A stretch of DNA of 64,000 nucleotides from Saprospiraceae bacterium (GCA_965247965.1 OZ252053.1:1710014-1774013), one strand, 5' to 3'; shown: positions 1 through 64,000, numbered from the stretch's first letter. The notes: generated by a model not told the origin, from the sequence alone. Translations and numbers: made by a program.

Positions 1-1484
1 TCTAATGTTTCTTGCATCTGTTGAAATAAAAAATAGTTTTCTACTTCATCTTTGGTCATATACCGACCTCGGGTGTCGTGTTTAATGACGTATTTGTTGG
101 TCTTCTCGTTAAACTTTACCGCGCACTGTTCTCCTGTCTTTTTTCGCCATACTTGAAGATTGTTATTCTCATCTCGTTTCATTGTATAGGCCTGCTTTCC
201 CCCTTTTGTATTAGCTAACTTCCATTCGGGCGTGGTCGTTTCTGACATTGCTTTTCTGTTGGCCTTGCTGTCGTATCCGCCATCCGTGATGGCCTGTTCT
301 ATTTTATTCTTTTCTTGACCTGATTCATCCTTATCTGGATTTAATACATCCTGGATATGGTCGATAGATTCGATTAAAAACTCGTCTTCTGTAATATTGG
401 CCGGTACTACCTGGGCATCTACGATTAGGTCTATTTCATTTTCTTCTGTACACGTTTCACTTATGTTGGCATGATAGCCCGATATGGTCTGTTTATTTTC
501 TGCTTTACCTTTAGTACGGTAGGCAGCATCAGGATCATGAATGGACTGCACACTGCCACTCGATATGTCTCTTGCAGCTTTGGGTCTCGGAGTATTCTCC
601 TGTTTAGTTTGCTGTTCAGATTCATCACAGACCGCGCTGATTTTTGTTTTATCATCAGAGGCACTCGGAGGTTTTTGCTCATTAGATTCCTCTGATTGTT
701 CTTCATACTGTTCTTCGTAGAGCCGCTTGAGATCTTGGTAGCCTGTCAATCCCGCCGCCTGGCCATGACTCAAGAGTACCTTTATGATCTTACCCATACC
801 TACTAGCAGTTCCTCTTTTTCTTTTTTGTTTAATGGGTAGACAATATTGGAGGCACTTTGGCTTTTTAGCTTTTCTAAAAGCTCGCATGATTCTTTATCC
901 AATTGATCTGTAAGCAGTTCTACCATAAGGTCTTTACTGCATACTCGTACAGCTTCGATTATCATCTGGACTCGAGTGCAGCGTGCAATATTGGAATTAA
1001 TCAACTTCGAATCCAATCGTATTTTCTTACCGCTCACCTTGTATTGCTCTATCTGCCCAATAGTGATTTGTTTAAATGCCGCCTTCATCAAATCCTCCCC
1101 ATGGTCTTCATTATACTCTACCATGCTCTGTCTGAACTTATAGTAAGTCGATTCGGTCGGAATATCCTCATTTATATTCGAATATCCCATAGCAAGCATG
1201 ACCCTGGTGTTGAATCGACATTCATCAAAAAGTTGTTCATCAGTCCAACCTTTACCTTCTTTAAGGATAATCATTCCCATTAAAACTCTAATTGAGCAAT
1301 TGGGCCGGCCTCCTTGATTATAAAGCACCTCGAACAATCCTTCGTCTATGCGAGATACCACTTCTTTAAAAAATATATTATGCCAACCATTCGGATCATC
1401 CAGAAGCTCTCGCTTCCGTTCTGATAGCATCCCTCCTATCGATTTGAATAGATCAACTTGTGAATTTGTACTACGTTTAAACAT
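1..1484 (-). CDS. IS1182-family DDE transposase, partial. The N-terminal ~494 codons are present and the C-terminal part lies beyond the window start. It is identical to the product of 13154..14923
   Basis: Identical DNA to copy B. Copy B translates to a 589 aa protein with an InsH-like N-terminal domain and an IS1182/IS5-type C-terminal motif (ESTIHQCFHRLKKRNKILYRGL). Confidence 0.8.
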   Translation of the reverse strand, partial: MFKRSTNSQVDLFKSIGGMLSERKRELLDDPNGWHNIFFKEVVSRIDEGLFEVLYNQGGRPNCSIRVLMGMIILKEGKGWTDEQLFDECRFNTRVMLAMGYSNINEDIPTESTYYKFRQSMVEYNEDHGEDLMKAAFKQITIGQIEQYKVSGKKIRLDSKLINSNIARCTRVQMIIEAVRVCSKDLMVELLTDQLDKESCELLEKLKSQSASNIVYPLNKKEKEELLVGMGKIIKVLLSHGQAAGLTGYQDLKRLYEEQYEEQSEESNEQKPPSASDDKTKISAVCDESEQQTKQENTPRPKAARDISSGSVQSIHDPDAAYRTKGKAENKQTISGYHANISETCTEENEIDLIVDAQVVPANITEDEFLIESIDHIQDVLNPDKDESGQEKNKIEQAITDGGYDSKANRKAMSETTTPEWKLANTKGGKQAYTMKRDENNNLQVWRKKTGEQCAVKFNEKTNKYVIKHDTRGRYMTKDEVENYFLFQQMQETL

Positions 1485-1566
1485 ATCACAAATTAAATAT
1501 ATATGTCATCTTATTGTAATATTTGACATGATTTATGATTTAGTTTTCGGAGTGGACTCAAAGTTG
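1..1566 (-). mobile_element. IS1182-family insertion sequence, copy A, cut by the window start. It is near-identical to 13440..15005 (offset 13439, with one C/T difference at 1391 versus 14830). The right end at ~1566 carries the terminal inverted repeat tcggagtggactcaaagttg
   Basis: Direct sequence identity between 1..1566 and 13440..15005. The small ORFs 461..706 and 13900..14145 in the track are identical. The IR matches the inverted sequence at 13118..13137. Confidence 0.85.
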
Positions 1567-2316
1567 TTGATTAAGTTTTTCTGATTCTTTGACTCTGAAG
1601 GATTTTCCATTCATGTTGACCAGGATGGCTTTATGGGTGAGTCGGTCAACTATGGCAGCAGTGAGAACTTCATCACCAAATATTTCTGTCCACCGATCAA
1701 AACTCAGGTTGGTTGTGATAATGGTTGACTTTCTACCAGCTCTGAGGCTAAGATGAGTAAAAAGTAATTCTGCAGCCTCTTTGTCAAAGGACACATAACC
1801 GAACTCGTCACACACGACCAGATCGTATTTTTCAAAACGAGATTCCAGGGTACGGAGCATTTTGTGAGACCTGGCTTCGTTGATTTGGGTTATCAGCCTG
1901 GGAATGGCAGTAAACAAGACAGTGAAATCGAGTGTGCAGGCTTTGATGGCCAGGCCAATAGCGATGTGTGTTTTACCGGTACCGGGATTACCAGCCAGGA
2001 TGAGATTTTGTCCATCTTTTATAAAATCGAGACGTTCGAGAGTAGCCAGTTTGTTTTGTGCATCATTGGGGAGTTCAGATTTGATCAGATCGTGGATTTG
2101 TTTTTTATACGGGAATCCGGCTCTTCGGATACGCTGTTTTTTTCTCCGGATGAGCCGCCCGTCATATTCGGTGATCATAAGATCGAGCAAGTAGCGTTCA
2201 AAAGAATGATTGCTTTTAGCAGCACTTTTTGCCTGTTCGGCGTACTCTGTTCTGAATGCAGGCAGCCTAAGCAGACGTGAGTAATAATCAATTTGTTGTT
2301 CCATTTTTGCTTGCAT
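1558..2316 (-). CDS. istB: IS21-family helper ATPase IstB. The stop codon is supplied by the inserted IS1182 terminal repeat
   Basis: 252 aa with a Walker A motif (GNPGTGKTH) and a typical IstB/DnaC-like sequence. It sits immediately downstream of istA. Confidence 0.9.
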   Translation of the reverse strand: MQAKMEQQIDYYSRLLRLPAFRTEYAEQAKSAAKSNHSFERYLLDLMITEYDGRLIRRKKQRIRRAGFPYKKQIHDLIKSELPNDAQNKLATLERLDFIKDGQNLILAGNPGTGKTHIAIGLAIKACTLDFTVLFTAIPRLITQINEARSHKMLRTLESRFEKYDLVVCDEFGYVSFDKEAAELLFTHLSLRAGRKSTIITTNLSFDRWTEIFGDEVLTAAIVDRLTHKAILVNMNGKSFRVKESEKLNQQL

Positions 2317-2335
2317 TGTTGAGATTTTATTCGAA

Positions 2336-3929
2336 TTAAAAAATAGCCTGTATGTCTTGAAGTTGTTTTACACAATTAAGACTTATCTGTTCAGTCAAAG
2401 GGCTCGGGATGGTGAGTGCCTGAGCCTCGTTTTTCTTTTTCATCAGGGCTTGTACCATAAAGATGATTTTGTCACTGGTCAGGGGAGAGTTCAAAGTAGT
2501 TTTTAGACATTGATCAACTGCGGAGGTTATTATTGAGGTAGATAAATGATGTTTGGTGGCGTAACTAATCACGTCAATAAATACCTTGGGTTGATCTGAA
2601 AAATATTGTTTGTAAAGTGCGATCAAATCGGTATCAGCCTGAAGAAAGGCTTCGCTGTTTGACAAAGCACCAGGCTTTACGGCTAATGTCTTCAGATAGT
2701 GCTCTATTTTAATGAACCATTGATACTTACAGTGTCTTCTCTGATGAATGTCCACTACATCGCCATTTTTATCATAAATGTGAATGTGCAAAGGGTAAAT
2801 TTTCACATCCACTATGGGGCCGCGCAAGTTTTCAGGAATAGAATAGTGATTGGTATCAACCGAGATGGTGTGATACTTGTCTACTCTTAATGTCTGGATC
2901 AGGGCGGTATCATAGGCTGAAACAGGCAGAACTGTCATATGAATTTTCTCCTCGCACACACGTTCAGCGAATGTTTTAGACTCACCTTTTGATTTTCTAT
3001 TGTTAAGTCTGATCAGTTTTTGCTTCAGGTGTCGATTAGCCGAATCGAGGTCGATAAACTCATCATTTTGAGCAAAGGCTTTGCGGCGCACATATTCAAC
3101 ACTTCGCTCTACACGTCCCTTTTCATTGGCTCTATACACATTGCAAAAACGAATATCAAATTGATAGTATGTGCTGATTTTAAGTAGATCATCTGTAGGT
3201 TTCTTACCTGCCCGTTCGGTAGACGGGTCTGCATTTCGCATGGTAAATCTTGCTACTGCTGTACGCATATTGTCGTACACTATCTGTGATGGCACACCAC
3301 CAATGTGGCTCAGATAGTGTACATGAGCGTGCAAGAAACTGATCATAACTCGTGCCGCGTCACGCGGTATCCTGGCGGTAGTAAAGACGAGCCCATCGGT
3401 AATTGCTGTACCCATTGGTAAATACAGCCAGCATCAATCTTTTCTGTTTTCCCTCTATTGTCAATTTAACTTCTGCCCAATCAAACTCACTGTTTTGCCC
3501 TGGGTCAATGTGCTGGCGTATGAAAATCTCCTGACCTTTTCTCAAGTGCTGTTTTACATATTCACATACCGTAGTATAGCTGATTTCAAAACCATCGGCG
3601 ATCAGTGCCTCGTGCATGTCTATACGCCGCATGCATTGTTTGGCCAAACCCGAACAATGTTTGCGCTCATTATCTTTAACAAACTGATCTATCCTGGTTC
3701 GTATCTGTTGGGTAAGTTTGCGTTTGGTACGAGAAGAACAATCGTACCGAGGTGGATCCAAAATGCCTTTAGAAGAACGGTCCTGCAAAGAACGATTCTT
3801 CTCATATTCATCAATATACTTCTTGACTGTATTGCGCGATAATCCCAGATCCTTACTGATCTTTCGTTGGGATATTCCCTGATCAAAATAGCGCAGAATA
3901 ATATCTTGTTTTTGTAGCATAGTTATCAT
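2336..3929 (-). pseudogene. istA: IS21-family transposase IstA, interrupted by a frameshift. The N-terminal HTH part is ORF 3360..3929 and the DDE catalytic part is ORF 2336..3415; the two overlap in different frames at 3360..3415
   Basis: The 189 aa ORF has an HTH and an IstA N-terminus. The 359 aa ORF has an IstA-like integrase core. The combined length of ~530 aa matches IstA. The two ORFs are in different frames. Confidence 0.8.
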
Positions 3930-3980
3930 GTTTAATAGTGCAAAACATATGATGGTTATGCATCATATCTGCCATGATAA

Positions 3981-4020
3981 CTGGCTCAGTTTTCAATTGG
4001 AATTCTGGCTCAGTTTTCAA
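3981..4020. repeat. Two direct copies of ctggctcagttttcaa separated by 8 bp, in the IS21 istA-proximal terminal region. These are candidate IstA binding repeats
   Basis: Exact 16-mer at 3981..3996 and 4005..4020. Confidence 0.55.
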
Positions 4021-4457
4021 CCGTAATCTACACCTGAATGGTTTAACTTCCAACTTTTAATAGGGTACAACGTTGGTATCCCGATTGATGGGTTTGTTAC
4101 AATCTCGGATGCGAATTTCAAAGTTATTTATCTCGATCATATTCATAAATGGATAATGGGTTTTGGATTTTGCGACCTAGGATCTGTGGCAGCAAATCCC
4201 CCATGTAGCTGGTACAACAAGTATCATCCAGCTGATAGCGTATCGTTCAATGTGCCTGATTCAGTTCTTATTTATGAAAATGGTCATTTTCAAAATCCAC
4301 CATTTAGAGATTCTCAGTTTATACCGCTTCATTTAAAATTATGCAAAAATTGGGAATTGTTCGGAGCATTATACCTTGGAGAATATTGCGAAGCTAATAG
4401 GAGAACCGTTGCCAAGCTATATTTAACCCAACTTGCTCTTTTTAGAAAATAAGTCGG

Positions 4458-6400
4458 TGATTATCAGTGGGTTACGATTTCAATGGTACACTACATATTT
4501 TTTAATTGCCTTTTGAATATCTGTTGAGTTGGTTGCAGAATAGATGTTTTGTACTTTTTGGATTGGCTTTGAAGGTTTTCTCAGGTGTATGGATTTGGTG
4601 TCAGTGCGTAGTTCGACGGTTTGGATGGTATGTGTGCTCATTATTCTGACAATATTTGCCCAGTCGTAATTTATGCCTTTTTGGTTGAGCATGTATCGGA
4701 TCGTGTTTACGACCTGATAGGCTAGAAGTGTGAGATAAATATGAGCTTCGATCCTTTCGTCATTTTGATGGTGAATGGGCCGGATGTTGAGATCAGTTTT
4801 GAGGCATCGGAATGTGGACTCCACTTCTCTTATGGTGTTGTAAATTTGCCAAAGCTGCTTATCGTCGATCTGCTCGTAATTTGTTCTCAAAAAGTAAATT
4901 CCCTTGTCTTTGTCCTGTTTTTCTTTTTGTGGCTGGACAGACCATGAGACATTGACAGCTACTTTGTCATCATGCTCCACATCTATTTTGTATCGGGAGG
5001 ATACATGCTTGTGTTTTTCCTTGAGCCGACCGATGCGTTCCCACACTTTTTCTATTTTTTTAGTACCTCCTTTTTTAGCTATTCCATTTTGAACCTGTTG
5101 TAAGTCTTCTTCAAATCTTTGCATGAGCTTACCCTTCATCGATTCTTCTTTTAGTTGTTTGGATGAACTGTGCACATAAAGCCAGGTGTCATTGTACCCT
5201 TCGGGTTTGAATTGAGTAATGTGCACTTCATGTTTGTTACGATCTGTCGATATTTTTGTAAACACATTGGATTGATCGATCGGGTGGTCTTTGAGTCGTT
5301 TTCGGGAAACGCATACATAATGAAGACCTTTACCGGCGATCAATTCCAGGTTTTTCTCAGTGGCTATACCTGCATCTATGACCACTGTTTTGTTCGTGTG
5401 ATCGGGGCTGTATTTTTCAAGGTCTTTGAGCATCTCTTCCAGGGTTGTGCTGTCAGCTCTGTTACCCTCATATATCCTTGAATGCCGGATGAAGCCCTCC
5501 TTATTGATCACTCCGGTGAATACAACTTGTTTGCAATCTGTCCTTTTCTCTTTGCTTTTTCCAAATTTTGGAAGTTTGTTTGTCGCCTTTCGACCTTCGA
5601 AATAGGTATTGGTAATGTCAAAAATGACCAGTTTATCATCCAGTGTGAACATATTGGTGATGCGGCTATATAGGTGTTGATCGATAGTGTTTTTGTGTTT
5701 GTAGAGCAGGTCTGAAATACGGTATAGTTCGCGATGGGTGATCGAGCCGGGAGTGTAATTGTAGCAGGCCATCAATTCTGAATTGTCTGTGAGAATCTGT
5801 GAAGTTTTATGTTCTGAACTTGTGTATATGGCTCTTGCGCAGATGCTGATCAATGCTTTTTGAATATCCTTATTGCGCCAATTAAGTGAGGTAAGGCACT
5901 TAGTTAATTGAAGTTTTTCCAGAATCTGCTTGCAAAGGTGTTCGGAACCGAAAGATTTGACATCTCCTACTTCGATGGAATGAATATCAACACTGTGAAT
6001 TTCGCTTTTGTCTTTTGGTGGGGGAAGTGAGGCTGCCTTTTCACCTTGATTATCGGGTATTTTAATTGGTATTTTTCGTAGAATTTAAGAGCAAGCTTTA
6101 GCAACTCATCCGCAATATCAACGGGGAATAGATCTTGTTGAGAAAATATTCTGGATTTGAGCACTTGTAAGACCTCAGACTTATTCTGCTTCGAATCCAA
6201 CAACGGGTCGCTTCCCAGGTAAAGGATGTTTCTTTGTTTGACTTTTCCATCTACCCTGGCCGTCTGTGCAAGTGTGTACTGGTAGAATATTTTACCGTTT
6301 TTGACATTTTGTTTTTTTACTTGTCTAATGTACATATGGCAAATGTACACATATGATTCCAATTACGCAGGCACCATACTACACTACATTTGAAAATCCT
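4458..6400 (-). mobile_element. IS1634-family element. Boundaries are approximate; imperfect inverted repeats lie around 4458..4478 and 6380..6400
   Basis: IS1634-type transposase fragments. Terminal similarity gatttcaatggtacactacat versus the reverse complement of catactacactacatttgaaaatc. Confidence 0.55.
4480..6362 (-). pseudogene. IS1634-family DDE transposase split into two ORFs, with a ~110 bp unassigned gap and a frame change between them (5854..5966). The N-terminal part is 5967..6362 and the DDE part is 4480..5853
   Basis: The N-terminal ORF begins MYIRQVKKQNVKNGKIFYQY...RQRNILYLG, the IS1634 hallmark. The C-terminal ORF has TNYFEG...DAG and an IS4-superfamily core. Confidence 0.75.
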
Positions 6401-6510
6401 TAATAACTACTATTGAAAATCAACAAGTTATATCACAAAAACATGGATATTCAAACAAAATTAGTGCAGACATTAATCAAAAAGGACAAGTTGGGTTAAA
6501 AATATTTCCC

Positions 6511-7875
6511 TCACAACCGCCCAATCTCAATGCCCGTAATCTTCCGATACAACTCTGTAGCATACAGATCCGTCATCCCCGAAACAAAATCCAGGATGTG
6601 CATCACCCTTTCATAGACGCTTTCTCCATCCACCGGCCTGAATTGGTTTGGGATAAGTTTGTGGATCATAGTCTTTTTAGAGGAATGATAGTTTTCAAGC
6701 GTCGTAGGTACAAAATGTTCAAGTAGAACATACATGACATTAAAGCCCGCAATTTCGATCTCGATCACCTTATTGCTCTCATAAATATTCCTATAAGAAA
6801 ATTCTTTTATTTCTTCCATTTGGGGAAATTCTCTTGAGACCAATTCAGTTATGGATATGCTGAGATTGCCGTTAATAATATCTTCTGCATTTTCGGAGAA
6901 AGTCAGTACACCACAGTTAATGAGGCTATTGATGGCTTTCGCCCTCAAAAAGGACACCTGTTCATTTTTATCAGCTATAAACGAAGAGATCTTCGATATA
7001 CTCTCATCCTCACCGGAATTCATCGCGTTGATCAAAAAGAGTAATCGATCTACACATTCTTCAAAAGAAATTATACGAAGTTTTTGGGCATCTTCAAGAT
7101 CCATTATATTATAGCAAATATCGTCAGCAGCTTCCACGAGATATACAAAAGGGTGACGTTTATAAATGAGGGGTTCACTCTGTTCATTAATCATATTCAC
7201 GGCATTCCCGATCTGGTGAAATGTGTTTTTTTCAGTTTGAAAAAATCCATATTTTTTTCGGTGCACTTCATCGATATTTTTATTCATAGCGATAGATTCG
7301 CATGGATATTTGGCTATCGACGCAAGGGTGGCTGCGGTAAGCCTGAATCCTCCGGGAGCCTTTCCCCGATGCTGATGGGTCAGTAGTCTTATCGCATTGG
7401 CATTGCCTTCAAAATTGGTTAGATCCATCCACTCCGCAGCATTGAATAGCGGCTTAAGTTCTCTTTCATTTTTGATAAAATAATTTGATATCGCCTTTTC
7501 GCCACTGTGCCCAAAGGCAGGGTTGCCAATATCATGACAAAGACAAGCCGCAGAAATAACATTGCTTAATTCATGAAGATAGAAATATGCCGACTCTTCA
7601 TTTAAATGGTAAGATCGATGAATAAAATCGCCTACTAAAGTGCCTAAAGATCGACCAACAGATGCCACTTCGAGAGAATGCGTGAGCCGGTTATGCACTA
7701 ATGCGCTTCCCGGCAAGGGGAAAACCTGGGTTTTGTTTTGAAGGCGTCTGAACGAGGGTGAGAAAATAATGCGATCGATATCCCGCTGGTATTCGGATCG
7801 GGGGTCTTTTTTCTGTGGAGATTTTTTCTTTACTCCGATTCTCTCAGTGCTGTGTATAGCGTTCCAGTCATTCAC
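6511..7875 (-). CDS. dgt: dGTP triphosphohydrolase-like HD-domain protein (dGTPase family). It uses a GTG start
   Basis: 454 aa with HD motifs (HSLEV...CLCHDIGNPAFGH) and a dGTPase-like length and sequence. Confidence 0.85.
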   Translation of the reverse strand: MNDWNAIHSTERIGVKKKSPQKKDPRSEYQRDIDRIIFSPSFRRLQNKTQVFPLPGSALVHNRLTHSLEVASVGRSLGTLVGDFIHRSYHLNEESAYFYLHELSNVISAACLCHDIGNPAFGHSGEKAISNYFIKNERELKPLFNAAEWMDLTNFEGNANAIRLLTHQHRGKAPGGFRLTAATLASIAKYPCESIAMNKNIDEVHRKKYGFFQTEKNTFHQIGNAVNMINEQSEPLIYKRHPFVYLVEAADDICYNIMDLEDAQKLRIISFEECVDRLLFLINAMNSGEDESISKISSFIADKNEQVSFLRAKAINSLINCGVLTFSENAEDIINGNLSISITELVSREFPQMEEIKEFSYRNIYESNKVIEIEIAGFNVMYVLLEHFVPTTLENYHSSKKTMIHKLIPNQFRPVDGESVYERVMHILDFVSGMTDLYATELYRKITGIEIGRL

Positions 7876-7918
7876 AATGTACCAATTGCAATATCAATAA
7901 CAATGACAATTGCAAAAG
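7876..7918. repeat. Hexamer tandem array (caaNNN, period 6) of about 7 units, immediately upstream of the dgt start codon
   Basis: caa recurs at 7876, 7883, 7889, 7895, 7901, 7907 and 7913. The array is related to the one at 24596..24678. Confidence 0.6.
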
Positions 7919-7959
7919 TAAAATTGAGATTGATATTGTTGTTGAGATCGGGGCAGATT

Positions 7960-8301
7960 TTACTCTTCCGTCTCCTGAACTTCCAATTCTAAAATTAGTT
8001 CTTCTTCGGGAAGATCCATTACCATTTCTTCGATTATTTCTTCTTTGGCCTCCGAAGTGAGATGGCCGTCTACATCGTAGTCGCTGTCGCCTTTTATAAT
8101 GTCGATGGCCATGGAACTAGTCATTTTAATGAGGTAGCAACTCTTATCGGTTTCGTAAGGTAGAGCTGTTATGATCTTGCCTTTGGCATCGGTGAATGAG
8201 ATGAGATATTTGTCAAATCCGTACGGATAATTCAACTTCAATTGTTTTCGGATGTCTTCCTCCAAGGCATTATACGCCTTGATAACTTTTGGTTTTGACA
8301 T
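7960..8301 (-). CDS. Small acidic hypothetical protein (113 aa)
   Basis: Clean ORF with an acidic C-terminus and no recognisable domain. Confidence 0.5.
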   Translation of the reverse strand: MSKPKVIKAYNALEEDIRKQLKLNYPYGFDKYLISFTDAKGKIITALPYETDKSCYLIKMTSSMAIDIIKGDSDYDVDGHLTSEAKEEIIEEMVMDLPEEELILELEVQETEE

Positions 8302-8516
8302 AATTCCAATATTGGTTAATAATGTGCTTTAGTTAGCTTAAAGTTTAATAGACAGGCCGAATATACATTATAATTATTTATATATATAAATATTTTTTAT
8401 ATAAAAAATGACTTTTTTCTGTCAAGCTGTATCGGTGACTTGAAAAAAATCGTGTATCGACGGTTGATTGGGATCAATTCGGGTACCAGATGTGAAATAT
8501 TTATCTAAAAAAAATA

Positions 8517-8533
8517 TTTGTTTAATTTGCTGC
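8517..8533 (+). promoter_or_regulatory. Possible Bacteroidota sigma-A -7 element (TAATTTG) upstream of gap
   Basis: taatttg at 8523..8529 in an AT-rich spacer ~75 bp before the gap ATG. It matches the TAnnTTTG consensus, but no well-spaced -33 element was seen. Confidence 0.25.
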
Positions 8534-8605
8534 GCTTTCCGGGAAAAAGGCTCAGTGTAATAGAAAGTCAATTTGAATTCAACGAAATAAAAACGAATAA
8601 AAATT

Positions 8606-9598
8606 ATGTCAAAAAGAATAGCAATTAATGGTTTTGGGCGGATAGGAAGACTTACATTCCGAAACCTTTTGAAAAAAGACGGCATTGAGGTAGTCGCTAT
8701 TAATGATCTCACAGACAATGCCACCTTGGCCCACTTGTTAAAATTCGACAGTGCACATGGCCCATTTGACGGCACTGTGGACAGTACGGACGAAACAGTA
8801 GTCGTCAACGGTCAGACCATTCAGGCTACTGCCGAGCGCAATCCCGCAGCGCTTAATTGGAAGGAGCTCGGTGTCGATTTGGTCTTGGAATGCACTGGTT
8901 TTTTCAGGTCAAAAGATAAGGCAGAACTTCACCAGGAAGCTGGTGCTAAAAAAGTATTGATTTCTGCTCCTGCCAAAGGCGGGGGCATCAAGACCATCGT
9001 TCTGGGTGTAAATGATTCGGATCTATCAGATAGCGATACCATTTTGTCCAATGCAAGTTGCACTACCAATTGCCTGGCTCCCGTGTGCAAAATTGTCGAT
9101 GAATATTTTGGTTTCGTCAAAGGCAGCCTTACCACGACTCATGCTTACACTTCAGACCAACACCTACAAGATGCGCCACATTCTGATCTGAGAAGGGCGA
9201 GAGCCGCTGCATTTAATATTGTTCCGACGAGTACCGGAGCAGCTAATGCTGTTGGCAAGGTTTATCCGAATGTGGCTGGCAAACTATTCGCCATAGCCGT
9301 GAGAGTACCTGTCATCACCGGCTCGATGATAGAACTCAATGCCATCGTCGAGAAAGAGGCAAGCAAAGAGGAGATCAATGCCGCGTTCAAAACAGCCGCG
9401 GATGGCCCGATGAAGGGAATCTTGGAATACTCGACCGACCCGTTGGTCTCGGCAGATATTGTGCGCAATCCTCATTCGAGCATATTCGATTCTTTGCTTA
9501 CCGATACGATGGGTACGATGATCAAAGTGGTAAGTTGGTATGATAACGAGGCGGGGTATTCTGCGCGGTTGGCGGATTTGGCGGTTAGGGTGGCGTAG
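8606..9598 (+). CDS. gap: Glyceraldehyde-3-phosphate dehydrogenase (type I)
   Basis: 330 aa with an NGFGRIGR Rossmann motif and the SCTTNCLAP active site. Confidence 0.95.
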   Translation: MSKRIAINGFGRIGRLTFRNLLKKDGIEVVAINDLTDNATLAHLLKFDSAHGPFDGTVDSTDETVVVNGQTIQATAERNPAALNWKELGVDLVLECTGFFRSKDKAELHQEAGAKKVLISAPAKGGGIKTIVLGVNDSDLSDSDTILSNASCTTNCLAPVCKIVDEYFGFVKGSLTTTHAYTSDQHLQDAPHSDLRRARAAAFNIVPTSTGAANAVGKVYPNVAGKLFAIAVRVPVITGSMIELNAIVEKEASKEEINAAFKTAADGPMKGILEYSTDPLVSADIVRNPHSSIFDSLLTDTMGTMIKVVSWYDNEAGYSARLADLAVRVA

Positions 9599-9607
9599 AG
9601 TGGAAAA

Positions 9608-9684
9608 CAGGGAACAGAAGTCAGAGAACAGAAGTCAGAGAACAGAAGTCAGAGAACAGAAATCAGAAATCAGAAGTCAGAAAG
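9608..9684. repeat. Heptamer tandem repeat (cagaRRN) of 11 units, starting 10 bp after the gap stop codon
   Basis: The units run cagggaa cagaagt cagagaa cagaagt cagagaa cagaagt cagagaa cagaaat cagaaat cagaagt cagaaag. Confidence 0.9.
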
Positions 9685-9937
9685 GCAAATTCGTTTTAAT
9701 TCCCCGACGATGTTGTCAACGATTTTCTACTATCCAATTATTTTAATATTCTCAGTCCGCTGTTTACTGACACTGCTAGGCTAACAATTTAAACACTAAA
9801 ATAATATATGGCGGTTAACTATTTGTTAATTGGCCATTTAATAAGCTTCTATTCTAGAATAGGGCAAATGAGCCACGAATTCGCTTTGTAATTACACTTC
9901 ATATTATTATTTTACGCCATATTTAATTTTAGTTATT

Positions 9938-10348
9938 ATGGCAAAAAATACAAATCCGAGACTACCCGATCTTGATTTTGAAAAACTCAATGTTAAATCT
10001 GATGATTCTACTTCTTTGAAATTTTTAATGCTGGTAGAAGGTGCTTACGGACAGGGTGTGAAGAAAAGCATCAAGAAGTATGGTTATACAGAACAACGGT
10101 ATTACCAATTGTTGAACAAGTTCAAGGAAGATGGTATGGACGCTCTGATCAATCAGAAAAGAGGCCCAAAGAAAAATACTGTTCGTTCTGATAGGGTCAT
10201 CCACCAGATAATCAGACATCGTTTTCTCGATCCGCGAGCCAATAGTGATGTGATCGCCCAAAAGCTTAACCAACAGGGGATCAAAATCAGTAAACGAAGT
10301 GTGGAACGGACTATTCAGGAATATGGTCTTCAAAAAAAAACTCCATAA
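9938..10348 (+). CDS. IS orfA, an HTH-domain transposase accessory protein
   Basis: 136 aa, basic, helix-turn-helix-like. It overlaps orfB across the run aaaaaaaaa at 10326..10334. Confidence 0.6.
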   Translation: MAKNTNPRLPDLDFEKLNVKSDDSTSLKFLMLVEGAYGQGVKKSIKKYGYTEQRYYQLLNKFKEDGMDALINQKRGPKKNTVRSDRVIHQIIRHRFLDPRANSDVIAQKLNQQGIKISKRSVERTIQEYGLQKKTP

Positions 10349-11732
10349 GCTAAATCCCGATAGTCAAAAGCCAATACCTGTTACTGCCCAGCAGACCAAG
10401 AGGGTAAAAAAGAAGATCGTGGTTACCGAACAGAACAATGAACGGTTCATACGCGAAATGTTAGCTCGAAAGGTATCAGGCACTCATTTGGGTCTCTGGT
10501 TATTGATACCGGAATATCTACGACTTGGAGCCTGGGACTTGGTCTGCGGACTTTTCAATAAGCCCGAAGATCACAACCTTTCTGCCCGTATTGGCCTACA
10601 ATTGGTCAATGAAGCAGCAATTTGTCAAAACAGAGTCAGGAAAAGGAATGCTCTGTGCAATCAAGGTTTTGCCCTGGCAAATGGATTGTCCTTTTTGGTT
10701 ACTGACGAAACCATTCATGAGGTACTCGACCGCCATACGATGGCAGAATATGAATCCCTTCAAGTGACATTAAGGCAACTCAGAAATCTGCAAGGACATT
10801 ATGATCCACAAAATATCCTTGCTATTGATCCACACCGCATTCGGTCGTCCACTCAGCGCGTTATGCCAAAGAAGAAAAAAAGACCTTCAGAGCCTGCTCA
10901 CAAAATGCTACAGACTTTCTTCTGTAACGATGCTTTAACGGGACAGCCATTGGCTTTTACCGTTGGATCAAGCGGCAAAACATGCTCAAAGGCCACCTTA
11001 CAGTTGTTAGACCTATTGAAACAATCAGGGGTTGAAAAAGCATTAATAATGGCCGATAAAGAACATTTTACGGTCGATATATTAAACCACATTGTTGATA
11101 ATACCGAAATGGATCTTCTCTTGGCAGTCCCTAATACCAAAAGTGTTGTTCAATGTTTTAATTCATTGGACTATAAGCACCTCTGGGCAGGATATGCCAT
11201 TGGGCAAACTGATTATAAATTGAAAGCATGTCCACATCCTTTTAAACTTATTGTACAACGAACAGGAGAAATACCTCAATATTATTCCTACAAAGCTTTC
11301 TTATCCACTGTGGATAATAACGTAGTCCAATTACTCACTCAAAACTATCCAAAACGTTGGACTATCGAAGAGTTTTTCAATTTTGAAGGAGATATGGGTT
11401 GGAATCGTGCTTCTACCTTTAACCTCAATATCCGGTACGGGAAACAAAGTCTTGCTCTTATTGCACAAGCAGCTACACATCAATTGAAAAACAAACTACC
11501 AAAACCCTATAACCAATGGACTGCTACACACACCGCTACACAAATCCTTACCAATATGGAAGGTGATCTCAGAGTCAAGGACGACACCATCATTGTCACC
11601 TACTATCGGGACTATCTCAACCTTGGTATAGAAAAACATTACCAAAACTTGCCTCGAATCCTGGAACAGGAGGGAATTAATCCCAAAATACCTTGGCTAT
11701 TTGATTTTAAACTCGACTTTCGATTCAAATGA
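10299..11732 (+). CDS. IS orfB, a DDE transposase with an IS4-superfamily-type C-terminal motif (RWTIEEFF). It is probably expressed as an OrfAB fusion by -1 frameshifting
   Basis: 477 aa. The motif KRWTIEEFFNFEG resembles the RWxIExxF signature of IS4/IS5-superfamily transposases. Confidence 0.55.
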   Translation: MWNGLFRNMVFKKKLHKLNPDSQKPIPVTAQQTKRVKKKIVVTEQNNERFIREMLARKVSGTHLGLWLLIPEYLRLGAWDLVCGLFNKPEDHNLSARIGLQLVNEAAICQNRVRKRNALCNQGFALANGLSFLVTDETIHEVLDRHTMAEYESLQVTLRQLRNLQGHYDPQNILAIDPHRIRSSTQRVMPKKKKRPSEPAHKMLQTFFCNDALTGQPLAFTVGSSGKTCSKATLQLLDLLKQSGVEKALIMADKEHFTVDILNHIVDNTEMDLLLAVPNTKSVVQCFNSLDYKHLWAGYAIGQTDYKLKACPHPFKLIVQRTGEIPQYYSYKAFLSTVDNNVVQLLTQNYPKRWTIEEFFNFEGDMGWNRASTFNLNIRYGKQSLALIAQAATHQLKNKLPKPYNQWTATHTATQILTNMEGDLRVKDDTIIVTYYRDYLNLGIEKHYQNLPRILEQEGINPKIPWLFDFKLDFRFK

Positions 11733-11806
11733 CTAAAATAAATTTACCTTCAAAAATCGTTGACGATGTTGTCGGGACAAGCAGTGTAAATTCGTGGACC
11801 TCTAAA

Positions 11807-13015
11807 ATGAACTTTGATTTTAAGGATAAAAAAGTTCTTATCCGGGTGGATTTTAACGTCCCACTCGACGTAAATCTGAATGTCACTGACGATACCAGAA
11901 TAAGAAAGGCGCTACCAACAATTAATCACGTTTTGGATCATGGCGGCAGTGTAATCCTGATGTCTCATTTTGGTAGACCGCTTAAAAAGTTGAATGACGA
12001 TGGCAGTGTAAATTGTAAAAAATTTTCTCTGAAAAATATAACTAATCGCCTCTCTTCACTGCTGGAAAAAGAAGTACAATTTGTATCGGATACGGTTGGT
12101 GAAGAAGTCAAAATGCATACTGCCAATCTAAAACCAGGAGAGGTTCTTCTCCTGGAAAACACGAGATTTTACAATGAAGAAAAGAAGGGTGATAAAGGTT
12201 TTGCAAAACAGCTTTCGGAACTTGCAGATATCTATATCAACGATGCATTCGGAACCGCTCACCGCGCACATGCGTCTACAACTACGGTAGCTCATTATTT
12301 CCAAAAGGAGAATAAAAGTTTCGGGTTTTTGATGCAAGCCGAAATTGAAAATGCCGAGCGCGTTTTGAATTCTCCGGAAAGCCCGTTTATTGCAATATTG
12401 GGCGGAGCTAAAGTATCGGATAAGATACAACTCATCGAAAAGCTGTTGGACTTGTGCGACGACATCATCATCGGAGGAGGTATGAGTTATACTTTTTCAA
12501 AAGCTCTGGGAGGCAGTATAGGCAATTCGCTGTGCGAAGATGACTTCCAGGAATTGGCTCTAAGCGTTTTGGATAAGGCCGTTGCAAAGGGTGTAAATAT
12601 TCATTTACCTAAAGACACAGTAATCGCCGATGACTTCAGTAATGATGCCAATCGAAAAGTAGTCGATGCGGGCAGCATCCCCGATGGTTGGCAGGGGCTG
12701 GACATTGGACATGAGAGTGTAGACTATTTTAAGACTATCGTGTTGAATGCCAGGACTATCATTTGGAATGGTCCGCTTGGCGTATTCGAATTCGACAATT
12801 TTGCTGGTGGGACAAATTCTATTGCGGCAATAGTTGCAGAAGCTACCCAAAATGGAGCCTATTCTCTGATTGGTGGCGGTGATTCCGTTTCGGCAATAAA
12901 TAAGGCTGGCCTGGCCGATAAAGTCAGTTTTGTGTCAACAGGGGGTGGGGCGATGCTGGAATTTTTGGAAGGGAAGGAATTACCGGGGATTAGGGCGATT
13001 CGGGTTGATTCTTAG
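11807..13015 (+). CDS. pgk: Phosphoglycerate kinase
   Basis: The track ORF starts at 11729, but the PGK N-terminus (MNFDFKDKKVLIRVDFNVPLD) begins at the internal ATG at 11807. The upstream extension overlaps the IS end. Confidence 0.9.
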   Translation: MNFDFKDKKVLIRVDFNVPLDVNLNVTDDTRIRKALPTINHVLDHGGSVILMSHFGRPLKKLNDDGSVNCKKFSLKNITNRLSSLLEKEVQFVSDTVGEEVKMHTANLKPGEVLLLENTRFYNEEKKGDKGFAKQLSELADIYINDAFGTAHRAHASTTTVAHYFQKENKSFGFLMQAEIENAERVLNSPESPFIAILGGAKVSDKIQLIEKLLDLCDDIIIGGGMSYTFSKALGGSIGNSLCEDDFQELALSVLDKAVAKGVNIHLPKDTVIADDFSNDANRKVVDAGSIPDGWQGLDIGHESVDYFKTIVLNARTIIWNGPLGVFEFDNFAGGTNSIAAIVAEATQNGAYSLIGGGDSVSAINKAGLADKVSFVSTGGGAMLEFLEGKELPGIRAIRVDS

Positions 13016-13117
13016 TTGATGAATTGGATATCCAGGAGCCGTTGGAAGAACTTCTGTCAATGCTCGATTGATGGATTACTTATTTGATACGAACGTTATT
13101 CTAGCGTATGTACGAAA

Positions 13118-15005
13118 ATCAAAGTTGAGTCCACTCCGATTACCACACATTTTTCAAGCGTACATTTGCCAGCTGCGGCCAAAACCCTGGAATTTTCTTA
13201 AGTGCAATATTGTTGCATAAGCATTCCTGAGGGTTGCGATGATGATATTTGGAAATCCGAGGGTATTTTCGACCAATTTATCGTTAATTCTTCTAAAATT
13301 CGTCCAAAGTACTCGTGACAGGACATAAATTTGACATTTGAATAAACCCCGATATAATATTTTGTTCCTTTTTTTGAGCCGGTGAAAACATTGATGTATG
13401 GTCGATTCCACATTGGCTCTTAGATTGTGGGTGTGCTCATCTAATGTTTCTTGCATCTGTTGAAATAAAAAATAGTTTTCTACTTCATCTTTGGTCATAT
13501 ACCGACCTCGGGTGTCGTGTTTAATGACGTATTTGTTGGTCTTCTCGTTAAACTTTACCGCGCACTGTTCTCCTGTCTTTTTTCGCCATACTTGAAGATT
13601 GTTATTCTCATCTCGTTTCATTGTATAGGCCTGCTTTCCCCCTTTTGTATTAGCTAACTTCCATTCGGGCGTGGTCGTTTCTGACATTGCTTTTCTGTTG
13701 GCCTTGCTGTCGTATCCGCCATCCGTGATGGCCTGTTCTATTTTATTCTTTTCTTGACCTGATTCATCCTTATCTGGATTTAATACATCCTGGATATGGT
13801 CGATAGATTCGATTAAAAACTCGTCTTCTGTAATATTGGCCGGTACTACCTGGGCATCTACGATTAGGTCTATTTCATTTTCTTCTGTACACGTTTCACT
13901 TATGTTGGCATGATAGCCCGATATGGTCTGTTTATTTTCTGCTTTACCTTTAGTACGGTAGGCAGCATCAGGATCATGAATGGACTGCACACTGCCACTC
14001 GATATGTCTCTTGCAGCTTTGGGTCTCGGAGTATTCTCCTGTTTAGTTTGCTGTTCAGATTCATCACAGACCGCGCTGATTTTTGTTTTATCATCAGAGG
14101 CACTCGGAGGTTTTTGCTCATTAGATTCCTCTGATTGTTCTTCATACTGTTCTTCGTAGAGCCGCTTGAGATCTTGGTAGCCTGTCAATCCCGCCGCCTG
14201 GCCATGACTCAAGAGTACCTTTATGATCTTACCCATACCTACTAGCAGTTCCTCTTTTTCTTTTTTGTTTAATGGGTAGACAATATTGGAGGCACTTTGG
14301 CTTTTTAGCTTTTCTAAAAGCTCGCATGATTCTTTATCCAATTGATCTGTAAGCAGTTCTACCATAAGGTCTTTACTGCATACTCGTACAGCTTCGATTA
14401 TCATCTGGACTCGAGTGCAGCGTGCAATATTGGAATTAATCAACTTCGAATCCAATCGTATTTTCTTACCGCTCACCTTGTATTGCTCTATCTGCCCAAT
14501 AGTGATTTGTTTAAATGCCGCCTTCATCAAATCCTCCCCATGGTCTTCATTATACTCTACCATGCTCTGTCTGAACTTATAGTAAGTCGATTCGGTCGGA
14601 ATATCCTCATTTATATTCGAATATCCCATAGCAAGCATGACCCTGGTGTTGAATCGACATTCATCAAAAAGTTGTTCATCAGTCCAACCTTTACCTTCTT
14701 TAAGGATAATCATTCCCATTAAAACTCTAATTGAGCAATTGGGCCGGCCTCCTTGATTATAAAGCACCTCGAACAATCCTTCGTCTATGCGAGATACCAC
14801 TTCTTTAAAAAATATATTATGCCAACCATTTGGATCATCCAGAAGCTCTCGCTTCCGTTCTGATAGCATCCCTCCTATCGATTTGAATAGATCAACTTGT
14901 GAATTTGTACTACGTTTAAACATATCACAAATTAAATATATATGTCATCTTATTGTAATATTTGACATGATTTATGATTTAGTTTTCGGAGTGGACTCAA
15001 AGTTG
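13118..15005 (-). mobile_element. IS1182-family insertion sequence, copy B, complete at ~1.89 kb with ~20 bp imperfect terminal IRs
   Basis: The reverse complement of the right end (caactttgagtccactccga) matches the left end (caaagttgagtccactccga at 13118..13137). Confidence 0.8.
13154..14923 (-). CDS. IS1182-family DDE transposase (589 aa)
   Basis: InsH-like N-terminal domain (GGRPNCSIRVLMGMIILKEGKGWTDEQL) and a C-terminal IS1182/IS5-type motif. Confidence 0.85.
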   Translation of the reverse strand: MFKRSTNSQVDLFKSIGGMLSERKRELLDDPNGWHNIFFKEVVSRIDEGLFEVLYNQGGRPNCSIRVLMGMIILKEGKGWTDEQLFDECRFNTRVMLAMGYSNINEDIPTESTYYKFRQSMVEYNEDHGEDLMKAAFKQITIGQIEQYKVSGKKIRLDSKLINSNIARCTRVQMIIEAVRVCSKDLMVELLTDQLDKESCELLEKLKSQSASNIVYPLNKKEKEELLVGMGKIIKVLLSHGQAAGLTGYQDLKRLYEEQYEEQSEESNEQKPPSASDDKTKISAVCDESEQQTKQENTPRPKAARDISSGSVQSIHDPDAAYRTKGKAENKQTISGYHANISETCTEENEIDLIVDAQVVPANITEDEFLIESIDHIQDVLNPDKDESGQEKNKIEQAITDGGYDSKANRKAMSETTTPEWKLANTKGGKQAYTMKRDENNNLQVWRKKTGEQCAVKFNEKTNKYVIKHDTRGRYMTKDEVENYFLFQQMQETLDEHTHNLRANVESTIHQCFHRLKKRNKILYRGLFKCQIYVLSRVLWTNFRRINDKLVENTLGFPNIIIATLRNAYATILHLRKFQGFGRSWQMYA

Positions 15006-15158
15006 AATGCTAAATTGTTAACAAGCGACAATGATTTTATACATCTCAACGATGTTTTCCTCGACCTCGAAGAGTGAAGGATTCTTTTATCCATATTGAA
15101 GTAAATATGATTTTTTTATGAAATAACAGTATTTCCGGAACGGCTGTGCAATTCCGAT

Positions 15159-17399
15159 TCAATCGGTATTCAATACCTCATCAATCCTGGCCACCAATTC
15201 CTTCGCATGATATTTCATAACCTTATCCGAATGCTTGCTCTTTGCTAAGAGTTTGCGGATTTCGAGAAGGGTTCCGTTGGCCATTGCCCTGATATCGCTG
15301 GTGCTGACCTTGTCCTCCTCGACTTCCAACAAATTGGCCAGCTTATCTACAAATGCACGTTGCAATCCTCTCTTAATCGCGTCTACATTGCCTTTGCCAT
15401 TCCCAAAAATTCCAATCCTTGTTTCCGAAAAGAGTTGGGCAATTCCATATGCCGAAGCACCATTAATTGCTTCATTCTCTCCTACTCTGAGCAATCTGTC
15501 TCCGTTAAAAAGCATATTAATGGTGCGATCCTGCACTTGTCTGATTCTATCTACATGTCCGGCATAATCTATATATGAAAATATCTCCCTATCTATAAGC
15601 CAATTGGGCGTATTGAACAAATGACGAACGAGAAAATTGACGGCCCGTTGTTGCTTCGCTTTTTCAACATGAGTAAATACGGGGCCCTCCTGATCGTATG
15701 TTTTAGTGTATTTGTAAATGCCACCCACATTCCGGGTCACATGTCCGAGATATCGGTTCAATTGGGCAAAGACGTTGCCATAGAGTTCTTCGAGGTCGTC
15801 GTAGTCTTCGCCACTGCGATCTGACCATTCGACGAGTTGAGGTACGATACGTTTGAGGTTTTTGATTCCTAATTCCGAAGCAAGCATAGCATCATGGCCT
15901 AAATCTTCTGTCTGCGAAGTAGGATCAATTCCGCCTCGCGACTGGCGGCCATATCGCTTGGCTGGGTCATCCGCGCGCTCAAGTATCCATTGATGAAGGG
16001 TTTCTTTTTCATCCTCAGCACTATCCGCATCAGGAATATATTTATAACCGTAGATGATCGACCAAACATCATATTCGCCAATCCTCGGATAGAAATTAGC
16101 AATTTCATCCTCCGGTTGGGCTATGTAATTAAATCTAGCATAGTCCATTATCGAAGGAGCCGTTCCATGAGTGTCTGTAAATGTTTTCGAACGCAAAGAA
16201 TCCACGTGGTAGGCCACACTGGAACCCATATTATGGGGCAATCCAAGCGTATGCCCTACTTCGTGAGCGGATACAAACCGGATCAATTCGCCCATAACTT
16301 TATCCTTAAATTTGACACTCCTGGCTTCCGGATTGATAGCCGCTGTCTGGATAAAAAACCAATTGCGCAACAGATTCATTACGTTGTGATACCATAGAAT
16401 ATCGCTTTCGAGTATTTCGCCCGTGCGCGGGTCGTGTACATGAGGGCCCTGTGCATTTTGAATATCGGTACTTATATAACGAATGACTGAATAGCGCACA
16501 TCCTCGGGACTCCAGTCAGGATCATTATCGCGCGACGGCGGATCAGCCGCATAGATGGCATCTTTGAATCCGGCAGCTTCGAAAGCCGGTTGCCAGTCAT
16601 TGACGCCTTGTTTGATGTACGGTTTCCATTTTTCGGGAGTCGCTGGATCAATGTAATAGACTATCGGTTTTTCAGGCTCTACCAGCTCTCCTCTTTTGTA
16701 GGCATCGATGTCTTTGGGGACGAGTTTCCATCTTGTAACGAAGCGTTTACTCGCCGCTTTCTGTTCGTCCATGCTGTAATCGTTCTGGCGAATCGAAAAA
16801 TAACCTACGCGCTCGTCGTACTTCCTGGGCGTCATAGGTTCTTCGGGCAACAGAATAAAGGACTGGTTCATTTGTAGTGATAGGGTCTGTGTAGTATTGT
16901 TATCAGGCAATTTATCGCCGCGATAGGTGAGCACATGTCTCACTTCGACATTTTCGGGAAAAGACTTGATGTATTCGATCAAACTTCGCTTATCGTCCAA
17001 ACCTTTAATGCCAAAATTCTTGCGTTGCTGATCACGAAGCGCGCCTATCATTGCCACATCTTTTTCAAAGAGCGGGTTGACCTGTATCACTACTGAGTTT
17101 TCTTCCCTGCCTAAGCATTTAATATCAAAGACGTGTATGATCGGTTCGAAATTATTATTTACTACAGATTGATAAATTGGATCTTCGTGGCTGGCTACGC
17201 TATTGTACGAAACTGAGCGGAGTAGGATTTTTTCCCCTTTTCTTTGAAACCGGATGACTTGTTGTGGTCTTGATTTCATGCCGGCGCCACCGAAACCTAG
17301 ATTTTTTACAAATCCGGAAATCCGGCTCACTACCAACACCTCTTTCTCCAAAAGGTCATTGGGAATTTCGAAATAGTATTTACCCAGAATGTTGTGCAC
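15159..17399 (-). CDS. Zinc-dependent metalloprotease (DUF5117/DUF4953-type, HExxH). This is the main body; the signal-peptide N-terminus is in a different frame at 17380..17568
   Basis: HEVGHTLGLPHN zinc-binding motif and a ~750 aa family architecture. The upstream frame is open only to 17513. Confidence 0.8.
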   Translation of the reverse strand: MHNILGKYYFEIPNDLLEKEVLVVSRISGFVKNLGFGGAGMKSRPQQVIRFQRKGEKILLRSVSYNSVASHEDPIYQSVVNNNFEPIIHVFDIKCLGREENSVVIQVNPLFEKDVAMIGALRDQQRKNFGIKGLDDKRSLIEYIKSFPENVEVRHVLTYRGDKLPDNNTTQTLSLQMNQSFILLPEEPMTPRKYDERVGYFSIRQNDYSMDEQKAASKRFVTRWKLVPKDIDAYKRGELVEPEKPIVYYIDPATPEKWKPYIKQGVNDWQPAFEAAGFKDAIYAADPPSRDNDPDWSPEDVRYSVIRYISTDIQNAQGPHVHDPRTGEILESDILWYHNVMNLLRNWFFIQTAAINPEARSVKFKDKVMGELIRFVSAHEVGHTLGLPHNMGSSVAYHVDSLRSKTFTDTHGTAPSIMDYARFNYIAQPEDEIANFYPRIGEYDVWSIIYGYKYIPDADSAEDEKETLHQWILERADDPAKRYGRQSRGGIDPTSQTEDLGHDAMLASELGIKNLKRIVPQLVEWSDRSGEDYDDLEELYGNVFAQLNRYLGHVTRNVGGIYKYTKTYDQEGPVFTHVEKAKQQRAVNFLVRHLFNTPNWLIDREIFSYIDYAGHVDRIRQVQDRTINMLFNGDRLLRVGENEAINGASAYGIAQLFSETRIGIFGNGKGNVDAIKRGLQRAFVDKLANLLEVEEDKVSTSDIRAMANGTLLEIRKLLAKSKHSDKVMKYHAKELVARIDEVLNTD

Positions 17400-17568
17400 T
17401 GTAAACAGCCCTTCGTCTGATATCGCCTCCTCTGTGATAATATCTTCGTATGATTTGGCTCGCCGATTCCTTTTTATCGGTATTCTCTCCTGAATCGGAC
17501 TGTCCTTTCCCTTTCATAGAGAACAAAAGGCAAACCATCATGGTCACAATTGACATTAAATATTTCAT
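17380..17568 (-). other. N-terminal signal-peptide fragment of the metalloprotease in the other frame (MKYLMSIVTMMVCLLFSMKGK...). An apparent single-base frameshift lies near 17505..17512 in a cctttcccttt run
   Basis: Both frames encode KGK at the junction. Joining the two gives a signal peptide followed by a contiguous mature protein. Confidence 0.6.
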
Positions 17569-17640
17569 ATTTCACTTTTATTTTCCATAAAACACGGGCC
17601 ATTATTGAACTTGATTCTTGTACTTGACACTTGAACTTGA

Positions 17641-18078
17641 TCAGCCTTCCGGAAATCCACTATCCAGCCAGCACTTAAAAAATTCAAGTTCTTCGGCGGT
17701 CAGGTCATCTTTTAGAGATTCTTCGTAGGTGGACATATTGGGAGGCATGCCAATGACTTCATTATCCTTTTGATCTATGACCCGGCTTTTGACCAGGCCA
17801 TTACTCAGGTCTCTGGATAAGTCGCCGTCGTATTTTGTGTAATTTCCAGGGCCGATACCAGCAGCTCCGTCGTGACACCCAGTATATGAGCAGCTTTCAT
17901 TTATTATGGTGCGAATAGTGGCGTTGTAGGTGATGTTATCCTCACATACATCGGGATTGTCGGCTAACTGATCTCTGCTGCACGCGGTTTGAAACAAAAG
18001 AATCGCTGCAAATAAGATTCGCATAATATAAAATCTGCGCATCAATACATCCTTGTATAGTCGTAAAATAATGCGCAA
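17641..18078 (-). CDS. Hypothetical secreted protein or lipoprotein with a CxxxxCH-like motif (CSYTGCH). The true start is probably an internal Met
   Basis: Hydrophobic N-terminus ILFAAILLFQTACS (a lipobox-like Cys). Confidence 0.45.
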   Translation of the reverse strand: MRIILRLYKDVLMRRFYIMRILFAAILLFQTACSRDQLADNPDVCEDNITYNATIRTIINESCSYTGCHDGAAGIGPGNYTKYDGDLSRDLSNGLVKSRVIDQKDNEVIGMPPNMSTYEESLKDDLTAEELEFFKCWLDSGFPEG

Positions 18079-18093
18079 ACATATGCTATTTTT

Positions 18094-18936
18094 TTACAAT
18101 GCAGACACTTTCGTTTCCAGCTTATCAATCCTCTGAGATCGGATGGAATACCCCAAAAAATCAGTAGCGTGGTCATCAAAATCATCACTGGCACCTGTTG
18201 TCAAAAACTCTACTGATCCTTCTTTGTTACAACGCACGTCAATATCCGGATGGCGTCGCAAATAATCCTCAAGACTTAGTGCTACAATAGCGCCCTGAGC
18301 GATGATATCGACATGGTCTGGTAAATACTCTTTGATCGCCGGATAAAGCAAAGGATAGTGTGTGCAGCCCAGAAGAACAGTGTCTATTTTATGCGATTTG
18401 CGCATAAGGTTGTCCAAATTGCGTCGAATAAAATAACGCGCTCCTTCTGAATCTAATTCATTATTTTCGACTAGCGGTACCCACATAGGGCAAGCTTCCT
18501 GGTACACTTTCACCTGGGGGAAAAGTTTGTTGATCTCCATGATGTAGGATTCTGAGGAGACTGTACCCTTTGTTGCAAATACTCCTACATGCCCTGTACG
18601 AGTTGTCTCTCCTATGGCTTCGGCGGTAGGGCGTATGACTCCCAATACACGAAGGCTTGAGTCGATCCTTGGCAAGATCAGTTGCTGAATATTTTTAAGC
18701 GCTTTTGCCGACGCAGTATTACAAGCCAGAATGATCAACGGGCAACCGCGGTCGATGAGATAGCGTACTGCCTCTAGGGTATACTCGTAAATCGTCTCGA
18801 ATGAGCGGATGCCGTAAGGAGACCGGGCATTGTCGCCTAAATAGACGAAGTCGTATTCGGGCAGGACGTCTATGAATTTTTTTAAAACCGTCAATCCGCC
18901 ATAACCGCTGTCGAATACTCCTATTGGGCCTTTCAA
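18094..18936 (-). CDS. murI: Glutamate racemase
   Basis: 280 aa with VFDSGYGGLTV and the conserved Cys motifs (ACNTAS, GCTHYP). Confidence 0.9.
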   Translation of the reverse strand: MKGPIGVFDSGYGGLTVLKKFIDVLPEYDFVYLGDNARSPYGIRSFETIYEYTLEAVRYLIDRGCPLIILACNTASAKALKNIQQLILPRIDSSLRVLGVIRPTAEAIGETTRTGHVGVFATKGTVSSESYIMEINKLFPQVKVYQEACPMWVPLVENNELDSEGARYFIRRNLDNLMRKSHKIDTVLLGCTHYPLLYPAIKEYLPDHVDIIAQGAIVALSLEDYLRRHPDIDVRCNKEGSVEFLTTGASDDFDDHATDFLGYSIRSQRIDKLETKVSAL

Positions 18937-19077
18937 TGTATTTGCTTGATTCGTTTATTGGCTTAGGAAGTAAATGCTTTAAGACTCTGATTTATTGCAT
19001 GAAAGAGACAATAGGCACTTAGGCTGCTAAACTAATTTGTTTAGGAGCTTTGTATTATCTTTGGTTAAAAGCGTGAA

Positions 19078-19719
19078 ATGATAATTTCGTCTTTATTGAT
19101 CCAGTCGATTCCAACGATTACATTGGATATGCCAGATGCTCCTGGCCCAATAGAATTAAAAATACCCGGCAAACTGAATGAGGATGAATTTCTCGCCTTT
19201 TGCAATGAAAATCCGGATCTACAAATTGAACAAGACAAAAACGGTAAACTTATTATTATGGGTCCGGTAGGATTCGATAGTGGCTATCGTGAAGGACGAG
19301 TATTCAGAGTATTGAGTAATTGGGAAGAAGCGACGGGATTAGGCATGGCAATGAGCTCATCTACGGGCTTCCGACTTCCGGACGGATCAACCTATTCTGC
19401 AGATGGTTCCTGGGTTAGCGATGAAAAAATAGCAGAACTCACACCCGATCAGCGAAAGAGATTTGCGCCTATTGTTCCTGATTTTGTAATAGAAGTACGT
19501 TCTGAGTCCGACGGGATAACAAGGTTGAAAAGAAAAATGGCGAGCGTTTGGATAAAAAATGGTGTGCGATTGGCATGGCTCATCGACCCGGTGAAACAAA
19601 ACGCATACATCTACCGACGAGATGGTGAAGTGGAAACCATCTCTGATTTTGAAAATGTACTTTCAGGAGAAGATGTGTGCGAAGGGTTTGAGTTTGATTT
19701 GAGAATGTTGAGGTCATAA
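19078..19719 (+). CDS. Uma2-family (DUF820) putative PD-(D/E)xK endonuclease. The start is possibly the internal Met near 19129
   Basis: PDFVIEVRSESD and the core motifs of the Uma2 family. Confidence 0.7.
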   Translation: MIISSLLIQSIPTITLDMPDAPGPIELKIPGKLNEDEFLAFCNENPDLQIEQDKNGKLIIMGPVGFDSGYREGRVFRVLSNWEEATGLGMAMSSSTGFRLPDGSTYSADGSWVSDEKIAELTPDQRKRFAPIVPDFVIEVRSESDGITRLKRKMASVWIKNGVRLAWLIDPVKQNAYIYRRDGEVETISDFENVLSGEDVCEGFEFDLRMLRS

Positions 19720-20054
19720 CCGGGAGTTCAATAATTCAACGTTTACCATTTACCATAAATAATAGCTCTACTTAAAATTACCTAGACAATTTTAGGGACA
19801 ACACCTGGGACATTGCGCACTTAATGTTCGACTTAATTCATTGAAAAGCAATGAAATATCTATTTCACCTACAACTTAACGCTTACTCATCGACTAGGAA
19901 ATCGAGAAAAAATATTTTTAATCGTTAATAATCAATCAAGTAATTTCAAGCAGTTGCGCTAATCTGAATATTATTTTAACTTACAGGGACTACGAAAAAT
20001 GTGGCAAAGGAGAGTAAGCTTCGTATTTTTTAATGACTTAATTATGCGCCAACT

Positions 20055-30831: not shown

Positions 30832-31227
30832 AAATATGAAGCAGTTTTAATTCGCGAGGTCTACTCCCTATTACCCTGAATTTATTGGGACGGGTAAGGA
30901 GTTCTGACACTGAGGAAGACGACAGCATTCCGCAGACGGGAGTGATCTGCGTGCAGATACATGGCGGCAAACCGGCTGAGGCTTGGTATAAGGATATTTT
31001 TATCAAGGAGTTGTGACGACGGCTTACACTTCGACTACGCTCAGTGCAGGCGGCCAACGCTGACGACAATTTGTTTGATGTTGTTTCAAATAGTTGCCAG
31101 GATTTTCAACAAACTTTATCGGCTTTTTGAAACATCAGTGTTCCACTACTCCAGTCATTTCGCCACAGACGACATGCATTGCAACACATTTTTTTTGTTC
31201 GATATAGTTTGATTTTGTTCCATATTC

Positions 31228-31267
31228 TCAAACTACTTCAAACTATCTCAAACTATCTCAAACTATT
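31228..31267. repeat. 10-mer tandem repeat (tcaaactaYN) of 4 units, located 19 bp downstream of the flotillin stop
   Basis: ctcaaactac ttcaaactat ctcaaactat ctcaaactat. Confidence 0.85.
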
Positions 31268-31285
31268 GCGCAACTCCAGCCTCGA

Positions 31286-32716
31286 TTAACCATCCTTCTC
31301 CTCTTTAGCCACCTCAACCGGCTCTCCGTTTTCCTCCACCTTTTCTACTTTCTCCTTACCCAAATAAGCCGGGAGGTCCATTCCTGCCATATCAAATAAA
31401 TCGCTCATAGGAGGTATTGATTTATACAATCCCGAGATGAATTTAGAAGTAGAATTGCCCCCTTCTCCATTACTTTCGCCATTTTCCCAGACGGTTATTT
31501 TGTCGATCTTGATGTTCTTAATCGCTTCTACCTGAATGGCTACAAGTTCTGGTAATTTATCGGCTATTAGCATCAAGACTGCTTCTCTCGGATTACCGTT
31601 TGTAGCTTTTACGATCTGGTCAAAACCATCTGCTTGTTTTTTGAGCACCTCAAAAATACCCTTTGCTTCGGCTTGCTTTTGAATGAGGAGAGCTTCTGCT
31701 TCTCCTTGAGCGATCCGCCTGATTTTTTCTGCTTCGGCTTCTGCATCCAATTCTATTTTACGCTTTTGGATTTCGGCCTTGACAATAATATCTGCCTCTT
31801 GGGATGCCTTTTCCTTTTGTGCTCTGGCTTCCTCAGCTTCGCGTTCTGCTTTGAAAGATTCTTCCAATGCTTTAGCGATTTGAATCTTTTCAGTTGCCGT
31901 GGCTTTCTGATCTGCTTCGGCTTCTCGCTCGCGTCTTTCAGAATCGGACTGAGCTATTTTGATTTGCGATAGATTTTCTCCCTTTACAGCTTCGGCCTGT
32001 GCAGCGGCTTCACCTATCTTGGCAGTACTATCCGCTTGTGAGACCTGTATTCTCTGGTCTCTGGTAGCATTCGCTTCTCCTATCGAACCGTCTCGATTCT
32101 TTTCAGCAACGCTTTTCTTAGCATCATTTATGGCTTTGGCAGCAGCCTCTTTTCCGAGCGCCTCGATATATCCCGATTCGTCCTGGATATCGGTGACATT
32201 TACATTGATAAGAGCTAATCCTATTTTCCGTAGCTCCGTACCCACATTCTGCGAGACATTGGACAAGAATTTATCTCTATCCGAATTGATCTCTTCGATG
32301 TCCATTGTGGCCACCACAAGACGCAACTGTCCAAAAATGATATCTTTTGCGATCTCCCTTATTTCGTCAATCGGTTTGCCCAAAAGCCGTTCAGCAGCAT
32401 TGATCATAACTCCGGGCTCATTAGAAACGGCCACGGTAAACCTTGAAGGCACGGCCACCCGAATGTTTTGTTTACTCAATGCTCCTCTCAAATCAACATC
32501 AATTGAAATCGGTGAAAGATCGAGATATTCGTAGGACTGAATGACGGGCCATACAAAGGTGGCTCCCCCGGCAACGCACTTGGCAGAACCTTTTCCGGTC
32601 TTACCGTAGATGACCAAAATCTTATCTGATGGACATCTTTTGTACCTGGTTAAAAAGATGATCAAAGCTGTAAAAGCGATGAAAATGAGAATTCCTAAAT
32701 AAAGTAGTTGAAACAT
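31286..32716 (-). CDS. Flotillin-family SPFH/band-7 protein
   Basis: 476 aa with an N-terminal TM segment, an SPFH domain and an Ala/Glu-rich coiled coil (EA repeats). Confidence 0.9.
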   Translation of the reverse strand: MFQLLYLGILIFIAFTALIIFLTRYKRCPSDKILVIYGKTGKGSAKCVAGGATFVWPVIQSYEYLDLSPISIDVDLRGALSKQNIRVAVPSRFTVAVSNEPGVMINAAERLLGKPIDEIREIAKDIIFGQLRLVVATMDIEEINSDRDKFLSNVSQNVGTELRKIGLALINVNVTDIQDESGYIEALGKEAAAKAINDAKKSVAEKNRDGSIGEANATRDQRIQVSQADSTAKIGEAAAQAEAVKGENLSQIKIAQSDSERREREAEADQKATATEKIQIAKALEESFKAEREAEEARAQKEKASQEADIIVKAEIQKRKIELDAEAEAEKIRRIAQGEAEALLIQKQAEAKGIFEVLKKQADGFDQIVKATNGNPREAVLMLIADKLPELVAIQVEAIKNIKIDKITVWENGESNGEGGNSTSKFISGLYKSIPPMSDLFDMAGMDLPAYLGKEKVEKVEENGEPVEVAKEEKDG

Positions 32717-32771
32717 AATTATTTTGTTTTGTCACTTAAATCCTCTCAGTATTGAGGTAGATTAAGTGGGA

Positions 32772-33419
32772 TTATTTAATGGATTTCACGAGCATTACGT
32801 TCTCATCAAGTATTTCAAGCACCTGAACTTTTTCACCAGTGATGATCTCATCTGCTGAAGTGACTGCATCAAATTCCATGATCTTTCCCTCCACCGATAC
32901 CTGTATCTTTCCTTTACCGCTTTCATGACCCGGAATGGTGAGGTAGACTTCCGCAAATTGCTTTATGACATTGGAAAGTTTAACAGTGCCCGATTCCTGC
33001 ATCTTGAGCATTTGGGCAAACAGATAAGCCACTCCGAGCATAGCAATGAAACCCGTGAGAAACGCGATCATCAGTGTCTGTGGAACACTCATACCCTGGT
33101 ATAGAGAAACTACACCGCCCCATCCGAAAAACATTAAAAACGCAATGATGCTCCTCAAGCTGATCAATGCAAAACCACCGTCAAAGTCATCAAATTCGGC
33201 TTCAACGTCGGAATCCAAACCGATCAAACTCAACACCGCCTGTATTAGAAAAAGCGCCGTGGCGATTAGTGCGATTCCCCAAAAGATTTGTTCTGATTGG
33301 TTTAGCGCTGTGAACCATCCTGTGATCGAGAGTAACATAGCTGAGGGTTTTCCTTTGAAACAATAACCATAAGATATATTTAACAATTCCAATAATTCAC
33401 ATTCTATCGACGAAAACAA
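32772..33419 (-). CDS. NfeD/YqiJ-like membrane protein forming an operon with the flotillin gene. The start is probably the internal Met near 33338
   Basis: Multi-TM N-terminal half plus a C-terminal OB-fold-like soluble domain, placed upstream of the flotillin gene. Confidence 0.65.
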   Translation of the reverse strand: MFSSIECELLELLNISYGYCFKGKPSAMLLSITGWFTALNQSEQIFWGIALIATALFLIQAVLSLIGLDSDVEAEFDDFDGGFALISLRSIIAFLMFFGWGGVVSLYQGMSVPQTLMIAFLTGFIAMLGVAYLFAQMLKMQESGTVKLSNVIKQFAEVYLTIPGHESGKGKIQVSVEGKIMEFDAVTSADEIITGEKVQVLEILDENVMLVKSIK

Positions 33420-33444
33420 GGAAATGTTCGGCGAACTGATTTAC

Positions 33445-33496
33445 TGTTTCATTGTTGTATTGTTTCACTGTTGTATTGCTTTACCGTTGTATTGCG
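33445..33496. promoter_or_regulatory. Three tandem 17-mers (tttcaYYgttgtattgc) in the nfeD-floT / paiB divergent promoter region, a candidate operator array
   Basis: tgtttcattgttgtattg tttcactgttgtattgc tttaccgttgtattgcg. Confidence 0.55.
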
Positions 33497-33664
33497 ATGC
33501 CCTCCGACCAAGTTTGAGCTAGAAAGGTTATATAGCTAAATTGCCTGCTGAGATTTACTAAATCCGAAAGATTTAGCAAATCCAATCGGTCAGAAAAGCA
33601 CGCAGGGCGAGCCAACTTGTGAGGGGATTTGAGTATATAAAAACGCAATAATCTAGCAATCATA

Positions 33665-33699
33665 ACAGTACAACAGTGTAACAATACAACAATGTACAT
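33665..33699. promoter_or_regulatory. Two inverted copies of the same 17-mer overlapping the paiB start codon (33692)
   Basis: The reverse complement of 33665..33699 is atgtacattgttgtattgttacactgttgtactgt. cattgttgtattg is identical to unit 1 of the left array. Confidence 0.55.
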
Positions 33700-34309
33700 C
33701 CCCCACTATTTTAACGATAGCACTCCAGAAGAAGTAAAAGAGTTCATAGACAAACACAGCTTTGGTACTCTTTTCAATCAAACTAAAGGAAAATATTGGG
33801 CTAGCCATATCCCCATGGAATTGGAAACAAATGAAGATGGTAAAGACATTTTGGTCGGTCACATTTCAAAAGGAAATCGGCAGTGGAAGGGATTTAAGGA
33901 AAGAGATGACGTGCTGGCGGTATTTCTGGGGCAGCACACCTATGTTTCATCCACCTGGTACAACCACGAAAACGTGCCGACTTGGAACTATATAGCCGTA
34001 CACGTCTACGGCAAAATAAAGATCATCGAAGAAGAGCGACTTCGCGATTCTCTGAAAAATCTTATGAATAAGTATGAGGCAATGACGCAAACGCACTTAA
34101 AATTAGAAGATCTGTCCGAAAAGATGGTCGATCGAGAGATCAAGGGAATCGTAGGATTTGAAATCTTGATCGACGAAGTACAGGCTGCCTTTAAGCTTTC
34201 GCAGAATCGGGATGAGGAGAGTTATGATAATGTGGTCGAAGAATTGTCAAAATCGGATGAAGAGAATGAAAAAGAGGTGGGGCGGATTATGGCAAAGCGG
34301 AGGGAATGA
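33692..34309 (+). CDS. paiB: PaiB-family FMN-binding transcriptional regulator
   Basis: 205 aa with an MYIPxHF N-terminus and the PaiB family fold pattern. Confidence 0.7.
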   Translation: MYIPHYFNDSTPEEVKEFIDKHSFGTLFNQTKGKYWASHIPMELETNEDGKDILVGHISKGNRQWKGFKERDDVLAVFLGQHTYVSSTWYNHENVPTWNYIAVHVYGKIKIIEEERLRDSLKNLMNKYEAMTQTHLKLEDLSEKMVDREIKGIVGFEILIDEVQAAFKLSQNRDEESYDNVVEELSKSDEENEKEVGRIMAKRRE

Positions 34310-34495
34310 CATTCCTCAGAACAGCGGCGTCCCTAGTGCTTTGTCAGATATGTTTTTAGAAACAATCAAAATGAAAACCTGTACTGAGTACGTCGAAGTA
34401 TGGAAATCAAAATAGTACAAAGCAGGTCGAAGTTTTTGATTGAATTTTTGATTTTGATTAAAAACTTTGTGAATATTCTAAATTTTGGCTTGGCA

Positions 34496-36000
34496 GAGCA
34501 CTAGTATGTGTTTAGCGTGCAATAATAGCTTGCCGATAGGATCTTGTGAGTATTTCCTCGAATGATTTACCTTGTTGAATAAAGGTTTGCATTAACGACA
34601 CGAGTGTTTGCCAAGTGTCAGCACCTTTGTCAGATCTGTTTCCACAGGATATTTTTCGAGATATGACCGCAGGCCTTAGCTGTCTTTCGGCCAAGTTATT
34701 TGTAGCGTCAACCTGATCGTAATCCATGAATGTGAATAGGTGATCTTTCTGTCTTGAAAATCTATTCAAAACCTTTATGGTACTTTCCTGAAATTCGATT
34801 GTTTGATCCTCTACTTGTTTTTTTATTTGTTCCAATTCTGGGATTAGATCGTCTGCTTGATTTTGAAGATGCTTAATAGCAGCTCGATATTGTTTATCTG
34901 TCACCTTATCTTTTGTCTTTTTTATAACCATTGCCGTTTTCAACATACTTTTTATTTGCTCCAACCGCACTTTATCTTTTTCTGAATCTTCTACAAATTG
35001 TTCGGCTGTTGAAATGGCCTTCAGATGATGGGAATAACATTTTTGTTGATCTTGGTTTACATCATCATAGATATTCAGACAATCACTCACCAGTACTCCT
35101 GCATAGTTTTCGCCTAATATGCTTTGTATTACCGCTCTTGCCCTTGATCGAATCACATGATATAAAGTCAGGTTTTTATTCGCAAATACCCACAACCAAT
35201 ACTTTGGATCAGATACGTACCAACTGGTTTCATCGGCATGAATGACATCCGATGTTCGCACCCTCTGCTTTAAATCTTCATAGGGTTCTTTAAGCACTTT
35301 GGCTGCTTTGTGCCCCATATGTACCAAGCCTCCGGGGCTTATTTTTATCCCGAATATCTTTTCCATCACAGCCACTGTTTTTCGCTTTGATAACCCGTAT
35401 TTATAGTTCAATTCCAAAGCTAAACTCCTTGCCATTGAGCCAATGTAGGTACTTGCTGCTCCTTTAGCATTGCTGATCTTGATCGGATGGTCGCTGCTCA
35501 CTACATTTTTACAATGGGTACATGTCCCTTGATATGTAATCAACTTTGTAACCTTTTTGGTGGCCTGGATTTCCTCCACTATTTGTTCTACCTGCTCAAC
35601 TTGTTCAAATTCATCGTGCTGGCATATTGGGCACTTTTCTAAGGGTGCATCCACCGTTTGGTCCACCTTGCCTTCAAATTTTCTAAAATAGCCTTTATGC
35701 CGGGGCTTGTTGCCTGGTCGTTTTTTATCCTTCTTCCTTTTCTTGTCTTCTATCCTGAATGGTGCGGCTTGTCGTTTGGAGGCTCGCTCAAGGGAAACTA
35801 TTTTGTCAAAAGCTAATTTCAACTCTTCTCTGAGTTCAGTAATTGTTTTACCTTGTTTTCGAACAAGTTCAATCAATTCTGATTTATCTAAGGACTCAAG
35901 AATGGATAAGTCCATCGTGCAGTTTCCTAATTTGAACACATATTACGAAAAATAATATGTATATCCAAATTACGCTAAACACATACGAGCACTAGTGCTC
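34496..36000 (-). mobile_element. IS66-family (single-ORF ISBst12-like) element. It is either 34506..35986 with a 10 bp TSD gagcactagt, or its IRs include that 10-mer
   Basis: IRs gagcactagtatgtgtttagcgtg (34496..34519) and tacgctaaacacatacgagcactagtgctc (35971..36000). Confidence 0.75.
34512..35915 (-). CDS. IS66-family transposase (TnpC-like)
   Basis: Zinc-finger Cys pairs (CPICQH, CTHCKN), ADETSW, and the C-terminal NNLAERQLRPAVISRK...G motif typical of IS66. Confidence 0.85.
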   Translation of the reverse strand: MDLSILESLDKSELIELVRKQGKTITELREELKLAFDKIVSLERASKRQAAPFRIEDKKRKKDKKRPGNKPRHKGYFRKFEGKVDQTVDAPLEKCPICQHDEFEQVEQVEQIVEEIQATKKVTKLITYQGTCTHCKNVVSSDHPIKISNAKGAASTYIGSMARSLALELNYKYGLSKRKTVAVMEKIFGIKISPGGLVHMGHKAAKVLKEPYEDLKQRVRTSDVIHADETSWYVSDPKYWLWVFANKNLTLYHVIRSRARAVIQSILGENYAGVLVSDCLNIYDDVNQDQQKCYSHHLKAISTAEQFVEDSEKDKVRLEQIKSMLKTAMVIKKTKDKVTDKQYRAAIKHLQNQADDLIPELEQIKKQVEDQTIEFQESTIKVLNRFSRQKDHLFTFMDYDQVDATNNLAERQLRPAVISRKISCGNRSDKGADTWQTLVSLMQTFIQQGKSFEEILTRSYRQAIIAR

Positions 36001-36156
36001 TGTAAAGTAAATTTCTACAGCTTATGGCGGCATCTTTTGAGCCAGCTCTTTGTTGCAAAGCCTCGCCGTAGCTTTGGCTATGGCTGCGTTTTGCGCCGCG
36101 ATCTGACTCAAAATCTGCTCCCCATAATTCAGAAGAACTTACTTTACAAAGCACTA
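35987..36156. repeat. MITE-like palindromic element (~180 bp) with ~25 bp TIRs, gagcactagtgctctgtaaagtaaa and tttactttacaaagcactagtgcctc. It has been hit by the IS66 element in its left TIR and by the IS630 element in its right TIR
   Basis: The reverse complement of 36131..36156 plus 37425..37433 is gaggcactagtgctttgtaaagtaa, which matches 35987..36011 at 24 of 25 positions. No ORF is present. Confidence 0.6.
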
Positions 36157-36289
36157 GTGTTCAGTCAAGCGCATAAATCTGGGTAAAAAGAATAAAGTAA
36201 CTTCGAATGTTGTTTTGCATAAAGATTAGAGTGACCACCTGATCAAAAAGAGAATATAGAGCCTTGATTAATGAACAAAAAAAAGAATC

Positions 36290-36760
36290 ATGGCAAAATT
36301 TTACAAAGTAACCTTAACCGAAGAAGAGCGTAGTGAATTAGAGCGAATAATAAGCATACCCAATAGTAAGTCAATTAGGACCAAGCGGAGTTATATATTA
36401 TTGGCCTCAGATGAGAATGGAGATAAGCATTGGACAGATAAAAAGATTCAAATTGCCTATGGAATGACGATAAATGGAATAGAGCGAATGCGAAAAAGAT
36501 TTGTGGAACACGGATTTGAAGCAGCGCTATATGGAAAGAAAAGAGAATATGTAAAAGAAAAGATATTTGACGGTCGGGTAGAAAGCCATTTACTATCCTT
36601 AAGATGTGAAGAAGTTCCTGATGGTCATTCAGGGTGGAGTTTACGATTATTGGCTGATAAGATGGTAGAATTGGAATATGTAGAAAGCATCAGTCATGAA
36701 TCTATACGGCAGATACTAAAAAAAACAAAATTAAACCCTGGCGAGTCAAAGGTTGGATAA
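36290..36760 (+). CDS. IS630-family transposase, N-terminal HTH part (orfA)
   Basis: 156 aa with HTH domains. It abuts orfB with a taATG overlap. Confidence 0.75.
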   Translation: MAKFYKVTLTEEERSELERIISIPNSKSIRTKRSYILLASDENGDKHWTDKKIQIAYGMTINGIERMRKRFVEHGFEAALYGKKREYVKEKIFDGRVESHLLSLRCEEVPDGHSGWSLRLLADKMVELEYVESISHESIRQILKKTKLNPGESKVG

Positions 36761-37416
36761 TGCCAAAGAAAGGAGCAGATTTTGTTCATAAAATGGAAGC
36801 GGTATTAGATGTATATGAACGACCATATGACCCGACTCATCCAGTAATCTGTTTAGATGAGTCCCCTAAACAGATCATAAGTGAAACAAAGAAAAGCTAT
36901 ATGGATTCAAAGGGTATATTACATCAAGACTATGAGTATAAAAGAGAAGGAGTAAAAAGTATGTACATGATCGTAGAACCCTTAGGAGAATACAGAGAAG
37001 TACATATTGAGGATAATCACAATAGTCAGACTTACGCAAAAATCATCATGAACTTAGTAGAAAAAACATATAGCGCTGCTAACAAAATCACATTGGTAGA
37101 GGACAATTTAAGTGCACATAAATTAAGTACCTTATATGAAATTATGCCTGCCCCCAGAGCCCGAAACATAGTGAAAAAGATAGAAGTTGTTCGCACACCG
37201 GCACATGCTTCCTGGCTCAATATTGCAGAATGTGAATTGAGCGTATTAACACGGTGTGGTTTGAAAAGTAGAATGTCAGATGAAGAACAACTCAAAAAAC
37301 AAACCAAAGCCTGGTATGGGTACAGAAACAAAAACCAAAAAGGAGTAGATTGGCAATTTACAACGAGTGATGCGCGCATTAAACTAAAAAATCTTTACCC
37401 AGACTATATAATTTGA
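36760..37416 (+). CDS. IS630-family transposase, DDE catalytic part (orfB)
   Basis: VICLDESPKQ...ASWLNIAECELSVL, a typical IS630 DDE/E region. Confidence 0.8.
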   Translation: MPKKGADFVHKMEAVLDVYERPYDPTHPVICLDESPKQIISETKKSYMDSKGILHQDYEYKREGVKSMYMIVEPLGEYREVHIEDNHNSQTYAKIIMNLVEKTYSAANKITLVEDNLSAHKLSTLYEIMPAPRARNIVKKIEVVRTPAHASWLNIAECELSVLTRCGLKSRMSDEEQLKKQTKAWYGYRNKNQKGVDWQFTTSDARIKLKNLYPDYII

Positions 37417-37449
37417 CTGAACACTAGTGCCTCAAGCAGAAAGTTTGGT

Positions 37450-37656
37450 ACTCCTAATTCGAAGCCTTACAGCCCTGAAAGGGCGTTAAGCAACGACATA
37501 GGGCAACGCCCTATGATTTACTAATCGCAGAACCAGCCCTGAAAGGGCGGAAGCAAGCTACTCATTGACGATCAATGATAGGTTTTATATTTAACATACT
37601 GAAGCTTTCGCCCTTACAGGGCTTGACCTTTGTCGATTCCAACAAAGGGCGCTCCC
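37450..37656. repeat. Cluster of GC-rich palindromic REP-like units (agccctgaaagggcg twice, cgcccttacagggct, caaagggcgc)
   Basis: agccctgaaagggcg at ~37472 and ~37534, with inverted partners nearby. Confidence 0.6.
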
Positions 37657-38979
37657 CCATACTACTGGACATGAGCTATAAATTGTGGTTCAAAGAATAG
37701 CCAAGAGGGTTTGGGGATAGAACGAATGGAATGAGAAAGAAAGCATATGAAATTTCTAAGGTTGTTGAATTTGATTTCTAAAAAGGATAGTCCTTTTTTA
37801 AATTTGGAAACGACTAAGTTGATCGATCCGTTTTTATATTTCTTCCAATCACTCTTCTTTTTGTGCTTGAGTTGGGTTAGACCCTGTTCAATACATAAGG
37901 CATAGATAAATACTACAATACCCATTGTCAATTCTATTTTTCCAGAGTCTTTAAAATTAAGAGCTTCTAAATTGAAACCATTTGATTTTAAGTGTTTGAA
38001 GCAAGTTTCAATAGTCCAACGAATAGGGTAAAGCTTTACTATTTTTCTTTTGTCTTTCAATGTAGATATGAAATAAAACAGAGGTTCGTTGGCTGAACTT
38101 TTGGGGTTTTTAAAAATCACAAAAGAAAATTTTTTTCCAAGGATTTCAATTTGTTTAGACACTCCACAGATTTGATACCGTTTTTTCAATGCTTCACGTT
38201 CAATACCAATGTATCGAAGATGTTGGTGTTTATAAAATGTCTTATCCTTTCCCCTTTGGTTGTCCACATACCCTTTATAAATTCCCTTTTTTAACCTAAT
38301 TACAAACTCTAACCCCTTGTTTACCAGATATTTAAACCATCTTTCTCCGATGTACTCCCGATCTGCTAGTAGTATCAAACCTTTCAGATTATATAATTTA
38401 CAGGCTTTGTCTATCACCTTTCGTCTTTCATTAAAATTACTCATACCCTTCTTGTCTAAGTCTTCCCACCATATTGGAATACTTACTCCATTGACCACTA
38501 CACTCAATGTTAATAAGTGAATATTCTTGTTGCCATTCTCCCAGCTCGTACCATCTAGTGCCAAATATTTGATGTTCTTCGCTTTGAGTCTCAACAAATA
38601 AAAACTAAAACATAATATAGCTTCAATCAATGCCTGCTTGTCAGCATCATCCATATTGAAAAAACGGATCAACCTCTTATAATTCGAATCAGGTTTGGTG
38701 TTTTGTTGGTTTTCGAGTATTCCAGGGAGCTTATCCTTTACAATGTTCAAATTCGTCGTCCTGGCTGATAATATACCTTGGGCTGTTGTGAGAAAATTTT
38801 TTATTACATGTTCTTCAAAACCTGAGAAAAATGGTTTTATTTCGCTTACGAGTGGAATTGTCATTGTTGTTAATTGTTTGTTTTACAAACAATAATGATA
38901 TATTCCACTTTATTATAATATATAACCTACTTTATTTCAAGACATTGTATTATTTTAACCCCAATGTCCAGTAGTATGG
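37657..38979 (-). mobile_element. IS4-family element with 16 bp IRs (ccatactactggacat / atgtccagtagtatgg), flanked by a 10 bp TSD with one mismatch (ggcgctcccc / ggcgctgccc). It is inserted in a REP-like hairpin
   Basis: IRs at 37657..37672 and 38964..38979. The reconstructed target caaagggcgctgccctttg is a hairpin. Confidence 0.8.
37662..38864 (-). CDS. IS4-family DDE transposase
   Basis: LALDGTSWE, ADREY and RWTIETCFKHLKS, which are the IS4 DDE_Tnp_1 signatures. Confidence 0.85.
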   Translation of the reverse strand: MTIPLVSEIKPFFSGFEEHVIKNFLTTAQGILSARTTNLNIVKDKLPGILENQQNTKPDSNYKRLIRFFNMDDADKQALIEAILCFSFYLLRLKAKNIKYLALDGTSWENGNKNIHLLTLSVVVNGVSIPIWWEDLDKKGMSNFNERRKVIDKACKLYNLKGLILLADREYIGERWFKYLVNKGLEFVIRLKKGIYKGYVDNQRGKDKTFYKHQHLRYIGIEREALKKRYQICGVSKQIEILGKKFSFVIFKNPKSSANEPLFYFISTLKDKRKIVKLYPIRWTIETCFKHLKSNGFNLEALNFKDSGKIELTMGIVVFIYALCIEQGLTQLKHKKKSDWKKYKNGSINLVVSKFKKGLSFLEIKFNNLRNFICFLSHSIRSIPKPSWLFFEPQFIAHVQ

Positions 38980-39060
38980 CGCTGCCCTTTGCTTTTGCTG
39001 TAAGCCCTTAAGGCTTAATCTGTTAGCACAACTAAACCGCTTATTAAGTCTTTGGAGTAT

Positions 39061-39846
39061 CTAATTTGGTGCACTAGTTAGGACATCTTTTCTTTTCCTA
39101 TCCAGCACTCCCGCAATCCCAACAATAGCAAGCAACAAAGTAAGCACGATCAATCCCCATTGACCTAGGGTAGGTACAGCCGGGTTACGCTGAATCGTCA
39201 CACTGAAGACTATATCGAGAGTTGCGTCATCGACACCATTACCACTAAAAACATTAGTACCGGCCAGGATATCACCGTTATTAAAGCGCATACTAAACCT
39301 GGCAGGGAAACCCTCTTCTGCGAGGGAAATGGCGTATTGAGTACCGTTAGTAACAGGAAAAGGCGTGGTCAATGGAATGTTTATAACCCCTGCTCCTGTA
39401 ATGGCAACCGTTTGCGTATAGCCGCCGCCATTTGTATTCATTCCGGTAGAAATAGTTAAAACCGTATTGCCGGCAATTGTTACACCACCTATTTCAAAAC
39501 AAACGGCCGTAATATTTCCATCACCACATGCGAGAAAAGTTTGTCCGACTTCTCTATTTGCCGCACCAAGTGCGGGCGCTGTAGCGTCGGAGGTTGGCTG
39601 GTCGATCATGCAATCCTGGGAGATCAGCCTTGAGGGAAGAAAAACAAAACAAAAAATGAGGATGGGCGCAACAAAAAAACCTAGAGCTTTAGTCCGTAGT
39701 CCGTAGTCCGTAGTCAAAATGTCTGGTCTTTCAAAATGGTTCACAATGGTGACTTTAAAACTTCTTGAGGAGGAGGAGGTTTTCACGATGTGGTATTTTA
39801 TATTTTCATGGAATAGTCGTGTACGGTTTTCTTGTCTGGGGCACAA
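39061..39846 (-). CDS. IPTL-CTERM sorting-domain surface protein. The 5' end is unclear: there is no in-frame start before the hydrophobic signal-like segment, so it is possibly disrupted or phase-variable
   Basis: C-terminal VPTLGQWGLIVLTLLLAIVGIAG followed by a basic tail matches the IPTL-CTERM signal. A Gly/Thr-rich beta-rich body precedes it. Confidence 0.6.
   Translation of the reverse strand: MCPRQENRTRLFHENIKYHIVKTSSSSRSFKVTIVNHFERPDILTTDYGLRTKALGFFVAPILIFCFVFLPSRLISQDCMIDQPTSDATAPALGAANREVGQTFLACGDGNITAVCFEIGGVTIAGNTVLTISTGMNTNGGGYTQTVAITGAGVINIPLTTPFPVTNGTQYAISLAEEGFPARFSMRFNNGDILAGTNVFSGNGVDDATLDIVFSVTIQRNPAVPTLGQWGLIVLTLLLAIVGIAGVLDRKRKDVLTSAPN
39691..39716. repeat. Heptamer tandem repeat (tagtccg) of 3.7 units in the 5' region of the IPTL-CTERM gene
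   Basis: tagtccgtagtccgtagtccgtagtc. Confidence 0.85.
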
Positions 39847-40046
39847 TGTAAAAATTAATGGGACAATGGTGAGGAATACATGTGAAAATTTGATTTATTA
39901 TTTTTTGTAATATGACCAATGGCCGACCTTCCTGAAAGTTTTCGAGATTGGGTCGATTTCAACTGAATCGCGTTGTAAGACCTGACAGATCATACCAAAG
40001 GCAGATAAATTTTCGAAACCTGTCAGGTCCAGGCAAAACTTAAATC

Positions 40047-40457
40047 ATGGAATTAGAAATCACAACAGATAAATCTAAAATCGACGTCCCGTTCGTACAC
40101 CAATATCTCAGCAAAACATCCTATTGGGCAAAGGGCAGAACTTATAGGGCTGTCAAAGAGTCAATCGAAAACTCATTGTGTTTTTCTGCGCTTTTGAACG
40201 AGGTTCAGATCGGCTTCGCACGAGTAGTTACGGATAAAGGGACCTTCGCCTACATCGCTGACCTATTCATTGATGAAAAATATCAAAGGAATGGATATGG
40301 TAGAAGGTTGATGGAAACTATTATGGCTCATCCTGACTTACAAAGTGTAGAGCGATGGATGCTGCTGACCAAGGATGCGCATAAGTTGTACAAAAAATAT
40401 GGATTTAGAAAAACGAAGAAGGCGAAGTGGGTAATGGAGTATTTGCCAGGAATATGA
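40047..40457 (+). CDS. GNAT-family N-acetyltransferase
   Basis: 136 aa with the acetyl-CoA-binding motif (QRNGYGRRLME). Confidence 0.8.
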   Translation: MELEITTDKSKIDVPFVHQYLSKTSYWAKGRTYRAVKESIENSLCFSALLNEVQIGFARVVTDKGTFAYIADLFIDEKYQRNGYGRRLMETIMAHPDLQSVERWMLLTKDAHKLYKKYGFRKTKKAKWVMEYLPGI

Positions 40458-40639
40458 AGATCTGACATACGAAGGATGAAAAGAAAACCTGGTGCCGAAC
40501 AGAATTGCTAAACCGTGTTGGCTCTTTGTTTTGAAAGGACTTTCCACGATTCGAGCTTTTCAATGATTCCGCAAAGGTCTGCACTTATCTTTTTCTTTTC
40601 TTCTTTACTGAGAGAATGAAGTTGTTTAATAACACATTA

Positions 40640-41620
40640 CGGATTATTTTAATATAAAAAGTTTGTAGCTTTAGAAACGCTGAGGTGTAGAACCAAAGAA
40701 TAACTAAAGACTACAAACAATGGTTAAAGCTGAAATTAATGAATTTTTTGTACAACACATGCCTAAAATATCAAATGGAAAGAAACTAAAAGTACCAATG
40801 TGGAAAATAGTGAAGGCCATATTGTATAAGCTCAAAACAGGTGTGCAATGGAGGCAATTGCCTGTTCGACATTTCTTTGGATTTATCAGATATAGCTGGC
40901 AATCAGTGTTTTATCACTTCAACAAGTGGTCAAAAACAGGAATTTGGAAAAGATGTTATGAGCAATTATTGCTAAATAAACGGAAGCATTTAAACCTTTG
41001 TTCTGTAAATTTTGATGGATCACATACCCCGGTAAAGCGAGGAGGACAAGAGGTAGGTTATCAAGGTAGAAAGAAAGCTCAAACCACGAATCTATTGATA
41101 CTGACCGATGATCAGGGTGTGCCAATAGGTTGGTCAGAACCGATAAGTGGCCAGCATCATGACAGTTTTGAACTGGTAAAAACTGCTAATAAAATTTTTG
41201 ATCAAATGGAGGCAATTGACCTTTCATGTGATGGTCTTTTCCTGAATGCCGATGCAGGGTTTGATGTTGCCAAATTCAAGGAACTATGCTTTGAAAAGGA
41301 CATCATATTCAACATCGATAAAAACAAGAGAAGGGGAAAATCAGATGATGAAGACACTCCATATGTCTTTGATAATCAACTATATAAGAGAAGATTTGTG
41401 GTGGAACAACTTAATGCTTGGGTAGACGGATTCAAGACTTTAGTAATAAGATATGAAACCACAACCATCAATTGGATGTCTTTCCACTATCTGGCCTTCG
41501 CAATTATTTTCCTGAGAAAATTTCAAACCGTTAACATTTAGTTATTAAACAACTTCAATGTTTGATCTCGCGGATCAAATTTCCAATGTCAGTAATACCA
41601 TGCTCAATTGCCTTAATATT
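40640..41620 (+). mobile_element. IS5-family element. Its ends were not resolved
   Basis: Single IS5-type transposase ORF, but the termini could not be identified by eye. Confidence 0.45.
40720..41541 (+). CDS. IS5-family (IS427/ISL2-group) transposase with a DUF4096-like N-terminus
   Basis: KLKTGVQWRQLP N-terminal motif, a DDE core, and a C-terminal ...RRFVVEQLNAWVDGFKTLVIRYE. Confidence 0.85.
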   Translation: MVKAEINEFFVQHMPKISNGKKLKVPMWKIVKAILYKLKTGVQWRQLPVRHFFGFIRYSWQSVFYHFNKWSKTGIWKRCYEQLLLNKRKHLNLCSVNFDGSHTPVKRGGQEVGYQGRKKAQTTNLLILTDDQGVPIGWSEPISGQHHDSFELVKTANKIFDQMEAIDLSCDGLFLNADAGFDVAKFKELCFEKDIIFNIDKNKRRGKSDDEDTPYVFDNQLYKRRFVVEQLNAWVDGFKTLVIRYETTTINWMSFHYLAFAIIFLRKFQTVNI

Positions 41621-41756
41621 CGCGAGAGCTTTTTTTAGGAGTTTCTTTCGCCTGCTCATTCCAACATTAAAACTATGAAAAATCTAATCAAGATACAGGT
41701 ACAGACACGTTTGGGTGTGAGACAAATCGCACAAAAAAATTACAATTCAAGTTGAG

Positions 41757-41790
41757 ACGAACGGCGTTCCTTCGAAGGAACGCCGTTCGT
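41757..41790. other. Perfect 34 bp palindrome (acgaacggcgttccttc | gaaggaacgccgttcgt) about 75 bp upstream of the Hsp70 gene
   Basis: The first 17 nt are the exact reverse complement of the last 17 nt. Confidence 0.9.
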
Positions 41791-41866
41791 TAGTGCAATC
41801 TGTCCTGCACCCACACGTTTTGCCTAACAATCCCCATCTTTGTCACACCAATTGTCCTAAAAATTC

Positions 41867-43720
41867 ATGGCCAAAATATCGATCAATCTCAAAGACGGAA
41901 CAATCGGTTCTGATGCGAAGCAGGACGTCATCGTAGGAATCGACCTCGGTACTACCCATAGTTTAGTCTCTTATATCAAAGATGATCAACCAAAGACCAT
42001 TAGAAATTCTTCTGATTCGAATGCACTGGTTCCGTCCATAATTCATTTCAAAAAGGGTGGTAAAATCCTAGTAGGAAATGATGCAAAAACAAAACTCATC
42101 GAACATCCCGAGCGCACCATTTTTTCAGTAAAAAGATTAATGGGCAAGTCATACGACGATGTAGAAAAATTTAACAAAGTGCTCGGCTATAAGATCATCG
42201 ATGAAGACGAAGAAAAATTAGTCAAAATACAGGTAGGTGATAAATTTTACAATCCCGTAGAACTATCGGCAATGATCCTAGCCCAATTAAAGGAAAATGC
42301 AGAAGACGAATTAGGACAATCCATCTCGAAAGTGGTCATTACGGTGCCCGCTTATTTCAACGACGCCCAGAGGCAGGCCACTCGTGATGCAGGAAAACTC
42401 GCCGGCCTCGAAGTACTCCGCATCGTCAACGAACCAACAGCTGCAAGTCTGGCCTACGAACTTGGAACCGACAGGGCACAAGACAAGATCATCGCCGTAT
42501 ACGATCTCGGAGGCGGCACTTTTGACATATCCATTCTGAGAATTGAAAATGGAATTTTTGAAGTGTTGTCGACGAATGGAGATACATTTTTAGGAGGAGA
42601 CGATTTTGACAAAGTCATTTTCGATCATTGGTCTCAACGACTAACTATCAAAGAGTTAGGTGAGAAATCGATTGTCCAGGAGTTGAGATTGAAAGCGGAA
42701 GAAGCAAAAAAAATGTTGTCATTTGAACCTCACTATTCTACTTCTATTAGAAAGAAAAAATTAAGCATTAACCGTGAGGAATTCGAAAACCTCGCAGCCC
42801 CATTGATCAACAAAACAATTGAATCGTGTGCACAAGCGCTTGAAGATGCTAAGGTTTCAAAAGAAGAAATAACCGACGTAATTCTCGTAGGAGGTTCTAC
42901 AAGAATACCCGCTGTAAAAAAGGCGGTAGAGGAATTTTTCAACAAGGAAGTTCACGATGAACTTGATCCCGACGAGGTTGTTGCATTGGGCGCTGCGGTG
43001 CAGGCCGATATTCTTGCGGGTAATCGCAAAGACATGCTTTTGCTGGATATCACTCCTCTTTCTTTGGGAATTGAGACGATTGGCGGATTAATGGATGTGA
43101 TCATTCCGAGGAATTCGAAAGTGCCTTCACGAGCCGCGCGCAATTATACCACATCAGTGGACGGCCAGAAAAACCTTAGAGTTTCGGTCTTTCAGGGAGA
43201 GCGTGAACTTATTACTGACAATAGGAATCTCGGTGAATTTATTTTAAAAGGAATACCACCAATGCCGGCTGGAATTCCAAAAATTGAAATTCAATTTATG
43301 ATAGATGCTGACGGCATTTTGAGGGTTAAGGCAATGGAAAACAGATCGAAAGTGGAAACCGAAGTAGAGATCAAATCGCAGTACGGAATAAGTGAAGAGG
43401 AAATGGCGCTAAGGCTCAAAGATTCGATAGTTTATGCCCAGGACGACATGAGTCAACGCGGTTTGATAGAAGCACGGACGGAAGCCCAGAACATAATTTT
43501 ATCTTCCGATAAATTCATAACACAGAACAAAAAGATCCTCAGTCGTAAGGAAATCGAAGAGATCACGAGAATGACGAGAACGTTAAAAAAACTAGTCGAA
43601 TCGGGCACTAAAGATGAAATTCAGTCGAACATGGAAAGGTTGAATGAGTATACGGCTCCTTTGGCCCATAAGGCGCTTGACGCGAATATTGCGGAGACAT
43701 TGAAGGGAAAGACTTTGTAA
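41867..43720 (+). CDS. Hsp70-family chaperone (HscA/DnaK-like)
   Basis: 617 aa with IGIDLGTTHS, DLGGGTFD and the Hsp70 ATPase and substrate-binding regions. Confidence 0.9.
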   Translation: MAKISINLKDGTIGSDAKQDVIVGIDLGTTHSLVSYIKDDQPKTIRNSSDSNALVPSIIHFKKGGKILVGNDAKTKLIEHPERTIFSVKRLMGKSYDDVEKFNKVLGYKIIDEDEEKLVKIQVGDKFYNPVELSAMILAQLKENAEDELGQSISKVVITVPAYFNDAQRQATRDAGKLAGLEVLRIVNEPTAASLAYELGTDRAQDKIIAVYDLGGGTFDISILRIENGIFEVLSTNGDTFLGGDDFDKVIFDHWSQRLTIKELGEKSIVQELRLKAEEAKKMLSFEPHYSTSIRKKKLSINREEFENLAAPLINKTIESCAQALEDAKVSKEEITDVILVGGSTRIPAVKKAVEEFFNKEVHDELDPDEVVALGAAVQADILAGNRKDMLLLDITPLSLGIETIGGLMDVIIPRNSKVPSRAARNYTTSVDGQKNLRVSVFQGERELITDNRNLGEFILKGIPPMPAGIPKIEIQFMIDADGILRVKAMENRSKVETEVEIKSQYGISEEEMALRLKDSIVYAQDDMSQRGLIEARTEAQNIILSSDKFITQNKKILSRKEIEEITRMTRTLKKLVESGTKDEIQSNMERLNEYTAPLAHKALDANIAETLKGKTL

Positions 43721-43735
43721 CTTTGTAGAAATTTT

Positions 43736-43945
43736 TTGATAATGAATACGATAACCATTGAAACGAAACTGGACAGGAATTTTTTGGAAAGAGAGGATCT
43801 GAAGGAATTTTTAGGGAATAAGGTGCAAATCGTTATGATGGATCTCGAATCCAGGACTTCATGGAAAAAAGCGAGCATTGAAAGAGAGGCAAACGAGAAA
43901 CTAGAACAGGATTTGGATAAGCCAAATACAGCAGATTTACATTAA
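43736..43945 (+). CDS. Small putative antitoxin, paralog 1 (69 aa)
   Basis: The N-terminal half (KLDRNFLEREDLKEFLGNKVQIV) is paralogous to 43978..44187 and sits upstream of the PIN gene. Confidence 0.5.
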   Translation: MIMNTITIETKLDRNFLEREDLKEFLGNKVQIVMMDLESRTSWKKASIEREANEKLEQDLDKPNTADLH

Positions 43946-43977
43946 GATGACTACCATGGATCTAAAACAATATTATT

Positions 43978-44187
43978 ATGGCCATCCTCGTATTTGAAGC
44001 AAAGCTAGATGAAAATGTGCTTGAAAGAGAGGACGTAAAAAAATTCCTCGGCAGAAAAGTGCAAATTGTGGTTAGCGAAGTTAGCAAAGGAAAGACTCCA
44101 GGTCAGAGACTCGCTCATATAGGCGGAAGGTGGAATCTAGGTGGAAAACTTGACGATGTCAATATCAGAGATTTTGCCCATGAGTAA
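43978..44187 (+). CDS. Small putative antitoxin, paralog 2 (69 aa, VapB-like). Its stop overlaps the PIN start in an ATGA
   Basis: KLDENVLEREDVKKFLGRKVQIV N-terminus and a C-terminal GRWNLGG...DF tail typical of toxin-binding tails. Confidence 0.55.
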   Translation: MAILVFEAKLDENVLEREDVKKFLGRKVQIVVSEVSKGKTPGQRLAHIGGRWNLGGKLDDVNIRDFAHE

Positions 44188-44587
44188 AATCATTATCGAT
44201 ACGAATGTGCTGATATACAATTTCGATAAGAAATCAAAATTCTATAAAGAGACCCAGACTTTCTTCCGCGAAACATACGACGATTTGCATTTGTCCTCTA
44301 AAGTCATCGCAGAATTCTTTTCCGTTTGTTCTAAATTAGGCATTGGGCTCGTAGAAGCATTTAGCCAATACTACTTTTTTAAAAACTTATGTGAGTTGGT
44401 CTTTGTAGATAGGAAAAGCACGGCTATATTCGAAACATTAATCGATAAGTATGACCCTCTGGGAAACCAGGTTTACGATGTTGAAGTAGCCTCAGTAATG
44501 ATTGCAAATAACATCAAAACCATCTACACATACAACCACAAAGATTTCGAACGCATCGAAGAAATATCCATCCTAGAATTAAACTAA
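44180..44587 (+). CDS. PIN-domain (VapC-like) ribonuclease toxin
   Basis: IIDTNVLIY N-terminal PIN motif and acidic residues at the conserved positions. The track ORF 44141 start is trimmed to the ATG at 44180. Confidence 0.7.
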   Translation: MSKIIIDTNVLIYNFDKKSKFYKETQTFFRETYDDLHLSSKVIAEFFSVCSKLGIGLVEAFSQYYFFKNLCELVFVDRKSTAIFETLIDKYDPLGNQVYDVEVASVMIANNIKTIYTYNHKDFERIEEISILELN

Positions 44588-44599
44588 GCGGTCACCTTA

Positions 44600-46093
44600 A
44601 TGAAAACCGCCCTAATAAGACCATTCGCAAATCACATCTCCTCAAAAATCAAAAGAGATGCAAAAAATGCCAGCAAAGACCAGCAAAAAATAAGGCAACT
44701 GCTCATTTCAAAAGCTCAAAACACACTCTTCGGAAAAAACCACCATTTCGCTTCCATACATACCTATAATGACTTCAAAAACCATATTCCGATCTGCGAT
44801 TATGAAGGTCTAAAAGAATATTTCGAATTAGCCAAAAAAGGCCTGCCCGACATCCTCTGGCCTGGAAAACCCAAGTACTTCGCCAAAACCTCCGGTACAA
44901 CTTCAGGTGCAAAATATATTCCTGTAACTCATGAAAGTGTGCCTAATCATATTCACTCTGCGCGCAATGCCCTGTTCAATTTTATAAGTGCGAACAAGAG
45001 GTCAAAGATCTTCGACGGCAAAGTAATTTTCCTTTCTGGCTCTCCCACTATGACAAAAACAGGTGGAATCAAAACCGGCCGTCTTTCGGGTATCGTTAAT
45101 CACGAAGTACCAGCATGGCTTCGCTCCAACCAATTGCCCTCATACGAGACAAATTGCATCGAAGACTGGGAAGTAAAAGTGGATCGAATCGTAGAAGAAA
45201 CCTATAATCAGGACATGCGATTGATCAGTGGCATACCACCTTGGGTATTGATGTATTTTGAAAAACTATTAGAGAAAACAGGGAAGAAAAATATCAAGTC
45301 CATATTTCCAAATTTCGACTTATTTGCATACGGAGGTGTCAATTTTGAACCGTACCGCTCGAGTATAGTTGAAATGATTGGCAAAGAGATCGATATGATC
45401 GAAACCTATCCTGCTTCGGAAGGTTTTATTGCGTACAGCACAGAAATTCCGCATCAAGGCCTTCTCCTTAACGCCAATTCAGGGATTTTCTATGAATTCG
45501 TAAAAGCCGAAACGATTCATCGTGATCAGCCGGAAAGAGTAGATTTAAAAGATGTCGAATTGGGTGTCAATTACGCGATCGTAGTAAACAACAATGCCGG
45601 GCTTTGGGGTTACAATTTAGGGGATACGGTGAGCTTCGTTTCAAAAGATCCGTACAAGATCGTCGTCACCGGCAGGATCAAACATTTCATCTCTGCCTTT
45701 GGCGAGCACGTCATTGTCAAAGAGGTCGAGCAAGCCATATCCGAAGCAGCGAAAATTCATGATGCGAAGATCATTGATTTTACTGTGGCTCCTGAAGTCA
45801 ATCCATCAAAGGGTCTGCCCTATCACGAATGGTTTATTGAGTTTGAAAAAGAGCAACCGTCTCTTAACGCATTTAGTCAAAGCATAGACAACTTACTTGG
45901 AAAACAAAACGCATATTACGACGATCTGGTGAATGGAAACATCTTGAGAAGTCTCGTTATATCTAAGGTGAGAAAGAATGGTTTTCGCGACATGATGAAG
46001 GCCAGGGGCAAACTTGGAGGGCAGAACAAGGTGCCGAGGTTGAGTAATGATAGGAATTTAGCGGAGGATCTAGCTGGTTTTGTCCTTAAATGA
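44600..46093 (+). CDS. GH3-family (auxin-responsive-promoter-like) adenylate-forming enzyme
   Basis: 497 aa with a KTSGTTSGAKYIP AMP-binding-like motif and the GH3 middle and C-terminal regions. Confidence 0.8.
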   Translation: MKTALIRPFANHISSKIKRDAKNASKDQQKIRQLLISKAQNTLFGKNHHFASIHTYNDFKNHIPICDYEGLKEYFELAKKGLPDILWPGKPKYFAKTSGTTSGAKYIPVTHESVPNHIHSARNALFNFISANKRSKIFDGKVIFLSGSPTMTKTGGIKTGRLSGIVNHEVPAWLRSNQLPSYETNCIEDWEVKVDRIVEETYNQDMRLISGIPPWVLMYFEKLLEKTGKKNIKSIFPNFDLFAYGGVNFEPYRSSIVEMIGKEIDMIETYPASEGFIAYSTEIPHQGLLLNANSGIFYEFVKAETIHRDQPERVDLKDVELGVNYAIVVNNNAGLWGYNLGDTVSFVSKDPYKIVVTGRIKHFISAFGEHVIVKEVEQAISEAAKIHDAKIIDFTVAPEVNPSKGLPYHEWFIEFEKEQPSLNAFSQSIDNLLGKQNAYYDDLVNGNILRSLVISKVRKNGFRDMMKARGKLGGQNKVPRLSNDRNLAEDLAGFVLK

Positions 46094-46096
46094 AGT

Positions 46097-46201
46097 GCTC
46101 GCTTCGGCTACGCTCAGGACAGGCGCTCAATGACCAAGTTTATGAACAAATCTCATCCTAACCCAGAGCGAAGCGCCACGGTAGCTGAGCGGAGCCGAAG
46201 C
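46097..46201. repeat. GC-rich palindromic element between convergent genes. Arms gctcgcttcggctacgctcag and ctgagcggagccgaagc flank an ~65 bp core
   Basis: 18 bp inverted arms. GC-rich island in an AT-rich genome. It belongs to the same class as the repeats at 36030..36130, 58571..58620 and 60225..60340. Confidence 0.6.
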
Positions 46202-47211
46202 TACTTCCCCCTTTTCTTCCTTCGCTCCAACAAAGCAGTATAATATTTATGCTCATCCGCATCAGAAGGTTCGACACTGAAAGTATCTGTTTCCCGATCT
46301 CTGCTCACAAGGTAGTAGACCACATCATCCTCGCAACTCGCTTCAACGCACACTTCCGTCCCATTGACACAGATATTTATTACCTCATCACAGGCAACAC
46401 GCGTATCGAGTACGGTCAAGTCGTCAAACTCCCATTCTTCGCCAGCGATCAAAAGCGCACATGGATGCTTCACAATACTCCGGTGAGGAAAGATGGTAAT
46501 AAGCTTGGAGTTCTCCTCATCGACATCGACATCATTTGCAGGCCCTTGTGCTCCGTTGATCTGACCGATTATGGATCGTATTTGATTCAGTTTAATTTTT
46601 TTCTTCTTGCACTCATATGCATATTCTGGATGCCTTTCTAATAGGAATTCATTGAAATCCTTGCAATTCCTGAATACGTTAAACTCCTGATTATCAGGGT
46701 CGAAGATCATTCCTCGGATTCGATCTCCTCCTCCACCTCCCAATGAAAGCCCAAGGCCGATTCCGGTGCTAACTCCTCCTCCGCCTATTCCAATTCCTGA
46801 TCCGGATCTGTTATAACTATCCCCGTCGTACTCCAGGTAGTCATATACGCCCCAAGACAGTACCTTGAGAAAATCACTCGAGTACCTTGAGCTTGGCAAA
46901 TGATCTTTTTTAGCCAAATTGCGTGTAATGGGATAGATCTGAATGTACAATTCACCATCGATTAGAGCCGCGAATGCCTTCTTCAATTTCTTGTTATCCC
47001 TTCTGGTTTTTAAAATGTATTTTTTTACACGTCCGCCTCGGTCGAACACTTTATCCACATAGGGCTTATCACTCGTATCGCAGACATCGTCTAGGTAATC
47101 TTCCATTGTTCTAAAAATGCAATTGGAAGGATCGCCTGCATCGGCTCTCTGAGGATAGAGTGGACTAATAATAATTATATAAATCAAAAAAGTGAATAGG
47201 CAACGTATCAT
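46201..47211 (-). CDS. Hypothetical secreted protein with a central Gly-rich low-complexity segment
   Basis: N-terminal hydrophobic signal-like segment and a GIGIGGGGVSTGIGLGLSLGGGGGD stretch. No known domain. Confidence 0.5.
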   Translation of the reverse strand: MIRCLFTFLIYIIIISPLYPQRADAGDPSNCIFRTMEDYLDDVCDTSDKPYVDKVFDRGGRVKKYILKTRRDNKKLKKAFAALIDGELYIQIYPITRNLAKKDHLPSSRYSSDFLKVLSWGVYDYLEYDGDSYNRSGSGIGIGGGGVSTGIGLGLSLGGGGGDRIRGMIFDPDNQEFNVFRNCKDFNEFLLERHPEYAYECKKKKIKLNQIRSIIGQINGAQGPANDVDVDEENSKLITIFPHRSIVKHPCALLIAGEEWEFDDLTVLDTRVACDEVINICVNGTEVCVEASCEDDVVYYLVSRDRETDTFSVEPSDADEHKYYTALLERRKKRGK

Positions 47212-47379
47212 TCATCTATTTTTTTAAAACAACTCAAATATAAATTTACACAAACATAGAACGGTTTCTCCTATCAGGTCAATACATCAGTTAAAAATTA
47301 GCCGAGAAAAAATATCACAGGCCAAAATGAGGTTTCTTCATGAGTGCGATATTGCTTCATCACATATAATTAAATATCT

Positions 47380-48192
47380 TTGCGCGCTATGAAAACAATT
47401 CTGCTTTTTTTCGTACCAATTCTGATTCTATATACAGCCTGCAAATCCGAATTTGAGACCGTCCGCACTAGCGGCGACGGGCAGAAAATGCTCGAAATGG
47501 CCAATAAATTATTTGATGAGGGAGACTATACGAAAGCCATAGCGCTATACGAAATTATCTTGCCGGCCTATCGCGGAAAAACCGAAGGAGAAGCAATATT
47601 TTACAAGTACGCCGATGCTCATTTTAAAAATAGAAGCTATGTCCTGGCAGCACATTATTACAAATCGTTTAGCGATACTTATGGCACATCACCAAAAAGA
47701 GAAGATGCCCTTTTTATGTCGGCGTATTCTAATTATAAATTGTCTCCGCGGTACAAACTAGATCAATCATCGAGTGAACAGGCGATAGTCGGTTTTCAAC
47801 TCTTCGCCAACACTTTTCCGGACAGCGAAAGATTGCAAGAGTGCAACGCACTGATCGATCAGCTAAGAGGCAAAAAAGAAAGAAAGGAATTCGAATCGGG
47901 AAAACTTTATTATCATACCAAAAAATACAATGCCGCGGTAGTCACATTGGAGAATATGCTCCGGTCATACCCGGAATCAAAAAACGAAGAAGAAGCTAGA
48001 TACATAATCGCTAAATCAAATCACTTGCTGGCTCAAAACAGTATATATCTGAGACAAGAAGAAAGATTTTCTACCACCGTAAAAAGCTGTGACCGATTCT
48101 TGAAAAAATACCCCGATAGTAACTACACTAGAGAAGTGGCAAACTTCAAGGAGAATAGTCTCCAGGAAATAAATAAAATTAAGAATGGCTGA
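47380..48192 (+). CDS. bamD: Outer-membrane assembly lipoprotein BamD-like (TPR)
   Basis: Lipobox (LYTACKS) and TPR repeats, in the conserved position upstream of rpoZ in Bacteroidota. Confidence 0.7.
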   Translation: MRAMKTILLFFVPILILYTACKSEFETVRTSGDGQKMLEMANKLFDEGDYTKAIALYEIILPAYRGKTEGEAIFYKYADAHFKNRSYVLAAHYYKSFSDTYGTSPKREDALFMSAYSNYKLSPRYKLDQSSSEQAIVGFQLFANTFPDSERLQECNALIDQLRGKKERKEFESGKLYYHTKKYNAAVVTLENMLRSYPESKNEEEARYIIAKSNHLLAQNSIYLRQEERFSTTVKSCDRFLKKYPDSNYTREVANFKENSLQEINKIKNG

Positions 48193-48526
48193 TATTAAAA
48201 ATCAAGTACAAAGTATCAATCCTAACCTAAGCGCTGTAGATGTCGAAGACCTTGCTGGCCGTACCGGTAATATATATGAGGCTTTAGCTATCATTACCAA
48301 AAGGGCAAGACAACTCAATCGGGAAATCAAAATTGAATTGCAGGCCAAACTCGAGGAATTTGCAGTAGACTCTGATACGATCGAAGAAATCCAGGAGAAC
48401 AAGGAGCAAATCGAGATTTCCAAGTTCTACGAAAGACTCCCAAATCCGACCAGGATAGCTTTGGATGCTTATGTTAATAAAGAATTGGAATCGGAATACT
48501 TAGAAGAAAATGGTCGCAGGGAATAA
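48185..48526 (+). CDS. rpoZ: DNA-directed RNA polymerase subunit omega
   Basis: 113 aa with an RpoZ-like conserved core (NIYEALAIITKRARQL). Confidence 0.7.
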   Translation: MADIKNQVQSINPNLSAVDVEDLAGRTGNIYEALAIITKRARQLNREIKIELQAKLEEFAVDSDTIEEIQENKEQIEISKFYERLPNPTRIALDAYVNKELESEYLEENGRRE

Positions 48527-48550
48527 TGTGATTTCGACTTCCGCAAAGGA

Positions 48551-49756
48551 GTGAAGATGAATAAGTTCATTTTAGGCATTTCAGGGAGTATAGCTGCCTA
48601 CAAAGCTGCCTACTTCGTGCGAGCTCTGATCAAAAAACGAAAAGAGGTCAGGGTGGTCATGACACCTAGTGCTACTAAGTTCGTTGCTCCCATCACCCTT
48701 TCTACACTGTCAAAGCACGAAGTACACATCGACCTGATAAATGAAGACTCCTGGAACAATCACGTGGAATTAGGCCTGTGGGCAGATGCTATGATTGTGG
48801 CTCCGGCAACGGCGACGACAATAGCCAAAATGGCCAATGGCATCGCCGATAATATGCTGATAGCCACCTATTTAAGCGTAAAATGTCCCGTATATATCGC
48901 ACCTGCTATGGATCTCGATATGTGGAAGCACCCTTCTACCTTATCGAATATTGAAAAGCTCGAGTCCTATGGGAATAAAATAATCCCGGTCGGTAATGGA
49001 GAATTGGCGAGTGGTCTGTATGGTGAAGGTCGAATGGCCGAGCCCGATGACATTGTGAATTTTGTATTACAAGCTAAACCAAGAATTGGCAGACATGGAG
49101 ATCTTATTGGCAAAAAAGTACTAATCACGGCTGGGCCTACACAAGAAAGAATCGATGCTGTGCGATTCATAGGTAATCACAGCAGCGGTAAAATGGGTAT
49201 AGCGCTTGCAGAAGAATGTGCTTCCCGGGGCGCCGATGTTTCTCTGATATTGGGACCGACTGGTCTCAAACCATCCAACGGTCATGTGAATCTAACTTCG
49301 GTAGTTACTGCCGAACAAATGTATGGGGCGGCGGTAGATCAATACAGCGAAGCGGATATTTGCATTATGGCCGCAGCTGTTGCGGATTATACACCTAGTC
49401 AAATTTTCGACCATAAAGTCAAAAAAGTCAATAGCGCATGGAAAATGGATCTGAAAAAAACCAAAGATATAGCCCTCGAATTGGGTAAGCGAAAAAAGAA
49501 AAATCAGCTCAACATAGGATTCGCCTTAGAAACCGATAATGAATTGGATTATGCCAAAGGCAAAATGAAGAAAAAAGATTTTGATTTCATAGTGCTCAAT
49601 TCGCTGAAAGACAAAGGTGCTGGATTTCAGTACGATACCAATAAGGTTACGATCATTTTTAAGGACAATAAGATCAAGAAGTTTGAGTTAAAATCAAAAC
49701 GGGATGTCGCCGAAGACATTGTCGATGAAATCATTTCAATACTACCGGATGCCTAG
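48551..49756 (+). CDS. coaBC: Bifunctional phosphopantothenoylcysteine decarboxylase / phosphopantothenate-cysteine ligase
   Basis: 401 aa with the flavoprotein N-terminal motif (ILGISGSIAAYKA) and the DFP C-terminal domain. Confidence 0.9.
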   Translation: MKMNKFILGISGSIAAYKAAYFVRALIKKRKEVRVVMTPSATKFVAPITLSTLSKHEVHIDLINEDSWNNHVELGLWADAMIVAPATATTIAKMANGIADNMLIATYLSVKCPVYIAPAMDLDMWKHPSTLSNIEKLESYGNKIIPVGNGELASGLYGEGRMAEPDDIVNFVLQAKPRIGRHGDLIGKKVLITAGPTQERIDAVRFIGNHSSGKMGIALAEECASRGADVSLILGPTGLKPSNGHVNLTSVVTAEQMYGAAVDQYSEADICIMAAAVADYTPSQIFDHKVKKVNSAWKMDLKKTKDIALELGKRKKKNQLNIGFALETDNELDYAKGKMKKKDFDFIVLNSLKDKGAGFQYDTNKVTIIFKDNKIKKFELKSKRDVAEDIVDEIISILPDA

Positions 49757-50648
49757 AATAACTATTTTTCTGATCTTACTTACTTTTTCTTTTGTTGTTC
49801 GTAGCCAGGAGTTCAATCTGCAAGTCAGCATTAATGCACCCGCATTAACCACTGCCGATCCGAAAGTTTTCAGAACACTCGAACGATCTATTTCTGAATT
49901 TTACAACAATCAACAGTGGACGGATGACCCATACGAACCTGAAGAAAGAATCGAGGGAACTATCCAGATCAACATCGCCGAAGATCTTTCTGCCACAGCA
50001 TTCAGGGCGAGTATATTAATATCTACCGCCAGGCCTGTGTACAATTCTACCTACACAGCTCCTTTGCTCAATCATATAGACAAACACTTTACATTTCAAT
50101 ACGAAGAGCTGACCCCAATAAGAGACAACACAACCACATTCACCGATAATCTGTCTTCGATATTGACTTATTATGCCTACGTAATGCTCGGTTTTGACTA
50201 TGACAGTTTTTCGCCTTATGGAGGCGACGAATATTTCAAAATTGCACAAAATATTGCAGCCAATGTACCGCCCAACATCTCAACCGGTGATGATGGGTGG
50301 AACGGCGCTTCTAATAAAAGAAACCGCCATTGGCTCGTAGAAAATTTATTGAATGCAAGACTCCGTACCTATCGAAAGTCATTTTACACTTATCACAGAT
50401 TCGGGCTGGACGTCATGGCTGATAATGCGCTCCTCGGAAAGTCAAAAATGCTGGAAGCCTTAAAAGAAATCGACCGGGTGAACCGAGGCTATCGGAATTC
50501 AATGATCCTTCAGATGTTTTCAAATAGCAAAAGAAACGAGATTCTTGAAATCTTTAAGAATTCTTTGAAACCTGAACAGAGAGCGGTGTACAATATAATG
50601 GCTACTATCGACCCTGCGCAATCTGGACAAATTGCTGAGCTTAGATAA
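49749..50648 (+). CDS. DUF4835-family protein with a signal peptide. Its start overlaps the coaBC stop (ATGCCTAG)
   Basis: Conserved coaBC-adjacent gene in Bacteroidota. Hydrophobic N-terminus. Confidence 0.6.
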   Translation: MPRITIFLILLTFSFVVRSQEFNLQVSINAPALTTADPKVFRTLERSISEFYNNQQWTDDPYEPEERIEGTIQINIAEDLSATAFRASILISTARPVYNSTYTAPLLNHIDKHFTFQYEELTPIRDNTTTFTDNLSSILTYYAYVMLGFDYDSFSPYGGDEYFKIAQNIAANVPPNISTGDDGWNGASNKRNRHWLVENLLNARLRTYRKSFYTYHRFGLDVMADNALLGKSKMLEALKEIDRVNRGYRNSMILQMFSNSKRNEILEIFKNSLKPEQRAVYNIMATIDPAQSGQIAELR

Positions 50649-50758
50649 TTTTAGCTTGTCCTGATACTCCCCAAAAAACATACCAAGCCCATTTCATTAA
50701 TCTTGATTTGTTGTCCGGAAATGCATTGGGGAATTTGAAATTTGAAATTTAAGATAAC

Positions 50759-51067
50759 ATGGGATTCATAATAGTCTATGTCACACACCCGGATCGGATG
50801 ACAGCTGAGAAGATTTCGAAAAGCCTGGTCGAAGAAAAAGTCATAGCTTGCTCGAACACCCTTTCGATTAAAAGCTGTTATTGGTGGCAATCTGCCATTC
50901 AGAATGAAGAAGAAATCGTCACAATTCTAAAGACAAAAAAGGAAAACTGGGAAAAGCTCAAGGCTCGTGTCGCTGAATTGCATCCTTATGAAGTGCCTTG
51001 TATTATGAAATTAGAAGTGGAAGCCAATCAGGAATATGAAGATTGGATAAGAACAAACTCATCTTGA
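50759..51067 (+). CDS. cutA: Divalent-cation tolerance protein CutA
   Basis: 102 aa CutA1 fold sequence (YVTHPD...VIACSN...HPYEVPCI). Confidence 0.85.
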   Translation: MGFIIVYVTHPDRMTAEKISKSLVEEKVIACSNTLSIKSCYWWQSAIQNEEEIVTILKTKKENWEKLKARVAELHPYEVPCIMKLEVEANQEYEDWIRTNSS

Positions 51068-51176
51068 GTGAGACCAAAACTAAAGAAGCCCTCAAATTAT
51101 TTTTTAGCTCAACTAAGAGTACGTTTAAATTTAACACATTGGGCTAAAAATGACCCTTCTGCACATACTCTAACAT

Positions 51177-51803
51177 CTACAACTTCGTCAACCTCAAATA
51201 GGGCTTCACCTTGTTAATGCCTTTAGGAAACATCTTCTCTGCTTCCTCATCCGATACAGATGGTAATACTACTACGTCATCGCCCTCTTCCCAATCGACT
51301 GGAGTTGCTACACTTTCATAAGCCGTCAACTGCAATGAGTCAATAACCCTTAGTATTTCAAGAAAATTTCGACCGGTAGAAGGCGGGTAGGTTAATGTAA
51401 GTTTGATCTTCTTATTTGGATCAATCACAAATACCGTTCTTACCGTTGCTTTCTCTGAGGCGTTTGGATGGATCATATCGTAGAGTTCAGCTACGTTCCG
51501 ATCTTCGTCAGCAATAAGAGGAAAATTGACTTCCACGTTTTGAGTTTCATTAATGTCTTTTATCCAATCGTTGTGAGAGCCTAGAGGGTCGACGCTGATC
51601 GCAATTGGTTTTACGTTTCTCTTTTGGAATTCTCCTTTCAGCGCAGCAGTGCGGCCCAATTCGGTAGTGCATACAGGTGTGAAATCTGCTGGGTGCGAAA
51701 AGAGTAAACCCCAGCTATCGCCGAGCCATTCGTAGAAATCTAGAGTTCCTTCTGTAGTCTTAGCTGTGAAATTGGGTGCGGTGTCTCCTAATCTTAGTGT
51801 CAT
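51177..51803 (-). CDS. 1-Cys peroxiredoxin (Prx6-type)
   Basis: FTPVCTTE peroxidatic Cys motif, 208 aa. Confidence 0.9.
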   Translation of the reverse strand: MTLRLGDTAPNFTAKTTEGTLDFYEWLGDSWGLLFSHPADFTPVCTTELGRTAALKGEFQKRNVKPIAISVDPLGSHNDWIKDINETQNVEVNFPLIADEDRNVAELYDMIHPNASEKATVRTVFVIDPNKKIKLTLTYPPSTGRNFLEILRVIDSLQLTAYESVATPVDWEEGDDVVVLPSVSDEEAEKMFPKGINKVKPYLRLTKL

Positions 51804-52013
51804 AATTGATTGGTTTTAATTATGATTAAAGTTAAGAATTAAATCTTCTAAACGAATGGAATGAAAAAGTTTTAATTATTTGTGAACATGTAAACCAAGC
51901 GACTCATTGAACTATCTAAAATTCCAGGCCGCTCGATAAACTCATACATGATATCGTCAAATTTGGAAATTGACAAGGCGGAATTGAATTTAGTGTCTCG
52001 CTATGGCAAATTA

Positions 52014-52799
52014 TCACAGCATATGCATACCGCCATCGGTAGGAATTACGGCACCATTAATATAGTTACCAGCTGGTGATGCTAAAAACAAAGCAAGGCC
52101 TCCCATGTCTGTTGGATAACCTATCCTTCGCATTGGATTAGCATCTTCTATGCCCTTGCGGACATCGTCTTTGAGCCAGCCCGCAGTCATTTTACTTTCA
52201 TAGGGGCCGGGTGCTATGGCGTTTACCGTAACACCCATTCCGCCGAATTTTATGGCCAACAACTTCGTCATATGATGCACGGCAGCTTTACTTGTACCAT
52301 AAGGTACGGTGTCCATCGACGATACCATCAGGCCATCGATCGAGCCAATATTTATGATCCGACTGGGGTTGGACGTATTTGCATTTTTGGTCAATAAGGG
52401 CAAGAAAGCCTGGGTCAGGAAGAAGATGGATTTGACGTTTATAGTCAAGACTTTATCATAGGCATGTTCCGGATGGGATTCAAACGGAGCACCCCAGGCT
52501 GCACCGGCATTATTGACCAAAATATCCAAAGAATTTTCCCTTTCTTTAATGGCATTGACAAAGCTGTCCCTTTCCTCGTTACTTGCGAGGTTGGCCGGAA
52601 TCGAAAAACAAGCGCCCAATTCAGAAAGCTTTTCCGCGGCTTCATCACAAGCGGCAGCTTTGCGGGCGGAAATGTAGACTTTGGCGCCATTTTCTACAAA
52701 AGCTTGTGCGATCATATATCCTATGCCTCTGGAACCACCTGTGACAATAGCTGTTTTTCCTTCAACAGAAAATAAATTGTTAATTGTAAGTTTATCCAT
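52014..52799 (-). CDS. SDR-family oxidoreductase
   Basis: TGGSRGIG NAD(P)-binding motif and the YxxxK catalytic region. The track ORF is trimmed to the internal Met. Confidence 0.85.
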   Translation of the reverse strand: MDKLTINNLFSVEGKTAIVTGGSRGIGYMIAQAFVENGAKVYISARKAAACDEAAEKLSELGACFSIPANLASNEERDSFVNAIKERENSLDILVNNAGAAWGAPFESHPEHAYDKVLTINVKSIFFLTQAFLPLLTKNANTSNPSRIINIGSIDGLMVSSMDTVPYGTSKAAVHHMTKLLAIKFGGMGVTVNAIAPGPYESKMTAGWLKDDVRKGIEDANPMRRIGYPTDMGGLALFLASPAGNYINGAVIPTDGGMHML

Positions 52800-52884
52800 G
52801 AAATTGTGTGTTTGTAGTTTCGTTAAACGAGGATGCAATGTACATAATTCAGATTAAGCCTTTACTGCCAACGACAACAAATTA

Positions 52885-53748
52885 ATGAAACGCAAGATCG
52901 TAAAGTGGACATTCATCGTTCTTTTGCTCTTGTTGTTAATTGCGAGCTATTTTGTCCTGAACTTTGAAATGCGATCGGACGATGAATCGCTAAGCATTTA
53001 CTTTTCGGAGTGTGGTGTTGATGTGGACATCCAATACACAAGAGGAATCCGGTCATTTGACACAAAAAGTTTGGCCGAAACTAATTACACTATCTTTTTT
53101 GTCCACGGCGCTCCCGGAGGCGGCGATCAATTCAAATCCTACATGGCGGACAGCTCTTTGAGATCAGTGGCGAATGTGATAAGTGTGGATCGTCCTGGCT
53201 ACGGTTACTCCAACTTTGGCATTGCTGAAGTGAACATCGTTAAGCAGGCGGCAGCGCTTCAGTTAGTCATAGAAAATACTATCGATACCAGCCAAAAAAT
53301 TATTCTTGTCAGTCATTCCTATGGCGGGCCGATATGTGCCTTTCTCAGTATCCTCATGAAAGAGCGTATACATTCGCATCTCATGCTTAACCCGGTTTTG
53401 GATCCGTACCATGAAAAGGTTTTCTGGTATTCTCCTATGCCGTTGTGGTGGCCATTTAGATATTTCAGCAGTGGTGCGATGAAGGTGGCGGCTTATGAAA
53501 AGCTCAGCCATATTGAAGAATTAAAGAAACTGGAAAATTTCTGGAAGGACGTGGAAGTGCCGACCGTTCATGTACAGGCAGCGAAGGACTTTCTTGCGCC
53601 AAAGGAGAATGCGGATTTTGTTAAAGAGAAGTTCAACTCAGAACATACGAAAATTACGATATTGGGAAATTCGTCTCATCTTATTCCCTTTACGGAAAAG
53701 GAACTGGTGGTTAAACTCATTATGGACCAAATAAGACGGGAATTGTAA
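52885..53748 (+). CDS. Alpha/beta-hydrolase-fold protein with an N-terminal TM segment
   Basis: HGAPGG oxyanion region and the SHSYGG nucleophile elbow. Confidence 0.7.
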   Translation: MKRKIVKWTFIVLLLLLLIASYFVLNFEMRSDDESLSIYFSECGVDVDIQYTRGIRSFDTKSLAETNYTIFFVHGAPGGGDQFKSYMADSSLRSVANVISVDRPGYGYSNFGIAEVNIVKQAAALQLVIENTIDTSQKIILVSHSYGGPICAFLSILMKERIHSHLMLNPVLDPYHEKVFWYSPMPLWWPFRYFSSGAMKVAAYEKLSHIEELKKLENFWKDVEVPTVHVQAAKDFLAPKENADFVKEKFNSEHTKITILGNSSHLIPFTEKELVVKLIMDQIRREL

Positions 53749-53817
53749 TGGGGCTGCCAATTTATTGGCGGCTTTTGAAAACTTATTTTCTTTTGAGCAT
53801 TTCTAAGTAAAAAAGTA

Positions 53818-54102
53818 CTACAAGTGCCTAACTGTAATAATTCTTTGAAGTCGGGGGCGAGTGTTATCATAGCCAGCTTGTCGCATTCTGAGGACCTCTG
53901 AGCCAATAACGCGTTCTTCAGGTGTTTTAGACAACCAAAATTTTGTATCGTCCAGGGAGTTTCCCTTAAGGCCTCGTATGGTAACTTTGGTTTTGTCTAA
54001 TCGCTGTAGATCCTCTTTGTGCATGTGATAAAAATAACGCAGATTTAGGGTGTAAGTTGCGACCCATAAGCAATCCTGATCCTCTGTCAATGTTAAACTC
54101 AA
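53818..54102 (-). CDS. Hypothetical protein (94 aa), possibly a gene remnant
   Basis: ORF only. Overlapping alternative ORFs and no clear domain. Confidence 0.25.
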   Translation of the reverse strand: MSLTLTEDQDCLWVATYTLNLRYFYHMHKEDLQRLDKTKVTIRGLKGNSLDDTKFWLSKTPEERVIGSEVLRMRQAGYDNTRPRLQRIITVRHL

Positions 54103-54429
54103 CTAACGACTTCAATTTAGGCAGGTTTTCTCGACCAACTCCTCACATTACACAATTCCATAATACATACCCATTTGACCATTAAGCAAGAATAAATTAT
54201 ATTTATGCCATATATATAAGTTACTCATCTGTTGAACCTTCCGACACCAGCTCAAAATCCTCAATACGATCCAAAATATTCCAATTGATTATAATTTATA
54301 ATCAGTTGGATTAGAAGAAATAACACTTTAGGGAAATTTATATGTATTTTGTAATAAAAAGTGGTAGAAAGTGTCGAGAAGTGGGAAATCGAATTATACA
54401 TTTGAGACGTAAGCTACTCCAAGTGTTGG

Positions 54430-54888
54430 ATGCAAAGATTAACCGGAGAACACGAAATCAAGGTCGATGCCAAAGGGCGTCTGCGTATCCCTTCTTCTCT
54501 GGTGCGTCAACTAGGTAGCGACAATTTGACATTTACAATTAACAGAGGTTTCGAAAAGCACCTGATCCTTTATCCAAAGACGGTATGGGACAAAAAAGCT
54601 GCTGAAATAGATCAATTGAGCATGTATCAATCGAGGCAACGGCAAGCCCTCCGATTTTTTTACCGGGGCGCTTCCGAGTTGGTTCTTGACAGCTCTGATC
54701 GCATTCTCTTGCCAAAGCCCCTGGTGAAATATGCCGGGATAGGTTCGACGGTAGTCCTGTTTGCACTGCAGGAGCAAATCGAGATTTGGTCAGAGGAGGA
54801 ATACGATAAAATGATCGCACAGGAGCCGGAAGACTTTTCTCAGATTGCCGATGAGATATTCGGTAACTCTGACAACAATGAAGACTAA
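54430..54888 (+). CDS. mraZ: Transcriptional regulator MraZ
   Basis: Duplicated MraZ/SpoVT-AbrB-like domains (DAKGRLRIPS and DSSDRILLPK), first gene of the dcw cluster. Confidence 0.9.
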   Translation: MQRLTGEHEIKVDAKGRLRIPSSLVRQLGSDNLTFTINRGFEKHLILYPKTVWDKKAAEIDQLSMYQSRQRQALRFFYRGASELVLDSSDRILLPKPLVKYAGIGSTVVLFALQEQIEIWSEEEYDKMIAQEPEDFSQIADEIFGNSDNNED

Positions 54889-55810
54889 GACGAACGAAGA
54901 TAAATTTCATGTCCCCGTTCTGCTCGAAGAAAGCATCGACCTCCTGATCACTGATCAATCGGGAATCTATATCGATGCAACATACGGCGGAGGAGGGCAC
55001 TCAAAACGAATACTACAACGAATAACGGCCAACGGGCGACTTTTCGGTTTTGACCAGGACGGAGCTGTATTTCAAAATCTGATCAGGGATGATCGGTTTG
55101 AATTCGTGTTTTCCAATTTTGAATATATCAGTAGATATATGCACTATTTTGGAATCACACAAGTTGACGGAATCATTGCAGACTTGGGCGTATCATCTCA
55201 TCATTTGGATGATCTCGAAAGAGGTTTTTCGATCCGATCAGATGCAGACTTGGATATGCGCATGAACAAAGCCAACTCAATAACAGCACAATCGATACTC
55301 AATAGCTATTCGGAAACCGATTTGGTTCGTTTATTTTCTGAATTTGGTGAAGTACGCAATGCAAAGACTTTGGCTAAAGCCCTTGTAAATCAGCGAGCTA
55401 GGACACCATTTTCGGCTATAGAACTATTCACCGAGTTTTTGCAACGCTATATAATAGGCGACAGGCATCGTTACATGGTGCAAGTATTTCAGGCCTTGCG
55501 TATCGAGGTGAACAGAGAGTTGAAAGTGTTGAAAAGTCTGTTGATCCAGGCAGCGCATCTTTTGAAAACAGGAGGCAGGGTAGTAGTGCTGAGCTACCAT
55601 TCACTCGAGGATCGCCTTGTAAAAAACTATTTCAAAGGCGGCAACTTCGAGGGAGTAAGGATGCAGGATGATTTTGGAAAGGTGGACAGGCCATTTCGGG
55701 AGTTAGTACCAAAATTGGTACTTCCCTCTGAAGAAGAAATTGAAAAAAACCGTAGAGCGGCAAGCGCCAAGATGCGTGTTGCGGAGCGGATATTGAAAGA
55801 CGACGAATAA
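54878..55810 (+). CDS. rsmH: 16S rRNA (cytosine1402-N4)-methyltransferase RsmH
   Basis: HVPVLLEE...DATYGGGGHS SAM-binding motif. The start overlaps the mraZ end. Confidence 0.9.
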   Translation: MKTKTNEDKFHVPVLLEESIDLLITDQSGIYIDATYGGGGHSKRILQRITANGRLFGFDQDGAVFQNLIRDDRFEFVFSNFEYISRYMHYFGITQVDGIIADLGVSSHHLDDLERGFSIRSDADLDMRMNKANSITAQSILNSYSETDLVRLFSEFGEVRNAKTLAKALVNQRARTPFSAIELFTEFLQRYIIGDRHRYMVQVFQALRIEVNRELKVLKSLLIQAAHLLKTGGRVVVLSYHSLEDRLVKNYFKGGNFEGVRMQDDFGKVDRPFRELVPKLVLPSEEEIEKNRRAASAKMRVAERILKDDE

Positions 55811-55880
55811 GTTATGCCTTTGGCATAAACGTTCGACAATGATGTGAATTTTGGTAGCCACACCCGCCTGCCGTCGGGCA

Positions 55881-55949
55881 GGGATTACACGAATTACACA
55901 GATTGTTTGCCTACGGCAATAATCCGTGTGCATCTGTGAAATCTGTGGC
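55881..55949. repeat. ~70 bp interspersed repeat (ggattacacgaattacacagatt...ccgtgtgcatctgtgaaatctgtggc) with internal inverted symmetry. A homologous copy lies at 61733..61812
   Basis: Aligns by eye with 61735..61810. gattacacagatt and aatctgtgaaatc are reverse-complementary arms. Confidence 0.75.
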
Positions 55950-56024
55950 CTATCCCTTTGCCGGAGGCAAAGAAAGAAAGTTCAGGGACTATTATTGGTC
56001 TCTTGCTGAATAAGATAGGATGTA

Positions 56025-56312
56025 ATGAATTTAGAAAAATACAGGTTGTATCCGAGCGTGATCAGGAATATGAACTTCATCACCTTGTGGGCAGTGCTCG
56101 CGTTGATCTATATCGCTAATGTACACAGCGCGGAGAAGAAGATACGAGAAATGGATAAGACGCAGAAGGAGATAGAGGAGTTGCGCAGGGAATATATTAA
56201 TGTAAAGGACAAGAGCTTGTACGACGGTACAATGTACCAAATAGTGCAACAAGTAGACGGAATGGAGGTGAATAAAAGCGCCAAGATTCCGAAGAAGATA
56301 AAAAGGACGTAG
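56025..56312 (+). CDS. ftsL: FtsL-like cell-division protein
   Basis: 95 aa with a single TM segment plus a coiled coil, in the conserved position between rsmH and ftsI. Confidence 0.6.
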   Translation: MNLEKYRLYPSVIRNMNFITLWAVLALIYIANVHSAEKKIREMDKTQKEIEELRREYINVKDKSLYDGTMYQIVQQVDGMEVNKSAKIPKKIKRT

Positions 56313-56415
56313 ATAAAGGGTTAAGCCCTTCCTAGCCTTTCGCCAGTTGGCGGAGAGGAGTTCGTGCGAGGCTGAACTGACGGCAATGATGAAAAAGTAA
56401 AATATAACTGATCTG

Positions 56416-58512
56416 ATGGAACGAAAAAACGAACTACTCGTACGCGTGTATTTGGTGCTTGTTTTTTTCGTAGCGATTGCGGGTGTGATAGGTTGGAAAA
56501 TAATCAATACTTCTTTGCTCGAAGGTGCAAAATGGAAAGAAAAAGAGGAAAATAGATATCTGAAATGGAGGCCTGTAAAGGCTCAACGAGGAGATATATA
56601 TTCAGATGACGGCGAAAGATTGCTCGCCTCATCGATTGAGTTCTTTGAAATTAGGATGGATCCGGTAGCTCCTTCGGATGCCACTTTTAAGGAAGGCATT
56701 TACGGCCTGTGCATTGGTTTGGAAAGAATACTGGATACACAAAGCGCACAGGAATGGAGGGATATATTGGAAGGAGCCAGAAATGCGTACGGCAGGTCTC
56801 AAAAAAGCGGGAGCCGCAATATTTTGATCGGCAGAAAGGTGGGCGACGAGTTGTTGAGCAAGCTCAAGGAGTTGCCCTTATTCAAGTTGGGCAAGCACAA
56901 AGGAGGCCTGATCGTCAATCGTTTTTACTCGCGGAAAAAACCATTTAAGCAACTCGCTTCACGCAGCATAGGAGAATATAGAGAGAGCAATATGGTGGGT
57001 ATCGAGAAGCGCTACGACAAGGTGTTGAGAGGTGCCGAAAGAAAGGAGCTTATGCGCTTTGTTTCGCCTGATCTCTGGATCCCGATGTACGATCCGACGG
57101 ATTTTGAAGTGATACGAGGCAAGGATGTAGTTGCAACGTTAAACGTTGATATTCAAGATGTTGTGCACCACGAACTGGAAAAAGGTATAGTGGAAAACGG
57201 TGCGGAAGCCGGAGTGATCATCGTGATGGAAGTGGAGACAGGATTTATCAAAGCTATGTCTAATCTTCATTTTAAAAGAGGGCAGATTCGAGAAATAGAA
57301 AACCTGGCAGTGAGACAAAGAACGGAGCCGGGATCGACTTTTAAAGCAGTGTCCACTTTGGCGCTCCTGGAGGGTGGAGTCGATGTAAAAACAAAAGTGA
57401 AGATCGACAAGGGAAGAAAGAAATTCTACGACTTGTGGATGTACGATTCGAATTATCCACATGGCGATATAATCTCGGACTTGGAAGAGTCCTTTGTAAA
57501 ATCCTCAAATGTGGGGATAGCCACACTGGCACAAAAAAGATTTGGTAGCAAAGAAGGTCGTAACGAGTTTTATCAGATTCTGGGCCGGTTTGGATTGCTT
57601 GAAAAAACGGGTATTGATTTAGTCGGCGAACCAAAGCCATATGTCAAAAATCCTTCAAAGGATCATACATGGTCAGGGGTGACAATTCCCTGGATGGCAC
57701 ACGGTTACGAATTGCAGATTACGCCGCTTCAGACATTAGCATTTTATAATGCGATTGCAAATGACGGTGTCCATATGGAGCCGAGATTGGTCAAGTCAAT
57801 TCGAGAAGGAGACAAGGTGATTCGAGAATTCCGACCGCAAGCCAGGAAACAGAGGATAGCAACAGCAGAGAACATCGAGTTGATAAAAGAATTGATGAGG
57901 GAGGTTGTGACACGAGGCACGGGCAAGAATATCTACACCGACGAGTACGAATTAGCCGGAAAAACGGGTACGGCTACATTCAATTATTCCGGCGACAAAG
58001 AGAAAGGATATAACGCATCATTTGCAGGATTTTTTCCCGCTGATGAGCCGAAATATTCGATGATCGTTGTGGTGTATGGTTTGAGAGGCCAATATTACTA
58101 CGGTTCCCAGGTAGCAGGTCCGATTTTTCGGAGGGTAGCGGATCGGATAATCGCACTGGATGGCGGCGTGGAAATCGCTTACGTCGATGATTTGACAGAT
58201 CTGCCCAATAGTTCAAAAGGCTTCGGTGGTGATTTTCAGGATTTGTATGACGGTTTGGGGCGTGCGCAGAAAAAGCGATTCCCTAGATGGGCCCGAATAG
58301 AAAATGACGGTAAGCGCACATTTGCACAAAAAGCCTTGATCAGGAAGAGCCAGGTACCGGATGTAAAAGGTATGGGATTAAGGGACGCAATGTACGTTCT
58401 GGAAAATATCGGTATCAAAGTAGAAGTGAACGGTGCCGGAAAGGTCTACAAGCAATCAAAAAAACCAGGAACCAAGTTGGATGGAAAATCCATTGAAATA
58501 TATCTGAACTAA
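56416..58512 (+). CDS. ftsI: Penicillin-binding protein (FtsI/PBP3-type transpeptidase) with a C-terminal PASTA domain
   Basis: STFK and KSSN transpeptidase motifs. Dimerisation domain and PASTA (VPDVKGMGLRDA). Confidence 0.9.
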   Translation: MERKNELLVRVYLVLVFFVAIAGVIGWKIINTSLLEGAKWKEKEENRYLKWRPVKAQRGDIYSDDGERLLASSIEFFEIRMDPVAPSDATFKEGIYGLCIGLERILDTQSAQEWRDILEGARNAYGRSQKSGSRNILIGRKVGDELLSKLKELPLFKLGKHKGGLIVNRFYSRKKPFKQLASRSIGEYRESNMVGIEKRYDKVLRGAERKELMRFVSPDLWIPMYDPTDFEVIRGKDVVATLNVDIQDVVHHELEKGIVENGAEAGVIIVMEVETGFIKAMSNLHFKRGQIREIENLAVRQRTEPGSTFKAVSTLALLEGGVDVKTKVKIDKGRKKFYDLWMYDSNYPHGDIISDLEESFVKSSNVGIATLAQKRFGSKEGRNEFYQILGRFGLLEKTGIDLVGEPKPYVKNPSKDHTWSGVTIPWMAHGYELQITPLQTLAFYNAIANDGVHMEPRLVKSIREGDKVIREFRPQARKQRIATAENIELIKELMREVVTRGTGKNIYTDEYELAGKTGTATFNYSGDKEKGYNASFAGFFPADEPKYSMIVVVYGLRGQYYYGSQVAGPIFRRVADRIIALDGGVEIAYVDDLTDLPNSSKGFGGDFQDLYDGLGRAQKKRFPRWARIENDGKRTFAQKALIRKSQVPDVKGMGLRDAMYVLENIGIKVEVNGAGKVYKQSKKPGTKLDGKSIEIYLN

Positions 58513-58570
58513 AAAAGATAAATGGGTACTAAAGAGATACCTGTTGATTTGAGTGCTACATTTTAAGATT

Positions 58571-58620
58571 TCGCCACCACTTCGGCGAGACCCGCCCATT
58601 GGCGGATTCGCCCGGATGTG
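58571..58620. repeat. GC-rich palindromic repeat unit (cgccaccacttcggcgagacccgcccattggcggattcgcccgg) in the ftsI-murE spacer
   Basis: Local GC island and the palindrome ccgccaatgggcgg. Confidence 0.45.
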
Positions 58621-58679
58621 GATTTTCAAGCAAAAGGTCTCCAGACCTCTTTGCGGCAGCGAAAAAGAAATACACTTAA

Positions 58680-60125
58680 ATGACTTTATTTGAAATACTA
58701 GAAAGCGTTGATACTGAGGAGGTTATAGGCATTGATTGTCATATTACCTCAGTAGAAATTGATTCTAGAGAAGTGGGAAATGGCTCCTTGTTTTGTGCGT
58801 TAAAAGGCACTCAACGGGACGGTCATGACTACATCGAGAATGCGCTGAAAGCAGGAAGCGCCGCGATACTTTGCAACGACCTGCCGAAAAAGCTCAATGC
58901 AAAAGTCACTTACGTGAAAGTAAAGGACACCAGGAAGGCGCTCGATCAAGTTTTGAATCAGTTCTACGACGATGTCTCATCGCAACTCTCACTGATAGGA
59001 GTGACAGGTACGAATGGAAAAACAACGGTGGTGACTCTTCTAGCCGATCTTTTTGGCCTTCTAGGTTATAAAGTCGGATTGATCTCAACAGTTGAGATGA
59101 GAATCGGAGATGTGAAACGAGAAGCGAAATTGACGACACCGGACATTGTGAGCTTGCACAAGTTGATTCGCGAAATGGTCGGAAAGGGTTGCGATTATGC
59201 CTTTATGGAGGTGAGTTCGCACGCCATTGATCAGCGGAGAATCGGAGGGTTGAATTTTAGAGGAGCAGTTTTCACAAACATCTCGCACGACCACCTCGAC
59301 TATCACAAGACTTTCAAGAATTATATAAATACGAAGAAAAAGTTCTTTGACAAATTGGGCAAATCATCATTCGCATTGACAAATATCGACGATCCGAATG
59401 GTGAGGTAATGATGCAAAACACCAAAGCAGATATCAGCCGTTACAGTATGAACAAAATGGCTGATTTCAAAGCGAAATTGATCTCGAACGATCTTAGCGG
59501 AATGCTGCTCGACATCAACGGCAAGCGAGTGCACGTAGCTTTAGCAGGCGGATATAACGCATACAATCTTACTGCCGTGTATGGAGTCGCGACATTACTC
59601 GGTGCGAAAAGTGAGGAAATCCTTGTTGCCATAAGTAGGCTCAAAGCTCCCAAGGGAAGGTTTGAGATTATAGGCGGTCATGATACGGCAAAAATCATAG
59701 TGGATTACTCGCATACGCCGGATGCCCTATTGAAAATATTGAAGGCAATACAAGAAGTAAAACGCCAAGGCAAGATCATCACGGTAATCGGTTGCGGTGG
59801 AGATCGCGACAAGAAAAAACGGCCCAAAATGGCCATAGTAGCAGTGAATTACAGCAACCAGTCAATTTTTACTTCTGACAATCCGAGATGGGAAGATCCC
59901 AAATCCATAGTTAACGATATGGTAAAAGGATTGACCAAAGATGCCAAAAACAAAGTAATCGAAATCACAGATCGACGAAATGCGATTAAGACGGCGATCA
60001 AAATGGCAGAAGCGGATGATATTGTCCTGATAGCTGGTAAAGGACATGAGAATTACCAGGAAATCAAAGGTGAGCGAAAGCCTTTTGACGATGCAGAAAT
60101 TGCCAGAGAAATTCTGGCTTCATGA
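58680..60125 (+). CDS. murE: UDP-N-acetylmuramoyl-L-alanyl-D-glutamate--2,6-diaminopimelate ligase
   Basis: GVTGTNGKTT P-loop and the Mur ligase middle and C-terminal domains. Confidence 0.92.
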   Translation: MTLFEILESVDTEEVIGIDCHITSVEIDSREVGNGSLFCALKGTQRDGHDYIENALKAGSAAILCNDLPKKLNAKVTYVKVKDTRKALDQVLNQFYDDVSSQLSLIGVTGTNGKTTVVTLLADLFGLLGYKVGLISTVEMRIGDVKREAKLTTPDIVSLHKLIREMVGKGCDYAFMEVSSHAIDQRRIGGLNFRGAVFTNISHDHLDYHKTFKNYINTKKKFFDKLGKSSFALTNIDDPNGEVMMQNTKADISRYSMNKMADFKAKLISNDLSGMLLDINGKRVHVALAGGYNAYNLTAVYGVATLLGAKSEEILVAISRLKAPKGRFEIIGGHDTAKIIVDYSHTPDALLKILKAIQEVKRQGKIITVIGCGGDRDKKKRPKMAIVAVNYSNQSIFTSDNPRWEDPKSIVNDMVKGLTKDAKNKVIEITDRRNAIKTAIKMAEADDIVLIAGKGHENYQEIKGERKPFDDAEIAREILAS

Positions 60126-60183
60126 TAAAAGAGGATATATAAGAGTAGGTTCTATTATCATTCTCAGGTTGGTTTTAACAGTT

Positions 60184-60223
60184 GCAGTGGTGCCGATAAA
60201 GATCGGATACCACTGCTTTTTTT
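60184..60223 (+). terminator. Rho-independent terminator after murE
   Basis: Hairpin gcagtggtgccgat-aaag-atcggataccactgc followed by a T7 run. Confidence 0.7.
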
Positions 60224-60224
60224 C

Positions 60225-60340
60225 CCTCGACTCGCTGTGCTCGCTCGGGGTGACAATTTCCCTTCGACAAGCTCAGGGTGACCCAGCACATTCGACACGC
60301 GTTCGACTGAGCCCACATCGCAGTCCCAGGGTAACAACCT
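60225..60340. repeat. GC-rich palindromic REP/MITE-like element. It is the source of the spurious ORF 60046..60360, which reads ...[18 protein letters not shown]
   Basis: cgacaagctcagggtgac / cgactgagcccacatcgcag. GC island. Confidence 0.55.
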
Positions 60341-60392
60341 ATCGAGGCCTATTCAAATAGACTTAAACAAAAGACGAATCACATTTAGATGC

Positions 60393-61667
60393 TTGGTAAG
60401 TGTTATGCTTTATCATCTATTCGACTATATAGAGGCGAATTATAATTTTCCGGGAGCGGGGCTGTTTCAGTTCATTACTTTCCGGGCGGGGCTTGCCATT
60501 ATTCTCTCTCTTGTCATTTCTATTGTCTGGGGAAACTCCATCATTATCTCCTTGAAAAGACTTCAAATCGGAGAATCCATCCGCGACCTTGGCCTTTCCG
60601 GGCAAACCGAAAAAGAAGGCACTCCTACTATGGGAGGCATTATCATCATTTTATCCATTTTGATCCCTACCCTTCTGCTATGCGATCTTACCAATGTATA
60701 CGTGATCCTAATGGTCATTGCGACCATCTGGATGGGCATTGTTGGTGGTATTGATGATTATATCAAAGTGTTCAAAAAAGATAAAAAAGGCCTTCAAGGC
60801 AAATTCAAGATCTTCGGGCAAATAATGCTGGGACTACTCATCAGCATTACAATGCTTGCTCACAAAGATGTAGTCGTAAGGTTACCCTATGATACTGCGA
60901 TTGAAAATGACTTCCAAATAATCGATGAATTCGAAAGAAAAACGACGGCGATCGGCACAGAAAATATGTCGAAATATGCCTATGTGAAAGCCAACCTAAC
61001 GAATATCCCCTTTTTCAAAGAAAATTTGTTGAATTATCGCTCCTTGCTTTTCTTTCTAGGCGACAACGCCGATAAGCTCGTTTGGATCGTATTCATTCCT
61101 ATCATAATTATCATTGTGACGGGCGTATCTAATGCAGCTAATCTTACGGATGGCATAGACGGCCTTGCCGCCGGAGTTTCTGCCATTATTGGCGTTACGC
61201 TCGGCATCTTTGCTTATGTATCGAGTAATTTCATAATCGCTGACTACCTCAACATTTTATTTCTGCCACACACGGAGGAGTTGGTCATATTCGCCGCATG
61301 TTTCCTGGGAGCGTGCGTTGGTTTTTTATGGTACAATTCGTATCCCGCAAAAGTATTCATGGGCGATACGGGCAGTCTGGCGATCGGTGGAATCATTGCT
61401 GCCATGGCAATACTCCTTAGAAAAGAATTGCTTCTGCCCATCTTCGGAGGAATCCTGATGGTCGAAACCTTTTCCGTTATGCTCCAGGTAAGCTATTTTA
61501 AATACACCAAAAAGAAATATGGCGAAGGAAGGAGGATATTCCGGATGTCGCCTTTACACCATCACTATCAGATGATAGGATTGCACGAATCCAAGATCGT
61601 TACACGGTTTTGGATTGTAGGTGTTATGCTGGCCATTTTGGCAATTATTACGCTTAAGGTGAGGTAG
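60393..61667 (+). CDS. mraY: Phospho-N-acetylmuramoyl-pentapeptide transferase
   Basis: 424 aa polytopic protein with MraY motifs ([14 protein letters not shown]). Confidence 0.92.
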
Positions 61668-61732
61668 GAAACCACGGAGAAATTATTAGTAAAAACAGGA
61701 AACGCGAAGTAAAAGTGATAAAGGTTTTGACC

Positions 61733-61812
61733 ACGGATTACACAGATTACACAGATTATTGCGGTAGGCAATTAATCCGCTCCATCCGTGAAATCTGTGA
61801 AATCTGTAGCTA
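61733..61812. repeat. Second copy of the ~70 to 80 bp repeat (gattacaca x2 ... ccgtgaaatctgtgaaatctgtagc), in the mraY-murD spacer
   Basis: Homologous to 55881..55949. It contains the 9-mer tandem gattacaca gattacaca. Confidence 0.75.
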
Positions 61813-61896
61813 CAAAAACCACGTGCCAGCAGGTGGAGTTTGGCCTGTGCAAACAATTGGTGTGGTTCTACAACTATCTAAAACATACAAGGGTAG

Positions 61897-63162
61897 ATGA
61901 AGATTGGAATCCTCGGAGCGGGCGAGAGTGGTGTAGGTGCAGCCCTTTTGGCGAAAGAAAAGGGTTTGGTGGCATTTGTAAGTGACAACGGGAAAATAGC
62001 GGATTCGTATAAAGACGAGTTAGTAAAAAATAAAATCCTTTTTGAAGAAAGCGGACATTCTCTTGAAATACTCGAAAAACTGGATTTGATCGTTAAAAGT
62101 CCAGGCATACCGAATACGGTCGAAGCCGTAAGCCATTTGAAAGAAAAGGAGCTGAATGTCATTGGTGAAATAGAATTCGCCTTCCGGTTTTGTAATGGTA
62201 AAATTATAGGTATAACGGGATCAAATGGAAAAACTACAACGACTAATCTCGTTTACCATTTCTTGAAAAGTGCAAATTACAATGTATCCAAAGGAGGTAA
62301 TATTGGAACCTGCTTTTCGAGGTTAATCATAGAAGGTTTTGATTGGTATGTCATCGAGCTGAGCAGCTTTCAATTGGAAGATATCGTAGAGTTCAAGCCT
62401 AACATCGCCGCCTTGCTCAATGTGACTTCCGATCATCTGAATCGATACGACGGCAACATTAAAAAATATATGGAAGCTAAGTGCAGAATATTTTTGAATC
62501 AGAATGCAGATGATGTTCTTTTTATACCAATGGACGAAAGACTTTTTGACAGAGCTAGTCGAAAATCGATTCAGCTTGAAGTCGTTGACGCCGAAGAAAA
62601 TGTTGACGCTCAAGGCAATCCATATCTGAGAGGCGGGCACAATAAGATGAATTTGAGATTTGCGAGAGCAATAGCAAAACAAGCGCGTGTAAATGATGAA
62701 ACCATAGCTAAAGCGATTTCCTTGTTCGTGAATGACGACCACAGGTTGCAACCGGTAGCAAGGATCGACGAAGTGCTTTACATCAATGACAGCAAGGCCA
62801 CTAATGTAGATGCGGTCTACTATGCATTGAGAGCATTCGACGAGCCGATCATATGGATCGTCGGCGGAGTGGACAAAGGAAACAACTACGATGCCATAGA
62901 AGAAGATGTACGAAAAAACGTGAAACATATTATTGCATTAGGTGCTGATAATCAAAAGGTTATAAAATACTTCAAAGGAAAAGTAAATAGTCTGGAGGAA
63001 GCAAAAAATATGGAGGAGGCTGTAAGTAAAAGTGAAAAATTGGCTGATCAAGGAGATGTAGTTCTATTGTCACCAGCATGTGCGAGTTTTGATTTATTTG
63101 AGAATTATAAGGATCGTGGGGAGCAGTTTATGAGTGCAGTGTGGAGTTTACTGCAACAGTAA
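61897..63162 (+). CDS. murD: UDP-N-acetylmuramoylalanine--D-glutamate ligase
   Basis: ILGAGESG N-terminal Rossmann motif, GSNGKTTT P-loop, and the Mur ligase domains. Confidence 0.92.
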   Translation: MKIGILGAGESGVGAALLAKEKGLVAFVSDNGKIADSYKDELVKNKILFEESGHSLEILEKLDLIVKSPGIPNTVEAVSHLKEKELNVIGEIEFAFRFCNGKIIGITGSNGKTTTTNLVYHFLKSANYNVSKGGNIGTCFSRLIIEGFDWYVIELSSFQLEDIVEFKPNIAALLNVTSDHLNRYDGNIKKYMEAKCRIFLNQNADDVLFIPMDERLFDRASRKSIQLEVVDAEENVDAQGNPYLRGGHNKMNLRFARAIAKQARVNDETIAKAISLFVNDDHRLQPVARIDEVLYINDSKATNVDAVYYALRAFDEPIIWIVGGVDKGNNYDAIEEDVRKNVKHIIALGADNQKVIKYFKGKVNSLEEAKNMEEAVSKSEKLADQGDVVLLSPACASFDLFENYKDRGEQFMSAVWSLLQQ

Positions 63163-63196
63163 GTTTTTGAAGCGCTCGCGGGAATAAAACAAAAAA

Positions 63197-63224
63197 GTTG
63201 CCGGTTGCCGGTTGCGAGTTGTTG
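63197..63224. repeat. Heptamer tandem array (gttgcNg x4) downstream of murD
   Basis: gttgccg gttgccg gttgcga gttgttg. Confidence 0.85.
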
Positions 63225-63318
63225 GAGTCTCAATCTAAACCAAAATATAAAAAATATGAATTCTTGTAATGTGATACTGCTTGAAAATGCGACAGTTATT
63301 CTTCGGACGCGTGAACCC

Positions 63319-63381
63319 GTAACTGGCAACTCGCAACTGGTAACTGGTAACTGGTAACTGGTAACTGGTAACTGGTAACTA
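63319..63381. repeat. Heptamer tandem array (gYaactN x9) upstream of ftsW. It is an approximate inverted partner of the array at 63197..63224
   Basis: gtaactg gcaactc gcaactg gtaactg x5 gtaacta. Confidence 0.85.
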
Positions 63382-63416
63382 ATTAGTCGAGAAAGACGTA
63401 GTGTGATAACAGATAG

Positions 63417-64000
63417 ATGAACTTAACACAAGACATACTCACCAAACTCAAAGGCGACAAGGTCATCTGGCTCATCGTCATCCTCCTAGGCCTTACCTCG
63501 ATATTATCGGTGTACAGTGCTGCAGGCAGTATGGCATTTAAGAATAGAGGCGGCAATACGGAGTACTACCTCATTCAGCAATTGCTCTTTATCGGCGTAG
63601 GATTTTTTGTCGTATTCGTCACATCGAGCCTTCACTACATGTGGTATTCTAAAATCGCTCCATGGCTCATCTTGCTCACGGTACCACTTCTATTGTACAC
63701 CATGACAATGGGCACTGCGATCAACGAAGCTGCCCGATGGATTAACATTCCGTGGATCGATAAAACGATTCAAACATCCGATTTTGCGAGGATTGCATTG
63801 ATCATTTTTATAGCCAAATCCATCTCTAAAAAGCAAGAATTTATAAAAGATTTTCAATCTGCCTTTGTTCCTATCATATTTCCAATTATCTTAATATGTT
63901 CTTTGATAGCTCCCGCGGATCTGTCAACGGCTATTTTGTTGTTTTCGACGAGTATAATGATGATGTTTATAGGTAGAGTCAGTATGAAATATATCCTTGT
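63417..64000 (+). CDS. ftsW: FtsW/SEDS-family cell-division glycosyltransferase, N-terminal part that continues beyond the window
   Basis: Multi-TM N-terminus with conserved FtsW/RodA-like segments, in the dcw position after murD. Confidence 0.8.
   Translation, partial: MNLTQDILTKLKGDKVIWLIVILLGLTSILSVYSAAGSMAFKNRGGNTEYYLIQQLLFIGVGFFVVFVTSSLHYMWYSKIAPWLILLTVPLLLYTMTMGTAINEAARWINIPWIDKTIQTSDFARIALIIFIAKSISKKQEFIKDFQSAFVPIIFPIILICSLIAPADLSTAILLFSTSIMMMFIGRVSMKYIL

Follow-up and report, generated by a model that had tools for sequence, protein, structure and literature searches.

The array of eleven heptamers at positions 9608-9684 of the window, the whole 64,000-nucleotide stretch of Saprospiraceae DNA that was analysed, is a real and polymorphic tandem repeat that has no predicted structure and is missing from close relatives. 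Since its copy number varied between close strains and no RNA structure was predicted for it, the array was interpreted as a slippage-prone microsatellite and not as an element linked to the stop codon. With a probability of roughly 0.7, it is a hypermutable heptanucleotide microsatellite, also termed a long simple sequence repeat (LSSR), for which neutrality or near-neutrality is most likely. We infer that the array changes by slippage and that it is of little or no consequence for fitness. Replication slippage would lengthen and shorten it by whole 7-nt units and by 14-nt double units, and the array would persist because the spacer tolerates additional unstructured, stop-free, purine-rich DNA.

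The array and its setting between gap and pgk

The host was determined to be an uncultured member of the Saprospiraceae (Bacteroidota), as the best homologues of its GAPDH, MraY and flotillin came from Saprospiraceae metagenome-assembled genomes. The gap gene (8606..9598, + strand) was identified by its translation as encoding type I glyceraldehyde-3-phosphate dehydrogenase; the homologues carry PF00044 and PF02800, and the best named matches belong to Saprospiraceae. The gap ORF ends with TAG at 9596-9598, therefore the first base of the array is the tenth base after the stop. The number of units, their length and this position are exactly as given in the preliminary description of the locus.

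The array (9608..9684, + strand) was characterised by TRF, shuffles, folding and allele comparison with two related contigs, L095 and L096. It consists of eleven tandem units of 7 nt in the order CAGGGAA, CAGAAGT, CAGAGAA, CAGAAGT, CAGAGAA, CAGAAGT, CAGAGAA, CAGAAAT, CAGAAAT, CAGAAGT, CAGAAAG. The consensus of the unit is CAGRRRN, also written CAGARRN, and a higher-order 14-mer (CAGAAGT CAGAGAA) is present in three perfect copies. The array was called by TRF both as a 7-mer and as the 14-mer CAGAGAACAGAAGT x5.3 with a score of 120, compared with a top score of 76 for periods of at least 5 in 100 dinucleotide shuffles of the window. Two features by which LSSRs are defined were thereby found: the head-to-tail repetition of a 1-11 nt unit (11 x 7 nt) and a length beyond that expected from the composition of the 64-kb window.

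The sense strand of the array is 78% purine, and all three + frames are stop-free through 9608-9684. The predicted fold of the array RNA had a minimum free energy of -2.5 kcal/mol (z +0.79 against shuffles) and a wholly unpaired centroid, and the entire left gap-pgk spacer folded no better than its shuffles (z +1.40). An inverted partner array was detected neither in the window nor in the intact spacer of L095; the latter result also led to the rejection of the idea that such a partner had existed and was since lost. No copy of the unit was found in the rest of the window or in the 108 fetched loci. The Rfam search gave no match at gathering thresholds for the window and none at E<=1 for the gap-pgk spacer, and no tRNA or tmRNA was found in the window.

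The proposal that arrays of this kind are terminator-like did not hold for the array studied. A terminator or a protective structure of the gap mRNA 3' end would agree with the start of the array 10 nt past the stop and with the other arrays of the window that do sit in hairpins. However, the array is solitary, unstructured and purine-rich and therefore not terminator-like, and the G+C-rich stem-loop and U tract of an intrinsic terminator are absent from it. No terminator-like site was found in 9599-9720 by a consensus scan, the sigma-70 promoter model of which does not cover the Bacteroidota type. The sole candidate structure is a small hairpin, CCCCGAC...GTCGGGG (also CCCCGAY...GTCGGGG), which lies 3' of the array and outside it, and two more distant relatives, with GAPDH identities of 88% and 86%, are array-free and carry ordinary hairpin-plus-T-run sequences there instead. 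A terminator function is, consequently, highly improbable.

Downstream of the array, the remainder of the original spacer (9685..9717, + strand) contains the left half of the small hairpin and the left copy of a target-site duplication. It is followed by an insertion sequence (IS; 9718..11761, + strand) that splits the gap-pgk spacer and was recognised by its Pfam matches, its terminal inverted repeats (AACGATTTT / AAAATCGTT) and the 12-bp duplication GACGATGTTGTC at 9706-9717 and 11762-11773. The ORFs of the IS encode an HTH protein (9938..10348) and a DDE_Tnp_1 transposase (10299..11732). The final 33 nt of the original spacer (11774..11806, + strand) are the same as in L095 and adjoin pgk (11807..13015, + strand), the phosphoglycerate kinase gene (PF00162) originally located 3' of the array and 92% identical to the sister PGK gene. 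The gap-pgk interval of the window thus spans 2.2 kb, array and IS included, and the IS begins 33 nt downstream of the array; in the intact, IS-free allele the distance from the array end to the pgk start is 66 nt. The IS landed in the loop of the CCCCGAC...GTCGGGG hairpin. As only about 45 nt of native sequence are left upstream of pgk, the gene in the window probably has its own promoter there.

The proximity of the IS, together with the dispersed hairpin element to which other arrays of the window belong, raised the question whether the array is a part of a mobile element, either of the IS itself, of a MITE or of a REP/REPIN-type repeat. This explanation was found to be very improbable. The IS is missing from L095 and L096, which have the array, and from the sister contigs. 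The inverted ends of the IS and its 12-bp duplication exclude the array. The array itself lacks an inverted partner, a flanking duplication and any other copy in the window and the 108 loci. Neither a MITE or IS terminus, which would be enclosed by terminal inverted repeats and a target-site duplication, nor a REP, BIME or REPIN, an imperfect palindrome with many dispersed copies, describes it in the DNA covered.

The gap-pgk spacer in close relatives

An intact spacer was present in two short contigs, L095 (JGI 3300032278) and L096 (Logan SRR9003212). Their array consists of five heptamers (CAGGGAA, CAGAAAT, CAGAGAA, CAGAAGT, CAGAAAG). Without the IS and one copy of the duplication, the window spacer is 152 nt long compared with 110 nt in L095, and the difference of 42 nt corresponds to six units or three 14-mers. 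Outside the array, the spacers of the window and L095 differ by 1 SNP in 75 nt, and pgk shows 100% identity over its first 85 nt. A change of six array units was thus accompanied by a single substitution in about 160 nt of flanking DNA; the gap genes differ by 4.4%. Polymorphism in whole units between close strains (11 vs 5), a further defining feature of LSSRs, was thereby found. In the two alleles compared, the array appears to mutate faster than its own flanks, and the three perfect 14-mers of the window indicate a probable recent expansion in a 14-nt register. A metagenome scan with the left junction of the array gave seven matches, one of which was true (the L095 contig); the others were chance matches in unrelated DNA, and no new allele was recovered.

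The sister lineage was represented by ENA metagenome contigs (L081-L088, L090-L094, L106-L108) that cover most of the window. Sister genes share 93-97% nucleotide identity with those of the window (94.6% for gap). The sister gap-pgk spacer is 131 nt long and has no array (L081-L085, L106-L108); homology between the window and the sister ends exactly at the gap stop and restarts at the pgk ATG at 11807. The gap of L095 is nearer to the sister lineage (96.8%) than to the window (95.6%). At 15 of the first 85 pgk positions, the sister differs from both the window and L095. A gap gene of the sister type joined to a spacer and pgk start of the window type implies that a recombination breakpoint lies close to the 3' end of gap, at about its stop, and that the ancestry around the spacer is putatively mosaic.

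The array-bearing spacer is common to two lineages with 4.4% divergence in gap; the array is therefore not ephemeral. It may have a weak function. According to the main rival explanation, the array is an intercistronic or 3'-UTR RNA element, an unstructured purine-rich platform for an RNA-binding protein or the ribosome, the length of which tunes the stability of gap mRNA or the translation of pgk by degrees, like a rheostat. The sense-strand position between two glycolysis genes read in the same direction, the absence of stops in all sense frames and the retention in two lineages would agree with such a role. There is also a precedent in the (ATCTTTC)n repeat of H. influenzae hmw (PMC12721329), and for the TAACTGA repeats, binding of post-transcriptional regulators has been proposed (PMC4679880). 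On the other hand, the array is absent from the sister and from all remoter relatives that share the gene order, it stops 66 nt short of the pgk start in the intact allele, and neither a candidate binding protein nor a known motif was found for a unit that is unique to the locus. Moreover, the 2-kb IS now lies between the array and pgk in the window, therefore any cis effect on pgk is dispensable. A regulatory RNA element was considered unlikely on these grounds.

The length difference between the 11- and 5-unit alleles is a multiple of 21 nt, which has a chance expectation of 1 in 3 and could hint at a frame constraint. A coding array would either extend the C-terminus of GAPDH by read-through of the TAG or belong to a small ORF of 68 aa (9540..9746). 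The three sense frames are open, the small ORF spans the array and the allele difference is a multiple of 3. However, this ORF begins inside gap in another frame and is unsupported, the sister has no equivalent, GAPDH homologues end at the same residue, and a heptamer period is expected of non-coding repeats. That the array is translated was regarded as extremely improbable.

Other arrays of the window and of related genomes

Fourteen arrays with a TRF score of at least 40 and ten with a score of at least 50 were detected in the window, compared with shuffle means of 1.6 and 0.26, respectively. Twelve of the 14 are located in non-coding DNA, which makes up 17% of the window, and a 15-nt unit was found in both arrays that lie within coding sequence. 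As in LSSRs, units with a length not divisible by 3 were thus confined to non-coding DNA. The arrays were far commoner than chance predicts, and their location outside ORFs agrees with the preliminary description.

The arrays that it cited near flotillin, mraY, murD and rsmH were likewise all located close to the positions given there. The assertion that arrays follow stop codons immediately is loose for three of the five. The flotillin array (10-mer x4.1, 31226-31266) lies 20 nt past the stop, the murD array (7-mer x3.7, 63196-63221) 34 nt, the mraY array (9-mer x3, 61732-61758) 66 nt, and the rsmH array, which has just 2 units (55883-55904), 71 nt. For the co-directional cited arrays, the distance to the next start was about equal to the distance to the stop.

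Nor do the arrays make up one recurring pattern. The presence of several short arrays stands, but the set is heterogeneous: the array at gap is solitary, and each of the other cited arrays has an inverted partner in the same spacer. The two arms of such a pair together fold into strong hairpins, with z values against shuffles from -3.8 to -6.0. The flotillin array pairs with an arm at 31197-31219 (hairpin 31197..31266; z -3.83 for the folded 31190-31275). In the murD-ftsW spacer (63196..63380, + strand; z -5.76 for the folded 63185-63390), the inverted heptamer arms GTTGCCG x3.7 (63196-63221) and GTAACTG x8.9 (63319-63380) are separated by about 100 nt. Inverted 8/16-mer arrays enclose a core of about 160 nt at 33445..33696 (z -6.01 for the folded 33436-33700); this pair (33445-33499 / 33661-33696) is placed between the starts of two divergent genes, and no stop codon is close to it. 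Its right arm overlaps the ATG at 33692 of an FMN_bind_2 gene, and the 256-nt spacer (33436-33691) is foldback-like with a structured core, the sister having an unrelated spacer of 108 nt. Inverted 6/12-mer arrays (CAATNT / ATTGNNATTGAC) occupy 24595..24672 in the spacer of thioredoxin-reductase-like and DoxX-like genes (z -5.51 for 24590-24675), and a similar array, ATTGAAATTGAC, follows the sister ftsZ. A 13-mer x3.2 at 17601..17641 abuts the stop of a minus-strand ORF (17641..18078) and is present, strongly diverged, in the sister.

The rsmH-ftsL array (55875..55955, + strand; z -4.48) and the mraY-murD array (61725..61815, + strand; z -4.98) turned out to be two copies of one dispersed CACAGATT hairpin element. 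The preliminary description had named membership in a larger dispersed repeat as an outcome contrary to its proposal; such membership was found for these two arrays only. The element spans about 80-110 nt and is built of [GATTACACR]n, an apical stem TTGCC-NNN-GGCAA and TAATCCG...ATCTGTGAAATCTGTG; the left arm has from 1 to 4 units, depending on the copy and strain. The rsmH-ftsL copy has two left-arm units and the apical sequence TTGCC-TAC-GGCAA. A third copy was located in the sister ftsA-ftsZ spacer (L086 19225-19335), so that the element occupies three or more dcw-cluster spacers in this lineage, and a hairpin related to it, CACAGAT / ATCTGTG, was located in a different genus of the Saprospiraceae (L005 14905-14980). 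The elements at 55875-55955 and 61725-61815 resemble REP, BIME and REPIN sequences. The rsmH-ftsL spacer (55811-56024) also contains four small TGCC-N3/4-GGCA hairpins (at 55815, 55869, 55908 and 55959). TGCC-N3-GGCA sites numbered 5 window-wide compared with 0.65 expected; the mini-hairpin was rejected as a link among the spacers, being essentially restricted to that of rsmH-ftsL.

Differences in whole units between close strains were found at five sites, in line with the suggestion that the arrays are slippage hotspots. In addition to the array at gap, the flotillin array has 4 units in the window and 6 in the sister, the rsmH-ftsL array 2 in the window and 1 in the sisters, the left arm of mraY-murD 2, 2, 2 and 4 across strains (2 in the window, 4 in L088), and the sister ftsA-ftsZ array 3 or 2 depending on the strain. 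Expansion was often one-sided (4 vs 2 units in L088, 9 vs 4 in murD-ftsW), therefore perfect pairing of the arms is not strictly maintained. The sister murD-ftsW spacer has other heptamers (GTTGGCA / TGCCAAC) with an inverted repeat of only 10 bp. It folds no better than shuffles (z -0.56), and the idea that its structure is kept while the sequence diverges was rejected. Sister spacers corresponding to 33436-33691 and 24604-24680 could not be aligned with the window, so spacer turnover is much faster than gene turnover.

The view that the arrays form a functional class placed consistently 3' of genes was contradicted by a survey of their placement, in which TRF was run on the window and 81 Bacteroidota loci (n=82) centred on the dcw cluster. 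The ORFs were picked greedily by length with the first ATG as the start, and the start positions are therefore approximate in the following counts: 47 of the 94 arrays in co-directional spacers were nearer to the stop and 47 nearer to the start, and within 10 nt of a boundary 26 were at the stop and 26 at the start. The density of arrays was 1.13 per kb in co-directional, 0.74 in divergent and 0.41 in convergent spacers. An element of 3' ends would be expected to be richest in convergent spacers, which were the poorest; in these loci the arrays therefore show no link to 3' ends. Arrays that grow within short spacers inevitably come to lie near both the stop and the start. In L089, a more distant relative with 76% MraY identity, the dcw spacers are just 25-92 nt long and array-free.

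The density of arrays was very uneven among the Bacteroidota loci. Several genomes of Saprospiraceae, Saprospirales and Chitinophagales have 2-5 non-coding arrays per kb, which occupy up to 31% of spacer bases, and the units in this lineage differ from locus to locus. The heptamer array at gap is one sign of a lineage trait by which Saprospiraceae spacers gather short arrays of 6-16-nt units. The majority are inverted pairs forming long hairpins, and the array at gap represents the solitary, hairpin-free kind.

Spacers that consist almost wholly of near-perfect hairpins with stems of 25-40 bp and mirrored arms of tandem 7-9-mers were observed in other Saprospiraceae genomes: L007 (4385-4565, 5975-6095, 9685-9790), L026 (3078-3172, 4460-4535, 20665-20800), L047 (4220-4380) and L009 (21130-21210). 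They often fill the interval between the stop codon of one gene and the start of the following one, and variant units are matched in the opposite arm; at L007 4385-4475, AATGATG repeats stand opposite CATCATT repeats. In L047 (1-605), a gene for a 23S-rRNA-intervening-sequence protein (PF05635, four-helix bundle) lies between heptamer arrays in inverted orientation, with ATGATGA x12.6 at one flank and CATTCAT x4.6 at the opposite flank, an arrangement that looks like a cassette.

Mobile DNA was also observed elsewhere in the window, with IS-bearing stretches at about 1-1550, 13100-14990, 28592-30906 and 37658-38978. A DUF772/DDE_Tnp_1 element is present in two copies that are identical over a stretch of 32 nt (1463-1494 and 14902-14933), and the sister contig L092 has a DDE_Tnp_1 element at another site. 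A 3-keto-disaccharide hydrolase gene, intact in the sister, is broken in the window by a Transposase_29 element. About 9 kb of the window (33930-43185) are largely missing from the sister contigs.

In a wider hypothesis, the spacers of Saprospiraceae core operons (dcw, glycolysis) would be systematically colonised by hypermutable arrays, mostly mirrored-arm hairpins, that act as evolvable post-transcriptional rheostats, for example through RNase III sites, mRNA stability or translational coupling, and the array at gap would be a single-stranded version tuning the gap/pgk ratio. This hypothesis is quite unlikely to be correct. Read as a microsatellite, the array at gap is one more heptanucleotide repeat, in a phylum with few described, and it could serve as a VNTR-type strain marker for this uncultured member of the Saprospiraceae. 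The hairpin-forming inverted array pairs are a more interesting by-product of the analysis than the array itself. The wider pattern may matter more, with fast-evolving inverted-array hairpins filling Saprospiraceae spacers even in the essential dcw cluster. It could show how slippage and hairpin formation remodel intercistronic regions in bacteria without Shine-Dalgarno-based initiation. No paper joining Saprospiraceae, tandem repeats and intergenic DNA was found in a literature search.

Comparison with known heptamer repeats

Cyanobacterial STRR repeats comprise a few defined units with many dispersed copies in the intergenic DNA of filamentous large-genome bacteria; tandem heptamers of this type with the units CCCCAGT, TTGGTCA and CAACAGT were reportedly described from heterocystous cyanobacteria by Mazel et al. 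in 1990. Both they and the array at gap are intergenic tandem heptamers. However, the unit and the host of the latter are different and the units in its lineage vary by locus, and membership in the STRR family was rejected.

The GGGNATC heptamers of Xanthomonas and Nostoc favour gaps between co-directional ORFs and positions no more than 50 bp from a stop (Rehm et al. 2015, PMC4692102). They are G-rich, form G-quadruplexes, prefer four units and belong to one family genome-wide (PMC4692102). In contrast, the array at gap has no G-tracts and its unit is specific to the locus.

In H. influenzae, expression is inverse to the length of the phase-variable (ATCTTTC)n heptamer repeat in the hmw 5'-UTR (Rapun-Araiz et al. 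2025, PMC12721329). The repeat forms a 5'-UTR hairpin that is processed by RNase III and sets the expression of the adhesin gene (PMC12721329). Its unit number is slippage-variable, and its arm pairs into a long hairpin like those of the other arrays of the window (PMC12721329). The array at gap differs in its position between housekeeping genes and its lack of a hairpin partner, whereas the hmw repeat has a proven effect on expression. A contingency-locus repeat of the hmw type was rejected, the flanking genes being gap and pgk and not a surface or virulence gene.

Direct repeats of TAACTGA and related heptamers were described from Beggiatoaceae, Cyanobacteria and five Bacteroidetes (PMC4679880). 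In the Bacteroidetes the arrays are intergenic, and the corresponding spacers of close relatives are shorter and repeat-free (MacGregor 2015, PMC4679880). The array at gap is similar in being intergenic and strain-specific with repeat-free relatives, and some TAACTGA repeats also abut stops or starts. However, these repeats are almost all direct, with a single inverted case reported for the Beggiatoaceae genome BOGUAY, which was studied in depth (PMC4679880), whereas most companion arrays of the window are inverted pairs. The array at gap was not assigned to the TAACTGA family, its unit being CAGARRN and its position 66 nt from the pgk ATG, not within a few nt of a start. The (GTAACTG) x8.9 arm at 63319-63380 can be read as (TAACTGG)n, which is one base off TAACTGA.

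The closest correspondence was found with LSSRs. As relayed in PMC4679880, no other class of 5-11 nt repeats is as common in prokaryotes as heptanucleotide LSSRs, the origin of which is ascribed to slippage of the polymerase (Mrazek 2007). In the same account, LSSRs (Mrazek, Guo and Shah 2007) share with the array at gap the head-to-tail heptamers, a length beyond chance, the non-coding location and whole-unit polymorphism. The survey, to the extent that PMC4679880 reports it, named no Bacteroidota among the richest genomes, whereas the host here belongs to the Saprospiraceae; unlike the repeats in that account, most companion arrays of the window are paired in inverted orientation. Every defining LSSR feature that was tested is present in the array at gap.

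Follow-up and report, generated by a model that had tools for sequence, protein, structure and literature searches.

A probable stack of IS630/Tc1-mariner-type elements at regenerated TA targets, with IS66- and IS4-family insertions, between two convergent genes

Introduction

Elements of the IS630 family insert at TA dinucleotides, which are duplicated on insertion (PMC2170065), and IS630 itself favors a TA lying within CTAG, according to Tenzen and Ohtsubo (1991) as cited in PMC2170065. Palindromes serve as targets for other insertion sequences (IS): IS1397, ISPa11, ISPpu9/10, and ISRm22 target REP palindromes, and the families covered by the survey that describes them are IS3, IS110, IS4, IS256, and IS5, not IS66 (PMC1525189). 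Within the IS66 family, the ISBst12-group element ISDge4 is flanked by an 8-bp direct repeat (PMC12898284).

Here we describe a locus in a 64-kb stretch of DNA (the window) where IS630-, IS66-, and IS4-family elements lie together with miniature elements (MITEs). A preliminary description had proposed one MITE of about 180 bp, hit once by an IS66 and once by an IS630 element. We consider it highly probable that the locus is instead a stack of IS630/Tc1-mariner-type elements that built up through regenerated CACTAGTG targets and then received IS66 and IS4 insertions.

Results

The gap between two convergent genes holds mobile elements

The gap lies between a gene for an FMN-binding protein, which ends at 34309, and a convergent gene for an IPTL-CTERM protein, which ends near 39061. 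Its 4.7 kb contain mobile elements set one against another (Table 1). From left to right the order is TA, the candidate element M1, TA, the MITE M2, TA, an IS630-family copy, TA, the candidate element M3, and TA. Each of these four elements has GTG at its 5' end and CAC at its 3' end, and the junctions read CAC-TA-GTG. Scanning for promoters and terminators gave counts no higher than in shuffled sequences, and Rfam returned just two sub-threshold matches, to Acido-Lenti-1 (24 bits versus 37 required) and to a miRNA model, both of which we take as chance. Nothing here indicates a benefit to the host; we view the region as a graveyard and landing pad between convergent genes.

Table 1. Coordinates of features in the gap, counted from the first nucleotide of the window
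Feature	Position	Strand	Description	Basis
Outermost left TA	34334..34335		Context gtcccTAgtgc; left half of the presumed original C-TA-G target	Sequence, CTAG listing
M1	34336..34501		Candidate 166-bp IS630-type MITE, unproven; ends GTGCTTTGTCAG... and ...GGCAGAGCAC; TA on both sides	
IS66 target duplication, left copy	34496..34503		GAGCACTA, 8 bp; last 6 bp of M1 plus the common TA	
IS66-family IS, single ORF (ISBst12-like)	34504..35986	-	1,483 bp; inverted repeat GTATGTGTTTAGCGT, 15/15	
IS66 transposase	34512-35915 (ATG start) or 34512-35939 (GTG start)			
IS66 target duplication, right copy	35987..35994		GAGCACTA, 8 bp; 35993-35994 is the TA common to M1 and M2	
M2	35995..36154		160-bp IS630-type MITE; terminal repeats GTGCTCTGTAAAGTAAA and GTGCTTTGTAAAGTAAG; hairpin-like interior	Second copy, repeat identity, fold
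TA common to M2 and the IS630 copy	36155..36156			Sequence
IS630-family IS	36157..37424	+	1,268 bp; terminal repeat GTGTTCAGTCAA, 12/12; HTH_32 and DDE_3	Pfam
IS630 ORF1	36290-36760		HTH	
IS630 ORF2	36760-37416		DDE	
TA right of the IS630 copy	37425..37426			Sequence
M3	37427..39074		Candidate 318-bp element split by the IS4-family element, unproven, possibly native intergenic DNA; ends GTGCCTCAAGCAG... and ...TTTGGTGCAC	
IS4-family IS	37658..38978	-	1,321 bp; inverted repeat CATACTACTGGACAT; transposase 37662-38864; DDE_Tnp_1	Pfam
Outermost right TA	39075..39076		Context ggtgcacTAgttagg; right half of the presumed original target	Sequence, CTAG listing

M2 is an intact MITE with a second copy

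M2 is a small, non-coding element of the IS630/Tc1-mariner type with TA on either side. Its terminal repeats match at 15 of 17 positions, and it folds at -32.8 kcal/mol (z = -4.7), a stability reached by none of 200 shuffles. A second copy, identical at 159 of 160 positions, is present in reverse orientation at 3168-3327 of a metagenome contig (L114), in an unrelated locus with different neighboring genes. That copy also has TA on both sides and ends exactly at GTG and CAC, and the DNA on its outer side is unique. These two are the copies seen among the window and the fetched metagenome loci, and a scan of viral contigs with the M2 core gave no match. M2 is intact and bounded by GTG and CAC; we regard these boundaries and the second copy as established.

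The terminal repeat of M2 is also found, identical, on the autonomous IS630-family elements L002, L092, and L040 (22 of 22 bases between the M2 end and the IS end in L092). An IS630 transposase is encoded in all five of L002, L040, L042, L058, and L088, which carry M2-type repeats, and in these elements as well as in L061, L062, and L092 the repeat directly follows TA, with variable bases before it. L048 is a 161-bp MITE whose terminal repeats are identical to those of M2 and whose target context is gatC-TA-Gtca. The terminus of the adjoining IS630 copy has 10 of its first 13 bases in common with M2, and M2 was probably moved not by that copy but by an IS630 relative whose repeat is GTGCTCTGTAAAGTAA. 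A genome collection scanned for the M2 repeat yielded no more than 14 single matches, about the estimated chance number, one of which, L002, served as an autonomous element with this repeat. A separate candidate, CTAG as the 4-bp duplication of an IS5-type element, was rejected, since gTA...TAc and other non-CTAG contexts likewise harbor elements that carry the M2 repeat.

These results bear on the single MITE of the preliminary description, with repeats including GAGCACTAGTGCTC... and ...GCACTAGTGCCTC and with the IS66 (10-bp duplication) and IS630 elements inserted inside them. The arms with their flanking bases do pair over 27 nt at 89%, and each IS66 end carries GAGCACTAGT (34496-34505 and 35987-35996), as that reading had it. 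However, the match is lost beyond CAC plus one G, the L114 copy passes from GTG or CAC through TA into unrelated DNA, autonomous elements with the M2 repeat begin at GTG after TA, and relatives of the IS66 element start with GTATG, which makes its duplication 8 bp. We therefore regard a single MITE as very improbable. The existence of a MITE with further copies, its inverted ends, and its hairpin-like interior are borne out, but its size is 160 bp rather than about 180 bp, and the 8 or 9 outer bases previously counted in its inverted repeat lie outside it. The inverted repeat, earlier put at 24/25, matches at 21/25 when anchored at TA without gaps or at 23/25 with one indel, and its right arm reads cTTACTTTACAAAGCAC, not tttactttac. 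M2 has not been hit twice: the IS630 copy occupies the flanking TA, so that the two elements abut, instead of sitting within the right inverted repeat, and the IS66 element lies in the junction of M2 with its neighbor instead of within the left one.

The IS630 copy belongs to a set with an extended TA target

Pfam matches to DDE_3 (E = 7e-18) and HTH_32 (E = 4e-13) agree with the earlier IS630 call, and the copy has TA on both sides within CACTAGTG, also as previously described. An A8C run at 36718 suggests that a -1 frameshift may fuse ORF1 and ORF2. Ten further copies differ at no more than 2 positions over 1,268 nt and likewise have TA on both sides. All 11 near-identical copies occupy CAC-TA-GTG-like sites, with C at -3 in 10/11, A at -2 and C at -1 in 11/11, and, after the TA, G at +1 in 11/11, T at +2 in 10/11, and G at +3 in 8/11. 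The CTAG preference of IS630 thus holds at every site, and the consensus widens to CACTAGTG. Most of these copies adjoin MITE ends, and in L113 excising a 162-bp MITE and the IS630 copy, together with the extra TAs, restores an ORF across aaaGCTAGTatt. A scan of viral contigs with the IS630 end gave no match. Separately, one insertion site of a more distant IS630 relative, P0358, recurs across many samples; its core is CTAG, and the ends are unclear.

In the window, CACTAGTG occurs 3 times against 0.36 expected, every time at an element junction, and it is absent from the remaining ~59 kb. The sequence gcactagt recurs, as had been noted, though at 39071-39078 and not at 39069-39076. Being palindromic and over-represented in the window, CACTAGTG or GCACTAGTGC might be a host-encoded repeat, such as a REP-like, protein-binding, or restriction-related site (ACTAGT). 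That origin is hardly credible, as all occurrences in the window and in L109 to L118 are at element junctions, with one exception (position 589 in L110 and L111), and this exception, just upstream of a neighboring DDE_Tnp_1 gene, looks like the other end of that element. A REP/BIME-type host repeat in particular was rejected: free-standing copies of GCACTAGTGC/CACTAGTG are absent from the 64 kb. Rather than being the motif of one MITE, as had been proposed, the palindrome forms wherever two GTG...CAC elements have a TA in common.

Abutting elements recur in unrelated contigs

The same abutting architecture is seen in unrelated metagenome contigs. L114 carries a MITE, an IS630 copy, and M2 in succession, and a MITE lies beside IS630 in L112, L113, L116, and L118; further pairs consist of a MITE beside an IS (L073), an IS beside a MITE (L040 and L083), and an IS beside another IS (L092).

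Such pairs could arise if a MITE and IS630 formed composite units whose joint movement used the outside terminus of the MITE and the distal terminus of IS630. In seven cases a MITE does lie at the left (ORF1-proximal) IS630 end, namely, in the window, L112, L113, L114, L115, L116, and L118, the last with a MITE on the right as well, and a MITE at the right end alone is found in none; the three TAs are equally expected from insertion of a composite. Nevertheless, at least five different MITE sequences and orientations occur beside near-identical IS630 copies, M2 is at the left end of IS630 in the window but at the right end in L114, and the L109 and L117 copies have no recognizable adjoining MITE. 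Joint movement consequently seems improbable to us.

Our preferred reading is stepwise stacking. IS630 would enter the TA of the 8-bp palindrome CACTAGTG. An element with GTG...CAC ends, together with the duplicated TA, would regenerate at least a half site on each side, and the whole site if a full one was hit, so that each insertion would supply new preferred targets. Elements would then pile up end to end because their ends and the TA duplication regenerate the IS630 target. This reading builds on direct observations: the identities of the elements, the TA and 8-bp duplications, the 11-site target consensus, and the abutting pairs in other contigs. Neither the order of insertions nor which element chose which can be read in a static sequence, and the order given here is our reconstruction.

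M1 and M3 are candidate members of the stack

M1 and M3 both have TA flanks and GTGC...GCAC ends, together with weak terminal repeats. The M1 terminal inverted repeat matches at 14 of 24 positions, including 9 of the first 11, and its ends pair over 11 bp. M3 has a match of only 11/28 between its ends and a strongly structured interior (fold z = -5.75), and its ends are similar to those of the GTGCRCCAAGCACTAA MITE family, which adjoins IS630 copies in L112, L116, and L118. By BLAST, neither M1 nor M3 had a significant match in any fetched locus or in the MITEs that adjoin other IS630 copies. From these features we infer that both may be mobile elements.

The depth of the stack depends on this assignment. 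If M1, M3, or both were native DNA that offered C-TA-GTG, only M2 and IS630 would have inserted and the stack would be two elements deep, not four. Consistent with native DNA, searches of the window and of 134 fetched loci, and viral-contig scans with the M1 end and the M3 hairpins, gave no second copy of M1 or M3; the M1 fold is unremarkable (z-score of only -1.2), the M3 terminal repeat is weak, and the IPTL-CTERM ORF takes its last codons from M3, which also includes a terminator-like hairpin. On the other hand, each of the four outer boundaries has the sequence TA-GTGC or GCAC-TA, M1 has ends that pair as described, M3 has ends like those of a MITE family that accompanies this IS630 at other loci, and the outermost flanks, when joined, would give a plausible original target, cCTAGTt, with a predicted empty site of gtcccTAgttagg. 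On balance we think native DNA somewhat unlikely. Had M3 inserted, the original IPTL-CTERM ORF would have been ~15 codons longer and would have overlapped the end of the FMN gene.

IS66- and IS4-family elements interrupt palindromic sequences

The IS66-family call of the preliminary description is likewise upheld (DDE_Tnp_IS66, E = 5e-40). The element has no room for TnpA/TnpB in its 1,483 bp, and it shares with the ISBst12 group an IS66-type DDE transposase as sole ORF, repeats starting with GTA, and an 8-bp direct repeat. The 10-bp repeat at its ends is real, but the duplication is 8 bp, because the left-hand GT already belongs to the IS, which opens with GTATGTG... just as its relatives begin with GTATG, and the right-hand GT forms the first two bases of M2. 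The inverted repeat of the IS does not contain GAGCACTAGT: relatives with 45 to 68% amino-acid identity have conserved GTATGTGTTTAGCG termini and unrelated flanks, and several contigs with such relatives start exactly at GTATG. Duplication length seems to vary among these elements, with 8 bp in the window and 13 bp in L101.

Stacking would have produced a perfect 14-bp palindrome, GAGCAC-TA-GTGCTC, at the M1/M2 junction, into which the single-ORF IS66-family element would have entered later. Among relatives of this element, 9 of 15 flanks have a perfect hairpin of at least 5 bp that starts exactly at the IS boundary, against a background of 0.8% (binomial p ~6e-16, for flanks that are partly non-independent and in some cases come from short contigs, where mis-joining of repeated flanks is possible). 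Since relatives of the IS66 element habitually adjoin short hairpins, it was likely attracted by the palindromic shape, and it may recognize hairpin shape. With the 11 IS630 sites on one side and these hairpin flanks on the other, the palindrome seems, as first proposed, to be a site that both IS families favor, and it is plausible that the M1/M2 junction was a target for both.

The IS4-family element is assigned by its Pfam domain only (DDE_Tnp_1, E = 2e-17) and has a 16-nt perfect inverted repeat. Its flanks, GCGCTCCCC and GCGCTGCCC, are 9-mers that match at 8/9 positions, in a family whose duplication is 9 to 12 bp. It lies within the hairpin CAAAGGGC-GCT-GCCCTTTG and would have entered this M3 hairpin after the stack had formed.

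Discussion

The elements of this locus belong to known families, and their targeting logic is modestly novel. More tentatively, mobile elements may create each other's landing sites, with the IS630 palindrome seeding arrays whose junction palindromes attract a hairpin-seeking single-ORF IS66 subgroup; we hold this broader proposal to be possible but on balance doubtful. If it is true, IS nests grow by sequence-encoded target creation and not solely because insertions there are harmless. For TA-targeting elements, ends that mimic the target offer a testable rule for clustering. For annotation, CACTAGTG-type palindromes in IS-rich genomes may be read as junctions of stacked TA-targeting elements and not as the repeats of one element. 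A widespread single-ORF IS66 subgroup that chooses hairpins is a suggested lead; if confirmed, IS66 would be an additional palindrome-targeting family, and the finding would give insight into its poorly understood mechanism.

Clustering has a parallel in plants, where Tc1/mariner-derived Stowaway-type MITEs that target TA reportedly insert preferentially into or beside other MITEs and so form clusters, an account that goes back to Jiang and Wessler in 2001. Those elements are eukaryotic, whereas at the present locus we propose that a specific 8-bp palindrome is regenerated at each junction. Another counterpart is RUP/IS630-Spn1 of Streptococcus pneumoniae (Oggioni and Claverys 1999, as summarized in PMC2229807), RUP being also a short non-coding element with inverted IS630-like ends that inserts at TA and lies preferentially near or in other IS, at 107 bp versus 160 bp for M2. 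In that summary RUP inserts into transposase genes, whereas here elements abut end to end through a common TA in an 8-bp palindrome. The RUP ends, again as summarized there, match those of its IS630, but the M2 repeat fits IS630 relatives from other organisms better than the adjoining copy.

The IS630 copy itself shares with IS630 of Shigella sonnei and ISY100 of Synechocystis (PMC2170065) a DDE domain with an N-terminal HTH, short terminal repeats, cut-and-paste insertion into TA, and the CTAG preference. It differs from both in a consensus that reaches CAC-TA-GTG, mirroring its own GTG...CAC ends, and in a transposase carried by two ORFs across A8C. Insertion at short palindromes is common to the REP-targeting IS (PMC1525189) and to the IS66 relatives, which adjoin perfect hairpins, among them a repeated CCCTCTCC-AAA-GGAGAGGG unit; the REP targets belong to the host, whereas the palindrome in the window is a junction of two mobile elements. 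The IS66 element most resembles the ISBst12 group represented by ISDge4 (PMC12898284), with one transposase ORF of ~450 to 475 aa, no TnpA/TnpB, repeats starting with GTA or GTG, and an 8-bp repeat. That account reports no preference of ISDge4 for hairpins, and the termini of the IS66 element in the window are GTATGTGTTTAGCG.

Layout of the intergenic region

The 4.7 kb between the FMN_bind_2 stop codon and the end of the IPTL-CTERM ORF carry three transposase-bearing elements. Listing CTAG throughout the window revealed five consecutive sites of like build across this region (see table). Every TA-to-TA segment starts with GTG and ends with CAC, the IS630 copy being one such segment, and the IS630 end GTGTTCAGTCAAG is similar to the MITE end GTGCTCTGTAAAG. 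The like build of the sites and the similarity of the ends suggest that the palindromes are junctions of abutting IS630-type elements; the five-junction GTG...CAC pattern disfavors reading them as part of one element's inverted repeat. CACTAGTG occurs 3 times in the window versus 0.36 expected. Promoter and terminator counts are at chance level, no Rfam family scores above threshold, and no host function of the stack is suggested.

Features of the window and of the intergenic element stack
Feature	Position	Strand	Description
Direct repeat	1-1566; 13440-15005		1566 bp; first copy cut by window start
Inverted-repeat stretch	9703-11776		43 nt repeats, 72% complementary
ORF within it	10299-11732		477 aa, DDE_Tnp_1
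pgk	11729-13015		
Transposase in direct repeat	13154-14923	-	589 aa, DUF772 + DDE_Tnp_1
FMN_bind_2 gene	33692-34309	+	
CTAG junction 1	34333		gtccC-TA-GTGCTTTG
M1	34336-34501		candidate
CTAG junction 2	34501/35992		GGCAGAGCAC-TA-GTGCTCTG, IS66 element excised
IS66-family element	34504-35986	- (ORF)	single transposase ORF; DDE_Tnp_IS66, E=5e-40
M2	35995-36154		MITE
CTAG junction 3	36154		CAAAGCAC-TA-GTGTTCAG
IS630-family element	36157-37424		HTH_32 + DDE_3, two ORFs
CTAG junction 4	37424		CTGAACAC-TA-GTGCCTCA
M3	37427-39074		candidate; 318 bp without IS4 element
Hairpins in M3	37470-37485; 37534-37549; 37604-37623		GCCCT-NNN-AGGGC
IS4-family element	37658-38978 (37649-38987 with flanks)		DDE_Tnp_1
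IPTL-CTERM protein ORF	39061-39846	-	
CTAG junction 5	39074		TTGGTGCAC-TA-Gttagg
Intergenic repeat	55879-55947; 61732-61799		~70 bp, ~75% identical

M2 is a mobile MITE

The preliminary description gave a ~180 bp MITE with a 24/25 inverted repeat, hit by IS66 in its left TIR and by IS630 at the TA of its right TIR. An ORF-free, hairpin-like stretch of ~160 bp (fold z = -4.7) is indeed present between the two IS, but the repeat matches at 21/25 positions ungapped and 23/25 with one indel. One of the metagenome contigs reached through the IS630 homology search below, L114, carries a further copy of M2, which is 159/160 identical, lies in reverse orientation, and has TA on both sides, unique DNA beyond the TAs, and neighboring genes unrelated to those of the window. 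The TA flanks and unique surroundings of this copy indicate that M2 is a true MITE, mobile and 160 bp long; its boundaries assign the outermost inverted-repeat bases of the earlier reading to the neighboring elements.

Scanning genomes and metagenomes for the M2 repeat identified 13 loci encoding IS630-type transposases with this repeat. The transposases are 28 to 52% identical to the window ORFs (the short L072 fragment excepted), and at these loci the repeat begins with GTGC directly after a TA, with variable bases preceding that TA. One element end (locus L092) equals M2 over 22/22 bases, and locus L048 contains, in gatC-TA-Gtca, a MITE of 161 bp whose repeats are identical. The M2 repeat matches other IS630 relatives perfectly and the neighboring IS in 10 of the 13 outermost bases; the mobilizer of M2 is probably one such relative. 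M2 has the features of an IS630-derived MITE.

The IS630 target mirrors the element's own ends

The 36157-37424 element belongs to the IS630 family and, as first described, has TA on both sides. A homology search with its ORF2 gave protein P0241 as top match, leading to ten more copies in metagenome contigs; the eleven copies show at most 2 differences in 1268 nt. Before TA, their flanks read C (10/11), A (11/11), C (11/11), and after it G (11/11), T (10/11), G (8/11), defining the target as CAC|TA|GTG. This consensus mirrors the ends of IS630, so that insertion would yield cac-TA-GTG...CAC-TA-gtg, duplicating the target instead of destroying it. Any MITE with GTG...CAC ends would also offer CAC-TA at its flank. 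That the 8 bp target mimics the IS630 termini accounts for elements being stacked end to end.

Consistent with target regeneration, most IS630 copies adjoin another element: MITEs that differ among loci (L112, L113, L114, L115, L116, and L118) or an IS end (L110 and L111). L114 carries a window-like array of three (MITE, IS630, M2). In L113, a MITE and an IS630 copy interrupt a gene; when both are removed along with the two additional TAs, ...NKDYISKA-SITLKELKETRVNLKIL again reads through across aaaGCTAGTatt, which demonstrates that one CTAG took up either two insertions or a single composite. Among distant scan relatives, a MITE lies beside an IS (L073) and an IS beside a 93 bp MITE (L040); in L083, a 126 bp MITE with an M2-type repeat adjoins an IS whose repeat resembles that in the window. 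In L092 (around 860-892, 1.2 kb contig), CAC-TA-GTG links two complete IS630 relatives in head-to-tail order; a tandem dimer, the junction of an excised circle, or misassembly might account for this arrangement.

Across L109-L118, a MITE or other element end adjoins only the left (ORF1-proximal) end of IS630 at seven loci and only the right end at none. This bias fits the stricter left half (CAC) of the target versus the right half (GTG); movement of MITE-IS630 pairs as a composite unit is a less probable source of it.

Other elements also lie beside IS630 copies. L110 and L111, which share a left neighbor and differ in their right flanks, contain a DDE_Tnp_1 gene (~589-1895) between CACTAGTG sites at 589 and 1893; this stretch, whose left end is putative, may be an element of another transposase family with the GTG...CAC/TA junction style. 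L115 is a further multi-element nest, in which the end (...GTACGCTTAC) of a three-gene canonical IS66 element truncates the MITE adjoining IS630 (~1800-1897).

The window IS630 ORFs overlap at an A8C run (36718), where a -1 slip would give the usual ...LKKNKIKPWR... continuation; ...KKNKIKPWR... is conserved. The same A-run is present in distant relative L002 (around 1640). Since all 11 copies keep the A8C run, the split seems to reflect programmed frameshifting and not decay.

IS66 and possible hairpin targeting

GAGCACTAGT is present at both IS66 ends and had been read as a 10 bp duplication in the left TIR of the MITE. All compared IS66 relatives, fetched via their proteins (68%, 57%, 55%, and 45% amino-acid identity), have the termini GTATGTGTTTAGCG ... 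CGCTAAACACATAC, with GTACGTG at the start in one group; the flanking DNA is unrelated, and in several contigs the very first bases are GTATG. These termini set the start of the window element at 34504 and the duplication at 8 bp (GAGCACTA), and together with the unrelated flanks they place GAGCACTAGT outside the IS66 inverted repeat. The element belongs to the ISBst12 group of IS66, for a member of which an 8 bp duplication has been reported (PMC12898284). In the intact site, the duplicated 8 bp are made up of the six terminal bases of M1 and the TA that M1 shares with M2, so IS66 interrupts the perfect 14 bp palindrome GAGCAC-TA-GTGCTC and not M2.

In most cases, the ends of IS66 relatives lie directly at the foot of a short perfect hairpin (TTTGC-TTC-GCAAA, GCAGC-TCC-GCTGC, TCCGC-TCC-GCGGA, CCGGTT-TCA-AACCGG, TCTCC-AAA-GGAGA); in one metagenome series it is a repeated CCCTCTCC-AAA-GGAGAGGG unit. 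A perfect hairpin lies exactly at the boundary in 9/15 flanks versus 0.8% of background positions, with further examples among additional relatives. The single-ORF IS66 subgroup with GTATGTGTTTAGCG termini thus appears to prefer hairpins, which suggests palindrome or REP targeting; the flanks (L097-L108, L119-L128) are partly non-independent and some contigs short, so we treat this preference as a lead. Documented cases of targeting to palindromes come from the IS3, IS110, IS4, IS256, and IS5 families, IS66 being absent from that survey (PMC1525189). The proposal that one palindrome serves two unrelated IS families therefore survives in changed form: IS630 reads its sequence, and IS66 probably recognizes a hairpin-forming shape.

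In L101 (around 304 and 2216), the whole 13 bp hairpin TCCGCTCCGCGGA flanks IS66 on both sides within a 23 bp palindrome, which would make the duplication 13 bp long rather than 8 or could be an assembly effect. The flanks on either side of IS66 in L097, L123, and L128 are copies in inverted rather than direct orientation, which could likewise reflect assembly.

M1, M3, and the IS4 element

Both candidate segments have the right ends and TA flanks, and BLAST against the fetched loci and the MITEs beside other IS630 copies found no second copy of either. M1 has a 14/24 repeat and an ordinary fold (z = -1.2) and is probably a decayed element. For M3 (repeat 11/28) we lean toward the same reading. 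Its ends are similar to those of a MITE family (GTGCRCCAAGCACTAA) that adjoins this IS630 at other loci; mildly against insertion, the original IPTL-CTERM ORF must then have run into the FMN gene end. This ORF extends 8 codons (DVLTSAPN*) past a basic RKRK cluster (39061-39100), and since its final codons fall within the putative M3 end, insertion may have altered the natural C-terminus.

The M3 interior is very structured (z = -5.75), with several GCCCT-NNN-AGGGC hairpins, one overlapping a sub-threshold Rfam match to Acido-Lenti-1 (24 bits vs 37), and with two copies and one inverted copy of CAGCCCTGAAAGGGCG. The hairpins may themselves constitute another small nested repeat. The IS4 element also lies in a palindrome: excising it together with one of its 9 bp flanks rebuilds CAAAGGGC-GCT-GCCCTTTG with CTTTTG directly after it, which resembles a terminator hairpin. 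The flanking 9-mers, GCGCTCCCC and GCGCTGCCC, differ by one base.

Other repeats in the window

At least six IS copies are present in the window. The direct repeat (99.9% identical) covers a transposase gene, and the inverted-repeat stretch, whose ORF lies directly upstream of pgk, is probably another IS. The two intergenic ~70 bp copies contain GATTACACAGATTACACAGATT-like units.

Comparison with known systems

The features of the IS630 family, of IS630-derived MITEs, and of the ISBst12 group found here place the elements in families already known. IS630 and ISY100 have the same insertion chemistry and CTAG preference (PMC2170065). The closest known case is the pneumococcal RUP with IS630-Spn1, a TA-targeting MITE with IS630-like ends and an IS association (PMC2229807).
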